NCBI GenBank assembly: GCA_965198005.1
Contig: CBDAOI010000004.1
Location: 128,001 to 192,000 of the forward strand
Direction of reading: 5' to 3'
Length of the DNA stretch: 64,000 bases
Source: Spirochaetia bacterium
GTDB lineage: Bacteria; Spirochaetota; Spirochaetia; SZUA-6; Bin103
In this document: positions 1 through 64,000 of the stretch, one piece after another
Layout of the letters: each line of letters opens with the position of its first letter
Position numbering within the stretch: position 1 is the first letter of the stretch
Position numbers and translations under genes: made by a program
The notes under the pieces: model-generated
The model's database searches: none
Seen by the model: only the letters and a program-made list of their open reading frames with translations
What the model was told of the DNA's origin: nothing

Positions 1-982
1 GAAAAGTACCCGCAGAACCGCTTGCCCTACGTTGACCAGCTAAGGCGACTGGTTATTCCAGAGGAAGGAACAATGATGGCGGCACTACGCTCAGGCAAGC
101 TTGATTTCAGAATGTTTGCCCCATCAGACATCGACTCGCTGGAGAGCCTGCAGCGGACCAACCCCGAAATCGGGGTGTACACGATCTATTTTCGGTCGAG
201 TGATTCTTTTGCTCCCAACCATCGCGTGCCTCCCTTTGACGACATCAACGTGCGCCGCGCCCTGCAGATGGCGCTGGACAACGAGACCGTTGCGGGTACG
301 TACTGGAAGGGTTGGGCAGATCCGACACCTCACGGGCTGGTAGGGTTGCAAGGGTATTTCATCCCCTTCGAGAAATGGGACGAAGAGGTCAAGCAATACT
401 ACCGGTATGACCCGGAAGCTGCCGAGAAGCTCCTTGATGAGGCTGGGTATCCGCGCGGTGCCGACGGCATTAGATTCAAGGCCGCCCTGAATTATACGGA
501 ATCGGCAAGCTTAGATTTTGCAGAAATAGCTTCCGCCTACTGGGCTGAGATTGGCGTCGATTTTGAGATTGCGCCGGGTTCCAGCAGCGCCGAATATACC
601 GAGAGGATAGGCTCGGGTACCCATGCACAGTCAAATTGCGGGCGCCGCTTATGCCCCTCTCCTGATGGCAAGCTGGTATCACTCGGACGGGGCATTGAAC
701 CGCGGCGGATCCCAGTGGCCTGAGATGGACGCCATGGTTGACGCCGCCCTAGCCGCTACTACCAACGAGGAGCAGAAGAGGCTGATGAAAGAGCTGGATA
801 TGTACGCGATAGAGAAGCACTGGCTGATATGGGTTCCTAAAACTCCGTTTATTCATTATGCCCAGCCGTGGGTCATAGGCTATAGCGGTGAATTTCCAAA
901 TGCTTTGGGCCAGTCAGAAACCTATACCGTCTTTGCCCGCCTCTGGATTGATAGTGAGCTGAAGGAGGCAATGGGTTATTAG
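1..982 (+). pseudogene. ABC transporter family-5 solute-binding protein, C-terminal half, frameshifted near 620; 5' end is outside the window
   Basis: ORFs 22..723 and 623..982 together match the intact paralogues (PYVDQL, PPFDDINVRRALQMALD, YDPEAAEKLLDEAGY, ARLWIDSELKEAMGY). Confidence 0.88.
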
Positions 983-991
983 AGAAAAAAG

Positions 992-1035
992 GGGAGCTGG
1001 GAGGCTGTCGCCTGCAGGCGCGCTTCCCAGCTCCC
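992..1035 (+). other. GC-rich intergenic stem-loop between the binding-protein and permease genes (homologues at 19513-19544 and 50942-50985)
   Basis: gggagctgggag...ttcccagctccc inverted repeat; no U-tract follows. Confidence 0.7.
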
Positions 1036-1065
1036 AACGAGATTGCCACGCCCCCATAATGTGAC

Positions 1066-2073
1066 ATGAGAGCCTATGTCATCAGGAGGTTATTGCTCAT
1101 AATCCCCACCTTGTTTATCTTGAGCATCCTGGTCTTTCTCTCGGTCCGCTTCATCCCCGGCGATGTAATAGACACAATGGCGGCTAGGATGGCAGAGACG
1201 GGGGCGCTGGCATTCAAGATTGACCGTGAAGCTCTTGAGCATATGCTGGGATTAGACGTGCCTGTCTACGTGCAGTATGGACGCTGGACAGGGGTGTTGC
1301 CAACCCCTGACTTTGTTACCAAGCAGTCTCACTTCAACGGTCTCCTCCAGGGCAGCCTTGGTGAATCACTGATGAGCCCTTTTACGGTAGAGGAGAAGAT
1401 AATAGGCAGATTGCCAGTAACCATTCAGCTTGGTGTCATGGCAATCGTAATTGGGCTCTTGATAGCCCTGCCGGTCGGCATCTACTCGGCGATTCGCCAG
1501 GATACCGCCGCCGACTACCTGGGCCGCTCGATCGCCGTCCTCGGCCTGGCGACGCCTAACTTCTGGCTGGCACTTATGGTCGTGCTCTACCCCGCCATCT
1601 GGTGGGGCTGGTCGCCATCGATGGAACTGATTCCTTTTGCCGAAGACCCGCTGGGGAATCTCGGGATGTTCATCATTCCCAGCTTGGTTCTGGGGACGGC
1701 CTCGGCTGCCGCCACCATGCGGATGACGCGCACCATGATGCTGGAGGTGCTCAGGCAAGACTATATCAGGACCGCCTGGGCCAAGGGTCTCAGGGAGCGG
1801 GTGGTCGTCATGCGGCACGCCGTCAAGAACGCACTCATCCCGGTAGTTACCCTGATCGGCCTGCAGTTGCCGATCCTGATAGGTGGCTCGGTCATCATGG
1901 AGAACATATTCAACCTGCCGGGGTTGGGTCGTCTCATGGTGGTTGCGCTGGTGGATCGAGACTACCCGGTGGTCTCCGGGGTCAACCTGTTCTTCGGCAC
2001 CGCGGTGGTGTTGTTCAATCTCCTGATCGACCTGCTCTATTCCTTTCTGGACCCGAGGGTGCGCTATGACTGA
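1066..2073 (+). CDS. ABC peptide/nickel transporter permease, DppB/OppB family
   Basis: YVIRRLL N-terminus, EAA-loop region QDYIRTAWAKGL, IFNLPGLG, DYPVV, LDPRVRY end. Confidence 0.93.
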   Translation: MRAYVIRRLLLIIPTLFILSILVFLSVRFIPGDVIDTMAARMAETGALAFKIDREALEHMLGLDVPVYVQYGRWTGVLPTPDFVTKQSHFNGLLQGSLGESLMSPFTVEEKIIGRLPVTIQLGVMAIVIGLLIALPVGIYSAIRQDTAADYLGRSIAVLGLATPNFWLALMVVLYPAIWWGWSPSMELIPFAEDPLGNLGMFIIPSLVLGTASAAATMRMTRTMMLEVLRQDYIRTAWAKGLRERVVVMRHAVKNALIPVVTLIGLQLPILIGGSVIMENIFNLPGLGRLMVVALVDRDYPVVSGVNLFFGTAVVLFNLLIDLLYSFLDPRVRYD

Positions 2074-2473
2074 CGCGCGGGGGCCGTTCGCCGATTTCTT
2101 CGGCAGGTTGTGGCGGGAGAAGCCCCTGGGGATCGCCAGCGGGATCGTCATCTTGATCCTGATTCTGTTGGCGATCTTTGCCGATGTTCTGGCCCCCTAT
2201 CCCTTCGATAAGCTGAACCTGGCAGAAAGGCTGCAGGGCTCATCGACTCGCCATCTCCTGGGGACCGACCAGTTGGGCCGCGACCTGTTGAGCCGGCTGC
2301 TGTTCGGGGCGCGCATCTCGTTGGTCGTTGGTCTGGCGGCGACCACGCTGAACGTGGTGGTCGATCGTGGTGTACAGTTTCAACATGTTGGGTGATGCCA
2401 TGCGGGACTTACTCGACCCTAGGCTCGGGGGTGGTGGCGGTCGTCTGGCTGCCGGCGGCGCCACGTTGGTCTA
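2066..2473 (+). pseudogene. DppC/OppC-family permease with large internal deletion
   Basis: N-terminus (HLLGTDQLGRDLLSRLLFGARISL) joined near 2365 directly to the C-terminal region (IVVYSFNMLGDAMRDLLDPRL); compare intact copy 20594..21490. Confidence 0.88.
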
Positions 2474-2636
2474 AGAGAGCCATGGTCTCGTCGCGCTCGC
2501 TTACCCCGCCGCCGCCATCCTTCAGCTTCGAAACCTATGACGCCGAGCGGGAGCCGGAGCGGACGGACGATTCTGCGCGCCTCTCGATGCGGTTCACACC
2601 GTGCGACGCCGTCGGTTGACCGGCAGGCGCCCAGAT

Positions 2637-3285
2637 TCAGGACAGTCCCTTGTGCCGCCGCACGTTGAGCGCCTTCCACTCGAGCAGCGGCTGGGCCTGA
2701 ATGCGTTCCCGCAGGGTCGTGTCAGACGTCAAGATCGACGCGTCGACTTCCCCTCGGTCCAGCAGCAGGTCCAGGAATGCGCGCTCGGCGTCGGTGAACG
2801 GTAGCACGATGGACAGCGCCCTCCTGCACTCTTCAACAAGACGCGCTCCGTACTCCGCCAATGCCTCCGGTTCTCGCGGTTGGCGGGTGCGAAGAGCGGG
2901 GCCGAGTTGCCTCGCCAATTCCGCGCTGTCGAAGTCCACATCGTCGACCGAGACGGTCCGCCAATCCTTGCGGTTCATGCCCCCGTAGGCAACGAAGGCG
3001 ATGCGGAGCCTGGGCCGCCTGCTCGATCTTGGGACGGTCCGCCAGCATGTCCTCGCGCTCCAGCGCGCCGATGTAGTTGAGATCGATGTCTACGGACAGC
3101 CTCGGATGGCGGAGGACGAACAGGTTCAAGGCGGTGCCGCCCTTAAGGACCCACTTGCCTCTCAGCGAAGGGTGGGAGTTCAGGACGTTCAGGAGATGCA
3201 CCAGATGGAGGACCTTCTCGACCGCACCCTCGTCGAATCCGTCGGGTCTGGATAGGGGCAGGATTTCCGCCGTGGAGAATCTCAC
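2637..3285 (-). pseudogene. AbiEii/AbiGii-type nucleotidyltransferase toxin, internally deleted and frameshifted
   Basis: LKGGTALNLF...RLSVDIDLNY motif in ORF 2833..3567; C-terminal part in ORF 2637..2978. Confidence 0.8.
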
Positions 3286-4016
3286 AGCACCTCCCCCCAG
3301 GACCGACTCAGGATTTCGGCCGGGATCATGAGATTCCAGCCTTTGACCCACTGGCAGCCTTTGCGCCTGCCCCGCGTCAGATAGTGGGGCTGCTGCGGGC
3401 GGAGCTCGCGCAGCGCATCGAGATGCGCTTCTTCCACCATCAACGGCTCCCGGTGCTGCTCGAGGAAGAACCCCACCTTTGCGGCGGTGGTCGCATTCTC
3501 CAACAGGCGGGTATACTCGACGACCTGATCCAGGATGAAGAACTCCACCGACTCCAAAGAGCGCCATATCTCTTCCCAGCTACCGGTCAGGTCGGGGCGG
3601 TCCAGCACATCGACCAGGGTTCGTTCGTGGTTGGTCACTCGGAGTTGCACCCCTGAGCGATTGTGGCCGGTGACACCGAACATTTCCTGGCCCCTCGCCA
3701 GCAGCGGTGGTGGCATGGGCGCGCCTCGGAACTCATGCAATTGGAAGGTGAGCGGAAGCGACTTGCTCGCCGACACGTAGACAGTCTCCAATGGACCGAG
3801 TACGCCCTGCCGTGGAATTCCAGTGCCGTGTGGTAGGCTAACACCGCGTCCTCGGTCATCTTGGCCGCCACCAGATACGGATCGACCGTCATGGAGGCCG
3901 GGTCCATGCCCCAGGTCGGACAGAAAGCGGTCCAGCTCGTCCACCGTGAACACGGCGTGCCGCTCCAGAAAGTGGTTGAGCCTCACGGGGCCGTTCGTTT
4001 GATGATCAGTCGACAT
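3282..4016 (-). pseudogene. AbiEi-type antitoxin/transcriptional regulator (type IV TA) with compensating frameshifts
   Basis: RVTNHERTLVDVLDRPDLTGSWEE motif; the YHTALEFHG motif lies in another frame (3635..3907); GTGA overlap with the toxin gene. Confidence 0.78.
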
Positions 4017-4059
4017 AGTGGCATTTTATTTAGCATTGTCCAGTCGTCAGGTTAGACTG

Positions 4060-5503
4060 TCCCCCCGAACCGACGGAGACCCATGGACGCCCCTCCTACA
4101 AACGCCTGCTCAAGCACAAACGCATCGTCAAGGACCTGCTCAGCGGGTTCATCGCCCCGCACCGCGCCCCGGGGTGGGCCGACGCGCTTAACCTCGCCAC
4201 CCTCCGCGAAGGCCCCACCGAGGAGATCACCGACGAGCTGCGCCGCCGGCTCGGTGACGTGGTCTGGTCGATCGACCGGCGCGATGGCCACGGCGGCGTG
4301 CAGCGCCACCTGAGTGACAACACGCTCATGTTGTATGACCTTACCTCCAGCTATTTCGAGGGACACACCTGTCCGTTGGCGCAGCGCGGTCACAGCCGCG
4401 ACGGCAAGCGCGGCACCTTGCAGATCGTGTTCGGGCTGCTGTGCACGGCAGCCGGCTGTCCGGTGGCGGTCGAGGTGTTCGAGGGCTCGACCAGCGACCC
4501 GAAGACGGTCGCCGCGCAGGTGGACAAGATTCGCAGGCGCTTCGGGTTGCAGCGGGTGGTGCTGGTGGGCGACCGCGGCATGCTCACTGGCGCGCGCATC
4601 CGGGAGGATCTGCAGGGAATCGACGGGCTGCGCTGGATCACGACCTTGCGCGCGCCCACCATCCGCAAGCTGATCGCGGCCGGGAGCGTGACGCCGACGT
4701 TGTTCGACGAACGTGACTTGGCGGAGATCAGCAGTCCCGACTTTCCCGGCGAACGGCTGGTCGTGTGCCGCAACCCGGTGTTGGCCGAGCAACGGCGGCG
4801 CAAGCGGCTGGAGTTGTTGGCCGCCACCGAAGATCACCGAGATCACCGAGACCTCATTCACGTTTGTGCGTGACCAGGAGAAGATCGCGGCCGAAGAAGA
4901 ACTCGATGGGCGGTACATCGTGCGCTCCAACGTCGAGCCCGAGCTGTTCGACGCCGATCAGACGGTGCGGGCGTACAAGGACCTGTCCAAGGTGGAGCGC
5001 GCGTTCCGGAGTATGAAGACGGTGGATCTGAAGGTGCGTCCGATCTACCATCGGCGGGCTGAGCGGGTACGGGCGCACGTGCTGTTGTGTATGCTGGCCT
5101 ACTACGTGGAGTGGCACATGCGCGGCACCTTGGCGCCGGTGCTGTTCGATGACCACGATCCGGAGGCGGGGGAACGGCAACGGTCGTCGGTGGTGCGCCC
5201 GGCGGTGCGGTCGCCGGCGGCACAGGCGAAAGCGTCCAGCAAGCGCACCGCAGATGATCTGCCGGTGCACAGTTTTCGTGGGCTGATCAGCGTGTTAGGC
5301 ACGCTGACAGCGAACACAATGCAGGTTGCAGAGGGTGGCGGCGCCTTCCAGTTACTGACGCAGCCGACGCCCGTGCAGCAGCGCTGCTTCGAACTACTGG
5401 GGATCACGCCTCGGATGTAGCCACGCACGGCACCGGAGAAATTGCACGTAACTATATGTTATCACGCAACTTACCTAACAATCATCCTCTGGAACTTCGG
5501 ATT
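4060..5503 (+). mobile_element. IS1634-family DDE transposase element, decayed (5' deleted, internal deletion, frameshift)
   Basis: LYDLTSSYFEG, GHSRDGK, VGDRGM, YKDLSKVERAFRSMK, RPIYH, RVRAHV motifs split over ORFs 4259..4873 and 4713..5420; element ends not firmly located. Confidence 0.85.
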
Positions 5504-5505
5504 GA

Positions 5506-5875
5506 GTACTGCGAGACGTACGCGTCCAGCAGCGGGCGGGGGTCGGCGGCGTTATAGCCAGTGAACGGCGTCGAGTAGGACCGGCACCTTCTGCACCTCG
5601 TCCACCACGATGAGGGGGCTGCCGTGGCGGCGCTGTTCCTCGATTAGGAGCTCCGGATTCTGCAAGTAGCGCCGGTAGACGTCGGGGCGCAGCAGATCCA
5701 GGCGCGGCGCAGCCGGAAACTCCTGCGTCAAGAGGTGCTCTTGCCGGCCTGGCGCGGCCCCCAGAGGAAGAATGTCTCGTCGGTCCGCTCGCCGAGACTC
5801 AACATTCGCGTGTATTTCTGCACCACTACTTGAATATTACATGCGAAATGGAAAGAGGCAAATTGAAGAGCACGA
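5506..5875 (-). pseudogene. Partial, internally deleted duplicate of the 5' part and upstream region of the AAA ATPase gene at 6564..7718
   Basis: Near-identical to ~7212-7263 joined to ~7449-7765. Confidence 0.85.
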
Positions 5876-6323
5876 TGTCGCGATCTGTGAGTCCACCACC
5901 ACGTGCTGGGTCTCGCAGCAGGCTTCGCAACGAGTCCGCCGCCATCCTGCGCGGGATGCTGGATACCTCAGTCGTTGTCTAGCTGCGGCGCTGGCGTTCG
6001 GCGCTCAAGGCGTGTGCCGAGCGCATAACCGTGCGTTGCCACGTCCTGAAGATAGATCGGTGTCCCCGGTTAGGAGTGCGCCTGCTTGCGATGTTTCCGG
6101 ATCACCGGCGCCAAAGCTCGAAGAGCTTCATTCACAGCCGTTCCGTCGGTGAAGACGTCGATCCGACGAACCATTACCAGACCCTTCATTCTTCTTCATA
6201 TTGCCGCCGCTCCTTACGTGTTGCCCGTCGCGCCGAAATCAACCGTGTCCGTGGTGGTCGCTCCGCGAAAGCTACCACCAAGAGCCGGCGCCGATTCGAC
6301 ATACCGAGGACAATGTACCGTTG

Positions 6324-6485
6324 CTATGTCTCGGCAATCGGTGGCAGGCGCCGGATCGCACGGACCACCCCGGTGTCAAAGAAATAGAACTTCGCCGTCT
6401 CTAGCGCCTTGCGCCTGCTCGTTCGCGCGAACGCCGGCAGCTCGAAGCCGAGCAACGTGTCGTACAGCACCGAATCGAGGAATCC
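6324..6485 (-). pseudogene. Fragment of another AAA_14/DUF4143-type ATPase
   Basis: LYDTLLGFELPAF...KFYFFDTGV parallels LEDTLLGRYLPAY...KFFFLDVGV of the neighbouring gene. Confidence 0.65.
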
Positions 6486-6563
6486 ATGGGATTTCGGCAG
6501 CAGACATGGCACTTATCATGATAATCGCTATCGGGCCGGCCGCAAGTCGGCCTCACCGCCTGC

Positions 6564-7718
6564 TCAGAAGAACGCGCCTCGCCACAGCTGCGCCACGAAG
6601 GTGGAGTAGTGCAGCAGCTCGATGCCATCCTCGCTGGTGCGGTCGTGGGGGTCCAGCGAGACCAGCAGCCGCCTCTTGGTCTCGGGGTGATCGATCGCGA
6701 GCTCACGCAGCCCGTTGGCGTGATCGGCTCGCACCCGGCTGCTGGCCTTGGCCTCGATGGCACAATCGATGTGGTTGACCACGAAGTCGACCTCGATGCC
6801 GGAGCTCAATCGCCAATAGAAGAAGTCGGCGTAGCGGGAGCGGTAGGAGTTGTAGCAGCACAGCTCGTGGAACACCCAGTTCTCGAATGCCTTGCCGGCC
6901 AGCTCGCTGCCGACCTGGATGCTGCCCCGCTTGGCAAGGAAGTTGACCACCCCGACATCGAGGAAGAAGAATTTCGGCGCCGCCACGGTTCGTCGTTTCG
7001 GTCGGCGACGGTAGGCAGGAAGGTAGCGCCCCAGCAGAGTGTCCTCGAGTATCTGGAAGTAGGCCTTGACGGTCTGGCTGCTGACGCCGGTGTCGCGGGC
7101 GATGGTGCTGTAGTTGACGACCTCGGCGTCGGCCAGCGCCGCCAGAGTCAGGAACTCGGCGTAGGCCGGCAGTCGCCGCGCCAGTCCCTCGGCGGCGATC
7201 TCTTCCTTGAGATACTGCGAGACATAGGCATCCAGCAGGGGGCGGGGGTCGGCGGCGTTATAGATCCGTGGGAGATAGCCGTGGTTCAACAGACGCAGCA
7301 AATCCAGATCCGCGCCGATCTCGGCCGCCGCCAGACCGTAGAGCTCGCGTCGGGTGGCGCGGCCGCCCAGCAGGTTGGCGTGCCCGCGCCGCACCTTGCG
7401 CGCACTGGATCCGCACAGCGCGAAGTTGACGCCGCGGTTCTCCATGAGCCAGTGAACGGCGTCGAGTAGGACCGGCACCTTCTGCACCTCGTCCACCACG
7501 ATGAAGGGGCTGCCGTGGCGGCGCTGTTCCTCGATTAGGAGCTCCGGATTCTGCAAGTAGCGCCGGTAGACGTCGGGGCGCAGCAGATCCAGGCGCGGCG
7601 CAGCCGGAAACTCCTGCGTCAAGAGGGTGCTCTTGCCGGCCTGGCGCGGCCCCCAGAGGAAGAATGTCTCGTCGGTCCGCTCGCCGAGACTCAACATTCG
7701 CGTGTATTTCTGCACCAC
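6564..7718 (-). CDS. AAA+ ATPase with C-terminal DUF4143 (PD-(D/E)xK-like) domain
   Basis: Walker A GPRQAGKS, Walker B IVVDEVQK, GSSARK, FENWV, EVDFVV...IEAK. Confidence 0.9.
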   Translation of the reverse strand: MVQKYTRMLSLGERTDETFFLWGPRQAGKSTLLTQEFPAAPRLDLLRPDVYRRYLQNPELLIEEQRRHGSPFIVVDEVQKVPVLLDAVHWLMENRGVNFALCGSSARKVRRGHANLLGGRATRRELYGLAAAEIGADLDLLRLLNHGYLPRIYNAADPRPLLDAYVSQYLKEEIAAEGLARRLPAYAEFLTLAALADAEVVNYSTIARDTGVSSQTVKAYFQILEDTLLGRYLPAYRRRPKRRTVAAPKFFFLDVGVVNFLAKRGSIQVGSELAGKAFENWVFHELCCYNSYRSRYADFFYWRLSSGIEVDFVVNHIDCAIEAKASSRVRADHANGLRELAIDHPETKRRLLVSLDPHDRTSEDGIELLHYSTFVAQLWRGAFF

Positions 7719-7791
7719 TACTTGAATATTACATGCGAAACAGAAAGAGGCAAATTGAAGATCACGACATCGGCGTGGTCAGACCGTTTCT

Positions 7792-8388
7792 TCACGAATC
7801 TGGCCGAGCCACCGTTGCAGGATGGTGGCTACGGTGTGCGCAATGCGCCACGTTCGGATGCGAGCGGTAACGCAGAGACAGCTCCGTAACGAGTTCGGCG
7901 CCTGTGCACCGTCCCTGCACCGCCGGCGCGTGGTTCTGGACCAGACGAGGCCTGCTGTCCAGCGTGCCCAAGCCGCCAAGTCGTGCTGCGCGTGCCGCCC
8001 CGGGGCCTGATTGGGGCCATGCGCCCGGTGTGGGCGCCGCGACGGCGCCCAAGACCGCCGCCCGGGGGTATATCGCAGTGACCCTGTTCGACAGAATGTT
8101 GCGCAGGGAGTCAATACGTGGAAACAAGCTTCCGGACACCACCGCCCCGAACCGTGGTGCGCTGTCGTTGACGAAGTCGATTTTGAGCGTCGTTTGCTGT
8201 TGCGTGACCAGCACGCCGGCGTACTGATCGTTGCGGAGATCGTCGGAATACCGGAACGCGAAGAAATGCCTATGAAGTGCGGTACCACCGGTCAGATAGA
8301 ACGGTGCTTCGCAGGCGGCGAGCGTGCTCAGCACTCCATTCTGCAGGGGGTACAGGATCTCCTCGTAATAGGCGTCGGATTCGTGCAT
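7792..8388 (-). pseudogene. AbiEii-like nucleotidyltransferase, internally deleted, C-terminus lost
   Basis: FYLTGGTALHRHFFAFRYSDDL and KIDFVND motifs; sequence after ~8060 looks non-homologous. Confidence 0.75.
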
Positions 8389-8690
8389 AGCGTTCTCGCA
8401 AGGACGCGGGCCAAAGTCGCGCGATCGTCTCCGCGGTCAACAACGTCCTGACTTCATCGAATGTCAGCGCTGTTACGATACGCTGCCACGGCAGCGCCTG
8501 CAGCATGCGCGCGAACAGAGCCGGTCTGTCGAGGTGGCCGATACTCTCGCGGCGTCCGCGCAGTACGTCCGCCACATCTTCAGGACGGTAGCGGTAGTCC
8601 CACACGATTGTTCTTGCGATGCGGCTCAGTTCATGGTCGTCTTCGCCCCCCCGGCGCCTCGCCGCGCACTCAAGTCGCGTGGTGCCGTGG
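8270..8690 (-). CDS. Small hypothetical protein, probable antitoxin partner of the AbiEii-like gene; start uncertain
   Basis: IVWDY...LFARMLQALPW...LLTAETIARLWP in the 3' part of ORF 8270..8980; lies immediately upstream of and overlaps the nucleotidyltransferase. Confidence 0.5.
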
Positions 8691-8724
8691 GTGTGCGCAC
8701 ACCTGTACGGCGCGATCAGCCGGA

Positions 8725-8845
8725 GTTCTTCGCTACCGGGGTGGTGCTGATCAATCTGCTCATCGACCTGATCTACGCTGTCCTGTACCCCAGGGTCCGC
8801 TTTGACTGAATTCCTTAGCAGGCTGGTCAAGGAGAAGCCACTCAA
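8725..8845 (+). pseudogene. Remnant of a dppB 3' end / dppC 5' start junction
   Basis: FFATGVVLINLLIDLIYAVLYPRVRFD followed by FLSRLVKEKPL. Confidence 0.75.
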
Positions 8846-8978
8846 GGCACTGAAGGCCGGCGACAAGGCTTGGCCCCGGCCCGCACCCCGGCTGTGCGGC
8901 AACGCCCGGCAAAGGCGCGCAACGCGCCGGGCGCCTTGTGGTTCACGCTGGATAGTGCCTATAGTCACTAACCAAACC

Positions 8979-9668
8979 ATGACTGTTTCCGGGATGGACG
9001 CGGTGTTCGCGGCGGCGGCACGGCTGCAGGAGTTGGTGCCGGACGCCGTGCTGGTCGGGGGCTCGGCGGCTGCCTACCACGCCGGGCATCGCGTGTCGCT
9101 GGATGACGATCACGTCGTTGCCGACCTGCGCGCGCGGTTCAACGACATCCTCGCCGCCCTGGAGGATACCGACGGCTGGGTGACCGCGCGCGTCCAACGG
9201 CCGGTGCTCATTCTGGGACGTCTCGACGGGGTCGAAACGGGGATTCGGAATCTGATCCGCCGCGTGCCGCTCGAGGTAGAGCTGGCAGCGGTCGGTGAGC
9301 GGGAACTGCGTGTTCCCACGCTGCCGGAGATCGCGCGCATCAAGGCTTGGCTATGCCTGATGCGCAACGCCACGCGCGACTACCTCGACTTCGCCGCGCT
9401 CGCCGAGCGGCTCGGTGAGCGGGCGACGGCGGCAGTGGTCGCCGCGCTCGACCGCTACTACGCGGATCAGATTGGCGCGGGGGGACGGCGGGTCGCAACG
9501 CAGGTGGCGCGGCAGTTGGCTGAGCCGCTTCCTGACGACCTCTCGGAGGTGGACCTGGTAGCGTACCGCCGGCTGGATTGCCGCTGGCACGACTGGCAGA
9601 CGGTGGTCGATGCGTGCCGCCGGGTTGCCGTGCGCGTGTTGGACGAACTGGTGGAGGGGCCGCCATGA
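8979..9668 (+). CDS. Putative nucleotidyltransferase-fold protein (AbiEii/MenT-like)
   Basis: VLVGGSAA...HRVSLDDDH, RIKAWL...RNATRDYLD motifs. Confidence 0.65.
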   Translation: MTVSGMDAVFAAAARLQELVPDAVLVGGSAAAYHAGHRVSLDDDHVVADLRARFNDILAALEDTDGWVTARVQRPVLILGRLDGVETGIRNLIRRVPLEVELAAVGERELRVPTLPEIARIKAWLCLMRNATRDYLDFAALAERLGERATAAVVAALDRYYADQIGAGGRRVATQVARQLAEPLPDDLSEVDLVAYRRLDCRWHDWQTVVDACRRVAVRVLDELVEGPP

Positions 9669-9946
9669 TCCACCGCCACGTTCACGCCTCTCCCGATACG
9701 CCGCTGGAAAGCCAACCGCTTGCGGTCGTGGTCGACCTGCTGCAGCGGGGAGACCTGGACGATTGGGGCCCCATCGCACGCGCGATTCTGCGTGATCCCC
9801 GGGGTGCATTTGCCGACACCGTGCTGCGGCTGATCGACGCGTACCCGATGTACGGGACCTCTGCGCTGTGGCGCGGGTGGATCGACCGGTGTCGATATAG
9901 TCGTTACATGACGCCCACATCCTACCGGCGGCCGGCGCCGAAGTGA
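9665..9946 (+). CDS. Small hypothetical protein coupled to the nucleotidyltransferase-like gene (possible antitoxin)
   Basis: ATGA start/stop overlap; LLQRGDLDDW motif. Confidence 0.6.
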   Translation: MIHRHVHASPDTPLESQPLAVVVDLLQRGDLDDWGPIARAILRDPRGAFADTVLRLIDAYPMYGTSALWRGWIDRCRYSRYMTPTSYRRPAPK

Positions 9947-10114
9947 TTTATGCCTCGGCAACCTACTCGACGGCCATGCTGGAAATGCTCGCGCACTGGA
10001 ACGGCGCACCGCCGCCGAACCAGGTCTCCGCGCTTCAGCGCTCCCTCGCTGGGTACGCTGCATGACTCGGCGCCGCCGTGGGTCGCTAACCCTGCCGGTC
10101 TTTTTCCGGCGCAC

Positions 10115-10262
10115 AGGAGGTGCAAATTGATACTCAAAGAACCGCACGCGCGCGCGGTGTGAGCCCGGGTTAACCCGGTGAGTCGCACGCCGCGCGCGTC
10201 ACACATTTGACTCTGACTGGCCGCCTGGGTTGCGGGCGCGAGAGTAGCCAGAAAGCGGTCGG
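10115..10262 (+). promoter_or_regulatory. Leader class I, copy A: RBS, short ORF (TTG)ILKEPHARAV and structured RNA; 3' end lost by deletion
   Basis: Homologous to 48918-49082 and 63117-63283. Confidence 0.7.
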
Positions 10263-10938
10263 CACCGGAGCTTGGGTGCTGACTGACTTGTCGAGGGCAG
10301 CTCTCTAACCCTTACCAGGAATCCAAACTACTGGAGCGACGACGAGAAATACCCGGGGAACCGGTTGCCATATGTTGACGAATTGAGGGTCAAGGTCATG
10401 CCGGAACCAGCAACACGTATTGCGGCACTGCGCACGGGTAAGATCGATTACGCCGGCGCCCCGCTCTCCTATCCTCCGGCGCTCAACAGTATCGACAAGG
10501 TGGAGAGCCTGCAGCGGACCAACCCCGAAGTCGTGATATGGGAACATATGGTACGGACGAACTAAGAGGTCAAGCAATACTACCGATATGACCCGGAAGC
10601 TCCCGAGAAGCTCCTTGATGAGGCTGGATACCCTCGAGGCGCCGCCGGCACTAGATTCAAGACCGTCTTGAATATCGGGCCTTTTGCAAGCTTGGACTTT
10701 GCCGAAATCGCTGCCGCCTACTGGGCTGAGATTCGTGTCGATGTTAAGATTGATCTACTTGACGCCGCCGAATTCAACACAAGGATGCACTCGCGTGATT
10801 TGGAAGGCATGGCCGGTTCCATTGCGGGCAGCCTCGACAACCCTGTCGCGAATTTTGACAATTTTCACTCGGATTCAGAGGAGAACCGCGGCGGAGTCCA
10901 GGACCCTGAGTATGACGCCATGGTTGACGCCGCCCTAT
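10262..10938 (+). pseudogene. Solute-binding protein remnant with several deletions
   Basis: PYVDELRVKVMPEPATRIAALR, FAEIAAAYWAEI and DPEYDAMVDAAL segments in different frames. Confidence 0.85.
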
Positions 10939-11611
10939 AATAGGCAGATTGCCAGTAACCATTCAGCTCGGTGTCATGGCAATCGTAATCGGGCTCGTGA
11001 TAGCGCTGCCCGTCGGCATCTACTCGGCGATTCGGCAGGATACAGCCGCCGACCACGTGGGGCGCACCATCGCCATCATCGGCCTGGCAACGCCTAACTT
11101 CTGGCTGGGAACTATGGTCATGCTCTACCCGGCAATCTGGTGGGGCTGGTCGCCACCGATTGAACTGATTCCTTTCACGGAAGACCCGCTGGGCAATATT
11201 GGGATGTTCCTCATTCCCAGCCTGATTCTGGGGACGGCCTCGGCTGCAGCCACCATGCGGATGACGCGCACCATGATGCTGGAGGTGCTCAGGCAGGACT
11301 ATATCAGGACCGCCTGGGCCAAGGGTCTCAGGGAGCGGGTGGCCGTCATGCGGCACGCCATCAAGAACGCACTCATCCCGGTAGTTACCCTGGTAGGCCT
11401 GCAGTTGCCGATCCTGATAGGTGGCTCCGTTATCATGGAGAACATCTTCAACCTGCCGGGATTGGGTCGTCTCCTGCTGACTGCACTCGATACCAGAGAT
11501 TACCCGATGGTCTCCGGAGTAAACCTGGTCTTCGCCACCGCGGTGGTGCTGTTCAATCTCCTGATCGACCTGCTCTATTCCTATCTGGACCCGAGAGTGC
11601 GGTATGACTGA
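10939..11611 (+). pseudogene. DppB-family permease lacking its N-terminal third
   Basis: Begins at IGRLPVTIQLG; near-identical to 19930-20601. Confidence 0.88.
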
Positions 11612-12253
11612 CGCGCGGGGGCCGTTTGCCGATTTCTTCGGCAGGTTGTGGCGGGAGAAGCCCCTGGGCATCGCCAGCGGGATCGTCATCTTGATCCTGA
11701 TTCTGTTGGCGGTCTTTGCCGATGTTCTGGCCCCCTATCCCTTCGATCAACTGAACCTGGCAGACAGGCTGCAGGGTCCATCGACCCGCCATCTCCTGGG
11801 GACCGACCAGTTGGGCCGCGACCTGTTGAGCCGGCTGCTGTTCGGGGCGCGCATCTCGCTGGTCGTTGGTCTGGCGGCGACCACGCTGAACGTGGTGGTC
11901 GCCACCCTCATCGGCGGCACCTCCGGCTTCCTCGGGGGCAAGCTGGACCTGGCGGTGCAGCGCTTCGTCGATGCCTGGATGGCGTTCCCGGGACTACTGC
12001 TGTTGCTCACCATCATGTCGGTTGCGGGGCAGGGTCTGCCACAGATCATCGTGGTGCTGGGGATCGCCGGCGGGGTGGGCGGCTCGCGCGTGGTCAGAGG
12101 CGCGGTGGTGGCCACCAAGGGCAACGATTTTTTCTGGCCGCCCGGGCGGTGGGCGCGCCGACGCGACAGGTCCTGGTGCGCCATGTCCTGCCCAATATCG
12201 TGGCGCCGCTGATCATCGTCTTCAGCATCAACGTCGGCGGTGTCATCCTGGCC
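11604..12253 (+). pseudogene. DppC-family permease, frameshift in a T-run near 12130 and 3' deletion
   Basis: Near-identical to 20594-21244 with one T fewer in the run; ends at catcctggcc. Confidence 0.88.
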
Positions 12254-12284
12254 AGGATGCCTCGTCAGCAAGCCGCGCCTGGCG

Positions 12285-13910
12285 CTACATCCCCCAGACC
12301 GTGACCGGCACGCCAGCTCCCGCCGGGGTGCGGCGGAAGATCTTTTCCGCCCAGGTTCGGTCCGGCGCGCGGTCGAACACGATCAGGTGGCCCGCCTCCG
12401 CCCCGCAACGGTCGACGTAGCCGCGGGTCTGCTCCACCCCCTCGGCGATGGTCCGCTCCAACCCCTTGCGCAGCACCTTGCACTCCACCACGAAACGGCG
12501 CTCGCGCCCGCCCTGCGACCACACGATCAGCAGGTCGGTGCGCCCGCGCCCCAGCGCGTACTCCCGCTCGATCCGCCCGCCGCCGTTGACGATGCGCTGC
12601 AGGTGCGCCTGCAGCAGCAACTGCGGGCCGGCCTCGTGGTACCGCTCGAAGCGCTGTACCCAGTGCTCGGAGTGCTCGCGGAAGAACTCCTGGAACGCCG
12701 CGAGCAGCCCCTCAACGTCCAGCCCGCCGTCCGCACCCACGTACCACGCCATCTGCTGCGGCAGCGTCTCCTGCACCGCGTAGTTCAGATGGCGCGGCAC
12801 CACCTCGGCGTAGATCGGGTTGGCGATGCGCGGCGGGCCGCCGTCCGCCTGTGCCACCAGCCCCAGGTCGCGGACATAGGACAGGTCCTCGTCCGAGCAC
12901 GCGGTCTCCGCCGCACCGGTCAGAATCGGCTCCACCACGCGCCGCACGCGCTCCTCCTGCAGCTTGTGCGCCAGATCGTCGATATGCGTGTCGCGGCGCA
13001 GGATCAGCCGCTCCTGCGCCGCCAGGATGGCGTCCGCCGTGATCGGGCGCGCGCGCTCACGCCCCGGCTGGTGGCGGAAGCAGGCGTCGTAGCACAGCGC
13101 GTTCACCAGCCACGGCTGGCCGGCGGTGCGGGTCAGGATCAACGTCTGCGCCTCCGCCGTGAACGCCTGCCCGGTCGCCGTCGTGTGCTGCCCCAGCAGT
13201 GCCCGTATCTCGTCCTCCGAGAAGTCGCCCAGGCGCAGCGAGTCGGCCTTGATGTTGAAGGCGCTGCCGCCGAGCACCAGCCGGTTCTCGGCGGTCGAGT
13301 GGATGCGGTAGTCGCGCACGTCACGCACCCCGCACAGGATGATGCTGTGCGGGAACCGTGCCGGGCGGTCGACGTAGCCGGTGCGCAACTGCCGCAGCAC
13401 GGCCAGCAGGGTGTCGCCCACCAGCGCGTCGATCTCATCGATCAGCAGCACCAACGGCCGCGGATCGGCCATGCTCCAGCGCGCCAGTGCCTGGCGCAAT
13501 GCCTTGCCGGGCCCCACGCGCTCCAGCACCCCCGGCCAGAGGTCCTCCAGGGTGTCATCGCCCAGCGTCAGGCTCGCCTGGAACGCCAGTTCGGCCAGCA
13601 CCGTGCGCATGCCCTCGGCCACGTTCTCGCGCATCGCCTGGCCATCCTCGACGTTGGCGTACACGCAACGGAAGTCGCCCTGCGCGCCGCCGTTCAGCAG
13701 ATCGCGCAGGGCCAGCAGCGCCGAGGTCTTGCCGGTCTGTCGCGGCGCGTGCAGCACGAAGTACTTCTTGTCTCGGATCAAGCCGAGCACCGCGTCGAGA
13801 TCGACCCGTTCCAGTGGTGGGATGTGGTAGTGGTCCGCGGCCACAACGGGCCCCTCCGTGTTGAACTTGCGCACGATCACCATGGTCGCAGAGTACGGCG
13901 CGGTTGTCAT
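12285..13910 (-). CDS. AAA-like P-loop ATPase with C-terminal PD-(D/E)xK-like domain, copy 1
   Basis: HAPRQTGKTS Walker A, LLIDEID Walker B, EREYALGRGRTDLLI...VVECK. Confidence 0.88.
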   Translation of the reverse strand: MTTAPYSATMVIVRKFNTEGPVVAADHYHIPPLERVDLDAVLGLIRDKKYFVLHAPRQTGKTSALLALRDLLNGGAQGDFRCVYANVEDGQAMRENVAEGMRTVLAELAFQASLTLGDDTLEDLWPGVLERVGPGKALRQALARWSMADPRPLVLLIDEIDALVGDTLLAVLRQLRTGYVDRPARFPHSIILCGVRDVRDYRIHSTAENRLVLGGSAFNIKADSLRLGDFSEDEIRALLGQHTTATGQAFTAEAQTLILTRTAGQPWLVNALCYDACFRHQPGRERARPITADAILAAQERLILRRDTHIDDLAHKLQEERVRRVVEPILTGAAETACSDEDLSYVRDLGLVAQADGGPPRIANPIYAEVVPRHLNYAVQETLPQQMAWYVGADGGLDVEGLLAAFQEFFREHSEHWVQRFERYHEAGPQLLLQAHLQRIVNGGGRIEREYALGRGRTDLLIVWSQGGRERRFVVECKVLRKGLERTIAEGVEQTRGYVDRCGAEAGHLIVFDRAPDRTWAEKIFRRTPAGAGVPVTVWGM

Positions 13911-14810
13911 CCTCGCGACCGGCGCCGACGGTGAAGCGAATCAGGTCGCAGCGGACTTCATGCCTGGTGGCGGCCGCGCGGTGCGCTTGAGGCGGGAGCA
14001 CGCAGGTCAGCGAGCGACAACGCCGGCGTCGCCGAACCGAGCACCGGCAGGCCGAGCGGCCGAGCGGCCCGAGCAGTTGACAGGGTTGCCGCGCGCATGC
14101 GAGAGTGCAGCGCTCGGGGATTGACCGATGGGGATGAGGCGCCATAATGACAGTCAGCGCAAGTGGCCGGTTGGCGGTGACGCCGCACCCGACCATTCCT
14201 TCAACAATTTCGCCCTCCGGGCCCTTTTTGGTTTGATCTCCGCGGGAAACGCGGTTATAGTGGGGAGGTGCAGTCAACCGGCGCCACACATATGCATCGT
14301 TGCGTCTCAACTTCGGAGGGTTCGGGTGACCTATAACAAGTTAACGCTTATGGCCTACCCCCCCCCCGGCCTCGCGCGCGACTTTTCGAACCGAGAAAAA
14401 CAACTAACCGCTCCGGCTGATCGCCCCGTACGCGAAAGCGCGCACGCCGTCGCCTTCACCACCGTCGTCGCTATCCGTGGCGCCGGCTCGGTCCATCGCC
14501 GAACCGGCATGCAGACCGCCCGCGCCCTTGCCGCCGACTCAGGCCGTCCCGGATCCCAGGATCCCAGGATCCCCGCCTGCTACTGGCTGCCGGCCAAACC
14601 CACCCCCGGCGTTGCCGGTCAATCACATTCGTTGCTCGGCCGACTCCATCAGTCCACACCAACCGGCTTTGCCGGCAGCAAGCAGCAGATGGGTCACGTG
14701 CACCACCGCCACCGGGCGTGTCGGCGCGCATGCATGCCTTTCGGTGCGGCGCGCGTCAAAGGAGGCCCGGGATAGAGGACTAACGCAAAGACCGAGCGGC
14801 TGCGGCCGCT

Positions 14811-14892
14811 AAGGGTGTCGCCCTCGCTCGACGAGAGTGCGCTCGCTCGCGAGCGTTGCGAGGGGCCGGCAGTGGAATCAGTGCTCTCAAAC
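14811..14892 (+). promoter_or_regulatory. Leader class II, copy A: conserved structured 5' UTR
   Basis: Highly similar to 26066-26155; lies directly before the RBS (ggagg) of the binding-protein gene. Confidence 0.6.
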
Positions 14893-14916
14893 GATTATTT
14901 TTGGAGGTCTATCTCT

Positions 14917-16755
14917 ATGAGACAGACAATTTTCTTTAAGACGGGGCTCGCAGTACTGTGTGGCCTCATCCTGACCGCAACCGGCCTGTGGGCCGCCGCT
15001 GCCAGCGAAGAGGAGCCGGCAGCGGCGATGGAGAAGGAAATGGTGCGCGACCCAGCCACCGGCATGATGGTGACCGCACCGGAGTATGGCGGGACATTGA
15101 CCATTGCCAAGTGCTGTGTCTTTCCTCCGACTGCTGACCCGTATTTTTCCACGTCGTGGGCCCTCCACAGCCTGCTCCACGGTGTTCTAGAGTCGCTAAG
15201 CATTGGCAACTGGGCAATAGATAGGGACGAATTTGACTGGTCAAGTTATGCCGATCCTCTATTTGGCAAAAGAGGGGCGCTGGCGGAAAGCTGGGATATT
15301 TCCGAGGACGGCCTCACCTACACCATCCACATCCGCCAGGGCGTTCACTTCCACGATAAGCCACCGGTGAACGGCCGGGAGATGACTGCCAATGATGTAG
15401 AATATACCTTTCACCGCAATCTTGCTATGGGCGAATTCTCCGAAGCCGAACCTACCCCCGGCGTCCTCAGTTGGGATGGGTGGGATACGATGCCGATTGA
15501 ATCGATAACAGCAACCGACAAATGGACGGTTGTTTTTAAGCTGACGCGGCCAGACCCCCGTGCGCTGCGGGGTATCATCTCCCCCGTAGTTCACTATATT
15601 ATTTCCCCGGAGGTAATCGAGGAATACGGAGACATGAAGGATTGGAGGAACGTGGTCGGCACCGGACCCTGGATGCTGACTGACCTTGTCGAGGGCAGCT
15701 CTCTAACCCTTACCAAGAATCCCAACTACTGGGGTTATGACGAAAAATACCCGGGGAACCGCTTGCCCTATGTTGACGAGCTTAGCGTCAAGGTTATGCC
15801 AGAACCAGCAACACGAATTGCGGCACTGCGCTCGGGTAAGATCGATTACGTCGGCGCCGTGCTCAACCATCCTCCGACGCTCAACAGTATCGACAAGGTG
15901 GAGAGCTTGAAGCGGACCAACCCCGAAATCGTGATATTCGAGCATATTGTACGGACGTCTAGTTTTGGCATGAACACGCAGAGGGCGCCCTTTGATGACA
16001 TCCGGGTACGCAAGGCCATGCAGATGGCACTGGACCTTGAGACACTTCACTATACCTACTTCAAAGGGTGGGGAACGTGGGGACCTCAGGGACTGATTGC
16101 CAACGATGTCCCAGTGGCTGGCACCCCATTTGAAGAGTGGCCCGAAGAGGTCAAGAAAGGCTATATGTATGACCCGGCAGGGGCCGAGAAGCTCCTTGAT
16201 GAGGCGGGGTATCCGCGCGGGGCCGACGGCATCAGGTTCAAGGCCTCATTGGTCTGGTTTGACCAGCAAGATCTGAGCCATATAGAATTACTAGCCGCTA
16301 CATACTATCGTGACATTGGCGTTGATATAGAGATTGAGCCAGTGCCAGGTCCGGAGTTGACGCCTAGAAAGAAAGCTAGAGATTGGGACATGATGCATGG
16401 CATAATGGCCGACACGGGGACGTGGCCGCCTTGGAACGCCATGGCTCAGTACAAGACTAGTGCTATTGGTAACTGGGCCAACGTGAACGATCCGGCTTAT
16501 GACGCCATGTTGGCAGCCGCCGAAAAGGTAAGCACGGAAGAAGAGCAACTGCTTTTGGTGAAAGAGCTGAATATGTACGCAACAGAGAGGCACTGGACCG
16601 TATTTGCTGGTACTGTAATACCGTGGACGAGCGTGATCCAGCCGTGGGTCAAAGGTTATAACGGAGAATTGAAACTGGCAAGTCGCGAATTTGAATATAC
16701 CATCGCCGCGCGCCTCTGGATCGACCAGGAGCTGAAGGAGTCGATGGGATTCTGA
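14917..16755 (+). CDS. ABC transporter family-5 solute-binding protein, intact
   Basis: Signal peptide, PEYGGTL, LAESWDIS, GTGPW, FDDIRVRKAMQMALD; RBS ggagg upstream of ATG 14917. Confidence 0.93.
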   Translation: MRQTIFFKTGLAVLCGLILTATGLWAAAASEEEPAAAMEKEMVRDPATGMMVTAPEYGGTLTIAKCCVFPPTADPYFSTSWALHSLLHGVLESLSIGNWAIDRDEFDWSSYADPLFGKRGALAESWDISEDGLTYTIHIRQGVHFHDKPPVNGREMTANDVEYTFHRNLAMGEFSEAEPTPGVLSWDGWDTMPIESITATDKWTVVFKLTRPDPRALRGIISPVVHYIISPEVIEEYGDMKDWRNVVGTGPWMLTDLVEGSSLTLTKNPNYWGYDEKYPGNRLPYVDELSVKVMPEPATRIAALRSGKIDYVGAVLNHPPTLNSIDKVESLKRTNPEIVIFEHIVRTSSFGMNTQRAPFDDIRVRKAMQMALDLETLHYTYFKGWGTWGPQGLIANDVPVAGTPFEEWPEEVKKGYMYDPAGAEKLLDEAGYPRGADGIRFKASLVWFDQQDLSHIELLAATYYRDIGVDIEIEPVPGPELTPRKKARDWDMMHGIMADTGTWPPWNAMAQYKTSAIGNWANVNDPAYDAMLAAAEKVSTEEEQLLLVKELNMYATERHWTVFAGTVIPWTSVIQPWVKGYNGELKLASREFEYTIAARLWIDQELKESMGF

Positions 16756-17044
16756 GGAAACCGCCTCCGGCGGTTTCCATTGCAGCTGGGCTGTGCCCAG
16801 CTGCGCCGCAACGCCTGCGGCGTTGTTACGGCAGCAGCGCTACGCGCGGTCTCTGAGCCAGCGGCTTCACCGTTGGCTTCGCGAGTTCGCCGTAGGCGAC
16901 TTGCAGCCGGGTGCGCGCCTAGCGGCGCGAGCCGCGAGCGTTTTCGCGGTCGTTCTGGCTGCATAGAAGGGCGCCGGGAGAACGGTTCCGGGCCGCTTCC
17001 GAGCGCCGCTTCCCGGCGCCCATTTACCACGATATGGTGCGGCC

Positions 17045-18009
17045 ATCGAGATTGACCGTGAAGCTATTGTGCGTTACCTGGGGCTAGACGCGCCTGTGCA
17101 CGTGCAGTATGGACGCTGGATGGGAGTGTTGCCGACCCCTGACCCGGTTACCGGTGAGTCCCACTTTAGAGGGGTTCTGCAAGGGACGCTTGGCGAATCA
17201 TGGATGTTTGGCGGTTTCTCGATAGAGGAGAGGATACTCGGTAGATTGCCGCTCACCATCGAGCTCGGTGTCATCGCAATCGTAATCGGGCTGCTGATAG
17301 CGCTGCCGGTCGGCATCTACTCGGCGATTCGCCAGGATACGGCTGCCGACTACGCGGGGCGCACCATCGCCATCATTGGCCTGGCCACGCCCAACTTCTG
17401 GCTGGCACTTATGGTCATGATCTACCCGGCAATCTGGTGGGGCTGGGCGCCGCCGATGGACTGGGTTCCTTTCACCGAGGATCCGCTGGGGAATCTCGGG
17501 GTGCTCATCATTCCCAGCCTGATTCTGGGGACGGCCATGGCTGCCGGCACGATGCGGTTGACGCGCACCATGATGCTGGGGGTGCTCAGGCAAGACTACA
17601 TCAGGACGGCCTGGTCATAGTGGGGCGGGGTGTGCCACAGATAATACTGGTCCTGGGGATCGCAGGAGGCATCGGCGGCTCGAGAGTGTTGAGAGGCGCC
17701 GTGATCGACATCAAGGAGAATGTGTATTTCGAGGCCGCAGACGCGATTGGCAGCTCAAAATGGAGAGCGTTGGGCTTCCTCGGATACGGCCTGCCGTTCA
17801 CGATTCCTGAGTGGGGAGGTCTGCTCAGCCGGGAAGGGCGTGAGTTCATGGAGATAGCGCCACGGCTGGCTCTCTGGCCCGGTCTTGCCCTGACTATCAC
17901 CGTTTACTGTCTCAACATGTTCGGCGATGCGCTGCGCGACCTGCTCGACCCGAGGCTGAGGGGCGCTGGTGGTGGTCTCGGCGCCGGAGCCGCCGGGTCG
18001 GTTCAATAG
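17045..18009 (+). pseudogene. dppB (5' and 3' deleted) fused to dppC fragments
   Basis: DppB core in 17069..17620, then IVGRGVPQII...KENVYFEAA...GDALRDLLDPRLRG of DppC. Confidence 0.85.
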
Positions 18010-18288
18010 AGCCAGTGGTACGATCGCTCTTAGCGACGGCGTAAGTATATTACTACAGATCACGTAGCGCACCTATAACCGGCGGGGCTCTCTGGTCGCA
18101 GCGGAAGGAGGTCCACGAGCGGTCGCCCTTGGCCGTCCGGCACGTTAGGACATGATGGTCAACAAGTCGCCACCCTCAGAGGGGCCGAGGTACGGGGAGG
18201 CGGTCGCGCCCACCCCTACCGCTGAGAAAGTGATTGATCGTGACAGTCTTACTGAGTACTATTTGTTGCTAGCAAGTTGGAGGTCAGC

Positions 18289-18537
18289 ATGGCGAGAAAC
18301 ACCAGCGTGACACTGGGGGACCACTTCACCAACTTCGTGGACCAGCAGCTCCAGCAAGGCCGGTTCAACAACGTGAGCGAAGTCGTACGTGCGGGTCTGC
18401 GCCTGCTGGAGGACGAAGAGACGAAACGGCGTGCGTTGCGGGCGGCACTGCTGGCAGGCGAGGCCAGCGGACCAGCAATTCCGTTCGACTGGGATGAGTT
18501 CATCGCACGCAAGCGGGCTGAGCAACACACCAGTTGA
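18289..18537 (+). CDS. parD: ParD-like (CC2985-type ribbon-helix-helix) antitoxin
   Basis: MARNTSVTLGDHF...GRFNNVSEVVRAGLRLLE...GEASG; RBS ggagg. Confidence 0.88.
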   Translation: MARNTSVTLGDHFTNFVDQQLQQGRFNNVSEVVRAGLRLLEDEETKRRALRAALLAGEASGPAIPFDWDEFIARKRAEQHTS

Positions 18538-19492
18538 GAGTCCTCTACCGACCGGCCGCGCTCGACGACCTGGAACAGATCTCAATTTTCGCAGCACTAC
18601 GCTCAGGCAAGCTTGATATGCGATGGCGGGCTCTGTCCCTGGACTCGGTAGAGAGCCTGCGGCAGACCAACCCCGAAATCGTGGCGCACCCGATTTGGTT
18701 TCGGTCGAGTGATTCTTTTGCTCCTGACGTGCGCGTGCCGCCCTTTAACGACATCAACGTGCGTCGCGCAATGCAGCTGGCACTGGACAACGAGACTGCG
18801 GCGGCTTCGTACTGGAAGGGCCAGGCAAATGCGACACCTCAGGGGCTGGTAGGGGTGAAAGGGTATTACATCCCCTTCGAGCAGTGGGACGACGAGGTCA
18901 AGCAATACTACCGATATGACCCGGAAGCTGCCGAGAAGCTCCTTGATGAGGCCGGATACCCTCGAGGCGCCGACGGCACTAGATTCCAGACCGTCTTGAA
19001 TACAGCGGCTTTTGCAAGCTTAGACTTTGCCGAAATCGCTGCCGCCTACTGGGCTGAGATTGGTGTGGATGTTAAGATTGACGTACTTACCGCCCCCGAA
19101 TTTGTCAGAGGATGCGCCCCCCCAGTGATTTGGAAGGCATGTCCGGTGCCACTGCGGGTAGCACCGACAACCCTGTCACGGTGTTTGACGATTTTCACTC
19201 GGATTCAGAGGTAAACCGCGGCGGAGTCCAGGACCCTGAGTACGACGCCATGGTTGACGCCGCCCTAGGCGCTACCAGCATTGAGGAGCAGAAGAGGCTG
19301 ATTGCAGAAGTAGATATGTACGCGATCGAGAAGCACTGGCATATATTTGGTCCCAAAAGTCCAGTGTACATATTGGCCCAGCCGTGGGTCAAAGGCTATA
19401 ACGGTGAACTTAGCGTGAACAAATGGGAAGACTGGCTCATTTTTGCCAACCTCTGGATTGATAGTGAGATGAAGGAAGCAATGGGTTATTAG
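18534..19492 (+). pseudogene. First ~16 codons of a ParE toxin fused in frame to the C-terminal half of a solute-binding protein (frameshift near 19110)
   Basis: RVLYRPAALDDLEQI (identical to 36862 onward) followed by AALRSGKLD...LWIDSEMKEAMGY. Confidence 0.85.
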
Positions 19493-19590
19493 GGGCTGAG
19501 CTCAGGGAAAAAGGGAGCTGGGGGGTTCAGGCTTCCCAGCTTCCACACTTACGGCAGCGTTATGTCCGCAAGCGCAATAAGGTGCGCCAC

Positions 19591-20601
19591 ATGAGTGCCT
19601 ATATCATCAGGCGTTTATTGCTGATAATCCCTACCTTGTCCATATTGACGATCATGGTCTTTCTCGCGGTCCGCTTCATCCCCGGCGATGTCATAGACGT
19701 AATGGTGGCCAGGATGATAGAACAAGGTGCCGACGGCGGGGAGATTGACCGCGAAGTTCTTGAGCGTAGGCTGGGATTGGATGTGCCTGTGCACGTGCAG
19801 TATGGACGCTGGATCGGAGTGTTTCCAACCCGTGACTTTATTACCGGTGAGTCCCGTTTCAAGGGTCTCCTCCAGGGCGCCCTTGGCCAGTCACTGTGGG
19901 GCGCCCATTTCTCGGTGGAGGAGAAGATAATAGGCAGATTCCCAGTGACCATTCAGCTCGGTGTCATGGCAATCGTAATCGGGCTCGTGATAGCGCTGCC
20001 CGTCGGCATCTACTCGGCGATTCGCCAGGATACCGCCGCCGACTACGCTGGGCGCTCCGTCGCCATCATCGGCCTGGCAACGCCCAACTTCTGGCTGGGA
20101 ACCATGGTCATGCTCTACCCGGGAATCTGGTGGGGCTGGTCGCCACCGATTGAGATGATTCCTTTCACGGAAGACCCGCTGGGCAATATTGGGATGTTCC
20201 TCATTCCCAGCCTGATTCTGGGGACGGCCTCGGCTGCAGCCACCATGCGGATGACCCGCACCATGATGCTGGAGGTGCTCAGGCAAGACTATATCAGGAC
20301 GGCCTGGGCCAAGGGTCTCAGGGAGCGGGTGGTCGTCATGCGGCACGCCATCAAGAACGCACTCATCCCGGTGGTGACGCTGATCGGCCTGCAGTTGCCG
20401 ATCCTGATAGGTGGCTCCGTCATCATGGAGAACATCTTCAGCCTGCCGGGATTGGGTCGTCTCCTGCTGACTGCACTCGATACCAGAGATTACCCGATGG
20501 TCTCCGGAGCAAACCTGGTCTTCGCCACCGCGGTGGTGCTGTTCAATCTCCTGATCGACCTGCTCTATTCCTATCTGGACCCGAGAGTGCGGTATGAATG
20601 A
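19591..20601 (+). CDS. DppB/OppB-family permease
   Basis: Complete ORF with all family motifs. Confidence 0.93.
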   Translation: MSAYIIRRLLLIIPTLSILTIMVFLAVRFIPGDVIDVMVARMIEQGADGGEIDREVLERRLGLDVPVHVQYGRWIGVFPTRDFITGESRFKGLLQGALGQSLWGAHFSVEEKIIGRFPVTIQLGVMAIVIGLVIALPVGIYSAIRQDTAADYAGRSVAIIGLATPNFWLGTMVMLYPGIWWGWSPPIEMIPFTEDPLGNIGMFLIPSLILGTASAAATMRMTRTMMLEVLRQDYIRTAWAKGLRERVVVMRHAIKNALIPVVTLIGLQLPILIGGSVIMENIFSLPGLGRLLLTALDTRDYPMVSGANLVFATAVVLFNLLIDLLYSYLDPRVRYE

Positions 20602-21490
20602 CGCGCGGGGGCCATTCGCCGATTTCTTCGGCAGGTTGTGGCGGCAGAAGCCGCTGGGCATCGCCAGCGGGATCGTCATCCTGATCCTGGTTCTGTTGGC
20701 GATCTTCGCCGATGCTTTGGCCCCCTATCCCTTCGATCAACTGAACCTGGCAGACCGGCTGCAGGGTCCATCGACCCGCCATCTGCTGGGGACCGACCAG
20801 TTGGGCCGCGACCTGTTGAGCCGGCTGCTGTTCGGGGCACGGATCTCGCTGGTCGTTGGTCTGGCGGCGACCACGCTGAACGTGGTGGTCGCCACCCTGA
20901 TCGGCGGCACGTCCGGTTTCCTCGGGGGTAAGCTGGACCTGGCGGTGCAGCGCTTCGTCGATGCCTGGATGGCGTTCCCGGGACTGCTGCTGTTGCTCAC
21001 GATCATGTCGGTCGCGGGGCAGGGTCTGCCACAGATCATCGTGGTGCTGGGGATCGCCGGCGGGGTGGGCGGCTCGCGCGTGGTCAGAGGCGCGGTGGTG
21101 GCCACCAAGGGCAACGATTTTTTTCTGGCCGCCCGGGCGGTGGGCGCGCCGACGCGACAGGTCCTGGTGCGCCACGTCCTGCCCAATATCGTGGCGCCCC
21201 TCATCATCGTCTTCAGCATCAACGTCGGCGGCGTCATCCTGGCCGAGGCCAGCTTGAGCTTTCTCGGCTTCGGGCTGCCGATCAAGGTCCCGAGCTGGGG
21301 CGGGATGCTGAGCCGGGAGGGGCGGCGGTTCATGGAGCAGGCGCCGTGGCTGGCGCTGTGGCCCGGGCTGTGCCTGACGATCGTGGTGTACAGTTTCAAC
21401 ATGCTGGGCGATGCCATGCGGGACTTACTCGATCCGCGGCTGCGCGGCGGCGGGGGGCGTCTGGCTGCCGGCGGCGCCACGTCGGTCTGA
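20594..21490 (+). CDS. DppC/OppC-family permease
   Basis: GTDQLGRD, RHVLPN, EASLSFLGFG, PSWGGML, GDAMRDLLDPR. Confidence 0.93.
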   Translation: MNDARGPFADFFGRLWRQKPLGIASGIVILILVLLAIFADALAPYPFDQLNLADRLQGPSTRHLLGTDQLGRDLLSRLLFGARISLVVGLAATTLNVVVATLIGGTSGFLGGKLDLAVQRFVDAWMAFPGLLLLLTIMSVAGQGLPQIIVVLGIAGGVGGSRVVRGAVVATKGNDFFLAARAVGAPTRQVLVRHVLPNIVAPLIIVFSINVGGVILAEASLSFLGFGLPIKVPSWGGMLSREGRRFMEQAPWLALWPGLCLTIVVYSFNMLGDAMRDLLDPRLRGGGGRLAAGGATSV

Positions 21491-21599
21491 CGCACCCCAT
21501 GCGGCCAGGGAAGTTTCGGCGCCGCGGGAAAACGCTAACGCTTACCCGTTGAAGGGGAGAGCATCCTGGCCAGGATGCCTCGTCAGCAAGCCGCGCCTG

Positions 21600-22472
21600 G
21601 CGCTTCATCCCCGGCGACGTAATCGACACCATGGCGGCGTCTGACCAAAGCGGCTTGGCTGGCCTCCCTCGGCAATTCACTGCTTGGAGATTGGCCGGTG
21701 GAGGAGAAGATCGCGGGAAGACTGCCGGTCACGCTCGAGCTCGGCTTCCTGGCTATCGTCATCGGGCTGGTGATAGGGGTGCCGACCGGCATCTACTCGG
21801 CGATTCGCCAGGATACGGCCGTGGACTACGCGGGGCGCACGGTCGCCATCTTCGGCCTGGCTACGCCGAACTTCTGGCTGGGTGTCATGGTCATGACCTA
21901 CCCGTCGGTCTGGTGGGGCTGGTCGCCGCCGATGCAGCTGATTCCTTTGTCCGACGACCCGTTGGGAAACCTGGGGATGTTCATCATTCCCAGCCTGATC
22001 CTGGGGACGGCGCTTTCGGCAGCCACCATGCGGATGACGCGCACGATGATGCTCGAGGTGCTCCGCCAGGACTACGTCCGGACCGCCTGGTCCAAGGGAC
22101 TGAGGGAGCGGGTCGTCGTCGTACGGCACGCCATCAAGAACGACTACCCGGTCATCTCGGGCATAAACATGTTCTTCGCGACGGCGGTGGTGGCGATCAA
22201 TCTCGTCATCGACCTGATCTATGGCTACCTGGATCCCAGGGTCCGCTATGAATGACGCCACCGGGCCACGACGTGCCGGGCTGGCTTACTTCCTGGTTAG
22301 GCTGTGGCGGGAGAAGCCGCTGGGTACCGCTGGCGGCGTGGTGGTGCTGGGCTTGATTCTCGTGGCGATCTTCGCCGACGTGCTGGCACCCTATCCGTTC
22401 GACGAAGTGAACCTGATGGCCCTGCTGCAACCGCCGTCGGCTGAGCATCTGATGGGTACCGACCAGTTGGGG
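21600..22472 (+). pseudogene. Deleted dppB plus dppC 5' fragment
   Basis: ORF 21698..22255 skips from RHAIKN to DYPVIS; the dppC start ends at GTDQLG. Confidence 0.85.
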
Positions 22473-22605
22473 CAGCCGCCAGTCTTGGATCCCCAGCGCC
22501 GCCGAGACCTTCCTCGATGGCAGTGGTGACGTTATGCCCGGCCGCCCGCAAGACCTCAGCCGTGGTCTCCGGGAGATTCTCATCGATCTTGATCTTGACA
22601 GCCAC
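22473..22605 (-). pseudogene. DUF5615 PIN-like toxin, truncated
   Basis: KIKIDENLP...LRAAGHNV...EEGLGGAGD N-terminal motif. Confidence 0.75.
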
Positions 22606-22623
22606 GTTTGCCGGTATGCGCGC

Positions 22624-22851
22624 TCATGCGTACAGAGCAATGGTCTGCTCGCGGGCCAACTCCGCCGCGTACGCCAGCACCGCCCTGATCGCGTCTGGCG
22701 TGAGCAGTGGATACTCCGCGAGAAGGCGCTCCTCGGGCACCCGAGCAGCCAGATTGTCCAGAACGACCGAGACGGGGACCCGCGTACCTGCGATACACGC
22801 AACGCCGTGCATCACATTCGGGTCAACTGAAATGTAGTCGCGCCAGTTCAT
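22624..22851 (-). CDS. DUF433-family antitoxin
   Basis: ISVDPNVMHGVACIAGTRVPVSVVLDNLA...EYPLLT. Confidence 0.88.
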   Translation of the reverse strand: MNWRDYISVDPNVMHGVACIAGTRVPVSVVLDNLAARVPEERLLAEYPLLTPDAIRAVLAYAAELAREQTIALYA

Positions 22852-23334
22852 CGTTCGCCGTTGCGCTTGGGCCTTATGTTTCTTGCGTCGTCCTCTGCCA
22901 TGTTCTCATGCGCTTCTCCGGCGATCGCAGGGAGGTAGCCCAAGGAGTGGTCAGTGTCCAGTTGGCTCGAGCGCGTTGAGCGCGTTGAAGCCGGCATTCA
23001 TGGTGCCGGCTGGATTGTGACCACCGCGGAGTGAGCTCGTCGCTGACTACGTCATTCGGGATGCCGCCCAGGTGGTCACGCGCCGGCGCGCGGGCGGCCG
23101 ATCCGTGGGTGCGCGCGAAAGAAGTTCGCGTGGCCGACCGGCAACCCGTGGCCACTACGGGACCCGCGGTGTTGAACTGGCGCACGGTCGCCATGGTCGC
23201 AGAGTACGGCGCGGTTGTCATCCTCTCGACCGGCGCTGCAGCAATTCTCGGTGCGTAGCCGGGGGCTCAGGTTGTTGCCGGCAATCACGTACCGTGAGCT
23301 GGTCCCAGCCGCTGCTCGGAGTGTCCGTGCCGAC

Positions 23335-23560
23335 TCACCCGCGGGCTGCCCTTGTCCGCCGCTGCTCGGTGGCCCGATCGTGGTTATGTGCAAGACACAG
23401 AAGTCTGAGATTTTCCGCGCTCGCCGAGCCACCCATCGCATACGGCTGCACGTGATCGATCTGTACCAGATGCCGCGATCCGCAGCACCGTCCACTCTCC
23501 GGATCGCGATACGTGCACCGTCCCCGGTCCCGCATCCAGATGTGTCGCCGCACAGCCGCC
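23335..23560 (-). pseudogene. HNH endonuclease domain fragment
   Basis: RDRGRC...IDHVQPYAMGG...NLRLLCLAHN. Confidence 0.75.
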
Positions 23561-23821
23561 GGAATCGTTCGCGTGATGGTCGCCCGCCCGCGCCGGCGGG
23601 TCGTCCTGTGGCTGGCGGCCGGCTGTGGGTCGTCCGACTTGGGCGCCCAAGTGCGACCACGCGATTTTTCCGTGCGAGCCGAACAGAATCACCTTCTCGG
23701 GCCGGAAGTCCGTGCCTATGCGCTCCGCGAGGGCGTGGATTGCTGTGAGAAGCTGGCGGACGGAAGACGCGCGAAGGCGATTGATCCTGCGGGGACAGTG
23801 GTCGGTCGGTTACAATCGCAC

Positions 23822-25113
23822 ATGACCACTGACCTCATCCAACGGCGCAACCGGGCCCTCGGGGCCGGCGCCCCGCTGTTCTATCGCGAGCCGCTGCACG
23901 TCGTGCGCGGGGAGGGCGCCTATCTGTTTGATGCCGCCGGCCGCCGCTACGTCGACATGTACAACAACGTGCCGTGCGTCGGTCATGCCCATCCGCGGAT
24001 AGTGGAGGCGATGGCGACCCAGCAGGCGACCCTCAACGTGCACAGCCGGTATCTGCACGAAGGCATCCTTGAGCTGGCCGAACGGATCACGGGGCTCCAC
24101 GGGGAGCGTCTGGAGAGCGTGGTGTTCTCGTGCACCGGGACCGAGGCCAACGAGGTGGCGCTGCGCATGGCGCGGGCGGCGACGGGTCGGCGCGGGATCG
24201 TGTGCTCGGACGCTGCCTATCACGGCACCAGCGAGGCGGTCGGGAAGCTCACGCACGTGCACCGGCGCAGTCCCGAGCGGGGCGCCGAGGTGCGCGGCTT
24301 TCCGTTCCCGCAGACCTATCGACCGCTCGCCGGCGGACCGATCGACGAGCCGATCGACGAACTCAGGGATCGCTACCTCGATCGTCTGCAGGCGGCCATC
24401 GACGACCTCACCAACGACGGCGTCGGGTTTGCCGGACTCCTGGTCTGTCCGATTTTCGCGAACGAGGGGCTGCCCACGGTGCCCGACGGTTTCATGTCGC
24501 GGGCGGCGGAGATCGCGCGCGCGGCGGGGGAGTCGTCATCGCCGACGAGGTCCAGGCCGGCTACTGCCGCACCGGTCGTTGGTGGGGCTACGAGGTTGCG
24601 GGATTCGAGCCCGACGTCGTGGTGACGGGCAAGCCGATGGGGGCCGGGCTGCCGCTGGCCGCAACGACCGCCAGCCGCGAACTCGTGGAGACGTTCCGCA
24701 GGACGGGCTACTTCAACACCTTCGCGTCGAGCCCGCTGCAGGGCGCCGTCGGCAACGCGGTCATCGACATCATCGAAGACGAGGGGCTTCGGCAGAACGT
24801 CGAGACCGTCGGCGCGCGCCTGATCGCGGGGCTGAAGCGAATACAGCCCCACTATCCGGTGATGGGTGACGTGCGCGGCCACGGCCTGTTCGTCGGGGTC
24901 GACCTGGTCGAGGATCCGGTGACGAAAGCGCCCGCTCGGGAAGGGGCCGCCGACGTCGTCAACGCGCTCAAGGACAGAGGCTTCCTGACCGGGAGCACCG
25001 GCGCGCACGACAACGTGCTCAAGCTGCGTCCGCCGCTGGTCCTCGGCGCTGCCGATGCCGATGCGTTCCTGGCAGCCTTCCGAGAGGTGATGGCCGATCT
25101 CTCCGGTGGATAG
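23822..25113 (+). pseudogene. Class III PLP-dependent aminotransferase, frameshifted near 24530
   Basis: RGEGAYLFD...YVDMYNNVPCVGHAHP, TGTEANE; second frame IADEVQAG, TGKPMGAG, GDVRGHGLFVG, NVLKLRPPL. Confidence 0.88.
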
Positions 25114-25275
25114 AGCAGCGGTCGAACAGCGCTACGGCGGGGCGGCTCGAGCTCGGCGATGGATGCGTTCGGGCTCGCCGGCGGGGCGCTGTCGCTGGTC
25201 GCCGTCTCCGAGAACGTCACGTTCCGGGTGGACGGGGTCGATGGCGACGCCTACGTGCTGCGCCTGCGCAACCTG
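25106..25275 (+). pseudogene. N-terminal fragment of an APH/homoserine kinase type II-like phosphotransferase
   Basis: SENVTFRV...YVLRL motif directly after the aminotransferase. Confidence 0.55.
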
Positions 25276-25418
25276 CTCGACCCCCACCTCCGCGGCGGCA
25301 CGGATGAACTCTACGGTCCCGCCGGCGCCATCCACGAACCGGCGCGGTAAACTGTGGCAGCGCCTGCTCCATTCCCATTCTCACGCCAAGTGGACTACAC
25401 TATGCAGAGAAGGCGCGG

Positions 25419-25751
25419 GTGCACACCACGAATGTCCGGGAGCTGAAGAAAAACCCATCGCTCGCGTTGCGGCGGGCAAGGGAGGGGCCTGTACTGATCC
25501 TGAAGGGTAACGAACCGGACGCCCTGCTGATACATCTTGACAAGTCGCTGACCGATACCGAGGCAGGCATGCGCCCGGCCCTGGCGGCAAGTCTCTACAA
25601 CGGTGGGAGCGTGTCGCTGGGCAAGGCCGCAAAAATCAGCGGGCTTTCCTTGAGCGAGTTTGTCAGGCATCTAGGCAGCCTGGGTATCGAGATCGTCCAG
25701 CATGACGAAACCACGAGCAACGAAACCGGCGATATCTCTCCGGCCCATTAA
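25419..25751 (+). CDS. UPF0175-family putative antitoxin with Phd-like N-terminus; no partner toxin visible
   Basis: NVRELKKNPS...; LAASLY...VSLGKAAKISGLSLSEF. Confidence 0.75.
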   Translation: MHTTNVRELKKNPSLALRRAREGPVLILKGNEPDALLIHLDKSLTDTEAGMRPALAASLYNGGSVSLGKAAKISGLSLSEFVRHLGSLGIEIVQHDETTSNETGDISPAH

Positions 25752-26065
25752 CATTGCTCGGCTGGATCGAGCAACGCCCGGAGCATCACCGCCCGGGCGT
25801 GGTGGCGGCGCACAAGGACCGCGCGTGTGCTCTGTGCGAGAGCCTCGACACCCACGGGCTCGTCGCTTGAATCTGCCCCGCAGCGGTCCACGTAGCGTCC
25901 GTAGCGTCCGTCATGCAGGTTGCCACCAGCCACTATGGCCTACGCTACTATGGACGAATCGCACAACCATGGGAGCGACGTGGCGCACCGGGTTAGGTCG
26001 CCGTGCACTAACGTGGGCGGCCGGACGTGACGATCCGCAATCCCGCGGTAAGCTAAGCTAAGCTA

Positions 26066-26155
26066 AAGGGTGTCGCCCTCGCTCGACGAGAGTGCGCTCG
26101 CTCGCGACCGTCGCGAGCGATGCGAGGGCCGGCAGCGGAATCAGCGCTCTCAAAC
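26066..26155 (+). promoter_or_regulatory. Leader class II, copy B
   Basis: Matches 14811-14892. Confidence 0.6.
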
Positions 26156-26180
26156 TATTTTTGATGTGAGGTAGACAACG

Positions 26181-27995
26181 ATGACGAATATCGTGAAAAA
26201 GTGCGCGGCGATCCTGATTGGGCTCGCCCTGACCGCAACCGGCCTCTGGGCCGGCGGTGGCGCAGATGCGGAGCCGGCAGCCGCTGCCGAGAAGGAAATG
26301 GTGATGGACCCGACCACCGGCGAGATGGTGAGCGCACCCGAGTATGGTGGGACTATCACCGGTCTGTTCAATCCGGACCATGAGAGCGAGAATGCCGACA
26401 TTTGGCATTTCCGCACTGCCATACACCAAACCAAGATCGTCTTGGAGCGGATGGGTGGCGGTAACTGGGGACTGCCCAGAGACGAATTCGCCTTCGCCGG
26501 TGCCATCCCGAATGTGCCTCAATACACCGGGCGGCTGGCCGAGAGCTGGGAGCAGCCGGACGCCACGACGATCGTCCTGCACATCCGCAGGGGGGTGAAG
26601 TGGCACGACAAGGAACCGATGAACGGCCGAGAGCTCGTCGCCGATGACGTCGTGTTCAACTTCAGCCGCAATCTGGGGCTCGGCGAGTTTGCCGCGGATG
26701 GCCCGAGCCCGCAGATCAGCGTTCTGGGTACGCTGCCGATCGAATCGATAACGGCAACGGACAGGTATACGGTCGTCTTCGAGTTGGAGCAACCGAGGCT
26801 CTCTGCGCTGTACCACATCATCGGGGATATCTACGGCAATCAGTACCCGCCCGAAGTCATCAGGCAGGACGGCGACGCCAAGGATTGGACCAAGCTGGTA
26901 GGCACCGGGCCCTTCATGTGGACCGACTGGGTGCAAGGCACGTCCTTGACCTATACCAAGAACCCCGATTACTGGGGCTTCGACGAGAAGTTTCCGGAGA
27001 ACCGCCTGCCCTATGTCGACGAGTTCAAGGCCCTGATCATGCCGGAAGAGGCGACGCGCATAGCGGCGCTGCGCTCGGGCCAGCTGGATGTGCTGGGTGG
27101 TCCCCTCGGTTTCGACCTTGCGCCCGGCCCTGCGACGGAGGGCCTGGAGCGAACCAATCCCGAGCTCAAGCATTTTCCGTGGGAGTTTCGCGGTTTCAAC
27201 TCCGCAGGTTTTAACATAACCGAGCCGCCTTTCGACGACGTTCGGGTGCGCAGGGCGATGCAGATGGCACTGGACCTCGAGACGGTGGCCGACACCTACT
27301 TCAAGGGCTATGCAGATGCCACTCCTCGGGGCGTCGTCGGCACTGCCCACATCGGGTACGCGTTCCCGATCGCAGAGTGGTCCGGCGAGATCAAGGGATA
27401 CTACAGCTACGACCCGGAAGGTGCGGAGCGGCTTCTCGATGAAGCTGGATATCCGCGCGGCGCCGATGGCGCCAGGTTCAAGACCGTATTCAACGGCCAT
27501 CCCAACCCATCCCTAACCAATGTAGGCTATACTGAGATAATCATCCAGTTTTGGGATGCGATTGGCGTCGATGTAGAGCTCACGATCATGGAAAGCGCGG
27601 CATGGATCCCGATGATACAGAACGCCGACTACGAAGGGATGGTCTGGATTTTTTCCGCCTGGAACGCGCCGCTTCCCGTTACCACCGTCGGCTGGCAATC
27701 CCCCACAGGGTGGATAAACGCCACCGGGCACAACGTGCCGGCCTATGAGGCCATGCTCGCAGCCATCGGCTCGGCGAAGACGGTCGAGGAGGAGAGGCAG
27801 CTGATCCAAGAGGCCGATCGGTACCTCATCGAGAATCACCTGTACCTGTGGGGTCCCATCATGCCGCAGGTTGCGGTGACGCAACCGTGGATCGTCGGCT
27901 ACAACGGTGAAACCAATCTGGGAGACGTGGACGGCTGGGCGATCTTCGCTCGCCTCTGGATCGACCACGCAATGAAGGAGTCGATGGGTAACTAG
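26181..27995 (+). CDS. ABC transporter family-5 solute-binding protein, intact
   Basis: Same motifs as 14917..16755. Confidence 0.93.
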   Translation: MTNIVKKCAAILIGLALTATGLWAGGGADAEPAAAAEKEMVMDPTTGEMVSAPEYGGTITGLFNPDHESENADIWHFRTAIHQTKIVLERMGGGNWGLPRDEFAFAGAIPNVPQYTGRLAESWEQPDATTIVLHIRRGVKWHDKEPMNGRELVADDVVFNFSRNLGLGEFAADGPSPQISVLGTLPIESITATDRYTVVFELEQPRLSALYHIIGDIYGNQYPPEVIRQDGDAKDWTKLVGTGPFMWTDWVQGTSLTYTKNPDYWGFDEKFPENRLPYVDEFKALIMPEEATRIAALRSGQLDVLGGPLGFDLAPGPATEGLERTNPELKHFPWEFRGFNSAGFNITEPPFDDVRVRRAMQMALDLETVADTYFKGYADATPRGVVGTAHIGYAFPIAEWSGEIKGYYSYDPEGAERLLDEAGYPRGADGARFKTVFNGHPNPSLTNVGYTEIIIQFWDAIGVDVELTIMESAAWIPMIQNADYEGMVWIFSAWNAPLPVTTVGWQSPTGWINATGHNVPAYEAMLAAIGSAKTVEEERQLIQEADRYLIENHLYLWGPIMPQVAVTQPWIVGYNGETNLGDVDGWAIFARLWIDHAMKESMGN

Positions 27996-28069
27996 TAGAT
28001 AGATCTGTTGGAGCTCATGAATCCCACCTACTCAGCGCCGGCTGGGTGGGTGGGCTCTCATTCGCTCAC

Positions 28070-29029
28070 ATGAGAGCGTACATCATCAGGCGGGTGCTGC
28101 TCGTCATCCCCACGTTGTTCATCTTGAGCATCCTCGTCTTTCTCTCGGTGCGCTTCCTGCCTGGCGACGCGATAGACGCAATGCTGGTTAGAGCCGGCTA
28201 TATTGGCGGGGTTGGGGTGGACCGGGCGGCACTCGAGCACATGCTCGGACTGGACCTGCCCATCCACGTGCAGTACGGACGTTGGCTCGGCGATATCGTA
28301 CTGCGCGGCACGCTGGGCGAGTCACTGTGGGGCGGCGAGGCTATAGAGACCAAGATAATCGCTCGCCTGCCGGTAACGCTCGAGCTCGGTGTCTTGGCCA
28401 TCGTGATCGGCCTCCTGATAGCCGTTCCCGTCGGCGTCTATTCGGCGATGCGCCAGGATACGGTCGGCGACTACGCCGGGCGGACGATCGCCGTCATCGG
28501 CTTGGCGACTCCCAACTTCTGGCTGGGAGTGATGGTCATGCTCTACCCGGTCATCTGGTGGGGCTGGTCGCCACCGGTCGAGCTGATTCGCTTCAGCGAA
28601 GACCCGCTGGGAAACCTGGGCATGTTCCTGGTTCCGAGCCTGATTCTCGGCACCGCCCTGGCGGCAAGCACCATGCGCATGACGCGCACCATGATGCTGG
28701 AGGTACTGCGTCAGGATTATATCCGCACCGCCTGGGCCAAGGGTCTGAGCGAGCGTCTGGTGGTCGTGCGACATGCCACCAAGAACGCGCTCATTCCGGT
28801 GGTGACCCTCATCGGCCTGCAGCTGCCCATCCTGGTAGGCGGATCGGTCATCATGGAGAACATCTTCGTCCTGCCCGGGTTGGGGCAGGTGCTGTTGAAG
28901 GCACTTCACGACCGGGACTACCCGATCGTCATGGGCGTGAACCTGTTCTTTGGCGCGGTGGTGATGGGGGTGAATCTGCTGATCGACCTGCTCTATCCCT
29001 ACTTGGACCCGCGGATCCGCTACCGATAG
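28070..29029 (+). CDS. DppB/OppB-family permease
   Basis: MRAYIIRR...LDPRIRYR. Confidence 0.93.
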   Translation: MRAYIIRRVLLVIPTLFILSILVFLSVRFLPGDAIDAMLVRAGYIGGVGVDRAALEHMLGLDLPIHVQYGRWLGDIVLRGTLGESLWGGEAIETKIIARLPVTLELGVLAIVIGLLIAVPVGVYSAMRQDTVGDYAGRTIAVIGLATPNFWLGVMVMLYPVIWWGWSPPVELIRFSEDPLGNLGMFLVPSLILGTALAASTMRMTRTMMLEVLRQDYIRTAWAKGLSERLVVVRHATKNALIPVVTLIGLQLPILVGGSVIMENIFVLPGLGQVLLKALHDRDYPIVMGVNLFFGAVVMGVNLLIDLLYPYLDPRIRYR

Positions 29030-29048
29030 GAACGAAGGAAGGAACCAG

Positions 29049-29957
29049 TTGAAGTTGCGGAAGTTGCCGAAAGCCAAGCAAGCGAGACGTCACTGGCTGG
29101 TCGATCTTTCGGTCAGACTCATCAAGACCAAGCCGCTCGGAACCGGATGCGGGATCATCGTGCTGGCCCTGATCCTGGTCAGCATTTTCGCGGATGTTCT
29201 GGCTCCCTATCCGTACGATGAGATTCGGCTGCAGGAGATACTGCAGCCACCATCCGCACAGCACCTGCTGGGCACCGATCACGTGGGACGCGACTACCTG
29301 AGCCGCATCATCCAGGGGGCACGGGTTTCGATGCTGGTCGGCCTGGCCGCCACCACCATCAACGTGGTGGTCGCCATCCTGGTGGGTGGCACCACCGGCT
29401 TCCTGGGTGGCAAGTTGGATCTGGTGGTCCAGAGATTCGTAGATGCGTGGATCGCCTTTCCGGGACTGCTCCTGCTGCTCACCCTCATGTCTGTCGCGGG
29501 CCGCGGGGTGCTGCAGATGATCCTGATCCTCGGCATCTCCGGAGGCATCGGTGCTGGCTCACGGGTCGTCAGAAGTGCTGTTATCGGTATCAAAGAGAAC
29601 GTCTATTTCGAGGCTGGAGAGGCGATCGGCGCCTCGAAGTGGCGTGCGCTCACCCGCCACGTGCTACCCAACATCGCGCCGCCTATCATCATCATCTTCA
29701 GCATCAGCATCGGCAGCTACATCCTGAGCGCGGCATCACTGAGCTTCCTCGGCTTCGGCCTGCCGCCCGACATCCCCGACTGGGGCGGGATGCTGAGCCG
29801 CGAGGGGCGCCAGTACATGGAGGCGGACCCGCGGCTGGCGCTCTGGCCGGGCCTGAGCCTGACGCTGGTCGTATACAGCTTGAACATGTTCGGCGACGCG
29901 CTGCGCGACCTGCTCGACCCGAGGTTGCGTGGCGCCGAAGGCGCCCGGTCGGTGTAG
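29049..29957 (+). CDS. DppC/OppC-family permease
   Basis: GTDHVGRD, RHVLPN, GDALRDLLDPR. Confidence 0.92.
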   Translation: MKLRKLPKAKQARRHWLVDLSVRLIKTKPLGTGCGIIVLALILVSIFADVLAPYPYDEIRLQEILQPPSAQHLLGTDHVGRDYLSRIIQGARVSMLVGLAATTINVVVAILVGGTTGFLGGKLDLVVQRFVDAWIAFPGLLLLLTLMSVAGRGVLQMILILGISGGIGAGSRVVRSAVIGIKENVYFEAGEAIGASKWRALTRHVLPNIAPPIIIIFSISIGSYILSAASLSFLGFGLPPDIPDWGGMLSREGRQYMEADPRLALWPGLSLTLVVYSLNMFGDALRDLLDPRLRGAEGARSV

Positions 29958-30126
29958 GAGTGCGCGGCCGCCGGCGGCGCAGGTCGCCAGATCCTAGTGA
30001 CGCTGTCGAGAAGCGCGGTCTGCGATTTCTCGTCCACGCACAACTTCAGGGTCGGCAGGACGTCCGCCAGGGTCGGTGTAGCGCGAGACGTCGGCCGGCC
30101 GGGTAAGCAGCAAGCCGCGCTTGGCG

Positions 30127-31752
30127 CTACATCCCCCAGACCGTGACCGGCACGCCAGTTCCCGCCGGGGTGCGGCGGAAGATCTTTTCCGCCCAGGATC
30201 GGTCCGGCGCGCGGTCGAACACGATCAGGTGGCCCGCCTCCGCCCCGCAACGGTCCATGTAGCCACGGGTCTGCTCCAACCCCTCGGCGATGGTCCGCTC
30301 CAACCCCTTGCGCAGCACCTTGCACTCCACCACGAAGCGCCGCTCGCGCCCGCCCTGCGGCCACACGATCAGCAGGTCGGTGCGCCCGCGCCCCAGCGCG
30401 TACTCCCGCTCGAGCCGCCCGCCGCCGTTCACGATGCGCTGCAGGTGCGCCTGCAGCAGCAACTGCGGACCAGCCTCGTGGTACTGCTCGAAGCGCTGTA
30501 CCCAGTGCTCGGAGTGCTCGCGAAAGAACTCCTGGAACGCCGCGAGCAGCCCCTCAACGTCCAGCCCGCCGTCCGCACCCACGTACCACGCCATCTGCTG
30601 CGGCAGCGTCTCCTGCACCGCGTAGTTCAGATGGCGCGGCACCACCTCGGCGTAGATCGGGTTGGCGATGCGCGGCGGGCCGTCGTCCGCCTGCGCCACC
30701 AGCCCCAGGTCGCGGACGTAGGCCAGGTCCTCGTTCGAGCACGCGGTCTCCCCCGCGCCGGTCAGAATCGGCTCCACCACGCGCCGCACGCGCTCCTCCT
30801 GCAGCTTGTGCGCCAGATCGTCGATGTGCGTGTCGCGGCGCAGGATCAGCCGCTCCTGCGCCTCCAGAATGGCATCCGCCGTGATCGGGCGCGCGCGCTC
30901 ACGTCCCGGCGGGTGGCGGAAGCAGGCGTCGTAGCACAGCGCGTTCACCAGCCACGGCTGGCCGGCGGTGCGGGTCAGGATCAACGTCTGCGCCTCCGCC
31001 GTGAACGCCTGCCCGGTCGCCGTCGTGTGCTGCGCCAGCAGTGCCCGTGTCTCGTCCTCCGAGAAGTCGCCCAGGCGCAGCGAGTCGGACTTGATGTTGA
31101 AGGCGCTGCCGCCGAGCACCAGCCGGTTCTCGGCGGTCGAGTGGATGCGGTAGTCGCGCACGTCACGCACCCCGCACAGGATGATGCTGTGCGGGAACCG
31201 TGCCGGACGGTCGATGTAGCCGGTGCGCAACTGCCGCAGCACGGCCAGCAAGGTGTCGCCCACCAGCGCGTCGATCTCATCGATCAGCAGCACCAACGGC
31301 CGCGGATCGGCCATGCTCCAGCGCGCCAGTGCCTGGCGCAGTGCGTTGCCCGACCCGACGCGCTCCAGCACCCCCGGCCAGAGGTCCTCCAGGGTGTCAT
31401 CGCCCAGCGTCAGGCTCGCCTGGAACGCCAGTTCGGCAAGCACCGTGCGCATGCCCTCGGCCACGTTCTCGCGCATCGCCTGGCCATCCTCGACGTTGGC
31501 GTACACGCAGCGGAAGTCGCCCTGCCCGCCGCCGTTCAGCAGATCGCGCAGCGCCAGCAGCGCCGAGGTCTTGCCGGTCTGTCGCGGCGCGTGCAGCACG
31601 AAGTACTTCTTGTCCCGGATCAAGCCGAGCACCGTGTCGAGATCGACCCGTTCCAGGGGCGGGATGTGGTAGTGGTCCGCGGCCACAACGGGCCCCTCCG
31701 TGTTGAACTTGCGCACGATCACCATGGTCGCAGAGTACGGCGCGGTTGTCAT
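30127..31752 (-). CDS. AAA-like ATPase with PD-(D/E)xK-like domain, copy 2
   Basis: 541 aa, near-identical to 12285..13910 including ~115 bp upstream. Confidence 0.88.
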   Translation of the reverse strand: MTTAPYSATMVIVRKFNTEGPVVAADHYHIPPLERVDLDTVLGLIRDKKYFVLHAPRQTGKTSALLALRDLLNGGGQGDFRCVYANVEDGQAMRENVAEGMRTVLAELAFQASLTLGDDTLEDLWPGVLERVGSGNALRQALARWSMADPRPLVLLIDEIDALVGDTLLAVLRQLRTGYIDRPARFPHSIILCGVRDVRDYRIHSTAENRLVLGGSAFNIKSDSLRLGDFSEDETRALLAQHTTATGQAFTAEAQTLILTRTAGQPWLVNALCYDACFRHPPGRERARPITADAILEAQERLILRRDTHIDDLAHKLQEERVRRVVEPILTGAGETACSNEDLAYVRDLGLVAQADDGPPRIANPIYAEVVPRHLNYAVQETLPQQMAWYVGADGGLDVEGLLAAFQEFFREHSEHWVQRFEQYHEAGPQLLLQAHLQRIVNGGGRLEREYALGRGRTDLLIVWPQGGRERRFVVECKVLRKGLERTIAEGLEQTRGYMDRCGAEAGHLIVFDRAPDRSWAEKIFRRTPAGTGVPVTVWGM

Positions 31753-31963
31753 CCTCGCGACCGGCGCCGACGGTGAAGCGAATCAGGTCGCAGCGGACTT
31801 CATGCCTGGTGGCGGCCGTGCGGTGCGCTTGAGCCGGGAGCCGCAGATCAGCGAGCGACAACGCCGGCGTCACTGAACGTGATCTGCGGGCACTCAAGGG
31901 CATGACCGACACGGCATCGACCGGCACAAAGCCGAGGAAGTTAGTCTGGCGAGGCGTCTTAGT

Positions 31964-32306
31964 CCCAGATCGTCGATATGCGTGTCGCGGCGCAGGATCA
32001 GCCGCTCCTGCGCCTCCGGAATGGCGTCCGCCGTGATCGGGCGCGCGCGCTCACGCCCCGGCTGGTGGCGGAAGCAGGCGTCGTAGCACAGCGCGTTCAC
32101 CAGCCACGGCTGGCCGGCGGTGCGGGTCAGGATCAACGTCTGTGCTCATCGGCCACGTTTCTCGCGCATCGCCTGGCCATCCTCGACGTTGGCGTACACG
32201 CAGCGGAAGTCGCCCTGCCCGCCGCCGTTCAGCAGATCGCGCAGCGCCAGCAGCGCCGAGGTCTTGCCGGTCTGCCGCGGCGCGTGCAGCACGAAGTACT
32301 TCTTGT
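31964..32306 (-). pseudogene. Deleted third copy of the AAA-like ATPase
   Basis: Two non-adjacent segments of the gene joined near 32145. Confidence 0.85.
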
Positions 32307-32339
32307 GGTACGGTCGGTCCGACCGTGCTACAGTGTGTC

Positions 32340-32744
32340 ATGGCCGCGCGCTACCGGGACTGGCTTCGGCAGGCGGACGCTGATCTCCGGCACGCCCGCC
32401 AGTCGTGCGACCATGGCGCGCACGAGTGGGCCTGTTTTGCCGCCCAGCAGGCGGCCGAAAAGGCACTCAAGGCGGTCATCCTGAGCCGAGGAGCGGATGC
32501 CTGGGGTCATACGGTTACCGCTCTGCTCGGTGTGGTGGCGACCGCGGCGCAGGCCGGGGAGGACCTGATTACGTGCGCCAAGAGCCTCGACAAGCACTAC
32601 ATCCCCACCCGCTACCCGAACGGCTTCGACACCGGCGCGCCGGTCGACTTCTACACGAAGAAGGATTCTGACGATGCCATCCTCTGTGCCGAGCGGCTCA
32701 TCAGCTTCGCTCGTGGTCAAGTCGAACAACCAGAGGACCGTTGA
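32340..32744 (+). CDS. HEPN-domain protein
   Basis: DWLRQADADL...WACFAAQQAAEKALKA...WGH...LDKHYIPTRYP. Confidence 0.88.
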   Translation: MAARYRDWLRQADADLRHARQSCDHGAHEWACFAAQQAAEKALKAVILSRGADAWGHTVTALLGVVATAAQAGEDLITCAKSLDKHYIPTRYPNGFDTGAPVDFYTKKDSDDAILCAERLISFARGQVEQPEDR

Positions 32745-33048
32745 AGCCGCGCTTCGACGCTGGGCCTGTCACGTCGGCGAGAGCCGACCGGAGGTGCGCA
32801 GGATCATCTGGTTCGGCTCACGGGTGAACGGCACTCCTGCGCCAAGCAGCGACGTCGACGTGTGCGTAGTGCTTTCCGGATCGAGCCGGCCCGTTCGGGA
32901 CCGCGTCGCCGACTACCTTCCGTTCGGATTCCCGGTCGGAATCGACCTGTTTCCCTACACCGAGGCGGAACTGGAGCGGCTCAAGAGCGAGCATCCCCCG
33001 TGGTACGGTGCGATCACCGCCGGCATCGATCTCCCGATACGCCCGTAG
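32713..33048 (+). CDS. Minimal nucleotidyltransferase (MNT); start uncertain (32674 possible)
   Basis: FGSRVNG...SSDVDVCVV (GSx10DxD), IDLFPYT. Confidence 0.85.
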   Translation: MVKSNNQRTVEAALRRWACHVGESRPEVRRIIWFGSRVNGTPAPSSDVDVCVVLSGSSRPVRDRVADYLPFGFPVGIDLFPYTEAELERLKSEHPPWYGAITAGIDLPIRP

Positions 33049-33087
33049 GGATCTGGGCCTGCGCCACGCGGATTGATGCCGCGTGTG

Positions 33088-33981
33088 TTACGGAGCGGGC
33101 TGCGGGGCCTCCGGCTGCTGCGGTTCGTGCCGTTCGCGCGCCCAAGCGCGGGTGAGCTGCGCCAGCTCGCCGGCGGCGGTCGCGCCAACTTCCACGAATC
33201 GAGTAACCCGGCCGAAGCGGAGGTCGAGATACTCGTGCGCCAGCAGGTTGCGCAACGGCGCCAGCGGCTGCAGCCGTCCCGACAGGCTGCTAAAGGCTTC
33301 CAGGGCTTCCAGTTCGCCCAGGATTTGGCCGTAGGTATACGGAACCGGTCCCGGCGCGGCGGCCAGCACGATCTTGCCGATGTCGATCGCGGCGTTGATC
33401 AGCGTTTCCACCCAGCGGTCCAGGTTGCGGCGGAAGTCGCGATCGGAGCGATAGCGCTCCAGCGTGCCATCTCGAAATCGGGCGCGGTCCTCCAACTCGG
33501 ATTCGATGAAATCGACGATCCGTAGCAGCCGGCTGCGGTCGACGGCAGACAGCGACCGACCGCGGTCACGGATGGTGCGGTATTCGCGTTCGGTTTGGAG
33601 GAAATCGATCGCCACCGTGGTGACGGCCAGGAAGTAGCGGGTATACAGCGCCCGATCGCGCATCAGGACCACGTGTCCGCGACCTAGCGCCTCCGCACAC
33701 ACCGTCGCCGGTGCGCGATTCAGCACGAGGAGTTCGACGTTGCGCCCGGTGGCGCGCTCCAGGGCGATCTGGATCTCGGCCTCACTCTCGATCTCCCGTT
33801 CGCGCTCTACTTCGAGTGCTCCGGCCGACGCGCCGTAAACCGCGACGTCGAGGTCTGAGTCGACTCGCAGCCGGCCGGTGGCGGCTGATCCGAACAGGAC
33901 GGCGAAGACCAGTTGCGGGAAACGTTCCAGCTCCGTGCTGATCGTCGCGACGATCTCATCGGTTGCCTGCGGAGGCCCCAT
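33088..33981 (-). CDS. Fused MNT-HEPN (DUF86/HepT-like) protein
   Basis: N-terminal LFGSAATG...SDLDVAV; C-terminal RNLLAHEY (Rx4H) in one 297-aa frame. Confidence 0.82.
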   Translation of the reverse strand: MGPPQATDEIVATISTELERFPQLVFAVLFGSAATGRLRVDSDLDVAVYGASAGALEVEREREIESEAEIQIALERATGRNVELLVLNRAPATVCAEALGRGHVVLMRDRALYTRYFLAVTTVAIDFLQTEREYRTIRDRGRSLSAVDRSRLLRIVDFIESELEDRARFRDGTLERYRSDRDFRRNLDRWVETLINAAIDIGKIVLAAAPGPVPYTYGQILGELEALEAFSSLSGRLQPLAPLRNLLAHEYLDLRFGRVTRFVEVGATAAGELAQLTRAWARERHEPQQPEAPQPAP

Positions 33982-34538
33982 CGTAACGTCCCATCGACCC
34001 CAGGTGTCCTGACCGGCTGCCTACCACACCTCGCCGAGCTCGATCACGAGCGCATCGCCGTCGGGTTTGCGGGCGCACGCGACGGCGATGCGCTCGGCGT
34101 GTTCGCCGGCACTCCGGAACACGCCGTCGGTGAGCTCCGGACACCTCTGATGCGACACGAACGGTGCTGCACTCGCGTAGTGAGCTCCATCGATGATCTC
34201 ATGCCTGCGCCCATCCTCGGGGAACTGCAGGTAGTCCTCGTAGGTGAGCCTGGTTTCCGATCGACGACGACTGCCATGGCCGCGCCCAGCATACCATGAC
34301 TTCTCGACACGCGCGCGCCGGGGGCGGTGACATCATTCGTGCCGATTGATGCCCTTGATCGGGCCGCCGGTGCGGCGTATCGTGGACCCATGAGCAAGCT
34401 GTTCGCAAGCGCTACGCTGGCGGATCGTCGGCTCGCCGATGTCACAGATGGACACCACCGACACGCTGGAGCCTCTGGGCGGCTCCGGCTCCCGCCGCGG
34501 CTCCCGCCGCTGAAGGGCGTGTCCGTCCACCCCGCGCC

Positions 34539-35166
34539 GTGAACGTCGTCGTACTGATCTCCGACACCTTCCGGCGCGACTACCTGGGGTTCTCGGGCAA
34601 CCGGCGCATCTACACGCCGCAACTCGACCGGCTGGCGGCGCGCAGCGTGTTCTTCGAGCAGGCGTACTGCGCCTCGTTCCCGACGGTGCCCGCACGAGCC
34701 GTGGGACCCGCCGCGCCGGGAGCGGGCCCTGGTCTCGCTGCCGGACGTGCCGGCCACGATCCTCGACGCGTTGGGGCTGGCGGTGCCGGCCACCATGCAG
34801 GGTCGTTCGTTCTGGCCGCTGCTGCACGGCCGGGCAAGCGGCCACCGCGACTTCACCCTCTCAACCATGGAGCTGCGCAACCCCGGCGAGACCTCCCGCA
34901 TCGTGGACGACGCCGCGCGGCTGGTGACCGAGTACACGCCGGCGACCCTCACCACCGACCAATGGTCGCTGCTGCTGGCCCCGGCGAGCAGCGCGCACGA
35001 GCTGTAGCACCGGGCCCGCGACCCGCGCCAGCAGCGCAACGTCGCGGCCGACCACCCCGACGTGATCCGCCGCCTGCACGCGGACTACGTCGCGTTCCTG
35101 GAGGCGTTCGGCACCGAGGAACGGCTGCTCGGCCCGCGCCGGGAGTTGCTCCTGCCCGACCGGTAG
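34539..35166 (+). pseudogene. Sulfatase/alkaline-phosphatase-superfamily remnant (N- and C-terminal pieces)
   Basis: NVVVLISDTFRRDYLG...TPQLDRLA...FPTVPAR; DVPATILDALG...QGRSFWPLL in another frame. Confidence 0.78.
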
Positions 35167-35174
35167 GCCGCAGG

Positions 35175-35635
35175 ATGCCACGCATGCCACGCACCGCAGC
35201 ATTGTCCCCACCCCGGCAGCCGCGCGCCGCACCGCGGCCGCCGAACATCCTGTTCATCATGGCCGACCAGCTCGCGGCCTGCCGCCTCGGCTGCTACGGC
35301 AGCGGCGTGCCGTCCACCCCGGTGCTGGACGGGCTGGCGCGGGCCGGCGTGCGCTTCGACCGCTGTTACGCCACCCACCCGGTGTGCGCCCCCTTCATCC
35401 GCCGGCAGGTGGCGGCGCGACCCGACCAGCCGTTCCTGTGCCACGTCTCCTACGTGGATCCGCACGACCCCTACGACCCGCCGCAGCCCTACGCCGCCCG
35501 GTTCGCGGCCGACGACATGCCGCCGGTGCTGCCGGCGGAGTGGCTGGGGCAGGGCTACCGCCTGCTGGAGGAGGCCCAGAGGATCGGTGGATCCCACCGC
35601 GTGTGCGACCGGCCGCAGGTGCTGCGGGCGCTGCA
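35175..35635 (+). pseudogene. Second sulfatase remnant
   Basis: PNILFIMADQL...TPVLDGLA...PVCAP, then jumps to PFLCHVSYVDPHDPYDPP. Confidence 0.78.
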
Positions 35636-36695
35636 GCTCCAGCCGCACCCCGGTGCCCGCCGGTTGGAGGCTGCAGCGCGCCGTCGCCGGCAGGGTGAGC
35701 ACCAGTTCCAGGCCGGCCGCGCCGTACGCCTCCAGCCCCACCGTCACCGCCCACCCGTTGAAGTTGTGCAGCACCAGGTAGCGGTCGCCGAACGGGTGCG
35801 CGCTCACCCGCGTGGGAGCGCGCAACCCGAAGCCGAACGGCGCCAGCAGCGCCGCGCGCAGGTCGGCCAGAGGCAGCAACCCGGGCGGTGGAGCGGGGCC
35901 GCCGCCGGCGAACGCGGGGTCCAGGTCGGTGCGGCTCAACTGGATGCCCAGCACGCGGGCGGCCATGCGCACGTCGCCCAGGTACTTCATCGAGAGGTCC
36001 CAGCCGGCGTCGTCCGCCAGCGCCTCCCACGCCGCGCGCGCGCCGCGGACCGGGCGCAGCCGATCGTGCGCGTCGTAGGGGTCGCGCACGCCGCCGAAGT
36101 CGACCACCGCGGGATAGTCGACGCTGGCTTCGATCACGTACACGTTGGGTCGCTCCAGGAACGCCGGATCCAGCGTGGCGGCGAGCCCGTCGGTCACCAG
36201 CACGGGCAGACTCGAGCCCCGCAGGAAGGCGATCTTGGCCGCGAAGTCGGGGAAGGATCGGGTGTGCAGGGAGAGGAAGAACCCCTCGGCGTCGTCCGGG
36301 AAGTCGCGCGCGGGCCGCAAGGGGATGCCCAGTTGACCGACGTAGTCGAACACGTTGGCGTCGCCGGCGCGCCCGAAGTCCCACGGCTCCGCTCGATTCG
36401 GCCGGGCCGCCACCAGACCGCGCACCGGGTTGGCGCGCACGATGCGGGTGAGCTCCCGGATCGGGCCGGCGTCTCTGAGGATGGCCGGAAACTGGCGGGC
36501 GCCGCCGGGGAACGCCCAGTGGTAGTCCGGACCCAGGCCGCCGTAGGGATGCAGCACCAGCTCGCGCGGCCCGCCGAGCAGGGTCTGGTACGCGGTATCC
36601 AGGGTGTGGGGCGTGTCCTGCAGCGGCATGATCCACGCTCCGCCGAGCCTGCTCCCCGCCAGCTCGTTGATCCAGCCCATCAGGAAGCAGGCGCG
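35630..36695 (-). pseudogene. Fragment of a hypothetical protein, both ends apparently lost
   Basis: Protein-like composition in the middle of ORF 35085..36806; flanked by junctions to unrelated genes. Confidence 0.45.
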
Positions 36696-36696
36696 G

Positions 36697-37074
36697 TAAC
36701 GTGAGCGAAGTCGTACGTGCGGGTCTGCGCCTGCTGGAGGACGAAGAGACGAAACGGCGTGCGTTGCGGGCGGCATTGCTGGCAGGCGAGGCCAGCGGAC
36801 CAGCAATTCCGTTCGACTGGGATGAGTTCATCGCACGCAAGCGGGCTGAGCAACACACCAGTTGAGAGTCCTCTACCGACCGGCCGCGCTCGACGACTTG
36901 GAACAGATCTACGATTTCACGTTCGAAATGTGGGGGCCGGCACAGGCGGAGAACTACCTGGCGCAGCTGCGGTCGGCTGCGGAACGATTGCTGGTGCATC
37001 CGCGCAGTTCGATCGCATGGACATCCGCTCGCGGCTCACCGGCAACGATTGACCGAAGCGACGAGTATCGCTAA
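36697..37074 (+). pseudogene. Second parDE copy: 5'-truncated parD and 3'-disrupted parE
   Basis: Near-identical to 18370-18581; ParE continues IYDFTFEMWGPAQAENYL. Confidence 0.85.
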
Positions 37075-37419
37075 CTCACGCCGTGGACTCGGAGGGCGGC
37101 GCCGTCGATCGGGTCGGCGGCGGCCGAGGCCCGGAGCTGGAGGTCGCGCCCGAGCCGGAGGCTGAGCCGGGGCCGGAGGCGGGGCGCCAAGTGAGGTGAG
37201 CCAGCACCGTCGCTCCGTGCCCCGGGATTGGGGTGCCAGCTACCGTTGGCCGTTGGTCAGTGGGGGAGTAAAGCGCGCCCACCGGCTGGGGAACACATCA
37301 CCGACCGTCGCGACTCACGGGAGCCGGGCACGAGCAGGCTCCAATCGCTCTATCTGATTCCCACCAAACGAAATAAAGTTACCAGCAATACCCGTTCACC
37401 GAGAATTGCTGTACTTCGA

Positions 37420-37559
37420 CGCGGCTGGTTGACCCGGGCTGCAGGTCCGTGCTACGGTCGCACGGTAGAGCCATGAGCTGTCAGATTTCTTCGATGTTTT
37501 TGCCGCGGCTGGTTGATCCGAGTCGCACGTCCGTGGTACGGTCGCACAGTAAAGTCATG
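37420..37559. repeat. Two imperfect 56-bp direct repeats (37420-37475, 37504-37559)
   Basis: cgcggctggttga.ccg.g..gca.gtccgtg.tacggtcgcac.gta.ag.catg. Confidence 0.75.
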
Positions 37560-37869
37560 CACGGCCCCTGTAGGCCCCCACAACAAGTTAGCGCTTATGC
37601 CCCCTGTACCCTTTATAGAGATTAGATAGTTCGCCAGGGACTGCTAGAATCCCAGGCGGGCAAGGCAGCCTACCGGGAGCAACCTTGAGCCCCCCGCGCC
37701 GTAGAGCGCCCGGGGGGGACATGTGCCCCGGTAGGAGTGCCGCGATGGATACCCAGTGAGGAGTAGTGCCAGGTGGGAAGGTGCCAGGAGCACCGGAGCA
37801 CCGGAGCACCAGTACAGGGGTGGAACGACATCGTGGCAGCCGAGCTCCACAATCTCGGGAGGTGACAGG

Positions 37870-39123
37870 ATGTCAACCGAACAGACCGAACAGTGGTTCG
37901 TGGGTATCGATTGGGCGACCAGGCAACATCAGATCTGTGTGCTTGAGGGTGACGGGGAGGTGGTCGCGGAACGGCAGGTGGACCATAGCGGCGCCGGCAT
38001 CGCCGACTTGTGCGCGTGGTTGCACGAGCTATCGGGCGGGCACCCGGAGCGCGTGCACGCGGCGATCGAGATGCCGCATGGCGCGGTGGTCGAGATGCTG
38101 CTGGAGCGGGAGGTGCAGGTGTACGCGATCAATCCCAAGCAGCTGGATCGATTTCGTGACCGGTTTACGGTGGCCGGCGCCAAGGATGACCGGCGCGACG
38201 CGCGGGTGTTGGCAGACTCGCTGCGCACCGACCGCCGCAGCTTTCGTCAGTTGCAGGTGCAGGCACCGCCGGTGATCGAGTTGCGGGAATGGTCGCGCCT
38301 GACTGCCGAGTTGCAGGAGGAACGCAACGGGCTGATCAATCGCATGCGCGAGCAACTGCGCCGCTACTACCCGCAGCTGATCGAGCTGGGCGGTGACCTC
38401 GGCGCGGGCTGGGTTCTGGAGTTGTGGGAGAAGGCGCCGACGCCGGCGGAGGCAGCGCGGGTCCGGAAGGCGTCGGTCGCGGCCATCCTGAAGCGCAACC
38501 GCATCCGGCGCCACGCTGCTGCCGGTGTGCTGGGCATCCTGCGGCAGCAGCCGCTTGAGGTGGGCCGCGGGACGATAGCGGCGGCTACGGCGCACATCGC
38601 GAGCGTGATCGCCCGGCTGAAGCTGGTCGACCAGCAACTCAAACAGGCGCACAGCCGGCTCGACGAACTGCTGGCCGAGATTGTGGCCGACGACGACTCG
38701 GGTGAACCAGAAGAGCGGCGTGACGCCGTCATCCTGCGTTCGATGCCCGGTGTCGGTCGGATCGTGCTCGCCACGCTGCTGGCCGAAGCCTCACAGCCTC
38801 TGGCTGAGCGAGACTACCACAGGTTGCGGATTCTGACCGGGGTGGCGCCGGTGACCAAGCGGTCGGGGAAGAGTTGCCAGGTGAGCATGCGCCGGGCCTG
38901 CAACCAGCGGCTGAGCAACGCGATGTATCACTGGGCGCGGGTGGCGATCCAGCACGATCCGGTGAGTCGGGAGCGGTATGCGGCGCTGCGCGCGCGCGGG
39001 CAGCGCCATGGCCGGGCGCTGCGTACGGTCGCGGACCGGTTGCTCGCGGTGGCGTGCGCGATGCTGCGTGACCGCACGCAGTTTGATCCACAGCACCGGG
39101 CTCCGCGACCGCTGACCGCCTGA
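37870..39123 (+). mobile_element. IS110-family transposase/recombinase, intact ORF
   Basis: N-terminal DEDD RuvC-like motifs (GIDWA, AIE, KDDRRDA); C-terminal SMPGVG, GVAPVTKRSGK. Confidence 0.93.
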
Positions 39124-39290
39124 TGGGGGAAGGTGGGCCGGGCGCGGGAAGCGTCGTCCCCGCCGCTCACGGGAGCGACCGGAGACCCGGCAGGAGGCGC
39201 GGTGAGACTGCTCGGCGCGAACCGGCACCGGTGCACGGAAATCCGAACTTTTGACCTGTTACGTAACGGAGCGTAACGGGAAGGAGAGCA

Positions 39291-39578
39291 GTGGCGGTAA
39301 GTAACGCGGAACGACAACGGCGCTATCGAGAGCGCCGCAAGGCAGCGCAGCCCCGGGTGCAGTACCGCAGGCCGCAAGACCGCAGGTCCCGACCGCAGCG
39401 CTGGCAGGATGCGGTGGGCACCCTGCTCGACCTCCAGGGTGAGTATCAAGCGTGGCTCGACCACTTGCCCGACAGTCTCCAGGAGTCCGCGGTCGCACAG
39501 CGGCTGGAGGCGATGTGCGGGCTTGATCTTGCCGAACTGGAGAGCGTCGAGCCGCCGCGCGGGTATGGGCGCGAATGA
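39291..39578 (+). CDS. Small conserved-looking hypothetical protein directly downstream of IS110
   Basis: RBS aggag; SNAERQRRYRER basic helix; PPRGYGRE C-terminus. Confidence 0.65.
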   Translation: MAVSNAERQRRYRERRKAAQPRVQYRRPQDRRSRPQRWQDAVGTLLDLQGEYQAWLDHLPDSLQESAVAQRLEAMCGLDLAELESVEPPRGYGRE

Positions 39579-40021
39579 GGGGGGCTCTGCAGCCCGCACC
39601 TCGCGTCGTTCCTGACCTGCAAGCGCTGATCAGTGCCGGTCTCGGATTGATGTTCGAGGTGGCACACGGGAGCCGGGTGGCGGACCGCGCGGCGTCAGCG
39701 GTGTCAGCGGTGGTAGGAAACGGCTTTGACGGGCATTTTGCGGGATTCCGGGGGGTACTGGGTTTGGAAGGCCGTCAGGGGGCCGCTATGAGGCCGACGC
39801 GGACGCCGCCGAGCGGCGGCTGCCGGCCAATCGGCGGTGAAACGGGATCGTGGCGGCGACTCGACCGGCAGCCGCGCGGCAGGCAGCCGGCTTGGAACAG
39901 CAGCCCGACGACCGCACGCGGCGGGGCCTTCGATTGCTGGTCCAGGTGAGAGCCGGGGTGAGCGGTGTCGGCACGGCTTTGACGGGCATTTTGCGGGATT
40001 CCGGGGGGTACCCTGGGGTAT

Positions 40022-41937
40022 GAGCGCCAGGCTAACTGGCATATGACAGAGGGTGAAAGTCCCTCGGAACGAAGGAGCAGCCAATCCACGTTTCTCCGCG
40101 AGCCGTGCGTTGGCACCTGCGAGGGTGCAGGCGAAGCGTCGGCAGCGGTGCGTGCGGGCAGAGTTATGGAGCGCCGCAAAATACGACATCTGGAGTGCCG
40201 AGACTCTGTACTCGGTCGAAGGCAACACCGGTCGAGCCAGTATGGTGAGGATCGACCGGGCTCCACGGCGTCGAAGAACTCAGGCACGTACGTACGTCAT
40301 ATACCGGGACCTGGGAGGTCTTCGGGTCGTCCCGGCGAGTCGTCGCCGGGACCGCGGAGGGAAGGCGTGAGGCTGGACCAAAGATGAACGACCCGAAGGA
40401 GTCGGACATGGGCATAGTAGCGGCGAAGCCGGCGAACAAGGGAGCGCAAGCGACTGCGGAGACGGTGGAGCGAAGGCCCATGACCAACGGGAATTCGCAA
40501 GGTCAAAGCACGGGCCGGACGCAGAGTCGGGCAACCGTGACACAGGCGGCCGAGCGGATACGGCAATTCGTAAAGAGAGAACCGCAGGAGAAACTCACTG
40601 CGCTGCTGCACCACGTGACGCCGGAAGCGCTGCGGGTGGCCTATTACGCGCTGAAGCGTGAAGCGGCCCCGGGGGTGGACGGGATGACGTGGCGGGAGTA
40701 CGAGACGGGGTTGGAAGTGCGCTTGCACGACCTGCACCGGCGAGTACACACAGGAGCGTACCGAGCGACCCCGGTACGGCGGGTCAACATCGACAAGCCG
40801 GACGGAGGCACACGACCGCTGGGGGTGGCCGCGCTGGAGGACAAGATCGTCCAGAAGGCCGTGGTGGATGTGATCCTGACACCGATCTATGAGGAGGAAT
40901 TTCTCGGGATCAGCTATGGGTTTCGACCGGGGCGCGGGGCACACGATGCGTTGGACGCACTGGCCTACGCCATCGAACGGCGCAAAGTGAACTGGATATT
41001 GGACGCGGACATTCGCGGCTACTTCGATTCGATCTCGCGGGACTGGTTGATCAGATTCCTGGAGCATCGGATTGGAGATCGGCGGGTGCTGCGGCTGATA
41101 AAGAAGTGGCTGCGCGCTGGGGTACTGGAAGAAGGCCGACAGATCGACGCGGGGCGGGGTACAGCGCAAGGGTCGGTGATTTCACCGATGCTCGCGAATA
41201 TATACTTGCACTACGTGTTGGACCTGTGGGTCACCAAGAAGTGGCGGCCGCAGGAGGCGCGCGGAGACATGATCATAGTGCGCTACGCAGATGACTATGT
41301 CGCCGGGTTCGAGCATCGTGACGATGCGGAACGCTTCCTGCGGGAACTGAAGGAGCGATTCAGAGGCTTCGAGCTGGAACTGAACGCCGACAAGACCCGA
41401 CTCCTCGAGTTTGGACGGTATGCCGAAAGGAACCGCCGAGCACGTGGGGAAGGGCGACCGGAGACGTTCGACTTTCTGGGTTTCACGCATTATTGCAGGA
41501 AGGACAGGAAAGGACGCTTCGGGCTGGGGCGGAAGCCAATTCGGAAGCGGATGAATCGTACGCTGAAGAGGATCAAGATCGAGCTCCGCAGACGAATGCA
41601 TGATGACGTGATGGAAACCGGGCGCTGGCTGGGACGGGTACTGCGCGGATGGCTCAACTACTACGCGGTACCCACCAGCTACCGCTATCTGCACCGATTC
41701 GTGTGGCGTCTGCGAGGAATCTGGGTAAAGATTCTACGCCGGAGGTCCCAGAAGGACCGATTCTCCTGGGCTTGGATGCTGGCGATCAGCATCAAGCTGT
41801 GGCCCCAACCCCGAATCGTACACTCATGGCCGGACCGGCGATTTGCCGTCAACCACCGAAGGTAGGAGCCGGATGGTTTAACGACCACGTCCGGATCTGT
41901 GCGGGGGGCGCCGGGTAACCGGCGTTCCTACCGCGCC
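40022..41937 (+). mobile_element. Group II intron, copy 1 (1,916 nt; resembles bacterial class E)
   Basis: RT ORF followed by domain V (gagccggatg...cacgtccggatc) and domain VI; ends defined by the empty site at 44541/44542. Confidence 0.92.
40384..41865 (+). CDS. ltrA: Group II intron reverse transcriptase/maturase, no endonuclease domain
   Basis: APGVDG, KPDGGTRPLG, SYGFRPGR, LDADI, QGSVISPMLANIYLH, RYADD, FDFLGFT, LRGWLNYY. Confidence 0.95.
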   Translation: MNDPKESDMGIVAAKPANKGAQATAETVERRPMTNGNSQGQSTGRTQSRATVTQAAERIRQFVKREPQEKLTALLHHVTPEALRVAYYALKREAAPGVDGMTWREYETGLEVRLHDLHRRVHTGAYRATPVRRVNIDKPDGGTRPLGVAALEDKIVQKAVVDVILTPIYEEEFLGISYGFRPGRGAHDALDALAYAIERRKVNWILDADIRGYFDSISRDWLIRFLEHRIGDRRVLRLIKKWLRAGVLEEGRQIDAGRGTAQGSVISPMLANIYLHYVLDLWVTKKWRPQEARGDMIIVRYADDYVAGFEHRDDAERFLRELKERFRGFELELNADKTRLLEFGRYAERNRRARGEGRPETFDFLGFTHYCRKDRKGRFGLGRKPIRKRMNRTLKRIKIELRRRMHDDVMETGRWLGRVLRGWLNYYAVPTSYRYLHRFVWRLRGIWVKILRRRSQKDRFSWAWMLAISIKLWPQPRIVHSWPDRRFAVNHRR

Positions 41938-42286
41938 CTCCCTGGGTTTGGAAGGCCGTCAGGGGGCCGCTATGAGGCCGACGCGGACGCCGAGCGGCCC
42001 GCTGCCGGCCAATCGGCGGTGAATGCCGGCCCTGAACGGGTCCGAGTGCCGGGATCGTCGGCGTAGCGGCGCGCATGCTGGCGCGCGGGCGGCGAACTCG
42101 ACCGGCAGCCGCGCGGCAGGCAGCCGGCTTGGAACAGCAACCCGACGACCGCACGCGGCGGGGCCTTCGATTGCTGGTCCAGGTGGGAGCCGGGGTGGCG
42201 GACCGCGCGGCGTCAGCGGTGTCAGCGGTGGTGGGAAACGGCTTTGACGGGCACTTTGCGGGATTCCGGGGGGTACCCTGGGGTAT

Positions 42287-44202
42287 GAGCGCCAGGCTAA
42301 CTGGCATATGACAGAGGGTGAAAGTCCCTCGGAACGAAGGAGCAGCCAATCCACGTTTCTCCGCGAGCCGTGCGTTGGCACCTGCGAGGGTGCAGGCGAA
42401 GCGTCGGCAGCGGTGCGTGCGGGCAGAGTTATGGAGCGCCGCAAAATACGACATCTGGAGTGCCGAGACTCTGTACTCGGTCGAAGGCAACACCGGTCGA
42501 GCCAGTATGGTGAGGATCGACCGGGCTCCACGGCGTCGAAGAACTCAGGCACGTACGTACGTCATATACCGGGACCTGGGAGGTCTTCGGGTCGTCCCGG
42601 CGAGTCGTCGCCGGGACCGCGGAGGGAAGGCGTGAGGCTGGACCAAAGATGAACGACCCGAAGGAGTCGGACATGGGCATAGTAGCGGCGAAGCCGGCGA
42701 ACAAGGGAGCGCAAGCGACTGCGGAGACGGTGGAGCGAAGGCCCATGACCAACGGGAATTCGCAAGGTCAAAGCACGGGCCGGACGCAGAGTCGGGCAAC
42801 CGTGACACAGGCGGCCGAGCGGATACGGCAATTCGTAAAGAGAGAACCGCAGGAGAAACTCACTGCGCTGCTGCACCACGTGACGCCGGAAGCGCTGCGG
42901 GTGGCCTATTACGCGCTGAAGCGTGAAGCGGCCCCGGGGGTGGACGGGATGACGTGGCGGGAGTACGAGACGGGGTTGGAAGTGCGCTTGCACGACCTGC
43001 ACCGGCGAGTACACACAGGAGCGTACCGAGCGACCCCGGTACGGCGGGTCAACATCGACAAGCCGGACGGAGGCACACGACCGCTGGGGGTGGCCGCGCT
43101 GGAGGACAAGATCGTCCAGAAGGCCGTGGTGGATGTGATCCTGACACCGATCTATGAGGAGGAATTTCTCGGGATCAGCTATGGGTTTCGACCGGGGCGC
43201 GGGGCACACGATGCGTTGGACGCACTGGCCTACGCCATCGAACGGCGCAAAGTGAACTGGATATTGGACGCGGACATTCGCGCCTACTTCGATTCGATCT
43301 CGCGGGACTGGTTGATCAGATTCCTGGAGCATCGGATTGGAGATCGGCGGGTGCTGCGGCTGATAAAGAAGTGGCTGCGCGCTGGGGTACTGGAAGAAGG
43401 CCGACAGATCGACGCGGGGCGGGGTACAGCGCAAGGGTCGGTGATTTCACCGATGCTCGCGAATATATACTTGCACTACGTGTTGGACCTGTGGGTCACC
43501 AAGAAGTGGCGGCCGCAGGAGGCGCGCGGAGACATGATCATAGTGCGCTACGCAGATGACTATGTCGCCGGGTTTGAATACCGGGACGATGCGGAACGCT
43601 TCCTGCGGGAACTGAAGGAGCGATTCAGAGGCTTCGAGCTGGAACTGAACGCCGACAAGACCCGACTCCTCGAGTTTGGACGGTATGCCGAAAGGAACCG
43701 CCGAGCACGTGGGGAAGGGCGACCGGAGACGTTCGACTTTCTGGGTTTCACGCATTATTGCAGGAAGGACAGGAAAGGACGCTTCGGGCTGGGGCGGAAG
43801 CCAATTCGGAAGCGGATGAATCGTACGCTGAAGAGGATCAAGATCGAGCTCCGCAGACGCATGCATGATGACGTGATGGAAACCGGGCGCTGGCTGGGAC
43901 GGGTACTGCGCGGATGGCTCAACTACTACGCGGTACCCACCAGCTACCGCTACCTGCACCGATTCGTGTGGCGTCTGCGAGGAATCTGGGTAAAGATTCT
44001 ACGCCGGAGGTCCCAGAAGGACCGATTCTCCTGGGCTTGGATGCTGGCGATCAGCATCAAGCTGTGGCCCCAACCCCGAATCGTACACTCATGGCCGGAC
44101 CGGCGATTTGCCGTCAACCACCGAAGGTAGGAGCCGGATGGTTTAACGACCACGTCCGGATCTGTGCGGGGGGCGCCGGGTAACCGGCGTTCCTACCGCG
44201 CC
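42287..44202 (+). mobile_element. Group II intron, copy 2
   Basis: Near-identical to copy 1, offset 2,265 bp. Confidence 0.92.
42649..44130 (+). CDS. ltrA: Group II intron reverse transcriptase/maturase
   Basis: 493 aa; two visible substitutions versus copy 1. Confidence 0.95.
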   Translation: MNDPKESDMGIVAAKPANKGAQATAETVERRPMTNGNSQGQSTGRTQSRATVTQAAERIRQFVKREPQEKLTALLHHVTPEALRVAYYALKREAAPGVDGMTWREYETGLEVRLHDLHRRVHTGAYRATPVRRVNIDKPDGGTRPLGVAALEDKIVQKAVVDVILTPIYEEEFLGISYGFRPGRGAHDALDALAYAIERRKVNWILDADIRAYFDSISRDWLIRFLEHRIGDRRVLRLIKKWLRAGVLEEGRQIDAGRGTAQGSVISPMLANIYLHYVLDLWVTKKWRPQEARGDMIIVRYADDYVAGFEYRDDAERFLRELKERFRGFELELNADKTRLLEFGRYAERNRRARGEGRPETFDFLGFTHYCRKDRKGRFGLGRKPIRKRMNRTLKRIKIELRRRMHDDVMETGRWLGRVLRGWLNYYAVPTSYRYLHRFVWRLRGIWVKILRRRSQKDRFSWAWMLAISIKLWPQPRIVHSWPDRRFAVNHRR

Positions 44203-45269
44203 CTCCCTGGGTTTGGAAGGCCGTCAGGGGGCCGCTATGAGGCCGCGAGCGGCCCGCTGCCGGCCAATCGGCCGTGAATGCCGGCCCTGAACGGGTCCGA
44301 GTGCCGGGATCGTCGGCGTAGCGGCGCGCATGCTGGCGCGCGGGCGGCGAACTCGACCGGCAGCCGCGCGGCAGGCAGCCGGCTTGGAACAGCAACCCGA
44401 CGACCGCACGCGGCGGGGCCTTCGATTGCTGGTCCAGGTGGGAGCCGGGGTGGCGGACCGGGCGGCGTCAGCGGTGTCAGCGGTGGTGGGAAACGGCTTT
44501 GACGGGCATTTTGCGGGATTCCGGGGGGTGCCCTGGGGTATCTCCCTGGGTTTGGAAGGCCGTCAGGGGGCCGCCATGAGGCCGACTCGGACGCCGAGCG
44601 GCCCGCTGCCGGCCAATCGGCCGTGAATGCCGGCCCTGGAGGGGTCCGAGTGCCGAGATCGTCGCCGCGGCGGCGCTCGTGCTGCCGCTCCTGTCCGAGC
44701 AGCCTCGAGCGCCGCGATGGCCGCAGCAACGGCCCATTCCCCCCGCGTGCGGCGACTGACGGAGCAGCGGCTCGACGTTCAAGGAGGTCTGCCGTCGTTA
44801 GCTGTCCTGGAGGTGGCTGCGACCCGACCAGGCTGGGCTGCGGGCGGTGGCGGCGCGGTCAATACGGAGCCAGCGGTGCCGGGAATCGGCGTTGACGGGT
44901 GTTGCCGGGGGTGCCCCAGGCTACCCCCGAGGGGCTGGAAGGCCCTCAGGGGGCCGCTATGAGGCCGCGAGCGGTCCGTTGCCGGCCAATCGGCGGTGAA
45001 TGCCGGCCCTGAACGGGTCCGAGTGCCGGGATCGTCGGCGTAGCGGCGCGCATGCTGCCGCGCGGTCGGCGAACTCGACCGGCAGCGGTGCGGCAGGCAG
45101 AGGCAGCCGGCTTGGAACAGCAACCCGACGACCGCACGCGGCGGGGCCTTCGATTGCTGGTCCAGGTGGGAGTCGGGGTGGCGGACCGCGCGGCGTCAGC
45201 GGTGTCAGCGGTGGTGGGAAACGGCTTTGACGGGCACTTTGCGGGATTCCGGGGGGTACCCTGGGGTAT

Positions 45270-47185
45270 GAGCGCCAGGCTAACTGGCATATGACAGAGG
45301 GTGAAAGTCCCTCGGAACGAAGGAGCAGCCAATCCACGTTTCTCCGCGAGCCGTGCGTTGGCACCTGCGAGGGTGCAGGCGAAGCGTCGGCAGCGGTGCG
45401 TGCGGGCAGAGTTATGGAGCGCCGCAAAATACGACATCTGGAGTGCCGAGATTCTGTACTCGGTCGAAGGCAACACCGGTCGAGCCAGTATGGTGAGGAC
45501 CGACCGGGCTCCACGGCGTCGAAGAACTCAGGCACGTACGTACGTCATATACCGGGACCTGGGAGGTCTTCGGGTCGTCCCGGCGGGTCGTCGCCGGGAC
45601 CGCGGAGGGAAGGCGTGAGGCTGGACCGAAGATGAACGACCCGAAGAAGTCGGACATGGGCATAGTAGCGGCGAAGCCGGCGAACAAGGGAGCGCAAGCG
45701 ACTGCGGAGACGGTGGAGCGAAGGCCCATGACCAACGGGAATTCGCAAGGTCAAAGCACGGGCCGGACGCAGAGTCGGGCAACCGTGACACAGGCGGCCG
45801 AGCGGATACGGCAATTCGTAAAGAGAGAACCGCAGGAGAAACTCACTGCGCTGCTGCACCACGTGACGCCGGAAGCGCTGCAGGTGGCCTATTACGCGCT
45901 GAAGCGCGAAGCGGCCCCGGGGGTGGACGGGATGACGTGGCGGGAGTACGAGACGGGGTTGGAAGTGCGCTTGCACGACCTGCACCGGCGAGTACACACA
46001 GGAGCGTACCGAGCGACCCCGGTACGGCGGGTCAACATCGACAAGCCGGACGGAGGCACACGACCGCTGGGGGTGGCCGCGCTGGAGGACAAGATCGTCC
46101 AGAAGGCCGTGGTGGATGTGATCCTGACACCGATCTATGAGGAGGAATTTCTCGGGATCAGCTATGGGTTTCGACCGGGGCGAGGGGCACACGATGCGTT
46201 GGACGCACTGGCCTACGCCATCGAACGGCGCAAAGTGAACTGGATATTGGACGCGGACATCCGGGCCTACTTCGATTCGATCTCGCGGGACTGGTTGATC
46301 AGATTCCTGGAGCATCGGATTGGAGATCGGCGGGTACTGCGGCTGATAAAGAAGTGGCTGCGCGCTGGGGTACTGGAAGAAGGCCGACAGATCGACGCGG
46401 GGCGGGGTACAGCGCAAGGGTCGGTGATTTCACCGATGCTCGCGAATATCTATCTGCACTACGTGTTGGACCTGTGGGTCACCAAGAAGTGGCGGCCGCA
46501 GGAGGCGCGCGGAGACATGATCATAGTGCGCTACGCAGATGACTACGTTGCCGGGTTTGAATACCGGGACGATGCGGAACGCTTCCTGCGGGAACTGAAG
46601 GAGCGATTCAGAGACTTCGAGCTGGAACTGAACGCCGACAAGACCCGACTCCTCGAGTTTGGACGGTATGCCGAAAGGAACCGCCGAGCACGTGGGGAAG
46701 GGCGACCGGAGACGTTCGACTTTCTGGGCTTCACGCATTATTGCAGGAAGGACAGGAAAGGACGCTTCGGGCTGGGGCGGAAGCCAATTCGGAAGCGGAT
46801 GAATCGTACCCTGAAGAGGATCAAGATCGAGCTCCGCAGACGCATGCATGATGACGTGATGGAAACCGGGCGCTGGCTGGGACGGGTACTGCGCGGATGG
46901 CTCAACTACTACGCGGTACCCACCAGCTACCGCTACCTGCACCGATTCGTGTGGCGTCTGCGAGGAATCTGGGTAAAGATTCTACGCCGGAGGTCCCAGA
47001 AGGACCGATTCTCCTGGGCTTGGATGCTGGCGATCAGCATCAAGCTGTGGCCCCAACCCCGAATCGTACACTCATGGCCGGACCGGCGATTTGCCGTCAA
47101 CCACCGAAGGTAGGAGCCGGATGGTTTAACGACCACGTCCGGATCTGTGCGGGGGGCGCCGGGTAACCGGCGTTCCTACCGCGCC
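45270..47185 (+). mobile_element. Group II intron, copy 3
   Basis: Near-identical to copy 1, offset 5,248 bp. Confidence 0.92.
45632..47113 (+). CDS. ltrA: Group II intron reverse transcriptase/maturase
   Basis: 493 aa, YADD intact. Confidence 0.95.
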   Translation: MNDPKKSDMGIVAAKPANKGAQATAETVERRPMTNGNSQGQSTGRTQSRATVTQAAERIRQFVKREPQEKLTALLHHVTPEALQVAYYALKREAAPGVDGMTWREYETGLEVRLHDLHRRVHTGAYRATPVRRVNIDKPDGGTRPLGVAALEDKIVQKAVVDVILTPIYEEEFLGISYGFRPGRGAHDALDALAYAIERRKVNWILDADIRAYFDSISRDWLIRFLEHRIGDRRVLRLIKKWLRAGVLEEGRQIDAGRGTAQGSVISPMLANIYLHYVLDLWVTKKWRPQEARGDMIIVRYADDYVAGFEYRDDAERFLRELKERFRDFELELNADKTRLLEFGRYAERNRRARGEGRPETFDFLGFTHYCRKDRKGRFGLGRKPIRKRMNRTLKRIKIELRRRMHDDVMETGRWLGRVLRGWLNYYAVPTSYRYLHRFVWRLRGIWVKILRRRSQKDRFSWAWMLAISIKLWPQPRIVHSWPDRRFAVNHRR

Positions 47186-47394
47186 CTCCCCGGGTTTGGA
47201 AGGCCGTCAGGGGGCCGCTATGAGGCCGACTCGGACGCCGAGCGCCCCGCCGCCGGCCAATCGGCCGTGAATGCCGGCCCTGAACGGGTCCGAGTGCCGA
47301 GATCGTCGCCGCGGCGGCGCTCGTGCTGCCGCTTCTGTCCGAGCAGCCTCGAACTCAACCGGCGAGCGGCTCGCGGTTGCACCTCCGGAGCGCC

Positions 47395-47997
47395 GCGACG
47401 GCCAAGCCGGAGGGTCACACCAGCCTGTACCAGGATATCGACGGGCTGCGCCGCGGTCGGCTGCTGGACCACCGCTGCACCATCGACGCGACCGGGGACC
47501 GGCATGAATACGAGTGGGTTACCGGGGTGCCGCTGAACGGCAACCCCCGCAGTCCCAAGATCAACTTCGTGCACTACCGCATCGTACGTGCGGGCACGCC
47601 CACCTATCAAAACGCCTGGGTGACCGACTTGGTGCCCAGCGCTGGCAGCGTGGCGCGGATCGTGCGTGCGGGACGAGCACGCTGGAAGATCGAGAACGAG
47701 GGGTCGATACGCTGAAGCGCTGAAGCGCTGAAGAACCAGGGCTATCACCTGGAGCACAACTTCGGCCACGGTGACAAGTACTTGTCGGAGGCGTTCTTCG
47801 TGCCGGGCCTGCTGGCCTGTTTCATGCACCGGATATTCGAGCTGGTGGACGGTCTGTATCAGCAGGTGCGGGCTGGGTTCGGGTCGCGCCGGGAGTTCTG
47901 GGGCGCGATTCGCGCCACGTTCCGGCTATTCCTGTTCCGGTCGTGGGACCAGGTGCTGGTGCGGATGAATTCGCCGCCGCAGCCGCTGTCCGGGTAG
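47395..47997 (+). pseudogene. C-terminal fragment of a DDE transposase (ISNCY-like), frameshifted
   Basis: AWVTDL...GRARWKIENEG...LKNQGYHLEHNFGHG. Confidence 0.75.
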
Positions 47998-48241
47998 CCG
48001 CTCCCTGGGGAACTGAACCTGCTCCCTGAACGATCCCTGACTGGGGCTGCGGCGCAGGTGTGCCGGCGGCGCGCGGGCAACCGGCCCCGAAGGGCCGATC
48101 GCCGCACCGCGCCAGCCCGCGGCATCGGCCGAGCGGCGGTGGCTGACGGTGGTCAGGTCATCGCACGGGGCTGCATGACGGTGGCTAAATACGTCACCTG
48201 CAATCAGTTACAGAATTTCTGCCGGGTCGGGCCGTGGGTGC

Positions 48242-48535
48242 ATTCACTCGGTGGGCCAACAGGTGGGCATGGTCGCGTTTCACACTCGGAGGGCTTGAGC
48301 TTATGACAGGGCTTGCGATCTCGCCCTCGAAACTTTTCTGTAACCTTTCGGCGCCCAATGTTGCCATATCTGTTTACGATGCACCTCTGCCCCCCGTTCT
48401 CCGAGAATCGCTGTCGCGCCGTGCGGGTGCTTGCCTCCCACGGGAAGAATGGGTATATTGAAGTCGTGTATTCACTTGGTGGGCCAACAGGTGGGCATGG
48501 TCGCGTTTCACACTCGGAGGGCTTGAGCTTATGAC
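48242..48535. repeat. 66-bp direct repeat pair (48242-48307, 48470-48535), also at 62212-62277 and 62440-62505
   Basis: attcact(c/t)ggtgggccaacaggtgggcatggtcgcgtttcacactcggagggcttgagcttatgac. Confidence 0.9.
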
Positions 48536-48917
48536 CCTCTGCCCCTCTACCAGCGGTTCCCCGAGAATCGCTGCTGTTTGCCTGTTGACTTGTTTGCCGC
48601 AGGCGTGCCATACTAAAAGCCTCGGGTTTGAACGGATGCAAAAGATGGGTGATAACACTACTCAGCACTGCCACCGGTTAGCGGCAACGCAGCCGGCGCG
48701 TCCTATCCTCGCCTACCCCCCCCCCCCCCCCCCCCCCCCCCCCGGCGGGAGCTCCAAGAATTCGTTTCGCGGGGGTTGAAAAATGGTGAGGAGTCCCCCG
48801 CGTGGCGTTGTGACGCAGGTCCCGACGTCCGCCGAGCGGTGGGCGTTTGCATGATGGGGCGCGCACGCGGGTCCCATCTTACGTCAGCCATCCGGCAGGG
48901 CACCCTGTGCCCCAAGA

Positions 48918-49082
48918 AGGAGGTGAAGATGATACTGAAAGAACCGCACGCGCGCGCGGCGTGAGCCCGGGTGAACCCGGTGAGTCACACGCCGCGCGCT
49001 TGAGGAATCTGACTCAGACTGGCCGTCCGCGTTGCGGGCGCGAGAGTAGCCAGGGAGCGGCAGGCCGCTACGCAATACTCTC
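48918..49082 (+). promoter_or_regulatory. Leader class I, copy B: RBS, MILKEPHARAA short ORF (48929..48964) and structured RNA
   Basis: Three homologous copies, each directly 5' of a binding-protein gene or its remnant. Confidence 0.72.
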
Positions 49083-49091
49083 AAGATCAAA

Positions 49092-50906
49092 ATGATGGAC
49101 AAAACAATGAAAATCTTATTTAGAATGACCTTCGCGGTCGCGTTGGTCATGGTGCTGACCGCAACCGGCCTCTGGGCCGGCGCTGCCAGCGAAGAGGAGC
49201 CGGCGGCCGCCGCCGACAAGAAGTATGTAACCGACCCCACTACCGGCAAGGTGGTGAGCGCGCCAGAGTATGGCGGGACACTCACCTATGCCAAGATCGG
49301 CATGCCAACTTCGAGTACTGACGCTTGGACCGATGGTGGCGTTGTGGGATATCTCTTCCTCAGTCACACTCTAGAGAAGCTAGCCATCGGGAACTGGGCG
49401 ATAGATCGAGAAGAACATGGCTGGAATACAACGGCCGTACCTCTATGGAGCTTAAATGGGGCGCTGGCGGAAAGTTGGGAGATTTCCCCAGATGGACTCA
49501 CCTATACCTTCAAAATCCGACAGGGCGTCTACTGGCATGATAAGGCACCGATGAACGGTCGGGAGCTAACTGCCGATGATATCGTATATAACTATCACCG
49601 TTATTTGGGTCTGGGCAGTGGCTTCACCGAACCTAGCCCCCATTTTGGGGGTCTCGTCGTTCTGCCATTCGAATCGATAACGGCCACCGACAAATATACG
49701 GTTGTCATGAAGCTGGAGGAGCCACGCCTCTTTGCGATGGGTGATATCGTCGACTACTATATGGGTTATATGTATCCCCCGGAGGTAATCAAGGAACACG
49801 GAGACGCTAAGGACTGGAGGAACTTGGTCGGCACCGGGCCCTATATGATAACTGACTTGGTCAAGGGCAGCTCGGTGACCTATACCAAGAATCCTGACTA
49901 CTGGGGCTACGACGAAAAATACCCGGAGAACCGCCTGCCCTATATTGACCAGTTAGAGTTCCTGGTTATGCCAGAGGAGGCGACACGCCTGGCGGCACTG
50001 CGCGCGGGTACGCTTGATGTCATGGGTCGCAACGGCAACGCTTCAATACAGTCTATCGACGTACTAGAGAGTCTCCAGCGGACCAACCCCGAAATCGTGT
50101 TGTGGAAGTTTCCTTGGCGGTCGGATACTTCTTTTCATCTTAACGTGAGTAAGCCGCCCTTTGACGACATCAATGTGCGCAGGGCAATGCAGATGGCACT
50201 AGACCTTGGGACAATTAACGCTACCTACTGGAAGGGTTATGGATCTACCAGACCTCAGGGGACAGTTGCCGATGATGCGAAAGGGTGGGTCCTCCCATTT
50301 GAAGAGTGGCCGGAAGCGGTCAAGAAAGTCCATACCTATGACCCGACAGGTGCAGAAGCGTTGCTTGATGCGGCTGGATATAGACGTGGCGCCGACGGCA
50401 CTAGATTCAAGACCCTGGTCAACGTCTATGAGGCGCACGATGCGACCTTTGCAGAACTAGCCGCTGCATACTGGGGTGACATTGGCGTTGATGTCGAGAT
50501 TCAGATAACTCCAGGAGCTGAGTTTGTCGCCGCGAAAAAGGGCGGACTTTATGAAATGCTCTCTGGGACAACAGCCATCAGGGTGAGTGCTCCGTCACCA
50601 AACCAATATTGGTCGGGCAATCCACATAACCCTTCCTATGTCAAGGATCCGAATTATGACGCCATGTACGACGCCTGGCAGGAAGCTGACACTATTGAGG
50701 AGGCGCAGAGGTGGATGAAAGAGGCAAATATGTACGTGGAAGAAAGGCACTGGAGCCTATGGGGTGGCGAACTCCCACAGTGGAACGTGAGCCAGCCGTG
50801 GGTCATGGGTTATAACGGTGAAGTCTGGTTGGGAATGGGTCAACAAGATAACTTCTTCGCCCGCCTCTGGATTGATAGTGAGCTGAAGGAAGCAATGGGT
50901 CATTAG
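49092..50906 (+). CDS. ABC transporter family-5 solute-binding protein, intact
   Basis: Family motifs as above; exact start among nearby ATGs uncertain. Confidence 0.93.
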   Translation: MMDKTMKILFRMTFAVALVMVLTATGLWAGAASEEEPAAAADKKYVTDPTTGKVVSAPEYGGTLTYAKIGMPTSSTDAWTDGGVVGYLFLSHTLEKLAIGNWAIDREEHGWNTTAVPLWSLNGALAESWEISPDGLTYTFKIRQGVYWHDKAPMNGRELTADDIVYNYHRYLGLGSGFTEPSPHFGGLVVLPFESITATDKYTVVMKLEEPRLFAMGDIVDYYMGYMYPPEVIKEHGDAKDWRNLVGTGPYMITDLVKGSSVTYTKNPDYWGYDEKYPENRLPYIDQLEFLVMPEEATRLAALRAGTLDVMGRNGNASIQSIDVLESLQRTNPEIVLWKFPWRSDTSFHLNVSKPPFDDINVRRAMQMALDLGTINATYWKGYGSTRPQGTVADDAKGWVLPFEEWPEAVKKVHTYDPTGAEALLDAAGYRRGADGTRFKTLVNVYEAHDATFAELAAAYWGDIGVDVEIQITPGAEFVAAKKGGLYEMLSGTTAIRVSAPSPNQYWSGNPHNPSYVKDPNYDAMYDAWQEADTIEEAQRWMKEANMYVEERHWSLWGGELPQWNVSQPWVMGYNGEVWLGMGQQDNFFARLWIDSELKEAMGH

Positions 50907-51098
50907 GGGTTTGAGCCCTTGTGGCTGAGCTCAGGGGAAGAGGGAGCTGGGAGCCTGTCGCTTGCAAGCGCGCCTCCCGGCTCCCATACTCATTGGATGA
51001 TGGGAGGGCAACCAGAAGACGCAACCATTTGAAATTACTCTGGTATGGTTGGCAATGAAGAAAGAAATGACGGGCGAAATTGCAATGAGGTGTGTCAC

Positions 51099-52100
51099 AT
51101 GCGAGCCTATATCATCAGGCGTTTATTGCTGATAATCCCCACCTTGTTCATATTGACCATCCTGGTCTTTCTCGCGGTCCGCTTCATCCCCGGCGATGTC
51201 GTAGACCTAATAATTAGTTTTATGTGGTGGGATGGGCAAGCAGAAATAGACCGTGAAGCTGTTGAGCGGATGCTGGGATTAGACGTGCCTGTCTACGTGC
51301 AGTACGTACGCTGGATAGGAGTGTTGCCGACCCCTGACTGGCTTACCGGTGAGTCCCGCTACAATGGTATCCTCCAGGGCACCCTTGGCGAGTCACTGAT
51401 GGGCGCTGGGGCGGTGGGGGAGAACATATTAGATAGACTGCCGGTAACCATTGAGCTTGGTGTCATGGCAATCGTAATCGGGCTCGTGATAGCCCTGCCA
51501 GTCGGCATCTACTCGGCGATACGCCAGGATACGGCTGCCGATTACACGGGGCGCGCCGCGGCCATCATCGGCCTGGCGGCGCCCAACTTCTGGCTGGCCC
51601 TCATGGTCATGATCTATCCTTCGATCTGGTGGGGCTGGGCGCCTCCGATGAGGTGGGTTCCCTTTGCCGAAGACCCGCTCGGCAATCTCAGGTTATTCAT
51701 CATTCCAAGCCTGATTCTGGGGACGGCCGGTGCCGCCGGCACCATGCGGCTGATGCGCACCACGATGCTCGAAGTGCTCAGGCAGGACTATGTCAGAACG
51801 GCGTGGGCCAAAGGTCTCAAAGAGCGGGCAGTCATCGTGAGACACGCCCTCAAAAATGCGCTCATACCGGTAATCACCCTGATAGGCTTGCAGCTGCCAA
51901 TCTTGGTGGGTGGATCGGTCATCATAGAGAACATATTCAACCTCCCCGGGTTGGGTCGTCTCTTTCTCGATGCACTCAATGGCAGAGACTACCTGATGGT
52001 CTCAGGAGTAAACCTGGTGTTCGGCGTCGCGGTCTTGGGGAGTAATCTGATGATCGACCTGATTTATCCCTATCTGGACCCCAGAGTCCGGTATCAATAG
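51099..52100 (+). CDS. DppB/OppB-family permease
   Basis: MRAYIIRR...LDPRVRYQ; RBS gaggtg. Confidence 0.93.
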   Translation: MRAYIIRRLLLIIPTLFILTILVFLAVRFIPGDVVDLIISFMWWDGQAEIDREAVERMLGLDVPVYVQYVRWIGVLPTPDWLTGESRYNGILQGTLGESLMGAGAVGENILDRLPVTIELGVMAIVIGLVIALPVGIYSAIRQDTAADYTGRAAAIIGLAAPNFWLALMVMIYPSIWWGWAPPMRWVPFAEDPLGNLRLFIIPSLILGTAGAAGTMRLMRTTMLEVLRQDYVRTAWAKGLKERAVIVRHALKNALIPVITLIGLQLPILVGGSVIIENIFNLPGLGRLFLDALNGRDYLMVSGVNLVFGVAVLGSNLMIDLIYPYLDPRVRYQ

Positions 52101-52112
52101 AGCGAGTAGATC

Positions 52113-53021
52113 GTGGAAATGAGTAAGGATCGAGGGCCTATTCGGCGGGCTGATTCCTTCGTAAGGCTGGTCAAGGGGAAACCGTTAGGCACCATCAGCG
52201 CGTTGATCATATTGATATTGATTCTCGTGGCCATTCTTGCCGATGTCTTGGCACCCTATCCATATGACGAAATACACCTGATCGACAGGCTTCAGGGCCC
52301 ATCGGCGCAGTATCTCCTGGGCACCGATCAGGCGGGGCGAGACCTCTTGAGCCGCCTCATCTTCGGGGCGCGCGTTTCGCTGCTCGTCGGTTTGGCAGTG
52401 ACCACTCTCAGCGTTGTCATCAGCACCGTGATAGGCGGCACGGCCGGTTTCCTGGGTGGCAGATTTGATATTGTACTGCAGAGATTTGTCGATGCGTGGA
52501 TGGCGTTCCCGGGACTGCTCCTGTTGTTGACGATGATGTCCATCGTGGGGCGGGGTGTGCCGCAGATAATAGTGGTCCTGGGGATAGCCGGAGGCATCGG
52601 CGGCAGTCGAGTGATCAGAGGCGCCGTAATCGGCATCAAAGAGAATGTGTATTTTCAGGCGGCCGACGCCGTTGGCTCCTCGAGATTGCGCACATTCATG
52701 CGACATGTGGTGCCGAATGTCCTGCCTATCGTGATCATAACGTTCAGCGTGAGCATAGGCGGCGTAATCCTGGCTTTGGCTTCTCTGGGCTTCCTCGGAT
52801 TTGGTCTGCCTCCTGGGATTCCTGATTGGGGAGGTCAGCTCAGCCGGGACGGACGCCAGTATATGGAGATAGCGCCGCGGCTGGCGTTCTGGCCCGGTCT
52901 GTGCCTGACTATCACCGTTTTCAGTCTCAACATGTTCGGCGACGCCGTGCGGGACCTGCTCGACCCGCGGCTGAGGGGCGGTGGGGGTCGTCTCGCTGGC
53001 AGCGGCGCCACGTCGGTTTGA
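52113..53021 (+). CDS. DppC/OppC-family permease
   Basis: GTDQAGRD, RHVVPN, GDAVRDLLDPR. Confidence 0.92.
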   Translation: MEMSKDRGPIRRADSFVRLVKGKPLGTISALIILILILVAILADVLAPYPYDEIHLIDRLQGPSAQYLLGTDQAGRDLLSRLIFGARVSLLVGLAVTTLSVVISTVIGGTAGFLGGRFDIVLQRFVDAWMAFPGLLLLLTMMSIVGRGVPQIIVVLGIAGGIGGSRVIRGAVIGIKENVYFQAADAVGSSRLRTFMRHVVPNVLPIVIITFSVSIGGVILALASLGFLGFGLPPGIPDWGGQLSRDGRQYMEIAPRLAFWPGLCLTITVFSLNMFGDAVRDLLDPRLRGGGGRLAGSGATSV

Positions 53022-53099
53022 GAGAGTGCGCGTGCGCTCCGCCCCCGCGGTGTCACGGCGGATGAACGGTGACTTGGCTATTCCGGAGGCGCGCCCGGA

Positions 53100-53460
53100 A
53101 CGCGGCCGACCGCGACGTCCTGAGCCGCCTGCTGTACGGGGCGCGGGTGTCGCTCGGCGTGGGTTTATCGCCACCACCTTGAGCATCGTGGTGTCGTCGA
53201 CGCCTGGATGTCGTTCCCGGGGTTCGTGGGCGGCAAGCTCGACCTGGCGGTGCAGCGCTCGATGATCTGCGGCACGCCCTGGCCGATGATGGTAACTCGC
53301 GCGTGGCACGCGGCGCGGTGATCGGCATCAAGGGCAACCCCTACTTCGAGGCGGCGCACGCCATTGGCAGCCCCTCGTGGCGGACGCTGCTGCGCCACGA
53401 GGGGCCCAACATCACGGCGCCGATCATCATCATCTACTCGATCACGATCGGTGGGGTGGC
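53100..53460 (+). pseudogene. Scrambled dppC remnant
   Basis: RDVLSRLLYGARVSL, GKLDLAVQR and RGAVIGIKGNPYFEAA pieces, partly out of order. Confidence 0.7.
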
Positions 53461-53846
53461 TGATCCCGGTGGTGACGCAGCCGGTCGCGTGCCAGACGTG
53501 CCCGCGGGCGGGATGGAAACTTTGTTGTCGGACGTGATCGGAATCCGTAGACTGCGTCTGATGGCGAGCGATCTCAACGGCGAGTTGCGCGGGTTCGTCG
53601 AACGGTGGCGTATTGCCGGTGCCCCGGTGGCGCCCGGCCCGGTGACCTAGCGGTGACCTCCGCGTCGTCCGCGTCGTTGACAATTTCAGCCCGCGTGCGA
53701 CGGTGCAGAAGCGCCACGACGACCGCGTTCGTTGACGATGTGGAACAGGACGTTGGCGGGATCCGGTCCGTAGGATAGATAGCCGACTTTGGGTCAGGTA
53801 CGCAGTGTGCTTGTCATACGTACGTAACAGAGGTACCCTCGTTGCC

Positions 53847-54089
53847 ATGGACTCTATCAGCGCAACCAAACTCCGGCAGAACCTCTACAACATTCTCGAC
53901 TCGGTGGTAGACACGGGCGTCCCGGTGGAGATCGAACGCAACGGCCGGCTGCTCCGAATCGTCGCCGAGGAGCGGGGAACGAAGTGGGATCGGCTGACCG
54001 CGCATCAGGTCGTGGTCGGTGATCCCGACGACCTTGTGCATATCGACTGGTCCAGCGAGTGGCACGGCGACCGCGACAATGTACGTTGA
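53847..54089 (+). CDS. Phd/YefM-family antitoxin
   Basis: ISATKLRQNLYNILDSV..TGVPVEIERNGR. Confidence 0.85.
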   Translation: MDSISATKLRQNLYNILDSVVDTGVPVEIERNGRLLRIVAEERGTKWDRLTAHQVVVGDPDDLVHIDWSSEWHGDRDNVR

Positions 54090-54450
54090 TACTCATGTGG
54101 TCGTCTGGCTCTACGAGAAAGACGAGGAACGCGTGTCGCCGCTGGCGCGGGAGCTGATCGAGAGCCACGATCTTCTGGTGTCGCCGATGGTGCTGCTGGA
54201 ATTGGAGTACCTCTTCGAGATCGGCAAGACCACGACCAAGGCGGCCGAGGTCTTTGATTACCTGCGCGAGACGATCCAGATCGAGGTGTGCAGTAAGCCC
54301 TTCGCGGCGGTGGTAAAGAAGTCGATCGGCATGAAGTGGACCCGCGACCCATTCGACAGACTCATCACCGCGCATGCGGCTATTGACGAGTCACCACTGC
54401 TGACGAAAGACGACACGATCCACACCTACTATCCCGACGCTGTCTGGTAG
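54079..54450 (+). CDS. vapC: PIN-domain (VapC) toxin
   Basis: YVDTHVVVW, LLELEYL, RDPFDRLI, LLTKD. Confidence 0.9.
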   Translation: MYVDTHVVVWLYEKDEERVSPLARELIESHDLLVSPMVLLELEYLFEIGKTTTKAAEVFDYLRETIQIEVCSKPFAAVVKKSIGMKWTRDPFDRLITAHAAIDESPLLTKDDTIHTYYPDAVW

Positions 54451-55282
54451 GTCTGGTAGGCAGCGGCTGCGCGGCGTGGCGGGAACCCACAGCCGATCAA
54501 CAACCCACGGCGCCGCAAAGCGCCCGACATGCGTCCGCCAAGCGAGGCGCGTCGACCTGCGCGACCCGGCGACGGAGCGCCTCCCGCCGGACCACCTACA
54601 CCAGTCTGTTGTACGAGTTGTACGAGAAGCTTATCGACGATAGCGTGCTGCGCATGGCAAGCTGCCGCCGCTGCCGATCGTCATCTGCAACGGGGGCAAG
54701 CGCTGGACGGCGGCCGAGGACGTGGCGGCGATGATCGCTAGCGGCGGCGAGCGCTGGCGCCGCATCAGCCGTCGCTGCGCTATCCGGCAGCCCCGGCAGC
54801 CCCGGGCCGGCAGCCGAGAGCGCTTGCCACATCTCTCGCGCTGGTCTATGCTCGCACGTGTATGGGTGGACCTTATGAGCCAGTCCAGCGGCCGGCTAGC
54901 GCTGGCGCGGCGAGTTAGCCGACAGCCGGCCGGAGACGGCCGGAGTCCTCGTATTCAGGGACCGCATTCGGACGTTAGCGCCAGCGGTGCGTCCTACCCC
55001 CCCCCTGGCGCGTGACCGAGTATCCAAGCACCCGGTAACACCTGAGCGCTCGTCGAGCCGCATCTATCACCCGTTCGCCATCAGCGCCGCTGACGACTTG
55101 GCGGCGCCCTTCGACATCCACACCCATCGCACCACGCTCGCGCAAGGCGGCGTTCGCGTCGCCGTCCGCTCCCAGCCGTCGGCTGCCCATCAGCACTATC
55201 TGAAACAGCCGGAATATCCGGCCCAAGAAAAACACGGGTACCGGGACCCAGTCCCGATCCCGAAAACGAGGAGGAGTACGTT

Positions 55283-56815
55283 ATGACTCCACGACTCATG
55301 TTGCTGCCGCTGGCGCTCGCGCTGGTGGCTACCGTTACGTTCGCCAGCGGCGAGAGCGACCAGCCGGCTGCCGCGGCCGAGAAGGAAATGGTGCGCGACC
55401 CGAGCACCGGCGAGATGGTCACCGTGCCCGAGTATGGCGGCACGATCAGAGCGATCGTGAACTTGAAGCTCGAGGGTCTCGACCCCTACTGGGCATTTAA
55501 TACGGGATACTTTATCGGGCTGGTCAACGAGAAGCTGGGCATCCCGGACTGGGCGATCGACCGGAGCAAGGTGGGCTATTCCACGATGTACATGCCCGGC
55601 GAGGCCCTCACCGGACAACTGGCCGAGAGCTGGGAGAACCCGGATCCGCTCACCTACGTGTTCAAGATCCGCGACGGCGTGGTTTGGCACGACAAGGCGC
55701 CGGTGAACGGCCGGCAGCTGACCGCGCACGATGTCGCCTACAGCTTCGACCGGCTCCTTGGTTTGAGCGGCGGCGAGAGGCGCCCCCACGTCAATACCAC
55801 TGCTATTGGCAGGCTCTCGTGGGAGTCGATTACCGCAACCGACGAATTCACCGTGGAATTCAAGTTGCAGGAGCCCAGTCTCGACGCCCTGGACGCCATC
55901 CTCAAGGGACCACACATGATGGTGATCGCCCGCGAGGTGGTCGAGCAATTTGGAGACATTCAAGACTGGCGCAACGTGACCGGAACGGGGCCCTATCAGC
56001 TGACCGATGTGGTTCAGGGCAGCTCCTGGACCTACACCAAGAATGGGGATTACTGGGGCACCGACCCGAAATTTCCCGAATACCGCTTGCCTTATGCGGA
56101 CACGGTGGAGTACGTGATGGTCAACGACCCCGCGGCCACACTGTCCTTGATGCGCTCGGGGCAGGCGGATTTTATGGGCGTCGCTTTGTTTTCACATCTC
56201 ACCAGTGTCGACCAGGCGGTCAATCTGCAGAAGACCAACCCCGACCTGGAGCTACACCCGTGGTCCTTTCGCGCGGAAACGGCGATCGGTTTCATCCCCA
56301 AGGGGCCCTTCAGCGATATCCGCGTGCGCCAGGCCCTGAGCTTGGCCATCGACCAGGAGGCCATCGCGGAGAACTACATGCAGGGTTGGGGCGATGCGAG
56401 CCCTTCCGGGCCGATCGGCCCAGCGGTGCTGGGGTACTTCATGCCGTACGAGGAGTGGCCCGATGGGGTCAAGCAGTACTATCGGTATGATCCCGAGGCG
56501 GCCGAAAAGCTGCTGGATGAGGCCGGCTACCCGCGGGGCGCGGACGGCGTTCGCTTTAAGACCATCTATGAGCACTACGAGTTCTTCGACCTCGGCTACT
56601 ACCAGATCGCCATGGATTACCTCAGGCAGATCGGCATCGACGTCGAGACCCAAATCGTTACTCGCGCGGAATATATCGACAAGGCCGTGAATCATACCTC
56701 CCTTGGCCTGCGCTCGGATGTATGGGCCATGGAGAACGGTGCCGTGGCGCCGCTTGACACATATTCTTTCAGTATCTCTGGATCGACCAGGATCTGAAGC
56801 GGGAGCTTGGCGGCT
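55283..56815 (+). pseudogene. Solute-binding protein with a deletion/frameshift near the C-terminus
   Basis: Normal up to ~56770, then jumps to the terminal LWIDQDLK motif out of frame. Confidence 0.85.
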
Positions 56816-57000
56816 GAGCCAACGGCGCTTCGCGCGGCTGCTCTGAATCGACGCGGGGCCCGCCTCCGGGCGGGCTCCGTTAGCAACAGCGAAGCTGTCG
56901 CGCCTTCGGGCGAGCGAGAGCTGCAGGCGGTTGCCCTCCAGCTCTCTCATTCTGACTTGGAGCAACATCGAGACATGACCTTTCCGCCATTTCCGCCGAC

Positions 57001-57982
57001 ATGAGAGCGTACGTCATCCGGCGCGTCCTGCTGCTGATCCCGACCGTCTTCTTGCTGACGATTCTGGTGTTCCTCTCGGTGCGGTTCATACCGGGCGATG
57101 CCGTCGACCTCCTCATCTTTAGGATGACGAGAGCATCGGGCGGTATGGGCACCTTCGACCGGGCGGAGCTCGAGCGCCGGCTGGGGCTGGATGTGCCGGT
57201 CCACGTGCAGTACGGCCGCTGGATGGGCGGCATCCTGCTGCACGGCAACCTGGGCACGCCGCTGCTGCGGCCCGAGCCGGTCGGCCAGCTGATCGCCGGC
57301 AGGCTGCCGACCACCATGGAGCTGGGCCTGGTGGCGCTGTTCGTGGGGGTGCTGATCGGGGTGCCGATCGGCATCTACTCGGCGGTGCGGCAGGACACCC
57401 TGGGCGACTACGTGGGTCGTTCCTTCGCCATCCTCGGGCTGGCCACCCCCAACTTCTGGCTCGCCACCATCATCCTGGTCGTTCCGGCGATCTGGTGGGG
57501 TTGGTCGCCGCCGCTACGCTTGGTGCGCCTGAGCGACGACCCGGTACGCCACTTCGCCATCTTCATCGTGCCGGGTCTGATCCTCGGCACCTATCTGGCG
57601 GCCAGTATCATGCGCATGACCCGCACCATGATGCTGGAGGTGCTCCGGCAGGACTACATTCGCACTGCCTGGGCCAAGGGCCTGCGCGAGCGCGTGGTCA
57701 TTCTCCGCCACGTCATCCGGACGTGCCGAGCTGGGGCACGATGCTGAGCCGCGAGGGGCGGCAGTACATGGAGATGGCGCCGCGGCTGGCGATGTGTGGC
57801 CGGGTGTCGCCCTGACCATCGTCGTCTACTGCCTGAACATGGTGGGCGACGCGCTGCGCGACCTGCTGGACCCGCGGCTGCGCGGCGGCGGCGGGGTGGC
57901 CGGCGGGGTAGGCGCCCGCGCCGCCGAGCGCGCCACGAAGGCCCTGCAGAAGCTGGAACGCAAAGAACGGCCGTCCAACTAG
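57001..57982 (+). pseudogene. 3'-truncated dppB fused to the dppC 3' end
   Basis: DppB up to ILRHV, then PSWGTMLSREGR...GDALRDLLDPR. Confidence 0.85.
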
Positions 57983-58040
57983 GCACGACATTCCGTTCGT
58001 GTGGATTTTGCTTGACGCAATGCGAGGTCTGTGGCCAGAT

Positions 58041-58379
58041 TTAGAGCGCGAGCACGAGCCGGAGCCCGGCCTCTACTTCGGCCAGGTTTCGTGGCGCGAG
58101 AGTTCCCGCCTGTTCCACCAGTCGTGCGCGATCGATGCAGGTCAATTGGGACACGACGACCACTGAGTCTCTGGGCAACAGCGTCTCGGCCGCGTCCAGG
58201 TACGCGTTGCCGGGTGCGTCAGCCAGCCTTGGATTGGTGGTGAACGGCACGCACAGCACGGAACCGATGCGGCTGCGATTGAAACTGTCGGCCTGAACGA
58301 TCAGGAGCGGACGCCGAAAGCCCGGTTCACTGCCGAAAGGGACGCCGAGCTCCGCCCACCAGATCTCACCACGAGTCAT
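58041..58379 (-). CDS. mazF: MazF/PemK-family endoribonuclease toxin
   Basis: RGEIWWAELG..GSEPGFRRPLLIVQ...LPRDSVVVVSQL. Confidence 0.92.
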   Translation of the reverse strand: MTRGEIWWAELGVPFGSEPGFRRPLLIVQADSFNRSRIGSVLCVPFTTNPRLADAPGNAYLDAAETLLPRDSVVVVSQLTCIDRARLVEQAGTLAPRNLAEVEAGLRLVLAL

Positions 58380-58614
58380 CGCGGGTCAGGTTTCGGAGAC
58401 TCTCCAGCCCCGCGTCCATGGCGTGCTGCGATTGCCGGGCTGGTAGATCGCCGTACACGGCGTTGAGGCGTTCGGTCACTGCCTGCTGGCGGTGGTTGAC
58501 GAGGAACTGCTCGAGCGCGATGGCGAACAGCCGACTGCGCGGAATCCCCAATTCACCGGCTACCTCATCTGCCTTTCTGAACAGGTGTTCCGGCAGCGAT
58601 ACGGCCGTCTTCAT
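58366..58614 (-). CDS. Cognate antitoxin (ChpI/MazE-like ribbon-helix-helix)
   Basis: MKTAVSLPEHLF...RSRLFAIAL...TERLNAVYG; overlaps the mazF start. Confidence 0.85.
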   Translation of the reverse strand: MKTAVSLPEHLFRKADEVAGELGIPRSRLFAIALEQFLVNHRQQAVTERLNAVYGDLPARQSQHAMDAGLESLRNLTRDDSW

Positions 58615-58867
58615 GGGGGCGAGTATAACCAAGGTATGACTCCTGGTCAACAGGCAGGCAGCGGCCGGGGGAGCGGCGGGGCAGGTGCGCGCAGTCGGGC
58701 GGTCCCTACGGAGAGGTGAGCGCGTGGCCACGACAGCCACCCCACGTGCAGCGAAGCGTCAGGTCGTCTGCCGCCACCGGTGCTGATCGTAGCGACGATA
58801 GAGCTCCGCCAGGGTCTCCGTCGCCAGGGACACCTACTACCGCCACCCGCCCGCCCGCGTAGCTGGC

Positions 58868-59302
58868 CTCGTGGTGGAGAAGCTCGGCATCGGTGACTGG
58901 GGCGTCGATCGCGACAGATTCGACTTCCGCACCACCTATCTGCCCGACGACATCATCGTCGGCCGCCTGGCCGAGCGCTGGGAGCAACCCGACCCGACCA
59001 CTATCGTGTTTCACACTGGTCGCCGAGGGCTACAATTACCGGTCCGAGACCTCGCCCGTCATCAACATGAGCAGGCCGCCGTTCGACGACGTCCGTGTAC
59101 GCCACGCCCTGCAGATGGCAATCGATGTCGAGGGCGCGGGTGGCACCTATTTCAAGGGCTATGCAGTCACTCAGCCGCAGGGCTGGATGGGCCGTGGGTG
59201 AAGGGCTACAACGGCGAGGCCGACCCCGGCGACATGGACCGAATGGTGATCTACTCGCGCATCTGGATCGATCAGGATCTGAAGCGCGAGATGGGATACT
59301 GA
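58868..59302 (+). pseudogene. Heavily deleted solute-binding protein remnant
   Basis: EKLGIGDW, LAERWEQPD, PPFDDVRVR, PWVKGYNGE, RIWIDQDLK compressed into ~430 bp. Confidence 0.85.
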
Positions 59303-59406
59303 GCAGCGCTTCGCCTTTGGCGTTCCCGTGCAGCAGCGGTCAGGGCGGCTGCCGAGCAATGCTGATGTGGGGTGGCGGGTGATCCCGTCATCCCATTTTT
59401 CTTGAG

Positions 59407-60371
59407 ATGAGAGCGTATTTGATTCGGCGTCTGCTGCTGACCATTCCGACGCTCACCATCCTGTCGATGCTGGTCTTCCTGTCGGTCCGTTTCATACCCG
59501 GCGACATCGTCGACGTACTGATGCAGGAGATGATGCTCAGCGGTGCCATCCAGGACGTGGATCGCGAGGCGGTCGAGCGCAGGCTGGGGCTCGATCAGCC
59601 CATCCACGTCCAGTATGGGCGCTGGGTGGGCGACATCCTGCTGCGCGGCAGTCTGGGGCGATCCCTGCTGCACAACTGGGAAGTGGGCGAGCGGATTCTC
59701 GGACGCATGCCGGTGACCTTCGAACTGGGGTTGCTCGCCATCGTCATCGGCCTGGTTATCGCCATGCCGGTGGGCATCTTCTCCGCGATTCGGCAGGACC
59801 GCGTCGGCGACTACGTCGGACGTTCGGTCGCTATCATCGGCCTGGCGACGCCCAACTTCTGGCTGGGCGTGATGGTGATGATCTACCCGGCGATCTGGTG
59901 GGGCTGGACGCCGCCGCTCAAGCTGGTCCCCTTCTTCGAGGACCCGCTGCGGAATCTGGGGGGCTTCCTCATCCCCGCCCTCATTCTGGGCACGGCCGGC
60001 GCCGCGGCCATCATGCGCATGACCCGCACCATGATGCTGGAAGTGCTCAGGCAGGACTCTACATCCGCACCGCGTGGTCGAAGGGAGTACGCGAGCGCGT
60101 CGTGGTGGTGAGGCACGCCCTCAAGAACGCACTGATCCCCGTCGTTACGTTGGTTGGTCTGCAGCTGCCGATTCTCGTCGGTGGCGCGGTCATCATGGAG
60201 AACATCTTCAACCTGCCCGGGCTCGGCCGGCTGATGCTGCTCGCTCTGCAAGATCGTGATTACACGGTGGTGTCGGGAGTGAATCTGCTGTTCGGGACGG
60301 TGGTCCTGTTGAACAACCTGTTCATCGACATGGTCTACGGCTTGCTGGACCCGAGGATACGGTACCGGTAA
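59407..60371 (+). pseudogene. DppB-family permease, frameshifted near 60058
   Basis: ORFs 59407..60111 and 59898..60371; caggactctacatc shows a 2-nt insertion. Confidence 0.88.
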
Positions 60372-60386
60372 TGGCGGGACGGCGCA

Positions 60387-61166
60387 CCGGCTTGTCGATG
60401 TTGACCCGCCGTACCGGGGTCGCTCGGTACGCTCCTGTGTGTACTCGCCGGTGCAGGTCGTGCAAACGCACTTCCAACCCCGTCTCGTACTCCCGCCACG
60501 TCATCCCGTCCACCCCCGGGGCCGCTTCACGCTTCAGCGCGTAATAGGCCACCCGCAGCGCTTCCGGCGTCACGTGGTGCAGCAGCGCAGTGAGTTTCTC
60601 CTGCGGTTCTCTCTTTACGAATTGCCGTGTCCGCTCGGCCGCCTGTGTCACGGTTGCCCGACTCTGCGTCCGGCCCGTGCTTTGGCCTTGCGAATTCCCG
60701 TTGGTCATGGGCCTTCGCTCCACCGTCTCCGCAGTCGCTTGCGCTCCCTTGTTCGCCGGCTTCGCCGCTACTATGCCCATGTCCGACTCCTTCGGGTCGT
60801 TCATCTTCGGTCCAGCCTCACGCCTTCCCTCCGCGGTCCCGGCGACGACTCGCCGGGACGACCCGAAGACCTCCCAGGTCCCGGTATATGACGTACGTAC
60901 GTGCCTGAGTTCTTCGACGCCGTGGAGCCCGGTCGATCCTCACCATACTGGCTCGACCGGTGTTGCCTTCGACCGAGTACAGAATCTCGGCACTCCAGAT
61001 GTCGTATTTTGCGGCGCTCCATAACTCTGCCCGCACGCACCGCTGCCGACGCTTCGCCTGCACCCTCGCAGGTGCCAACGCACGGCTCGCGGAGAAACGT
61101 GGATTGGCTGCTCCTTCGTTCCAAGGGACTTTCACCCTCTGTCATATGCCAGTTAGCCTGGCGCTC
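60387..61166 (-). mobile_element. Group II intron copy 4, inverted and 3'-truncated (5' 780 nt)
   Basis: Reverse complement of 40022-~40801; RT ends after NIDKP. Confidence 0.92.
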
Positions 61167-61380
61167 GTACCCCAGGGCTACCCCCGAGGGGCTGGAAGGC
61201 CCTCAGGGGGCCGCTATGAGGCCGCGAGCGGTCCGTTGCCGGCCAATCGGCGGTGAATGCCGGCCCTGAACGGGTCCGAGTGCCGAGATCGTCGCCGCGG
61301 CGGCGCTCGTGCTGCCGCTTCTGTCCGAGCAGCCTCGAACTCAACCGGCGAGCGGCTCGCGGTTGCACCTCCGGAGCGCC

Positions 61381-61967
61381 GCGACGGCCAAGCCGGAGGG
61401 TCACACCAGCCTGTACCAGGATATCGACGGGCTGCGCCGCGGTCGGCTGCTGGACCACCGCTGCACCATCGACGCGACCGGGGACCGGCATGAATACGAG
61501 TGGGTTACCGGGGTGCCGCTGAACAGCAAGCCCCGCAGTCCCCAGATCAACTTCGTGCACTACCGCATCGTACGGGCCGGCACGACCACCTATCAAAACG
61601 CCTGGGTGACCGACTTGGTGCCCACCGCTGGCAGCGTCGCGCGGATCGTGCGTGCGGGACGAGCACGCTGGAAGATCGAGAACGAGGGGTCGATACGCTG
61701 AAGAACCAGGGCTATCACCTGGAGCACAACTTCGGCCACGGTGACAAGTACTTGTCGGAGGCGTTCTTCGTGCCGGGCCTGCTGGCCTGTTTCATGCACC
61801 GGATATTCGAGCTGGTGGACGGTCTGTATCAGCAGGTGCGGGCTGGGTTCGGGTCGCGCCGGGAGTTCTGGGGCGCGATTCGCGCCACGTTCCGGCTATT
61901 CCTGTTCCGGTCGTGGGACCAGGTGCTGGTGCGGATGAATTCGCCGCCGCAGCCGCTGTCCGGGTAG
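61381..61967 (+). pseudogene. Second copy of the ISNCY-like transposase fragment
   Basis: Part of the 1.5-kb duplication. Confidence 0.75.
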
Positions 61968-63116
61968 CCGCTCCCTGGGGAACTGAACCTGCTCCCTGAA
62001 CGATCCCTGACTGGGGCTGCGGCGCAGGTGTGCCGGCCGCGCGCGGGCAACCGGCCCCGAAGGGCCGATCGCCGCACCGCGCCAGCCCGCGGCATCGGCC
62101 GAGCGGCGGTGGCTGACGGTGGTCAGGTCATCGCACGGGGCTGCATGACGGTGGCTAAATACGTCACCTGCAATCAGTTACAGAATTTCTCCCGGGTCGG
62201 GCCGTGGGTGCATTCACTCGGTGGGCCAACAGGTGGGCATGGTCGCGTTTCACACTCGGAGGGCTTGAGCTTATGACAGGGCTTGCGATCTCGCCCTCGA
62301 AACTTTTCTGTAACCTTTCGGCGCCCAATGTTGCCATATCTGTTTACGATGCACCTCTGCCCCCCGTTCTCCGAGAATCGCTGTCGCGCCGTGCGGGTGC
62401 TTGCCTCCCACGGGAAGAATGGGTATATTGAAGTCGTGTATTCACTCGGTGGGCCAACAGGTGGGCATGGTCGCGTTTCACACTCGGAGGGCTTGAGCTT
62501 ATGACCCTCTGCCCCTCTACCAGCGGTTCCCCGAGAATCGCTGCTGTTTGCCTGTTGACTTGTTTGCCGCAGGGGTGCCATACTAAAAGCCTCGGGTTTG
62601 AACGGATGCAGAAGATGGGTGATAACACTACTCAGCACTGCCACCGGTTAGCGGCAACGCAGCCGGCGCGTCCTATCCTCGCCTACCCCCCCCGACGGGA
62701 GCTCCAAGAATTCGTTTCGCGGGGGTTGAAAAATGGTGAGGAGTCCCCCCCCCCCCCCCCCCCCGCAGCTTTTTCGGACCGATAAGCAACTAACCGCTCC
62801 GGCTGCTCGCCCTTTACGCGACCCCGCGCGCGCCGTCGCCTTCACCACCGCAGTAGCTCGCACTGTCGGTCGCGCCGGCTCGGTCCCGCGCCGAACCGAC
62901 CTGCGGGCCGCCCGCGCCCTTCCCGGCGACCGCAACCGTCCCGGCTTCCCGCCCGCGACTCCCCCGGTCGGCGTCTGCATGATCGGGCGCCCACGCGCTG
63001 CACGCGCTGTGCGCTGCGCACCCCAGCTTACGACTATTTCCGGCCCGAGACAGGCGGCCTGCATCAGGCATCTGACAGGGCCGCCTGTGGCCCAAGATCG
63101 CAAGATCAAGCTAACC

Positions 63117-63283
63117 AGGAGGTGCACATGATACTCAAGGAACCTTAGGCGCGCGCGGCGTGAGCCGGGGCGAACCCGCTGAGTCACACGCCGCGCGCTT
63201 TTGGTGAATCCGACTCGAACTGGCAGCCTGTGTTGCGGGCCCGAGAGTAGCCAGGGAGCGGCAATCCGCTGCGCAATACTCTC
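63117..63283 (+). promoter_or_regulatory. Leader class I, copy C: RBS, MILKEP short ORF (63128..63148) and structured RNA
   Basis: Homologous to copies A and B. Confidence 0.72.
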
Positions 63284-63308
63284 GAAAAATCTACATACGG
63301 AGAAACGT

Positions 63309-64000
63309 ATGAATATTACAAAAACGGGAATGACCTTCGCGATTGCGTTGGTCCTGGTCATGACCACAACCGGCCTGTGGGCCACTGGCGCGGAAGAGAC
63401 GCCGGCAGCCGCGGCCGACAAGCAGTACGTCACCGACCCCACAACCGGCAAGGTGGTGACTGCGCCGGAGTACGGCGGGACAATAACCTACGTCATGAAA
63501 GAAGAGCCTTCGCATGTCGACGCTCCGTTAGATTTGCACGGCCAAGCGATCGCCAAGCTGGTTGTAGAGTGGCTAGCCCTCCCCGACTGGGCAGCGCCCA
63601 GGGACGAATTGGACTTCGTGAACTGGGATCCTCCAAACTACACGAGGGGGTCTCTGGCGGAAAGCTGGGAAATGCCCGACGACACAACGATTGTCTTCAA
63701 CATCCGCAAGGGCGTTTACTGGCATGATAAGGCACCGATGAACGGTCGGGAGCTGACTGCCGATGATGTCGAATATAACTGGCACCGTGTGACGGGTACG
63801 GGCAGCGGCTACACCGAAATGAGCGAATTTGCTTGGTCTTTGAGGGCTTTGTCATTCGAATCGATAACGGCCACTGACAAATATACGGTTGTTTTCAAGC
63901 TGAAGGAGCCAAATCTCGTGACGCTGGGTGCTATCATGTCCGAGGGCATTACCCTTATATACCCCCCCGAGGTAATCAAGGAACACGGGGGCGTTACGGA
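63309..64000 (+). CDS. ABC transporter family-5 solute-binding protein, 5' part, runs off the window
   Basis: Manual translation from ATG 63309: MNITKTGMTFAIALVLVMTTTGLWATGAEE...PEYGGTI...LAESWE. Confidence 0.9.
   Translation, partial: MNITKTGMTFAIALVLVMTTTGLWATGAEETPAAAADKQYVTDPTTGKVVTAPEYGGTITYVMKEEPSHVDAPLDLHGQAIAKLVVEWLALPDWAAPRDELDFVNWDPPNYTRGSLAESWEMPDDTTIVFNIRKGVYWHDKAPMNGRELTADDVEYNWHRVTGTGSGYTEMSEFAWSLRALSFESITATDKYTVVFKLKEPNLVTLGAIMSEGITLIYPPEVIKEHGGVT

Follow-up and report, generated by a model that had tools for sequence, protein, structure and literature searches.

Repeat-unit junctions in the tail of an IS110-family composite as probable homing sites for an endonuclease-less group II intron

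The 64-kb stretch of spirochaete DNA analysed here (the window) carries on its + strand, at 37600-48799, an IS110-family composite with nested insertions, whose left end, (CCCCC)TGTACCCTTTATAGAG, is set by nine copies with unlike left flanks. A right-end-like sequence, ...AATGGTGAGGAGT(CCCCC), occupies 48744-48799 (+) behind a 28-C tract (48716-48743); the same end recurs in 12 of 15 examined copies, with poly-C and unlike flanks beyond it, and the genome also contains uninterrupted poly-C paralogs, that is, empty composite sites. The segment 48744-48799 presumably belongs to the same insertion as 37600, but the window's right end may instead be a separate remnant. All 100-nt tiles across 37401-49300 are repeated in the genome, save those at 39801 and 39901 (one copy each).

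The first gene of the composite (37756-39123, +) encodes a 455-aa transposase recognized by both Pfam and NCBIfam: it combines a DEDD_Tnp_IS110 domain (PF01548, 2e-34) with a C-terminal Transposase_20 domain (PF02371, 3e-16), as IS110-family transposases do, and scores 164.7 bits against NF033542 (cutoff 140). IS110-family elements insert without terminal inverted repeats, and their ends share a core with the target; in keeping with this, both ends of the composite abut CCCCC or poly-C at nine left and 12 right junctions. Members of this family are described as inserting site-specifically into repeated sequences (PMC1525189), and insertion is site-specific here too. The next gene, orf95 (39291-39578, +), encodes a conserved hypothetical protein of 95 aa, basic at its N-terminus, helical in its body and with the motif PPRG(F/Y)GR(D/E) at its C-terminus; it has 372 homologs at E<=0.001, nearly all of 95 aa among the 120 matches listed, and their alignment has a mean column identity of 82%. 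No Pfam domain was detected in it, and its AlphaFold2 model, which consists of helices only (pLDDT 82), found no match in a fold search at E<=0.001. In IS110 elements, target and donor are guided by a bridge or seek RNA; here, the 5' leader at 37660-37740 resembles, by eye, the right end of the composite, and it has no Rfam match.

Downstream of orf95, direct-repeat families within the window delimit the ~340-bp repeat reported by the first-pass annotation, with units at the positions given there. All on the + strand, these are a partial unit (39668-39758) ending at a junction that has lost its apex (about 15 nt); a short unit (39759-40021) that ends at the first filled site, of type A (defined below); units of 349 nt (41938-42286) and 339 nt (44203-44541); a variant (V) unit of 383 nt (44542-44924, or from 44538 if counted from the intron site); a unit of 345 nt (44925-45269); and the right half of a unit with its tail (47186-47399), broken off at 47400. 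A further partial unit runs from 61170 onward. Because the lengths of the four longer units, and the 340-342 nt seen in a congener, are not divisible by three, the unit fits a non-coding sequence. Tandem Repeats Finder called no arrays in 39500-47500, adjacent uninterrupted units being too dissimilar. Contig C1 of this genome has another array (19.9-21.2 kb), in which three junctions are of type A and one is V, and nearly all of the ~30 unit junction copies genome-wide are joined to composite remnants.

The unit is, in fact, part of the 3' non-coding tail of a ~3.3-kb composite residing in poly-C tracts. The annotation had called the repeat undescribed, which holds insofar as a search of Rfam at E<=5 returned only chance-level rows for the unit; as the tail of an IS110-family composite, it is not a free-standing element. 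Nor does it resemble REP/BIME sequences, which are extragenic palindromes of 20-40 nt in hundreds of copies. The composite would be ordered as IS110-family transposase, 95-aa ORF, one or more units and terminal segment, and would be present about a dozen times, mostly in degraded form, with local expansion of the unit number; it presumably moves as one piece. The copy on C1 measures 6.5 kb, made up of 3.3 kb plus an intron and a 1.3-kb DDE insertion. In the window, the tail is cut off at 47400, where a fragment of another multi-copy element begins (47400-48413, +), at least 12 other copies of which run upstream past the 47400 breakpoint. This fragment is probably the interior of a transposase gene, judging from full copies whose N-terminal part reaches 24.4 bits against DDE_Tnp_1_assoc, below the 32.3 cutoff; the fragment's own ORF in the window has no Pfam match. 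A segmental duplication of the composite's right part (47195-48799) is seen at about 61170-62749.

Three unit junctions are filled, as first described, by group II introns of equal 1916-nt length on the + strand: copy 1 at 40022-41937, with an intron-encoded protein (IEP) ORF at 40384-41865 (493 aa) and EBS1 GUACUC at 40208-40213; copy 2 at 42287-44202 (IEP 42649-44130); and copy 3 at 45270-47185 (IEP 45632-47113), the most diverged, with 30 differences from the commonest intron sequence. A 3'-truncated copy comprising nucleotides 1-780 lies on the - strand at 60387-61166, in a type-B site (defined below). Rfam model RF02005 (group-II-D1D4-6) matches all four (+ strand: 40056, 42321 and 45304; - strand: 61132), with 164-170 bits (169.5 for copy 1) against a gathering score of 49 and complete coverage of model positions 1-225. 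Comparison of filled sites, GGGGTAT|GAGCG...CGCGCC|CTCCC, with an exact empty site at 44537|44538 in the 339-nt unit, CCCTGGGGTAT|CTCCC (GGGGTAT|CTCCC), makes the intron boundaries unambiguous. Of the two junctions annotated as empty, this one stands as such; the second belongs to the diverged V unit, and its site is on the opposite strand. Genome-wide there are 15 full-length introns, 98.6-100% identical (0-36 pairwise differences, three copies being identical), which end in CC in 12 cases and AC in three. The ribozyme is small (362 nt 5' and 72 nt 3' of the ORF). Group II introns have a domain V and a domain VI whose bulged branch A lies 7-8 nt from the 3' end; read by eye, an A appears to bulge from the DVI helix here, GGGGCGCCGG/CCGGCGUUCC, at 7 nt from the end.

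The IEP is a group II reverse transcriptase/maturase, of the kind that mobile group II introns encode in domain IV: it scores 351 bits with TIGR04416 (cutoff 300) and 4e-35 with RVT_1, and its best PDB relatives are group II RTs (2.5e-42). A Pfam and NCBIfam search of its 493 residues detected RT/maturase domains only, at residues 82-454, and no D/En (HNH) domain after domain X, a composition shared with the endonuclease-less IEPs of classes A, C, D, E, F and relatives.

The unit junction is the intron's preferred target: 12 of the 15 full-length copies lie within it, eight at type-A sites (the junction read on the unit's strand) and four at type-B sites (the variant junction read on the opposite strand). 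The other three occupy unrelated, non-repeat sites that have in common only GGGT(A/G)C, seen as CTGGGT(A/G)C or GGGGTGC. Type-A insertion takes place inside an imperfect palindrome, near its apex, and the B site lies 13-14 nt after a strong local hairpin. In the V unit, the empty type-B site on the - strand maps to ~44910/44911 by sequence reading (BLAST splits at 44913/44914) and reads GGGGCAC|CCCC instead of GGGGTAC. Because the junction is nearly palindromic, there is a usable site on the unit's strand and another on the opposite strand of the variant junction.

These observations support an ordinary case of nested mobile elements, in which an intron has inserted many times in an IS110-family tail. 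Specifically, a recently active 1916-nt intron would home to a short stretch of the quasi-palindromic junction between units, with EBS1 5'-GUACUC recognizing IBS1 5'-GGGUAC, GGGUAU or GGGUGC followed by C. We give the account as a whole, a composite-tail unit serving as homing site for an endonuclease-less intron through EBS1-IBS1 pairing, a probability of roughly three in four. Judged from complementarity, targeting is by this pairing. EBS1 GUACUC pairs with all three IBS1 versions and, at one aligned position, EBS1-IBS1 complementarity covaries across the window intron and six other lineages: UGGUAUG with CAUGCCA and CGUACCA in L001/L003, UGUGGAU with AUCCACG and UUCACG in L007/L010, UCAGCGA with UCGCUGG in L006, CCGUAU with AUGCGG in L033, and UGCUGC with GCAGUG in C3_29940 of genome G000; complementarity is partial in L029. 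The unit junction of congener G003, GGAGTAC|C, is a perfect Watson-Crick partner of GUACUC. Uninterrupted GGGTAYC occurs 964 times in the genome and CTGGGGTAYC 34 times, and three CCTGGGGTAYC sites outside the repeat, though oriented favourably (see below), are empty; IBS1 plus the next C is therefore too short to account for the preference, and a further determinant exists. The loop equivalent to EBS2, AAAAUACGACAUC in the window intron, matches neither A nor B exons.

One candidate for that determinant is structure: the palindrome could fold on single-stranded DNA and supply specificity beyond IBS1, as in IIC introns at terminators or attC sites. The annotation had cast the hairpin as an intron landing pad. 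The palindrome it described across the junction (44494-44573, no strand assigned; conserved cores CGGCGTTGACGGG, GGGGGTACCC and GGAAGGCCCTCAG.GGGCCGC) is present, and its top strand does fold better as RNA than its bottom strand (-49.2 vs -32.3 kcal/mol). Its symmetry is kept: across 17 diverse copies, pairing holds in 83% of cells, vs 37-51% with the partner slid; the local hairpin before the B site and the V junction, which as DNA reaches z about -2.2 on both strands, also speak for this reading, as do the EBS2 mismatch and the three empty favoured sites. Against this, the A-type hairpin is no better than shuffled sequence, either as RNA (z = -0.79 top, -0.28 bottom; 49 of 200 shuffles match the top-strand energy) or as DNA (z = -0.57); with 130 nt of context, the minimum-free-energy structure loses the long hairpin; and the 74%-identical G003 version does not form it (z = -0.31). 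There is also nearly no covariation: a compensatory change was found in only one of 30 palindrome pairs, the G of ccgtcagg is paired in two of 17 copies, and RNAalifold assigned a covariation term of -0.57 kcal/mol with one of 23 pairs compensatory, so that the palindrome and unit show neither the covarying pairs nor the Rfam match of a structured-RNA family. Moreover, IBS1 falls in a stem arm of the A-type fold rather than in a loop, three full-length introns sit at palindrome-free, IBS1-like sites, and relatives, in contrast to IIC introns, seem to pair EBS2 with IBS2. As a DNA palindrome, the hairpin is conserved at the sequence level without an energy excess, and structure-assisted targeting appears unlikely.

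Another feature of the insertions is their orientation. By skew over ±150 kb, the G-rich strand carries 14 of the 15 full-length copies (binomial p=0.001); among repeat sites, 11 are filled and four empty in the favoured orientation, against one filled and 12 empty in the unfavoured one (Fisher p=6e-4). Which site is filled switches with the orientation of the composite: in one orientation the A sites hold introns and the B sites are empty, and in the other the reverse is seen. The skew behind these counts is weak, at 1-3%, and about zero around the C1 array and one full copy, and four of nine truncated copies are in the unfavoured orientation. In the homing account, the filled site would be the one on the G-rich strand, which is presumably the lagging-strand template; the endonuclease-less intron would reverse-splice into transient single-stranded DNA and be primed by nascent DNA, as described for RmInt1, a mechanism that would act at the replication fork.

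The same pattern bears on whether most copies are independent homing events or passengers of a single insertion, multiplied as units were duplicated in tandem together with their intron and as the host composite was transposed or duplicated. Variants are combined in mosaic fashion among the intron copies, and a block of five (columns 1290-1299) is private to window copies 2 and 3, so some local duplication or gene conversion may have occurred inside the array. Copy 2 is nearest to copy 1 (eight differences) and copy 3 to copy 2 (19), many filled sites have near-identical flanks, and segmental duplication is seen (47195-48799 vs 61181-62749). However, copy 1 is closer to distant copies (five differences) than to copy 2 (eight) or copy 3 (27); flanking units differ by 4-18%, introns by at most 1.9%; empty and filled composites coexist; and three copies lie in unrelated DNA. 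The choice between A and B follows how the host element is oriented with respect to GC skew, a pattern that passenger copying cannot give and that also speaks against the earlier suggestion of a unit co-amplified with the intron. We regard passenger amplification as the main source of copies as decidedly improbable.

Congeneric genomes separate the unit from the intron. The unit occurs in G001 (87-93% identity), G003 (74%), G004 and G005, in tandem arrays at three loci of G003 (one of 342 nt x 3.6 copies, 95% matches) and also in G001; in the five congeners searched (these four and G010), there is no full copy of the window intron, G001, G003 and G005 having intron fragments only and G004 and G010 no intron match. 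The unit and its arrays thus persist without a full intron, and the proposed coupling to an RT does not hold. These independent assemblies, together with the second array on C1 and the 8-27 positions at which the three window introns differ mutually, make it very improbable that the array or its number of filled units is an assembly artefact, even though assembly is difficult where 7 kb holds three near-identical inserts of 1.9 kb, and Logan contigs are too short to span the array.

Among characterized introns, the closest parallel for homing is RmInt1 of Sinorhizobium meliloti (class D), whose homing site is reported inside ISRm2011-2 with a preference for the lagging-strand template (PMC1802570, PMC8914252). 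By this analogy, the strand and occupancy pattern of the window intron is the one known for RmInt1: both are multi-copy introns with an IEP lacking an endonuclease domain, a homing site within an insertion sequence, a lagging-strand-template bias (read here as the G-rich strand) and ectopic sites with IBS-like motifs. Unlike RmInt1, the window intron is hosted by the non-coding repeated tail of an IS110-family composite, uses two sites on opposite strands and has no EBS2-IBS2 match to its main sites.

Class IIC introns, described as having a short EBS1 and no EBS2 and as inserting just after a terminator or attC stem-loop (PMC1702495, PMC3753933), also share an endonuclease-less IEP and a target at or next to an inverted repeat, including the B site past its hairpin. 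Membership of that class was rejected on the EBS2 loop that pairs with the exon in relatives, an EBS1-IBS1 pairing of 6-7 bp, the count of zero terminator-like sites and the A-type insertion inside, not after, the palindrome; the window hairpin, moreover, is not energetically distinct. The small ribozyme, the IIB-like EBS1 and EBS2 loops of relatives and the En-less IEP recall class E, to which the annotation had likened the RT, and class F; as described, alpha' lies at a stem-loop terminus in DId3 in class E, and a 5-nt DV loop marks IIE/IIF (PMC3753933). With classes compared by description and the loop read by eye, the window DV loop has 4 or 6 nt, and a 5-nt loop is not evident.

The host composite has its own parallel in ISPpu9, an IS110-family element of Pseudomonas putida whose downstream non-coding module, ssr9, is reported also to occur apart from the transposase (PMC12288879). 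Here, too, an additional non-coding module lies downstream of the transposase and is also found apart from it, although the window module contains a 95-aa ORF and ~340-bp tandem units. In P. putida KT2440, two of nine group II intron copies are described as REP-associated (PMC1525189); in contrast to REP-targeting IS110 elements, the window composite has a poly-C tract as its target.

The mechanism at work here is a known one: a group II intron lacking an endonuclease (En) domain homes with strand bias, by EBS1–IBS1 pairing between intron and exon, into a site carried by a second mobile element. The first-pass annotation, which proposed a hairpin-bearing repeat as an intron landing pad, had described something real and was right in outline, in that the repeat carries the homing site, but the guiding role it gave the hairpin found no support. 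Its recurring ~340-bp unit was recovered where it had been located, at 39.6–47.4 kb, together with three forward-strand intron copies of 1916 nt (40022–41937, 42287–44202 and 45270–47185), each matching Rfam RF02005 (164–170 bits) and enclosing a 493-aa ORF whose sole matches in Pfam and NCBIfam are to RVT_1 and TIGR04416. Comparison of the empty junction 44537↓44538 (GGGGTAT↓CTCCC; arrows mark insertion points) with filled ones makes the intron boundaries base-exact, and related introns have their 3′ end at the same position, as CGCGAA or CGCGAT. A fourth copy, on the reverse strand (60387–61166), retains only nt 1–780. Tandem Repeats Finder detected no array in the window because the adjacent uninterrupted units (an A unit of 339 nt, a variant V unit of 383 nt and a further one of 345 nt) are too dissimilar. 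A segmental duplication of ~1.6 kb (47190–48800 versus 61181–62800, 96–100% identical) spans unit tail, a foreign element fragment and right-end sequence; the truncated inverted intron adjoins its second copy, which suggests rearrangement via intron copies.

A BLAST search with this intron across the source genome (contigs C1–C4, the window being C4 128001–192000) yielded 15 full-length copies, 11 on C4, three on C3 and one on C1, that differ at 0–36 positions, three of them being identical, as well as at least nine truncated or fragmented ones. The 493-codon ORF is intact by string test in 11 of the 15, and also by ORF call in window copy 3; that of the copy at C4 266663 is broken. Eight full copies occupy type A sites, on the unit's strand, with flanks ...GGGGGGT(A/G)CCCTGGGGTAT↓CTCCCTGGGTTTGG; four occupy type B sites, which belong to the variant junction but lie on its other strand, with flanks ...CTCGGGGGTA(A)GCCTGGGGTAC↓CCCCTGCAACACCC; and three lie in unrelated DNA, where the 5′ flanks end CCTGGGTAC, TCTGGGTGC or GGGGGTGC. 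With its near-identical copies, the genome is a clean natural record of the spread of an En-less group II intron.

Some local duplication or conversion may have contributed to the array in the window, where the nearest relative of copy 2 is copy 1 and that of copy 3 is copy 2, the latter two having a private five-variant block in common. Copy 1 differs at five positions from the commonest sequence, at eight from copy 2 and at 27 from copy 3, and the flanking units diverge by 4–18%, far more than the introns. Over all copies the variable sites are mosaic, so recombination or conversion blurs the intron genealogy; genome-wide, homing must have occurred repeatedly, given the orientation rule described below and the existence of ectopic sites. 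Chimeric flanks at C3:813795, C4:582942/581828 and C3:153305–155221, which combine a 5′ exon from outside the repeat with a 3′ exon from within it or vice versa, fit recombination between intron copies of different loci.

Cumulative GC skew rises over C4 0–2.08 Mb and most of C3, falls on C2 and turns at ~100 kb on C1. When strands are assigned from this weak skew alone, the G-rich one carries 14 of the 15 full copies (local skew ±150 kb; binomial p = 0.001), the one exception having a local skew of −0.02%. Occupancy of the repeat sites follows the same rule: counting full-length copies, 11 filled sites have the favoured orientation and one the unfavoured, against four and 12 of the empty sites (Fisher p = 6e-4), all ten empty B sites being in the unfavoured orientation. 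The composites carrying the units have A filled and B empty where they lie one way (window, C4 683193 and C1 206586), and B filled and A empty where they lie the other (C4 1380871 and 1652225); four of nine truncated copies break the rule, having the unfavoured orientation. As described in PMC1802570 and PMC8914252, RmInt1 homes into ISRm2011-2 with a preference for the lagging-strand template, and our intron resembles it both in lacking an endonuclease domain and in its pattern of strand and occupancy. By analogy, it too would use the replication fork. Since targets occur filled and empty in both orientations, with occupancy following strand, the genome makes it possible to test the lagging-strand model cheaply in an organism other than Sinorhizobium.

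Intron nt 187–192 (window 40208–40213) read GUACUC, which pairs with GGGUAC and, through G–U wobbles, with GGGUAU and GGGUGC; the junction GGAGTAC↓C of a congener (G003) complements it perfectly. When intron 5′ regions were aligned and the same position was read in each lineage against its own exons, EBS1 was found to be UGGUAUG in L001, a related intron, and its copies (exons ending CAUGCCA or CGUACCA), UGUGGAU in L007 and L010 (AUCCACG, UUCACG), UCAGCGA in L006 (UCGCUGG), CCGUAU in L033 (AUGCGG) and UGCUGC in a second lineage of the source genome (GCAGUG). The site is read through ordinary EBS1–IBS1 recognition. In relatives, a loop ~20 nt upstream of EBS1 is complementary to the exon directly 5′ of IBS1 and is an apparent EBS2; the corresponding loop of our intron (AAAAUACGACAUC) matches neither A nor B exons, and a search for other intron–exon complementarity returned one perfect 7-mer (intron 153–159 with exon −32 to −26, type A only), by estimate about what chance would give. 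IBS1 alone is insufficient to explain the site preference: the genome has 964 occurrences of GGGTAYC and 34 of uninterrupted CTGGGGTAYC, and no intron occupies three favourably oriented CCTGGGGTAYC sites outside the repeat.

The palindrome at 44494–44573 exists, and its top strand does fold better as RNA (−49.2 versus −32.3 kcal/mol), yet neither strand does better than its dinucleotide shuffles (z = −0.79 for the top and −0.28 for the bottom as RNA, −0.57 as DNA), 49 of 200 of which are as stable as the top strand. The long hairpin is absent from the minimum free energy structure once 130 nt of context are included, and is not formed by the junction version of G003 (74% identical). Across 17 diverse junctions from the source genome and three congeners, RNAalifold returned 23 pairs of which one is compensatory, put the covariation term at −0.57 kcal/mol and so lent no support to an RNA structure; in the hairpin drawn by the first-pass annotation, 83% of cells are paired (37–51% with the 3′ partner slid), both partners have changed in one of 30 pairs, and just two junctions pair the G of ccgtcagg. 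With so few compensatory pairs and no excess over shuffles, the inverted symmetry is kept as sequence, in cores conserved as CGGCGTTGACGGG, GGGGGTACCC and GGAAGGCCCTCAG.GGGCCGC, and what had been taken for a guiding hairpin is a conserved DNA palindrome.

A and B sites have in common a quasi-palindromic region of ~25 nt, GGGGGT..CC.GGGGTAY↓C.CCC, which could be read as sequence or as structure. It is conceivable, though we consider it unlikely, that a non-IIC En-less intron without EBS2–IBS2 pairing relies on a conserved single-stranded quasi-palindrome, GGGGGT(A/G)-CC(T/A)GGG-TAC↓CCCC, whose near-symmetry makes it an ambidextrous homing site that tandem units multiply; were this so, in either orientation of the composite relative to the fork one junction variant would give a site on the lagging-strand template.

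Rather than being an element of its own, the repeat is the tail of a composite of ~3.3 kb that consists of an IS110-family transposase gene (37756–39123), a 95-aa ORF (orf95, 39291–39578), the units and a tail. All 100-nt tiles of 37401–49300 are repeated in the genome except 39801 and 39901 (one copy each). The left end, (CCCCC)TGTACCCTTTATAGAG at 37600/37605, is common to nine copies with differing left flanks, and the right end downstream of the units, ...AATGGTGAGGAGT(CCCCC), is followed by poly-C and differing flanks in 12 of the 15 copies examined; in the window a piece of a different multi-copy element cuts the tail off at 47400, and beyond this piece lies right-end-like sequence (48744–48799). 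The flanks of the C1 copy, whose 6.5 kb comprise the composite, one intron and a 1.3-kb insertion with a DDE_Tnp_1 match, when joined give a poly-C-containing sequence found without interruption in seven paralogs. We conclude that the composite, which is located in poly-C tracts, contains the A and B sites, and infer that it moves as a whole; a pair of neighbouring insertions within a single tract would be indistinguishable from this. The apparent link between intron and hairpin repeat arises from nesting within another mobile element. Rfam searches of the transposon and of the uninterrupted units gave chance-level rows only (gathering threshold; E ≤ 5).

The composite, with its widespread uncharacterised ORF and tandem palindromic units, is the less understood partner and could repay study. 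orf95 is a real gene, with 372 homologs at E ≤ 0.001, nearly all of the 120 listed being 95 aa long, a mean column identity of 82%, invariant basic residues at the N terminus and PPRG(F/Y)GR(D/E) at the end. It has no match in Pfam or NCBIfam, falls in Atlas clusters named only "hypothetical protein", and its AF2 model finds nothing in the PDB by Foldseek at E ≤ 0.001. The palindromic junction always follows it by 180–300 nt, in either orientation. In the source genome and the congener G001, orf95 lies behind IS110-type transposase genes; in the congener G005 the preceding gene, read by eye, is presumably the C terminus of an IS3-type transposase, not IS110, so the orf95-plus-palindrome module may be separable from the transposase. 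A separable counterpart is the ssr9 module of ISPpu9, as described in PMC12288879. A scan of 39100–40030 predicted no promoters and no terminators, and a conserved TTGACGGG considered as a −35 box was dropped for want of a promoter there. Parts of 36000–39700 occur in 21 of 22 listed public runs, from nine studies. Four runs examined consist of short Logan contigs; those from two RNA libraries reach into the transposase gene, orf95, the intron ORF and pieces of units, which is no demonstration of transcription, of splicing or of the array, and joints in one DNA run have short sides (22–32 nt) in repeated DNA.

The unit matches 11 of 40 related genomes (12 of 41 with the source genome), strongly in four of ten congeners: at 87–93% in G001, with the same order of IS, orf95, units and tail; at 74% in G003, which has arrays at three loci (Tandem Repeats Finder, 342 nt × 3.6 copies, 95% matches); and partially in G004 and G005. 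Five congeners were searched for the intron and none has a full copy, G001, G003 and G005 having fragments only and G004 and G010 no match. It follows that the repeat, like its habit of forming tandem arrays, is older than the burst of the intron and independent of it, contrary to the suggested tie between the two. The closest intron-encoded proteins elsewhere, 64–66% identical, are from Dehalococcoidia MAGs; in one of these the nearest foreign relative (L001–L005, L031) is multi-copy, five of six copies sharing an identical 5′ flank with a small hairpin (GGGGGCGAGTATCCCCC), so that this intron, too, should lie within a repeat or other mobile element.

The absence of an En domain, the EBS1 and EBS2 loops of relatives and the small ribozyme outside the ORF (362 + 72 nt) exclude class IIC by its defining features. 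Against the PDB the encoded protein scores 1e-42 with IIC reverse transcriptases, 2e-35 with a IIB one and 2.5e-33 with LtrA, values that are close together. The intron is compatible with small IIB-like lineages of E/F/D type as described in PMC3753933 and PMC3552965. Other group II lineages occur in the same genome at C3:29297–29940, C4:466366 and C1:64024, with weaker matches at C4:410286–411347 and C3:977887–978830; their 5′ regions, which start GTGCG, are 82–93% identical to the main intron and their ORF regions ~68–70%.

Long poly-C tracts (up to 28 C; 48716–48743 in the window, others on C4, C3, C2 and C1) lie upstream of a conserved ACTTTTTCRAACCGAGAAACAACTAACCGCTC motif with 41 genome matches, and are the insertion point of the composite. 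Those it uses are upstream of the leader family of an SBP_bac_5 solute-binding protein gene (49092–50906), which together with its ~200-nt leader (48900–50000 region) belongs to a very large paralog family (53–85 genome matches per 100-nt tile at ≥80% identity). A ~100-nt repeat (CGCGGCTGGTTGA...GGTCGCAC(A/G)GTA(A/G)AG(C/T)CATG) stands twice in tandem at 37392–37604; its family has 13–25 genome copies and ends at a poly-C tract. The transposase leader (37605–37755) contains GGGGGGGAC and CCGGTAGGAGTG, which by eye look like the right end plus core (GGTGAGGAGT-CCCCC), as complement and as direct sequence, and might be guide segments of a bridge RNA.

Follow-up and report, generated by a model that had tools for sequence, protein, structure and literature searches.

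Does a group II intron whose two termini both depart from consensus still splice and move as one? GUGYG at the 5' end is the group II consensus and no absolute requirement, and AY is the consensus at the 3' end; in the window (the whole stretch of 64,000 nt of DNA analysed here), three complete copies of an intron, each of 1,916 nt, instead read 5' GAGCG...GCC 3'. They lie on the plus strand at 40022-41937, 42287-44202 and 45270-47185, and a 3'-truncated fourth copy of 780 nt (intron nt 1-780) lies on the minus strand at 60387-61166, where GAGCG follows ...gccctggggtac. The ends of the first copy are set by an unoccupied target site at 44531-44550 on the plus strand, ccctggggtat/ctccctggg (the slash marks the junction), and by a skip of 1,916 nt at a sister copy. 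Direct reading gives ccctggggtat/GAGCGCCAGG...CCTACCGCGCC/ctccc at all three occupied sites, and the boundary cannot slide, because the end letters of the intron differ from the adjoining exon letters (t/G and C/c against t/c). At the sister copy, which occupies a unique site (L013), a contig of run X1 joins place 1499 to 3416, a skip of exactly 1,916 nt with a slack of 1 nt; since X1 is a run of unknown kind, the skip may come from DNA of an unoccupied allele and not from RNA that has been spliced. Empty sites, the skip and the EBS1 pairing described below show that the intron ends are exact. The layout of occupied and empty sites, the 1,916-nt length, the deviant start of the partial fourth copy and the intactness of the reverse transcriptase (RT) genes had all been put forward in a sequence-only reading of the window, and each of these points stands: the first two on direct reading and the independent X1 skip, the third on GAGCG in the minus-strand copy, and the last on the uninterrupted ORFs of the three full copies (40384-41865, 42649-44130 and 45632-47113, all on the plus strand).

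Selection of the 5' exon depends on an EBS1-IBS1 helix of 6 bp, in which GUACUC pairs with GGGUAY or GGGUGC. The segment that runs from the core of domain I as far as the beginning of domain IV (40056-40280, plus strand) matches the Rfam model RF02005 (group-II-D1D4-6) over positions 1-225 of 225 and scores 169.5 bits, where the gathering score is 49; the full model is matched in all four copies of the window. Within it, GTACTC (40208-40213, plus strand) lies in the terminal loop of the stem before GAAGGCAACAC; in the RF02005 alignment this helix is conserved and its loop varies. The proposal that this loop is EBS1, and so supports the 5' boundary, holds well beyond the window: at all 22 GAGCG junctions in the genome the 5' exon hexamer (GGGTAT in 11, GGGTAC in eight, GGGTGC in three) pairs with GUACUC at six of six positions, for which the chance is 0.0016 for a random hexamer of contig C4. 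Moreover, the EBS1 loop covaries with the exon in related introns, which confirms their 5' sites. The automated finder of EBS1, run on 23 loci, gave output for 21 and took a wrong stem or loop in 10; nine of these miscalls (L077, L078, L072, L050, L055, L057, L037, L033 and L075) were read by hand and L085, being unclear, was left out. No C- or U-rich EBS2 candidate to partner the G-rich tract upstream of IBS1 was found in the intron alignment, and AAAAUACGACAU (about 40184-40195), an unpaired stretch that varies, was rejected for that role because at the sites of this intron the conserved G-run (about -13 to -19) finds no complement in it. The AAAAUACGACAU stretch does pair plausibly with positions -9 to -13 in three other loci (L036, L037 and L040).

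The 3' part of the ribozyme has the expected domains. Domain V (41866-41897, plus strand), with an AGC triad and a 2-nt bulge, scores 31.2 bits against RF00029 (E 0.0011), under the gathering score of 40, and is predicted to fold as a bulged hairpin; its loop is of 4 nt in the predicted fold, and several relatives read as 5 nt. In domain VI (41899-41937, plus strand), fold and Rfam alignment place a bulged A at 41930 followed by the 7-nt tail CCGCGCC, so that the predicted branch-point spacing of 7 nt from the 3' end is canonical. The ribozyme is small, with about 430 nt outside the ORF. No column of the J2/3 or J1/2 alignment tracks the last letter (gamma-gamma') or the U2/A2 choice, and no compensating change was seen there. 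In the minimum-free-energy fold, G1-A2-G3 pairs with the CUC of nt 258-260; this was considered as compensation and rejected, because the GUGCG relative described below has the same pairing. Domain IV encodes an RT/maturase of 493 aa (TIGR04416, 351.2 bits; cut-off 300) in which RVT_1 was the sole Pfam match (E 4e-35) and no endonuclease domain was detected by the same search. The closest solved chains are the IIC RTs 7uim and 6ar1. The nearest rhizobial relatives, which belong to an intron other than RmInt1, are 58% identical across all 493 aa, and no tie was established between the Sinorhizobium meliloti RT relative and the named class E intron S.me.I4.

Genome-wide, there are 15 full copies, 13 of which keep the 493-aa ORF intact; three copies at separate loci are identical and a fourth is 1 nt apart. 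The 5' end is GAGCG at every one of the 22 junctions of the family, those of the 15 full copies included, and nowhere matches GUGYG. At the 3' end, 12 full copies carry CC and three carry AC, so the majority departs from the AY consensus and the deviation is polymorphic; the 18 3' junctions of the genome read GCC (14), GAC (three) and GAA (one), and the first letter of the 3' exon is C in all 18. Thus, the view that the complete copies share both deviations is correct within the window, and does not extend to the genome, where GAC closes three of the 15 full copies. The CC group includes the copies that are identical and most recent. Mosaic patterns of variants among the copies indicate gene conversion, and since AC and CC are scattered over the haplotypes no order of events can be inferred within the genome; in the outgroup the penultimate position is A. 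The same genome also holds a close homologue with canonical ends, a 646-nt ORF-less relative reading GUGCG...GAC, and yet the GA copies have clearly moved. That this lineage moves with the ends it has, as had been claimed from the window, is borne out by 15 near-identical copies with 13 intact ORFs, insertions at unrelated unique sites, an empty allele that lacks precisely 1,916 nt, and the strand bias of the insertions. The lineage is real, active, recently mobile and of high copy number. As to RNA, intron depth exceeds flank depth in contigs of three RNA-library runs (X10, X11 and X13), although DNA carry-over could contribute to this, as the intron-to-flank ratio is similar in X1; the contigs of the three RNA-library runs showed neither a joint of ligated exons nor one at a branch.

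Collection of homologous RTs, alignment of their intron ends and an RT tree indicate how far the two deviations extend. All eight rows on this intron's side of the tree begin GA (GAGCG, GAACGG or GAACAG), other phyla included, and the 5' GA is thus shared with other genomes. Seven rows, namely the intron itself, one from a genome of the same family and five from Dehalococcoidia, form a clade at 100/100, to which the RT of a Skermanella plasmid intron is sister at 94/94; the other side of the tree is mostly GUGCG. The GAGCG intron of Dehalococcoidia is multi-copy, with at least three flank contexts, and the GA end persists where RT identity falls to 60-66%, in elements that are themselves multi-copy. 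For the Dehalococcoidia copies, a firm reading of the last letter as GAA was given up, as GAAY with an 8-nt tail is equally readable (the next position is T or C). Across 40 related genomes, five 3' ends of this intron family were seen, and all five have A where the majority of copies here have the penultimate C. A2 in the relatives comes with AA or AY-like ends, which means that A2 and the penultimate C are not coupled. A2 is probably old, since no row on this intron's side of the RT tree lacks it; the penultimate C is probably young, as this is the one genome of those searched to have it, and the ancestral A still occurs alongside. It is quite possible, although we stop short of calling it probable, that we are dealing with an old mobile clade, spanning several phyla and still multiplying, in which A stands for the near-universal U2, with a second group marked by extended starts of the (G)AAAGCG type, and with the penultimate C as an addition made in this genome.

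The element itself is very probably an autonomous and recently active bacterial group II intron, with a compact IIB-like ribozyme and an endonuclease-less RT/maturase, whose true RNA ends are GAGCG and GCC (GAC in a minority). In this scheme the intron would be excised as a lariat through the bulged A at 41930 and would reverse splice into single-stranded DNA at the replication fork. As has been shown for RmInt1, the nascent lagging strand would then prime the copying. If so, A2 and the penultimate C should permit the two splicing steps as well as reverse splicing. The copies suggest that 'invariant' end letters can be replaced without halting the spread of the element.

Compatible does not mean neutral, and the alternative that keeps the most weight, unlikely as we consider it, is that the end changes favour excised lariats or circles, with exon ligation poor; the element would be a retroelement only, which silences the repeat it occupies, and not a cleanly splicing intron. 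RmInt1 ends in CC followed by exon CC, and changes at its 3' splice site are described as shifting the efficiency of the second step and the circle-to-lariat ratio (PMC4238363); the junctions here are GCGCC/CUCCC and GCGCC/CCCCU. The predicted fold pairs the penultimate C with a G 5' of domain VI, which would lengthen the basal helix by one G-C pair that the ancestral A cannot form, and CC prevails in 12 of the 15 copies, the most recent ones included. In RmInt1 itself, however, the change of the C to A is described as giving near wild-type kinetics (PMC4238363). Moreover, AC and CC copies with intact ORFs occur on closely related haplotypes, which fits near-neutrality.

It is far less probable that the copies are dead relics, carrying disabling end mutations and multiplied as DNA, through tandem duplication and gene conversion, along with a host repeat of about 350 nt rather than by retrohoming. 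The repeat unit, with the target site at the unit boundary, is seen at 41938-42286 (no strand assigned); the repeat, of families D1, D2 and D6, is tandem here and dispersed elsewhere, with 64 BLAST segments over all four contigs. Three copies do lie within this tandem array, the mosaic variants do point to recombination among copies, and one repeat family does take most of the insertions. Nevertheless, 13 of the 15 ORFs are intact, and other insertions lie in an inverted variant of the repeat and at several unrelated sites, with eleven distinct upstream contexts in all; those at unique sites (C3:964601 and C4:1797493) have no repeat flank and a fitting IBS1 each, and a precise empty allele exists at a unique site. 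Further insertion sites occur in other runs, and one of them, ...GGGAGUAC/GAGCG, matches EBS1 by Watson-Crick pairs throughout. The repeat is also found both occupied and empty, with 12 empty target sites in the genome; a degenerate target, ggggggtac/tgggtttgg (39750-39770, plus strand), lacks 15 nt (cctggggtatctccc) of the site when read against 44531-44550. Duplication of DNA would not be expected to produce the strict strand bias of the occupied sites: each of the 15 full copies is oriented so that local GC skew is positive and the sense strand is the G-rich one. Replichores are assigned here by GC skew in an assembly of four contigs that is 90% complete, and at some copies the local skew is small (0.0065 to 0.009). 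The empty sites, in contrast, are four in the positive-skew orientation and eight in the opposite one (Fisher p = 2.2e-4), a test that overstates independence since the copies are kin and undergo gene conversion, so that some of the spread could have occurred at the DNA level. Strand bias is known for endonuclease-less introns and is typical of RNA-mediated retrohoming. Lastly, dead relics would hardly keep the GA end across RTs as divergent as those of the relatives.

Least probable of all is that the boundaries are mis-set and a canonical GUGYG...AY intron lies nearby, with GUAUG, GUACG or GUGCG straddling the 5' junction at -4 to +1: exons ending in GUGC do give GUGCG/AGCG, and shifted 5' splice sites are described for C.te.I1 and fungal rRNA introns (PMC4424553), but gtat or gtac is kept at empty sites from which exactly 1,916 nt are absent, positions -1 to -3 vary from site to site (tat, tac, tgc) as exon letters do, the EBS1 pairing stops exactly at the proposed 5' site, and the bulged A stands 7 nt from the proposed 3' end.

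If there is indeed such an old and still multiplying GA clade, a natural lineage can branch, ligate its exons and reverse splice without the GU of the 5' splice site, the pair of letters that group II and spliceosomal introns have in common, and the contact normally made by U2 would be either rewired or unnecessary; a search of the literature on the structural role of U2 found nothing usable. The end letters of group II introns have served as an argument for common descent with spliceosomal introns (GU-AG). The GA/CC lineage offers ready-made functional variants with which to probe U2 and the penultimate A in the second step and in reverse splicing, and its 15-of-15 strand bias adds a further natural example of fork-dependent retrohoming. 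On the practical side, boundary finders that seek GUGYG and AY will mis-annotate the GA clade. Published pipelines already give poor boundary calls for endonuclease-less classes (PMC4028801), and Toro and Martinez-Abarca report that for some new varieties the tools for locating boundaries did not work (PMC3552965).

Among known systems, the intron invites comparison above all with RmInt1 of S. meliloti (class D / IIB3). The RmInt1 protein is shorter, at 419 aa. As described, RmInt1 likewise has an endonuclease-less RT/maturase, a high copy number, a repeated element as its target, a CC end followed by exon C's, and C at exon +1 (IBS3) (PMC4238363, PMC5894124), and the strand bias seen here matches its lagging-strand-template mechanism (PMC5894124). 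The CC end is thus not new, having already been published for RmInt1 (PMC4238363). In contrast, the 5' end of RmInt1 is described as consensus, and where its authors discuss the termini they call only the 3' end deviant (PMC4238363); compared by description, class D and this intron agree in no more than the CC end and the missing endonuclease. RmInt2 targets both inverted repeats of ISRm17, and the intron studied here targets a repeat and the inverse of its variant. The likeness to the endonuclease-less classes E, F and g1-g4 lies in a small ribozyme, the absence of the endonuclease, an IIB-like structure and EBS1 as the main determinant. For IIE and IIF introns a ribozyme size of 450-700 nt is quoted and a 5-nt domain V loop is described, against the 4 nt predicted here (PMC3753933); the tested IIE/IIF introns, however, are described with canonical GUGYG and AY sites (PMC3753933). 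C.te.I1, fungal rRNA IIB1 introns and class B 'domain VII' introns are likewise natural departures from GUGYG...AY (PMC4424553), but in those the site is displaced and the letters GUGYG and AY are retained, whereas here the site is normal and the letters differ. Circularly permuted group II RNAs, with GGGCG and NU, are hence also without U2 and, unlike the intron described here, are not mobile (PMC8637638).

The GAGCG intron, a 1,916-nt group II intron, departs at both ends from the group II consensus, GUGYG...AY. In the window, three full copies lie in direct orientation on the plus strand (40022-41937, 42287-44202 and 45270-47185); their occupied sites all read ccctggggtat/GAGCGCCAGG...CCTACCGCGCC/ctccc, while a site without the element (44531-44550) reads ccctggggtat/ctccctggg. 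Because the flanking letters are unlike at both junctions, the 1,916-nt unit cannot be slid. Each full copy matches the Rfam group II model RF02005 (D1-D4-6) at 164-170 bits, against a gathering score of 49, and a fourth copy, a 5' fragment found by its RF02005 match and by sequence comparison (60387-61166, minus strand, intron nt 1-780), likewise begins GAGCG, as the sequence-only reading had reported. Across the assembly examined (four contigs, 4.89 Mb, 90% complete), which holds 15 full-length copies and many fragments, the start is GAGCG at all 22 junctions that carry the intron 5' end. The 5' exon hexamer at these junctions is GGGTAT (11), GGGTAC (8) or GGGTGC (3), and the intron loop GUACUC (EBS1; 40208-40213) pairs with it at six of six positions in all 22 cases, Watson-Crick and G-U pairs both being counted; the pairing had been proposed for the first two hexamers, and the third fits too. 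For a random hexamer of contig C4 the chance of such a match is 0.0016. All 18 3' junctions have C as the first letter of the exon, and 12 unoccupied sites, of two target types, are present in the genome. Moreover, at a unique site on contig C3 (L013; C3:964601), a contig of the public sequencing run X1 joins place 1499 to 3416 and so omits exactly 1,916 nt (slack 1 nt); its depth is close to that of the flanks. Be it an empty DNA allele or ligated exons, this skip fixes the same intron ends. Additional insertion sites are seen as loose ends in other runs, one of which (...GGGAGUAC/GAGCG) can pair with EBS1 by Watson-Crick pairs throughout. The empty site, the skip at L013 and the 22 EBS1 pairings thus bear out the boundaries first read from the window.

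Every full window copy carries a 493-aa ORF, which scores 351 bits against the NCBIfam group II RT/maturase equivalog (cut-off 300). A Pfam search of this ORF returned RVT_1 as the sole match and detected no endonuclease domain; the nearest solved RTs are IIC enzymes. 3' of the ORF stop, the fold places domain V, with an AGC triad and a 2-nt bulge, at 41866-41897, followed by domain VI, whose bulged A (41930) stands exactly 7 nt from the 3' end. The Rfam domain V/VI model aligns there at 31 bits, under its threshold of 40.

The two deviant ends have different histories. It had been claimed that full copies share both deviations; this holds for the three window copies, and for GAGCG throughout, but genome-wide 3 of the 15 full copies end in GAC and 12 in GCC (14 GCC, 3 GAC and 1 GAA over all 18 3' junctions). 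Of the three AC copies, two have intact ORFs and are only four positions away from the commonest haplotype; the third is divergent and frameshifted. Divergent haplotypes also carry CC and the matrix of variants is a mosaic, so gene conversion or recurrent change has played a part. The penultimate position is A in the outgroup, a 77%-identical intron of a same-family genome, and in all five 3' ends of the GAGCG-intron family seen in the search of 40 related genomes, which makes the penultimate C the derived state. In the modelled fold, this C has a possible partner in a G 5' of domain VI, and the pair would lengthen the basal helix. The 3' CC change appears to be a young polymorphism, with published precedent.

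For the 5' end, RT relatives were taken from species-representative genomes, plasmids and the 40 related genomes; their 5' ends were placed by alignment to the GAGCG intron and checked, partly by hand, against each intron's own EBS1 loop. Among the 22 intron types counted (locus L085 was left out as unclear), which are kin, so that the counts are not independent events, eight start with canonical GUGCG, including introns of S. meliloti, A. ferrooxidans and Burkholderia plasmids, and an ORF-less relative in the same genome (about 82% identical; EBS1 UGCUGC against exon GCAGUG). The other 14 do not: GAGCG begins the studied intron, one from a same-genus genome, one on a Skermanella plasmid and one that is multi-copy, with three or more contexts, in a Dehalococcoidia MAG; further starts are GAACGG, GAACAG and GCGCG, together with (G)AAAGCG, GAAGCG and GAUAGCG, whose exact start is uncertain by one letter. 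In an RT tree of 19 rows, rooted only at the midpoint, the studied intron groups with its same-family relative and five Dehalococcoidia rows at 100/100 support; the Skermanella row is sister to this clade at 94/94, and all eight have a GA start. On the opposite side are seven rows with GUGCG, three with GAAAGCG and one with GAUAGCG. On this tree, the 5' GA appears to be an old clade trait, common to every row on the studied intron's side. For the altered terminal interactions that the sequence-only reading proposed, the alignment with relatives showed no compensating change in tertiary contacts.

The claim that the lineage moves with non-consensus ends is supported by several findings. Intact ORFs, noted before in the window, are kept in 13 of the 15 full copies. 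No letter separates three copies that lie at different loci, and a fourth is one letter off. The upstream flanks represent 11 distinct contexts, among them the boundary of a ~350-nt host repeat, a variant of this repeat in inverse complement, and places where no repeat is present (C3:964601, C4:1797493, C3:813795 and C4:582942). The sense strand is that of positive local GC skew in 15 of 15 full copies, while the 12 empty sites comprise four in that orientation and eight opposite (Fisher p = 2.2e-4, which overstates independence, as copies are kin and replichores are inferred from GC skew). Several of the unfavourably oriented empty sites lie within a few hundred bases of an occupied one. Copies, sites and strand bias together suggest that the intron would be excised as a lariat and then reverse-spliced; no ligated-exon or branch joint was seen in the contigs of the three RNA-library runs. 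The copies opposed to the GC skew, minus-strand 5' fragments (C4:274100-275190, nt 1-1091; C4:188387-189166, the window fragment, nt 1-780; C3:142372-142499, nt 1-128), are all 3'-truncated, the opposite of what incomplete reverse transcription would be expected to give, namely loss of the 5' end.

Shortened introns and a different intron family were also found. The ORF-less mini-intron (646 nt, GUGCG...GAC; C3:29295-29940, minus strand) retains domains I-III and V-VI together with the first ~180 nt of the ORF region. In the public runs, an abundant form derived from the GAGCG intron has nt 545-1817 swapped for 12-13 nt; its joint on L013, 2045 to 3317, occurs in X1 and in the RNA libraries X10 and X11. 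The full-length RT, acting in trans, may be able to mobilise such ORF-less mini-introns. Another family, with canonical ends (GUGCGCCGGUCAAA...CCUACUCCGAA), lies at three loci of a same-family genome (L081, L093 and L103) in head-to-tail pairs, where one copy's 3' end directly abuts the 5' GUGCG of the next.

The GC-rich ~350-nt repeat is tandem at window 39575-47400 and dispersed elsewhere (64 BLAST segments on all four contigs), with no Rfam match at gathering threshold. Its unit boundary, CCCTGGG-GTAT/CT-CCCTGGG, is the main target, and the second target type is a variant read in inverse orientation. Directly upstream of the array lies an IS110-family transposase gene (37756-39123, plus strand; DEDD_Tnp_IS110 and Transposase_20); the Skermanella GAGCG intron likewise adjoins one. 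A stretch of about 2.6 kb, which starts in the host repeat and reaches into an SBP_bac_5 solute-binding gene, occurs twice at a distance of 14 kb (47186-49750 and 61181-63935, pieces 84-100% identical), and the window holds four SBP_bac_5/ABC permease sets, some truncated (57001-57747, 59407-60111). A minus-strand ORF (33088-33981) fusing Polbeta/NTP_transf_2 and HepT-like domains in one frame resembles a MNT-HEPN toxin-antitoxin pair.

In a review of altered splice sites, all the cases given are displaced sites: fungal rRNA introns, C.te.I1 and class B 'domain VII' introns (PMC4424553). Searches confined to full-text papers found no group II intron described with a GA start; the variant may nonetheless be known, for instance from a curated database of introns or from the boundary logos that supplement PMC4028801. 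Boundary prediction is described in that paper as poor for classes E, F and unclassified introns (PMC4028801), and Toro and Martinez-Abarca report a tool failing on some new varieties (PMC3552965). In circularly permuted group II RNAs the motifs are GGGCG/NU (PMC8637638). The penultimate intron letter is thought to contact G1, the last pairing with J2/3 (PMC3669008, PMC6224600). RmInt1 already has CC as its last two letters, with another CC opening the exon (PMC4238363), which makes the 3' CC described here the second case of a known peculiarity, and an independent one. In being compact, IIB-like and without an En domain, the GAGCG intron is like IIE/IIF introns as described (PMC3753933). Its strand bias is the pattern published for RmInt1 and other endonuclease-less introns, which insert into the lagging-strand template, and its opposite-orientation empty sites near occupied ones recall the use by RmInt2 of both inverted repeats of ISRm17 (PMC5894124).

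Follow-up and report, generated by a model that had tools for sequence, protein, structure and literature searches.

The element described here is genuine and lineage-specific, and we consider it reasonably probable that it forms a transcribed 5′ leader of ABC-importer operons headed by a solute-binding protein (SBP) gene, which acts post-transcriptionally and is built from two modules. In the mechanism that we favor, the first module would comprise a very strong Shine–Dalgarno (SD) sequence and a mini-ORF (uORF; M-I-L-K-E-P in the type-I leader), the translation of which would have to melt a 12-bp stem, P1. The second would be an H-type pseudoknot, in which the stem P2 is crossed by the pairing GAGAGUA:UACUCUC (PK2), ending ~8–25 nt before the ribosome-binding site of the SBP gene. 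A ribosome would be loaded or parked on the mini-ORF, the pseudoknot would shape either the zone where ribosomes land or SBP mRNA stability, and both modules together could set a common expression program for >130 importer operons. The leader probably sets how strongly the importers are made. The data show directly that the leader exists, in what number and where, that its uORF has a coding signature, that the PK2 helix covaries, that RNA libraries cover it, that it is confined to one clade and that it has recombined among SBP genes together with the signal-peptide stretch. We infer from the sequence both that the leader acts after transcription and that it is regulatory as such, and any direction or trigger given below is put forward on the same footing.

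In the window, i.e., the whole 64,000-nt stretch of DNA analyzed, the type-I leader is a 175-nt element composed of a strong SD, the uORF M-I-L-K-E-P, a 12-bp GC stem and two further domains (Table 1). The preliminary description had reported three copies of it, A, B and C. All three were found at their positions, each carrying AGGAGGTG followed by a start codon, which is TTG in A but ATG in the other two, and by ILKEP, after which the frame ends as had been claimed, with HARAA*, HARAV* or an immediate stop. The alignment of the three copies showed almost no variation from the SD through the end of the second domain: P1 reads GCGCGCGG(C/T)GTG / CACGCCGCGCGC with a small hairpin as a cap, GAGTC...GACTC and CTGGC...GCCAG around an inner hairpin are present in A, B and C, and the GAGAGTA...TACTCTC pair reported for copies B and C is indeed present in both. 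Copy A is followed by an SBP fragment lacking the N-terminus, and the SBP gene of copy B has its first ATG at 49092 and its paralog-aligned start at 49107. A covariance model of the leader (R1), run over the whole window with filters off, returned exactly copies A, B and C as full matches (48914–49088 with 205 bits, E 5.6e-52; 63113–63289 with 188 bits; 10112–10321 with 141 bits). The other window matches were partial reverse-strand ones to the palindromic stem and one weak match (E 0.32). A sequence scan additionally returned a promoter-like candidate site at 48585–48614.

Table 1. Leader parts, leader copies and downstream genes in the window; type-I copy B serves as the reference.
Feature	Position	Strand	Remarks
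Shine–Dalgarno AGGAGGTG of the uORF, copy B	48918..48925	+	start of the conserved block
uORF MILKEPHARAA*	48929..48964	+	ATG ATA CTG AAA GAA CCG CAC GCG CGC GCG GCG TGA
P1, 12-bp stem	48952-48963 with 48988-48999	+	5′ strand inside the uORF
P1a, apical hairpin of P1	48967-48980	+	
PK1, candidate pairing	GAGTC 48982-48986 with GACTC 49011-49015	+	
P2	CTGGC 49019-49023 with GCCAG 49049-49053	+	encloses P2a
P2a hairpin	49024-49040	+	
PK2	CGAGAGTA 49041-49048 with TACTCTC 49076-49082	+	spans the P2 3′ strand and P3
P3 hairpin	49054-49071	+	
SBP_bac_5 solute-binding protein gene	49092..50906	+	PF00496, E 4e-74
Two ABC permease genes, same operon as the copy-B SBP	51045..53021	+	BPD_transp_1, OppC_N
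Copy A, type-I leader, TTG start	10115..10262	+	broken after P2
Copy C, type-I leader, uORF MILKEP*	63113..63289	+	SBP start 63310
Type-II related leader, start codon changed to ATA	14770..14915	+	common 3′ pseudoknot domain; SBP start near 14908
Related leader 3′ domain, GAGAGTGC...GCGCTCTC	26060..26178	+	SBP gene at 26181

The genome containing the window comprises 4.89 Mb in four contigs, with a G+C content of 66%. The type-I leader is present there in 76–85 copies: 85 by R1 and 76 by blastn with copy B, which gave 88 HSPs, 76 of them covering at least 100 nt of the query. R1 was built from 70 of these 76 copies, with six omitted as truncated or rearranged (L049, L052, L058, L063, L072 and L084). 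The three copies first noticed are therefore real, with chance excluded by far, but they are merely a sample of ~85 type-I copies and of a wider leader family. From the SD of the uORF onward, the alignment columns are ~90% conserved, and upstream of it the sequences fall into four to five unrelated classes.

All 76 blastn copies lie directly upstream, and on the same strand, of an ORF homologous to the copy-B SBP (several of these ORFs are truncated), which bears out the claim that the element precedes solute-binding protein genes and indicates a non-random placement. A permease homolog follows each of the 62 full-length type-I SBP genes, and searches with the two permeases gave 160 and 146 HSPs in the genome, showing that the operon has been amplified ~150-fold. 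The SBP subfamily yielded 168 blastp matches in the genome, 77 of which carry a type-I leader. In related genomes, 61 of 65 distinct copies precede an SBP signal peptide (51 recognized by a regular expression and 10 by eye), the remaining four being three truncated copies and one spurious reverse match. A mobile repeat of the MITE or REP-like kind, lying near these genes by chance, would account for the high copy number and the internal 12-bp inverted repeat. We regard this origin as extremely improbable, however, given the single orientation and position relative to the SBP gene in 76/76 copies, an inverted repeat that is internal rather than terminal, and a reverse strand that gives partial palindrome matches only. 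With the placement fixed by gene and strand and no full reverse-strand matches, the element was not assigned to the MITE/REP class.

Related leaders precede ~50 further SBP paralogs; their mini-ORFs differ from that of type I, and the 3′ domain is shared. Their layout consists of AAGGAGG and a mini-ORF, usually a hairpin, and then the common 3′ domain, GYCGCCCUCGC ... hairpin ... CGAGAGUAG-GCGAGGGGC-CGGCAGUG ... UACUCUCG. The mini-ORFs of these other types encode M[QATP]P[KR]TGYD*, MKSPYD*, MKHPTGYD*, M*, MEN*/MQN*/MRN*, VKL*/VKP* and MQILTVYG*, and in type-III leaders ATG-TAG follows right after a strong SD. A profile built from 30 leaders (28 non-type-I and two type-I-like fragments) identified 86 sites, of which 77 adjoin the start of an SBP gene and 35 overlap with type-I copies, this overlap indicating that the 3′ domains of type I and of the other types are homologous. 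The joining nucleotides CGAGAGUAG and CGGCA(G/A)U are common to all leader types and to the sister genus. Seven type-II copies have ATA, CTA or GTA in place of the ATG but retain their frame and stop, a point against the favored two-module reading.

At gathering thresholds, Rfam 15 returned nothing at the leader, the sole matches across the whole window being four group II intron domains. Permissive settings over 48700–49200 gave three chance-level matches (≤17 bits vs. thresholds of 55–84), and seven leaders of five types gave no matches at E ≤ 1. The early impression that the element is not a TPP, SAM, cobalamin, glycine or T-box element is thus upheld, as no family reaches its gathering threshold. 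Among at most 114 candidates scored per genome, R1 found 43, 62, 35, 33, 5, 1 and 1 matches in other genomes of the same genus and none in three further genus members or in 13 sister-genus genomes; a further match came from one sponge-derived bin. The covariance-model search of the genome and its relatives suggested in the preliminary description thus gave many matches, confined to one genus.

A second model, covering the 3′ domain only (R2), was run over 92 genomes of the order. It matched six of the ten other genomes of this genus, gave one marginal match in the sister genus and found nothing in 68 genomes of seven other families of the order. When the threshold was relaxed, a single weak copy (21–31 bits) appeared in each of four of the 13 sister-genus genomes, located before an SBP_bac_5 gene and lacking a uORF. 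The leader is restricted to one genus of sponge-associated “Spirochaetia” MAGs, together with single weak copies in the sister genus. Two complete but leaderless genomes of the same genus (G009 and G010) have no SBP expansion (8 matches each, one only at 45% identity), and the SBP homolog of G010 is preceded by an unremarkable TTGACA...TACAGT region, with a short 5′ UTR. Given the single sister-genus copies without a uORF and the leaderless members without expansion, the pseudoknot domain seems to predate the amplification, and both the uORF modules and the present copy number seem recent. Two sets of more distant candidates were discarded. The 18-mer matches outside spirochaetes (Solirubrobacterales, Myxococcota and others) showed no match to R1. 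Of the 119 loci from a metagenome pattern scan, 80 were scored with R2, and the best reached 26 bits vs. 50–119 for true copies, none being convincing; these weak loci are explained by the exact 18-mer used in the pattern.

The stretch occurs in 20 public sequencing runs, eight of which are RNA libraries and several of which are labeled as sponge metagenomes. The leader is covered (48836–49036) by contigs that come from four RNA runs belonging to three studies, and two contigs bridge its 3′ end into the coding sequence: X1 (49042–49184, no differences) and X2 (49033–49186, one difference). A transcription start past the motif, named earlier as an observation that would count against a leader, is therefore not what these RNA-library contigs suggest, although contigs give no start, strand or level and may include DNA carry-over. 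Their depth sums many paralogs and is unusable for level or attenuation, and their cover has a gap at 48367–48634 and skips the poly-C repeat at 48702–48768, such gaps being uninformative.

Across 129 distinct copies from the genome and its relatives, 126 uORFs begin with a canonical start codon (overall ATG 114, GTG 9, TTG 3, CTG 2 and AGG 1). Within codons 2–6 (I L K E P), variation is distributed 16/17/93 over codon positions 1/2/3, with 87 synonymous vs. 35 non-synonymous changes, all counted as cells and not as independent events. This codon-position pattern indicates that the MILKEP peptide is under purifying selection, and the short ORF proposed at the outset behaves as a real, coding reading frame. 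Third-position polymorphism occurs in three separate codons (Leu, Glu and Pro). At codon 7, 87 copies have CAC, 20 have TAG and 9 have TAC, which leaves MILKEP as the constant core.

Leader peptides acting as cis-regulators are known from the ermC/ermB leaders, tnaC and pyrBI. Our leader resembles them in its strong upstream ribosome site and its conserved, short translated ORF overlapping an RNA helix, and, as expected of an arrest or attenuation leader peptide, the ORF combines a ribosome site with conservation at the peptide level. Unlike these regulators, it has no terminator or SD-sequestering fold that we could find, its peptide differs among sister types, and it occurs in >130 copies per genome. 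A nascent MILKEP that stalls the ribosome at Pro or at the stop before P1, thereby remodeling the leader, would agree with the purifying selection on the peptide, with the 5′ strand of P1 lying inside the uORF and with the stop right after Pro in 20 of 129 copies; judging by position, the ribosome would run into P1 as it decodes K-E-P. Type-specific peptides are kept elsewhere in the family as well, the T-G-Y-D of nine distinct type-IIa uORFs varying at third positions only. We nevertheless consider such an arrest unlikely, as no alternative partner of the P1 3′ strand and no terminator were found, no change at the ribosome-binding site (RBS) is predicted, and M* and MEN* serve in sister types. 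With mini-ORFs as short as these, no specific arrest peptide is generally required.

The folding results bear on the same question. P1 is followed by TT and variable sequence, and a terminator scan gave no terminator-like site on the sense strand, the sole one lying on the minus strand; the GC hairpin with a U-run on the sense strand that marks an intrinsic-terminator attenuator is thus absent. When the footprint of a ribosome on the uORF stop was kept open in a nested fold model, which cannot handle pseudoknots, the SBP ribosome site had an unpaired probability of 0.468 vs. 0.474, i.e., there was no effect, and per copy the value rose in 3 and fell in 2 of 58 copies. A search for an alternative pairing partner of the freed P1 3′ strand found none. 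Of the original proposal of a ribosome-coupled attenuator or riboswitch, the conserved, gene-linked cis element with a coding uORF stands, but with no terminator and no RBS effect predicted by the nested model, we use “attenuator” and “riboswitch” as working hypotheses only.

Far-upstream ribosome sites offer further comparisons with the first module. Control by an upstream ribosome site and uORF (uRBS/uORF) has been reported in Sinorhizobium (PMC13285730); here ~125 nt separate the uORF from the main start, too far for coupling or direct occlusion to apply. In E. coli, start–stop mini-ORFs are reported to bind ribosomes and to lower the expression of their host genes modestly (10.1101/520783). 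The type-III leaders, with ATG-TAG after a strong SD, are similar to them, but in contrast to the E. coli start–stop ORFs, which lie inside genes, they sit in a 5′ leader and are interchangeable with ORFs of 3 to 11 codons. For the cry3A STAB-SD, an SD ~129 nt upstream of the start codon has been proposed to hold a 30S subunit on the mRNA (PMC4113751), and the SD of our leader is comparably remote, at ~165 nt from the start. A stabilizer of the STAB-SD type, in which an untranslated SD blocks RNase J, was considered and rejected, since the ORF behaves as translated. This coding signature, together with the lack of a match to RNase J in the 90%-complete genome, weakens the analogy. RNase E/G was not found in this 90%-complete genome either, and the failure to find RNase J or RNase E/G weakens a STAB-SD-type exonuclease block; RNase Y is present.

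Turning to the structure, RNAalifold gave a poor consensus on the 70-copy alignment owing to insert columns, and hand-drawn helices with pair counts were used instead. Within the genome, 94% of the cells of the nine-helix drawing were paired, and nine pairs changed on both sides, as compared with 4.5 in shuffles (1 of 500 shuffles reached nine). In relatives, there were 15 such pairs vs. 4.1 in shuffles (0 of 500), with the copies in both sets being paralogs of one genome or near relatives, whose covariation cells are not independent events. The both-side changes in relatives affected 4 of 5 pairs of P2, 3 of 6 of P2a, 5 of 7 of P3 and 3 of 7 of PK2, but 0 of 12 of P1 and 0 of 5 of PK1, in an alignment that was fitted to the model and in which most rows had been retrieved by exact matching to the 3′ strand of P1, a bias that bears on P1.

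P1, with 98% of its cells paired, is supported by thermodynamics and by variants of the G-U kind only. For GAGTC:GACTC (PK1), the complementarity reported in all three copies is confirmed, and within the genome 98.5–100% of cells are paired, with one pair changed on both sides (two cells), but in relatives no pair changed in this way and a few changes were uncompensated. Indels occur at hairpin tips only: ~10 copies lack P1a, 4 have it enlarged by 22 nt, and ~20 have a duplicated P2a. The G-U variants fit the sense strand only (e.g., 22 of 66 at one P3 pair). The strand specificity of these variants and the location of the indels agree with the earlier view of the stems as real RNA-level features.

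PK2 reads CGAGAGUA:UACUCUCG in 41 non-type-I leaders, where it is 95.6% paired by cell and shows both-side changes at 6 of its 8 pairs, with counts of UA 24/CG 14/UG 3, AU 21/GC 10/GU 5/other 5 and AU 33/GC 4/GU 3 at individual pairs. The covariation score of the helix was 0.172 vs. 0.124 in shuffles (0 of 500 reached it) and at most 0.076 with the partner slid, and the MFE fold of copy B includes the PK2 helix. P2 is replaced wholesale between types, reading CUGGC:GCCAG in type I and GCCCUCGC:GCGAGGGC or CCUUCGC:GCGAAGG in the others. The strands follow one another in the order P2-5′, loop, PK2-5′, one nucleotide, P2-3′, a 15-nt loop or P3, and PK2-3′. The preliminary description had read GAGAGTA:TACTCTC as an alternative to the second-domain stem. 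As PK2 strongly covaries, P2 is conserved or covarying, and the topology is legal, we infer instead that P2 and PK2 coexist in an H-type pseudoknot adjoining the SBP ribosome site. The pseudoknot ends 8–25 nt before the SBP Shine–Dalgarno sequence and does not include it. This exclusion, the unchanged accessibility in nested folding, the missing both-side changes in P1 and PK1 and the negative terminator scan all count against the favored two-module mechanism.

H-type pseudoknot riboswitches such as SAM-II and preQ1-II also adjoin ribosome sites, and our leader shares with them two crossing helices directly upstream of the start site. Unlike SAM-II and preQ1-II, it lacks an Rfam match, and its SD lies outside the knot. 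A riboswitch reading would make the 3′ pseudoknot the aptamer, with a global metabolite or an ion switching the translation of all these importer operons. Conserved structure with covariation, a general mark of riboswitches, was found (6 of 8 PK2 pairs; 15 vs. 4.1), and a compact knot with a covarying helix, joining nucleotides common to all leader types and the sister genus, a position adjoining the ribosome site and the absence of an Rfam match all fit such a reading. Yet neither of the expression platforms expected of a riboswitch, a terminator or SD sequestration, was detected, with the SD outside the knot, and the gene context suggests no ligand. The narrow range (one genus and single weak sister-genus copies, with 0 of 68 genomes in seven other families) and the spread of leader types over the SBP-body tree described below also detract from it, although the latter speaks against substrate sensing and not against a global signal. 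Taken with these points, an aptamer role appears doubtful.

Global post-transcriptional regulators such as GcvB and CsrA classically act on SBP mRNAs. An RNA-binding protein or small RNA could act in trans to co-repress or co-activate the whole SBP repertoire, for which >130 near-identical targets with conserved unpaired stretches would be well suited. We rate this as quite unlikely, because no candidate regulator was identified and the PK2 strands covary, implying that they are not recognized by their sequence as such.

We further compared the leader types with a tree of 118 full-length SBP bodies, from which the first 60 residues had been removed. The types are scattered over this tree, requiring 41 parsimony changes, as compared with an average of 51.4 and no fewer than 45 when the labels were shuffled 1000 times, or 26 changes beyond the 15 required by six labels, and 22 of 37 cherries share the same type, with labels assigned by regular expressions and some “none” labels representing degraded leaders. 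DNA alignments were made for three sister pairs. In the clearest of them, a type-II gene and a type-I gene are ~90% identical from ~+50 to ~+1830 and unrelated (~40%) upstream, the junction falling within the signal-peptide coding stretch common to all types. Such near-identical bodies with different leader types indicate that the leader and signal-peptide module is exchanged among SBP genes by recombination. As the leader type is not linked to the SBP body, sensing of the transported substrate is argued against. The paralogous surface-protein families of Borrelia likewise possess conserved upstream-homology and leader-peptide modules, and the resemblance extends to a spirochaete paralog family with a shared 5′ UTR and signal-peptide block as the recombination junction. 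In contrast to the Borrelia expression site with its silent cassettes, each copy here is a complete operon, and the products are importer proteins.

Among the papers searched, none contained “MILKEP” and none dealt with a pseudoknotted riboswitch candidate in connection with spirochaete SBPs, and no such leader was apparent from the records listed for SBPs of sponge spirochaetes. The parts of the leader are of known kinds; the novelty lies in how they are combined, in the copy number and in the exchange of cassettes. If functional, the leader would represent a new structured family with an unusually clean natural mutagenesis set, in which >100 paralogous copies per genome, in several sub-types, display the permitted pair and codon changes, and it would show how a symbiont coordinates ~150 copies of one importer operon. 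The exchange of regulatory 5′ cassettes between paralogs would offer a rarely visible route to regulatory diversification, and the small size of the parts (120–175 nt) suits in vitro work despite the organism being uncultured. A bolder version, which we put forward tentatively and consider somewhat unlikely, is that of a new sensor class: the knot would bind a global metabolite, or nascent MILKEP/xPKTGYD would arrest the ribosome in response to one, and one signal would gate >130 operons, with single importers moved between regulatory programs when homologous recombination at the common “LTATGLWA” coding stretch swaps the cassette of leader and signal peptide.

Among 58 intact type-I genes, the median pairwise identity was 0.82 for the leader and 0.81 for the N-terminal 52 codons (amino acids 0.75, four-fold sites 0.75), as compared with 0.60 at the nucleotide level for the SBP body (amino acids 0.47, four-fold sites 0.64). 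That the leader exceeds even the four-fold sites of the body in identity favors selection on it. Leader and body identity were nearly uncorrelated (rho 0.13). Part of the leader uniformity may thus come from recombination. In a rival reading, the leader would have no regulatory role and would simply be the 5′ end that the copies of a recently amplified operon have in common, kept uniform by gene conversion and serving as a homology anchor for recombination. The ~90% identical bodies with unrelated leaders and a junction near +50, the scatter of types on the body tree (41 vs. 51.4; 22/37 cherries) and the low rho of 0.13 all agree with this. Codon periodicity, compensatory pairs, indels at hairpin tips only and the retention of the 3′ domain as a single copy in the sister genus do not, and we judge it distinctly improbable compared with a post-transcriptional leader of two modules. 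Frequent recombination could also keep leaders alike without strong function. Nucleotide-level homogenization of the N-terminal block was considered separately and rejected, as the gap at four-fold sites is modest (0.75 vs. 0.64 in the body), suggesting that the N-terminal conservation acts mostly at the protein level.

Type-I leaders (Shine-Dalgarno sequence, MILKEP uORF, P1 stem and 3' pseudoknot domain) and type-II leaders, which carry a different mini-ORF and the same 3' domain, are both preceded by a common conserved element, CCCCGCGTGGCGTTGTGACGCAGGTCCCGACG, located ~90-130 nt 5' of the uORF. Contigs assembled from public RNA runs that belong to paralogs meet the locus around the type-I copy at 48918-49082 exactly at this element: in three runs, their loose ends fall at 48796. 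The element therefore seems to be transcribed. The only promoter-like match within 48500-49200 is a putative sigma-70-like site further upstream, and some RNA-library contig cover near this copy begins at 48635. If transcription started at this site, the 5' UTR would be ~470 nt long and the uORF would not lie close to the 5' end.

Features in the window
Feature	Position	Remark
541-aa ORF pair	12285-13910 (-) and 30127-31752 (-)	equal length
Sulfatase-domain ORF	34539-36704	
IS110-family transposase	37756-39123	
Group II intron domain copies (RF02005)	40056-47113 (+) and 60908-61132 (-)	164-170 bits
Reverse-transcriptase ORFs, 493 aa each	40384-41865, 42649-44130, 45632-47113	one after each tandem RF02005 copy
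Putative sigma-70-like site TTGACT-18-CATACT with TG	48585-48614	promoter-like match
Conserved element CCCCGCGTGGCGTTGTGACGCAGGTCCCGACG	48796-48835; also 5' of other leaders	moderate conservation
Second SBP_bac_5 subfamily member	55283-56797	~10 further paralogs elsewhere

Poly-C tracts of ~10-30 C, adjoined by a repeated stretch (...AATGGTGAGGAGTCCCCC...), were observed at 48712-48745 and 5' of many paralogs. This combination recurs upstream of the leaders of solute-binding protein (SBP) genes and of another SBP subfamily. Either a repeat element or a phase-variable tract could account for it, as could an artefact of long-read assembly; 48712-48745 was passed over as a repeat when the RNA-library contigs were mapped to the locus.

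The second SBP_bac_5 subfamily, characterised by the signal peptide MTPRLMLLPLALA..., is preceded by a separate conserved region that comprises two small hairpins (GCCGGAGTATCCGGC, CGGGTACCGGGAC...) and GAGGAGG. Both the uORF and the pseudoknot domain are absent 5' of the window member and its ~10 paralogs.

Across the whole 4.9-Mb genome, ~150 paralogous Opp/Dpp-type operons take up more than a tenth of the sequence: tblastn with the two permeases returned 160 and 146 HSPs, and there were 168 SBP matches. At G000:C4:381092-381496 of this genome (leader loci L070 and L272), a hybrid 3' domain, the second at this locus, lies between a type-I leader and the SBP start; the pseudoknot domain has therefore been tandemly duplicated there.

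Elsewhere in the window, three of the four RF02005 copies are arranged in tandem. The two 541-aa ORFs look like copies of one repeat, and a domain scan of the first identified an AAA_22 domain.
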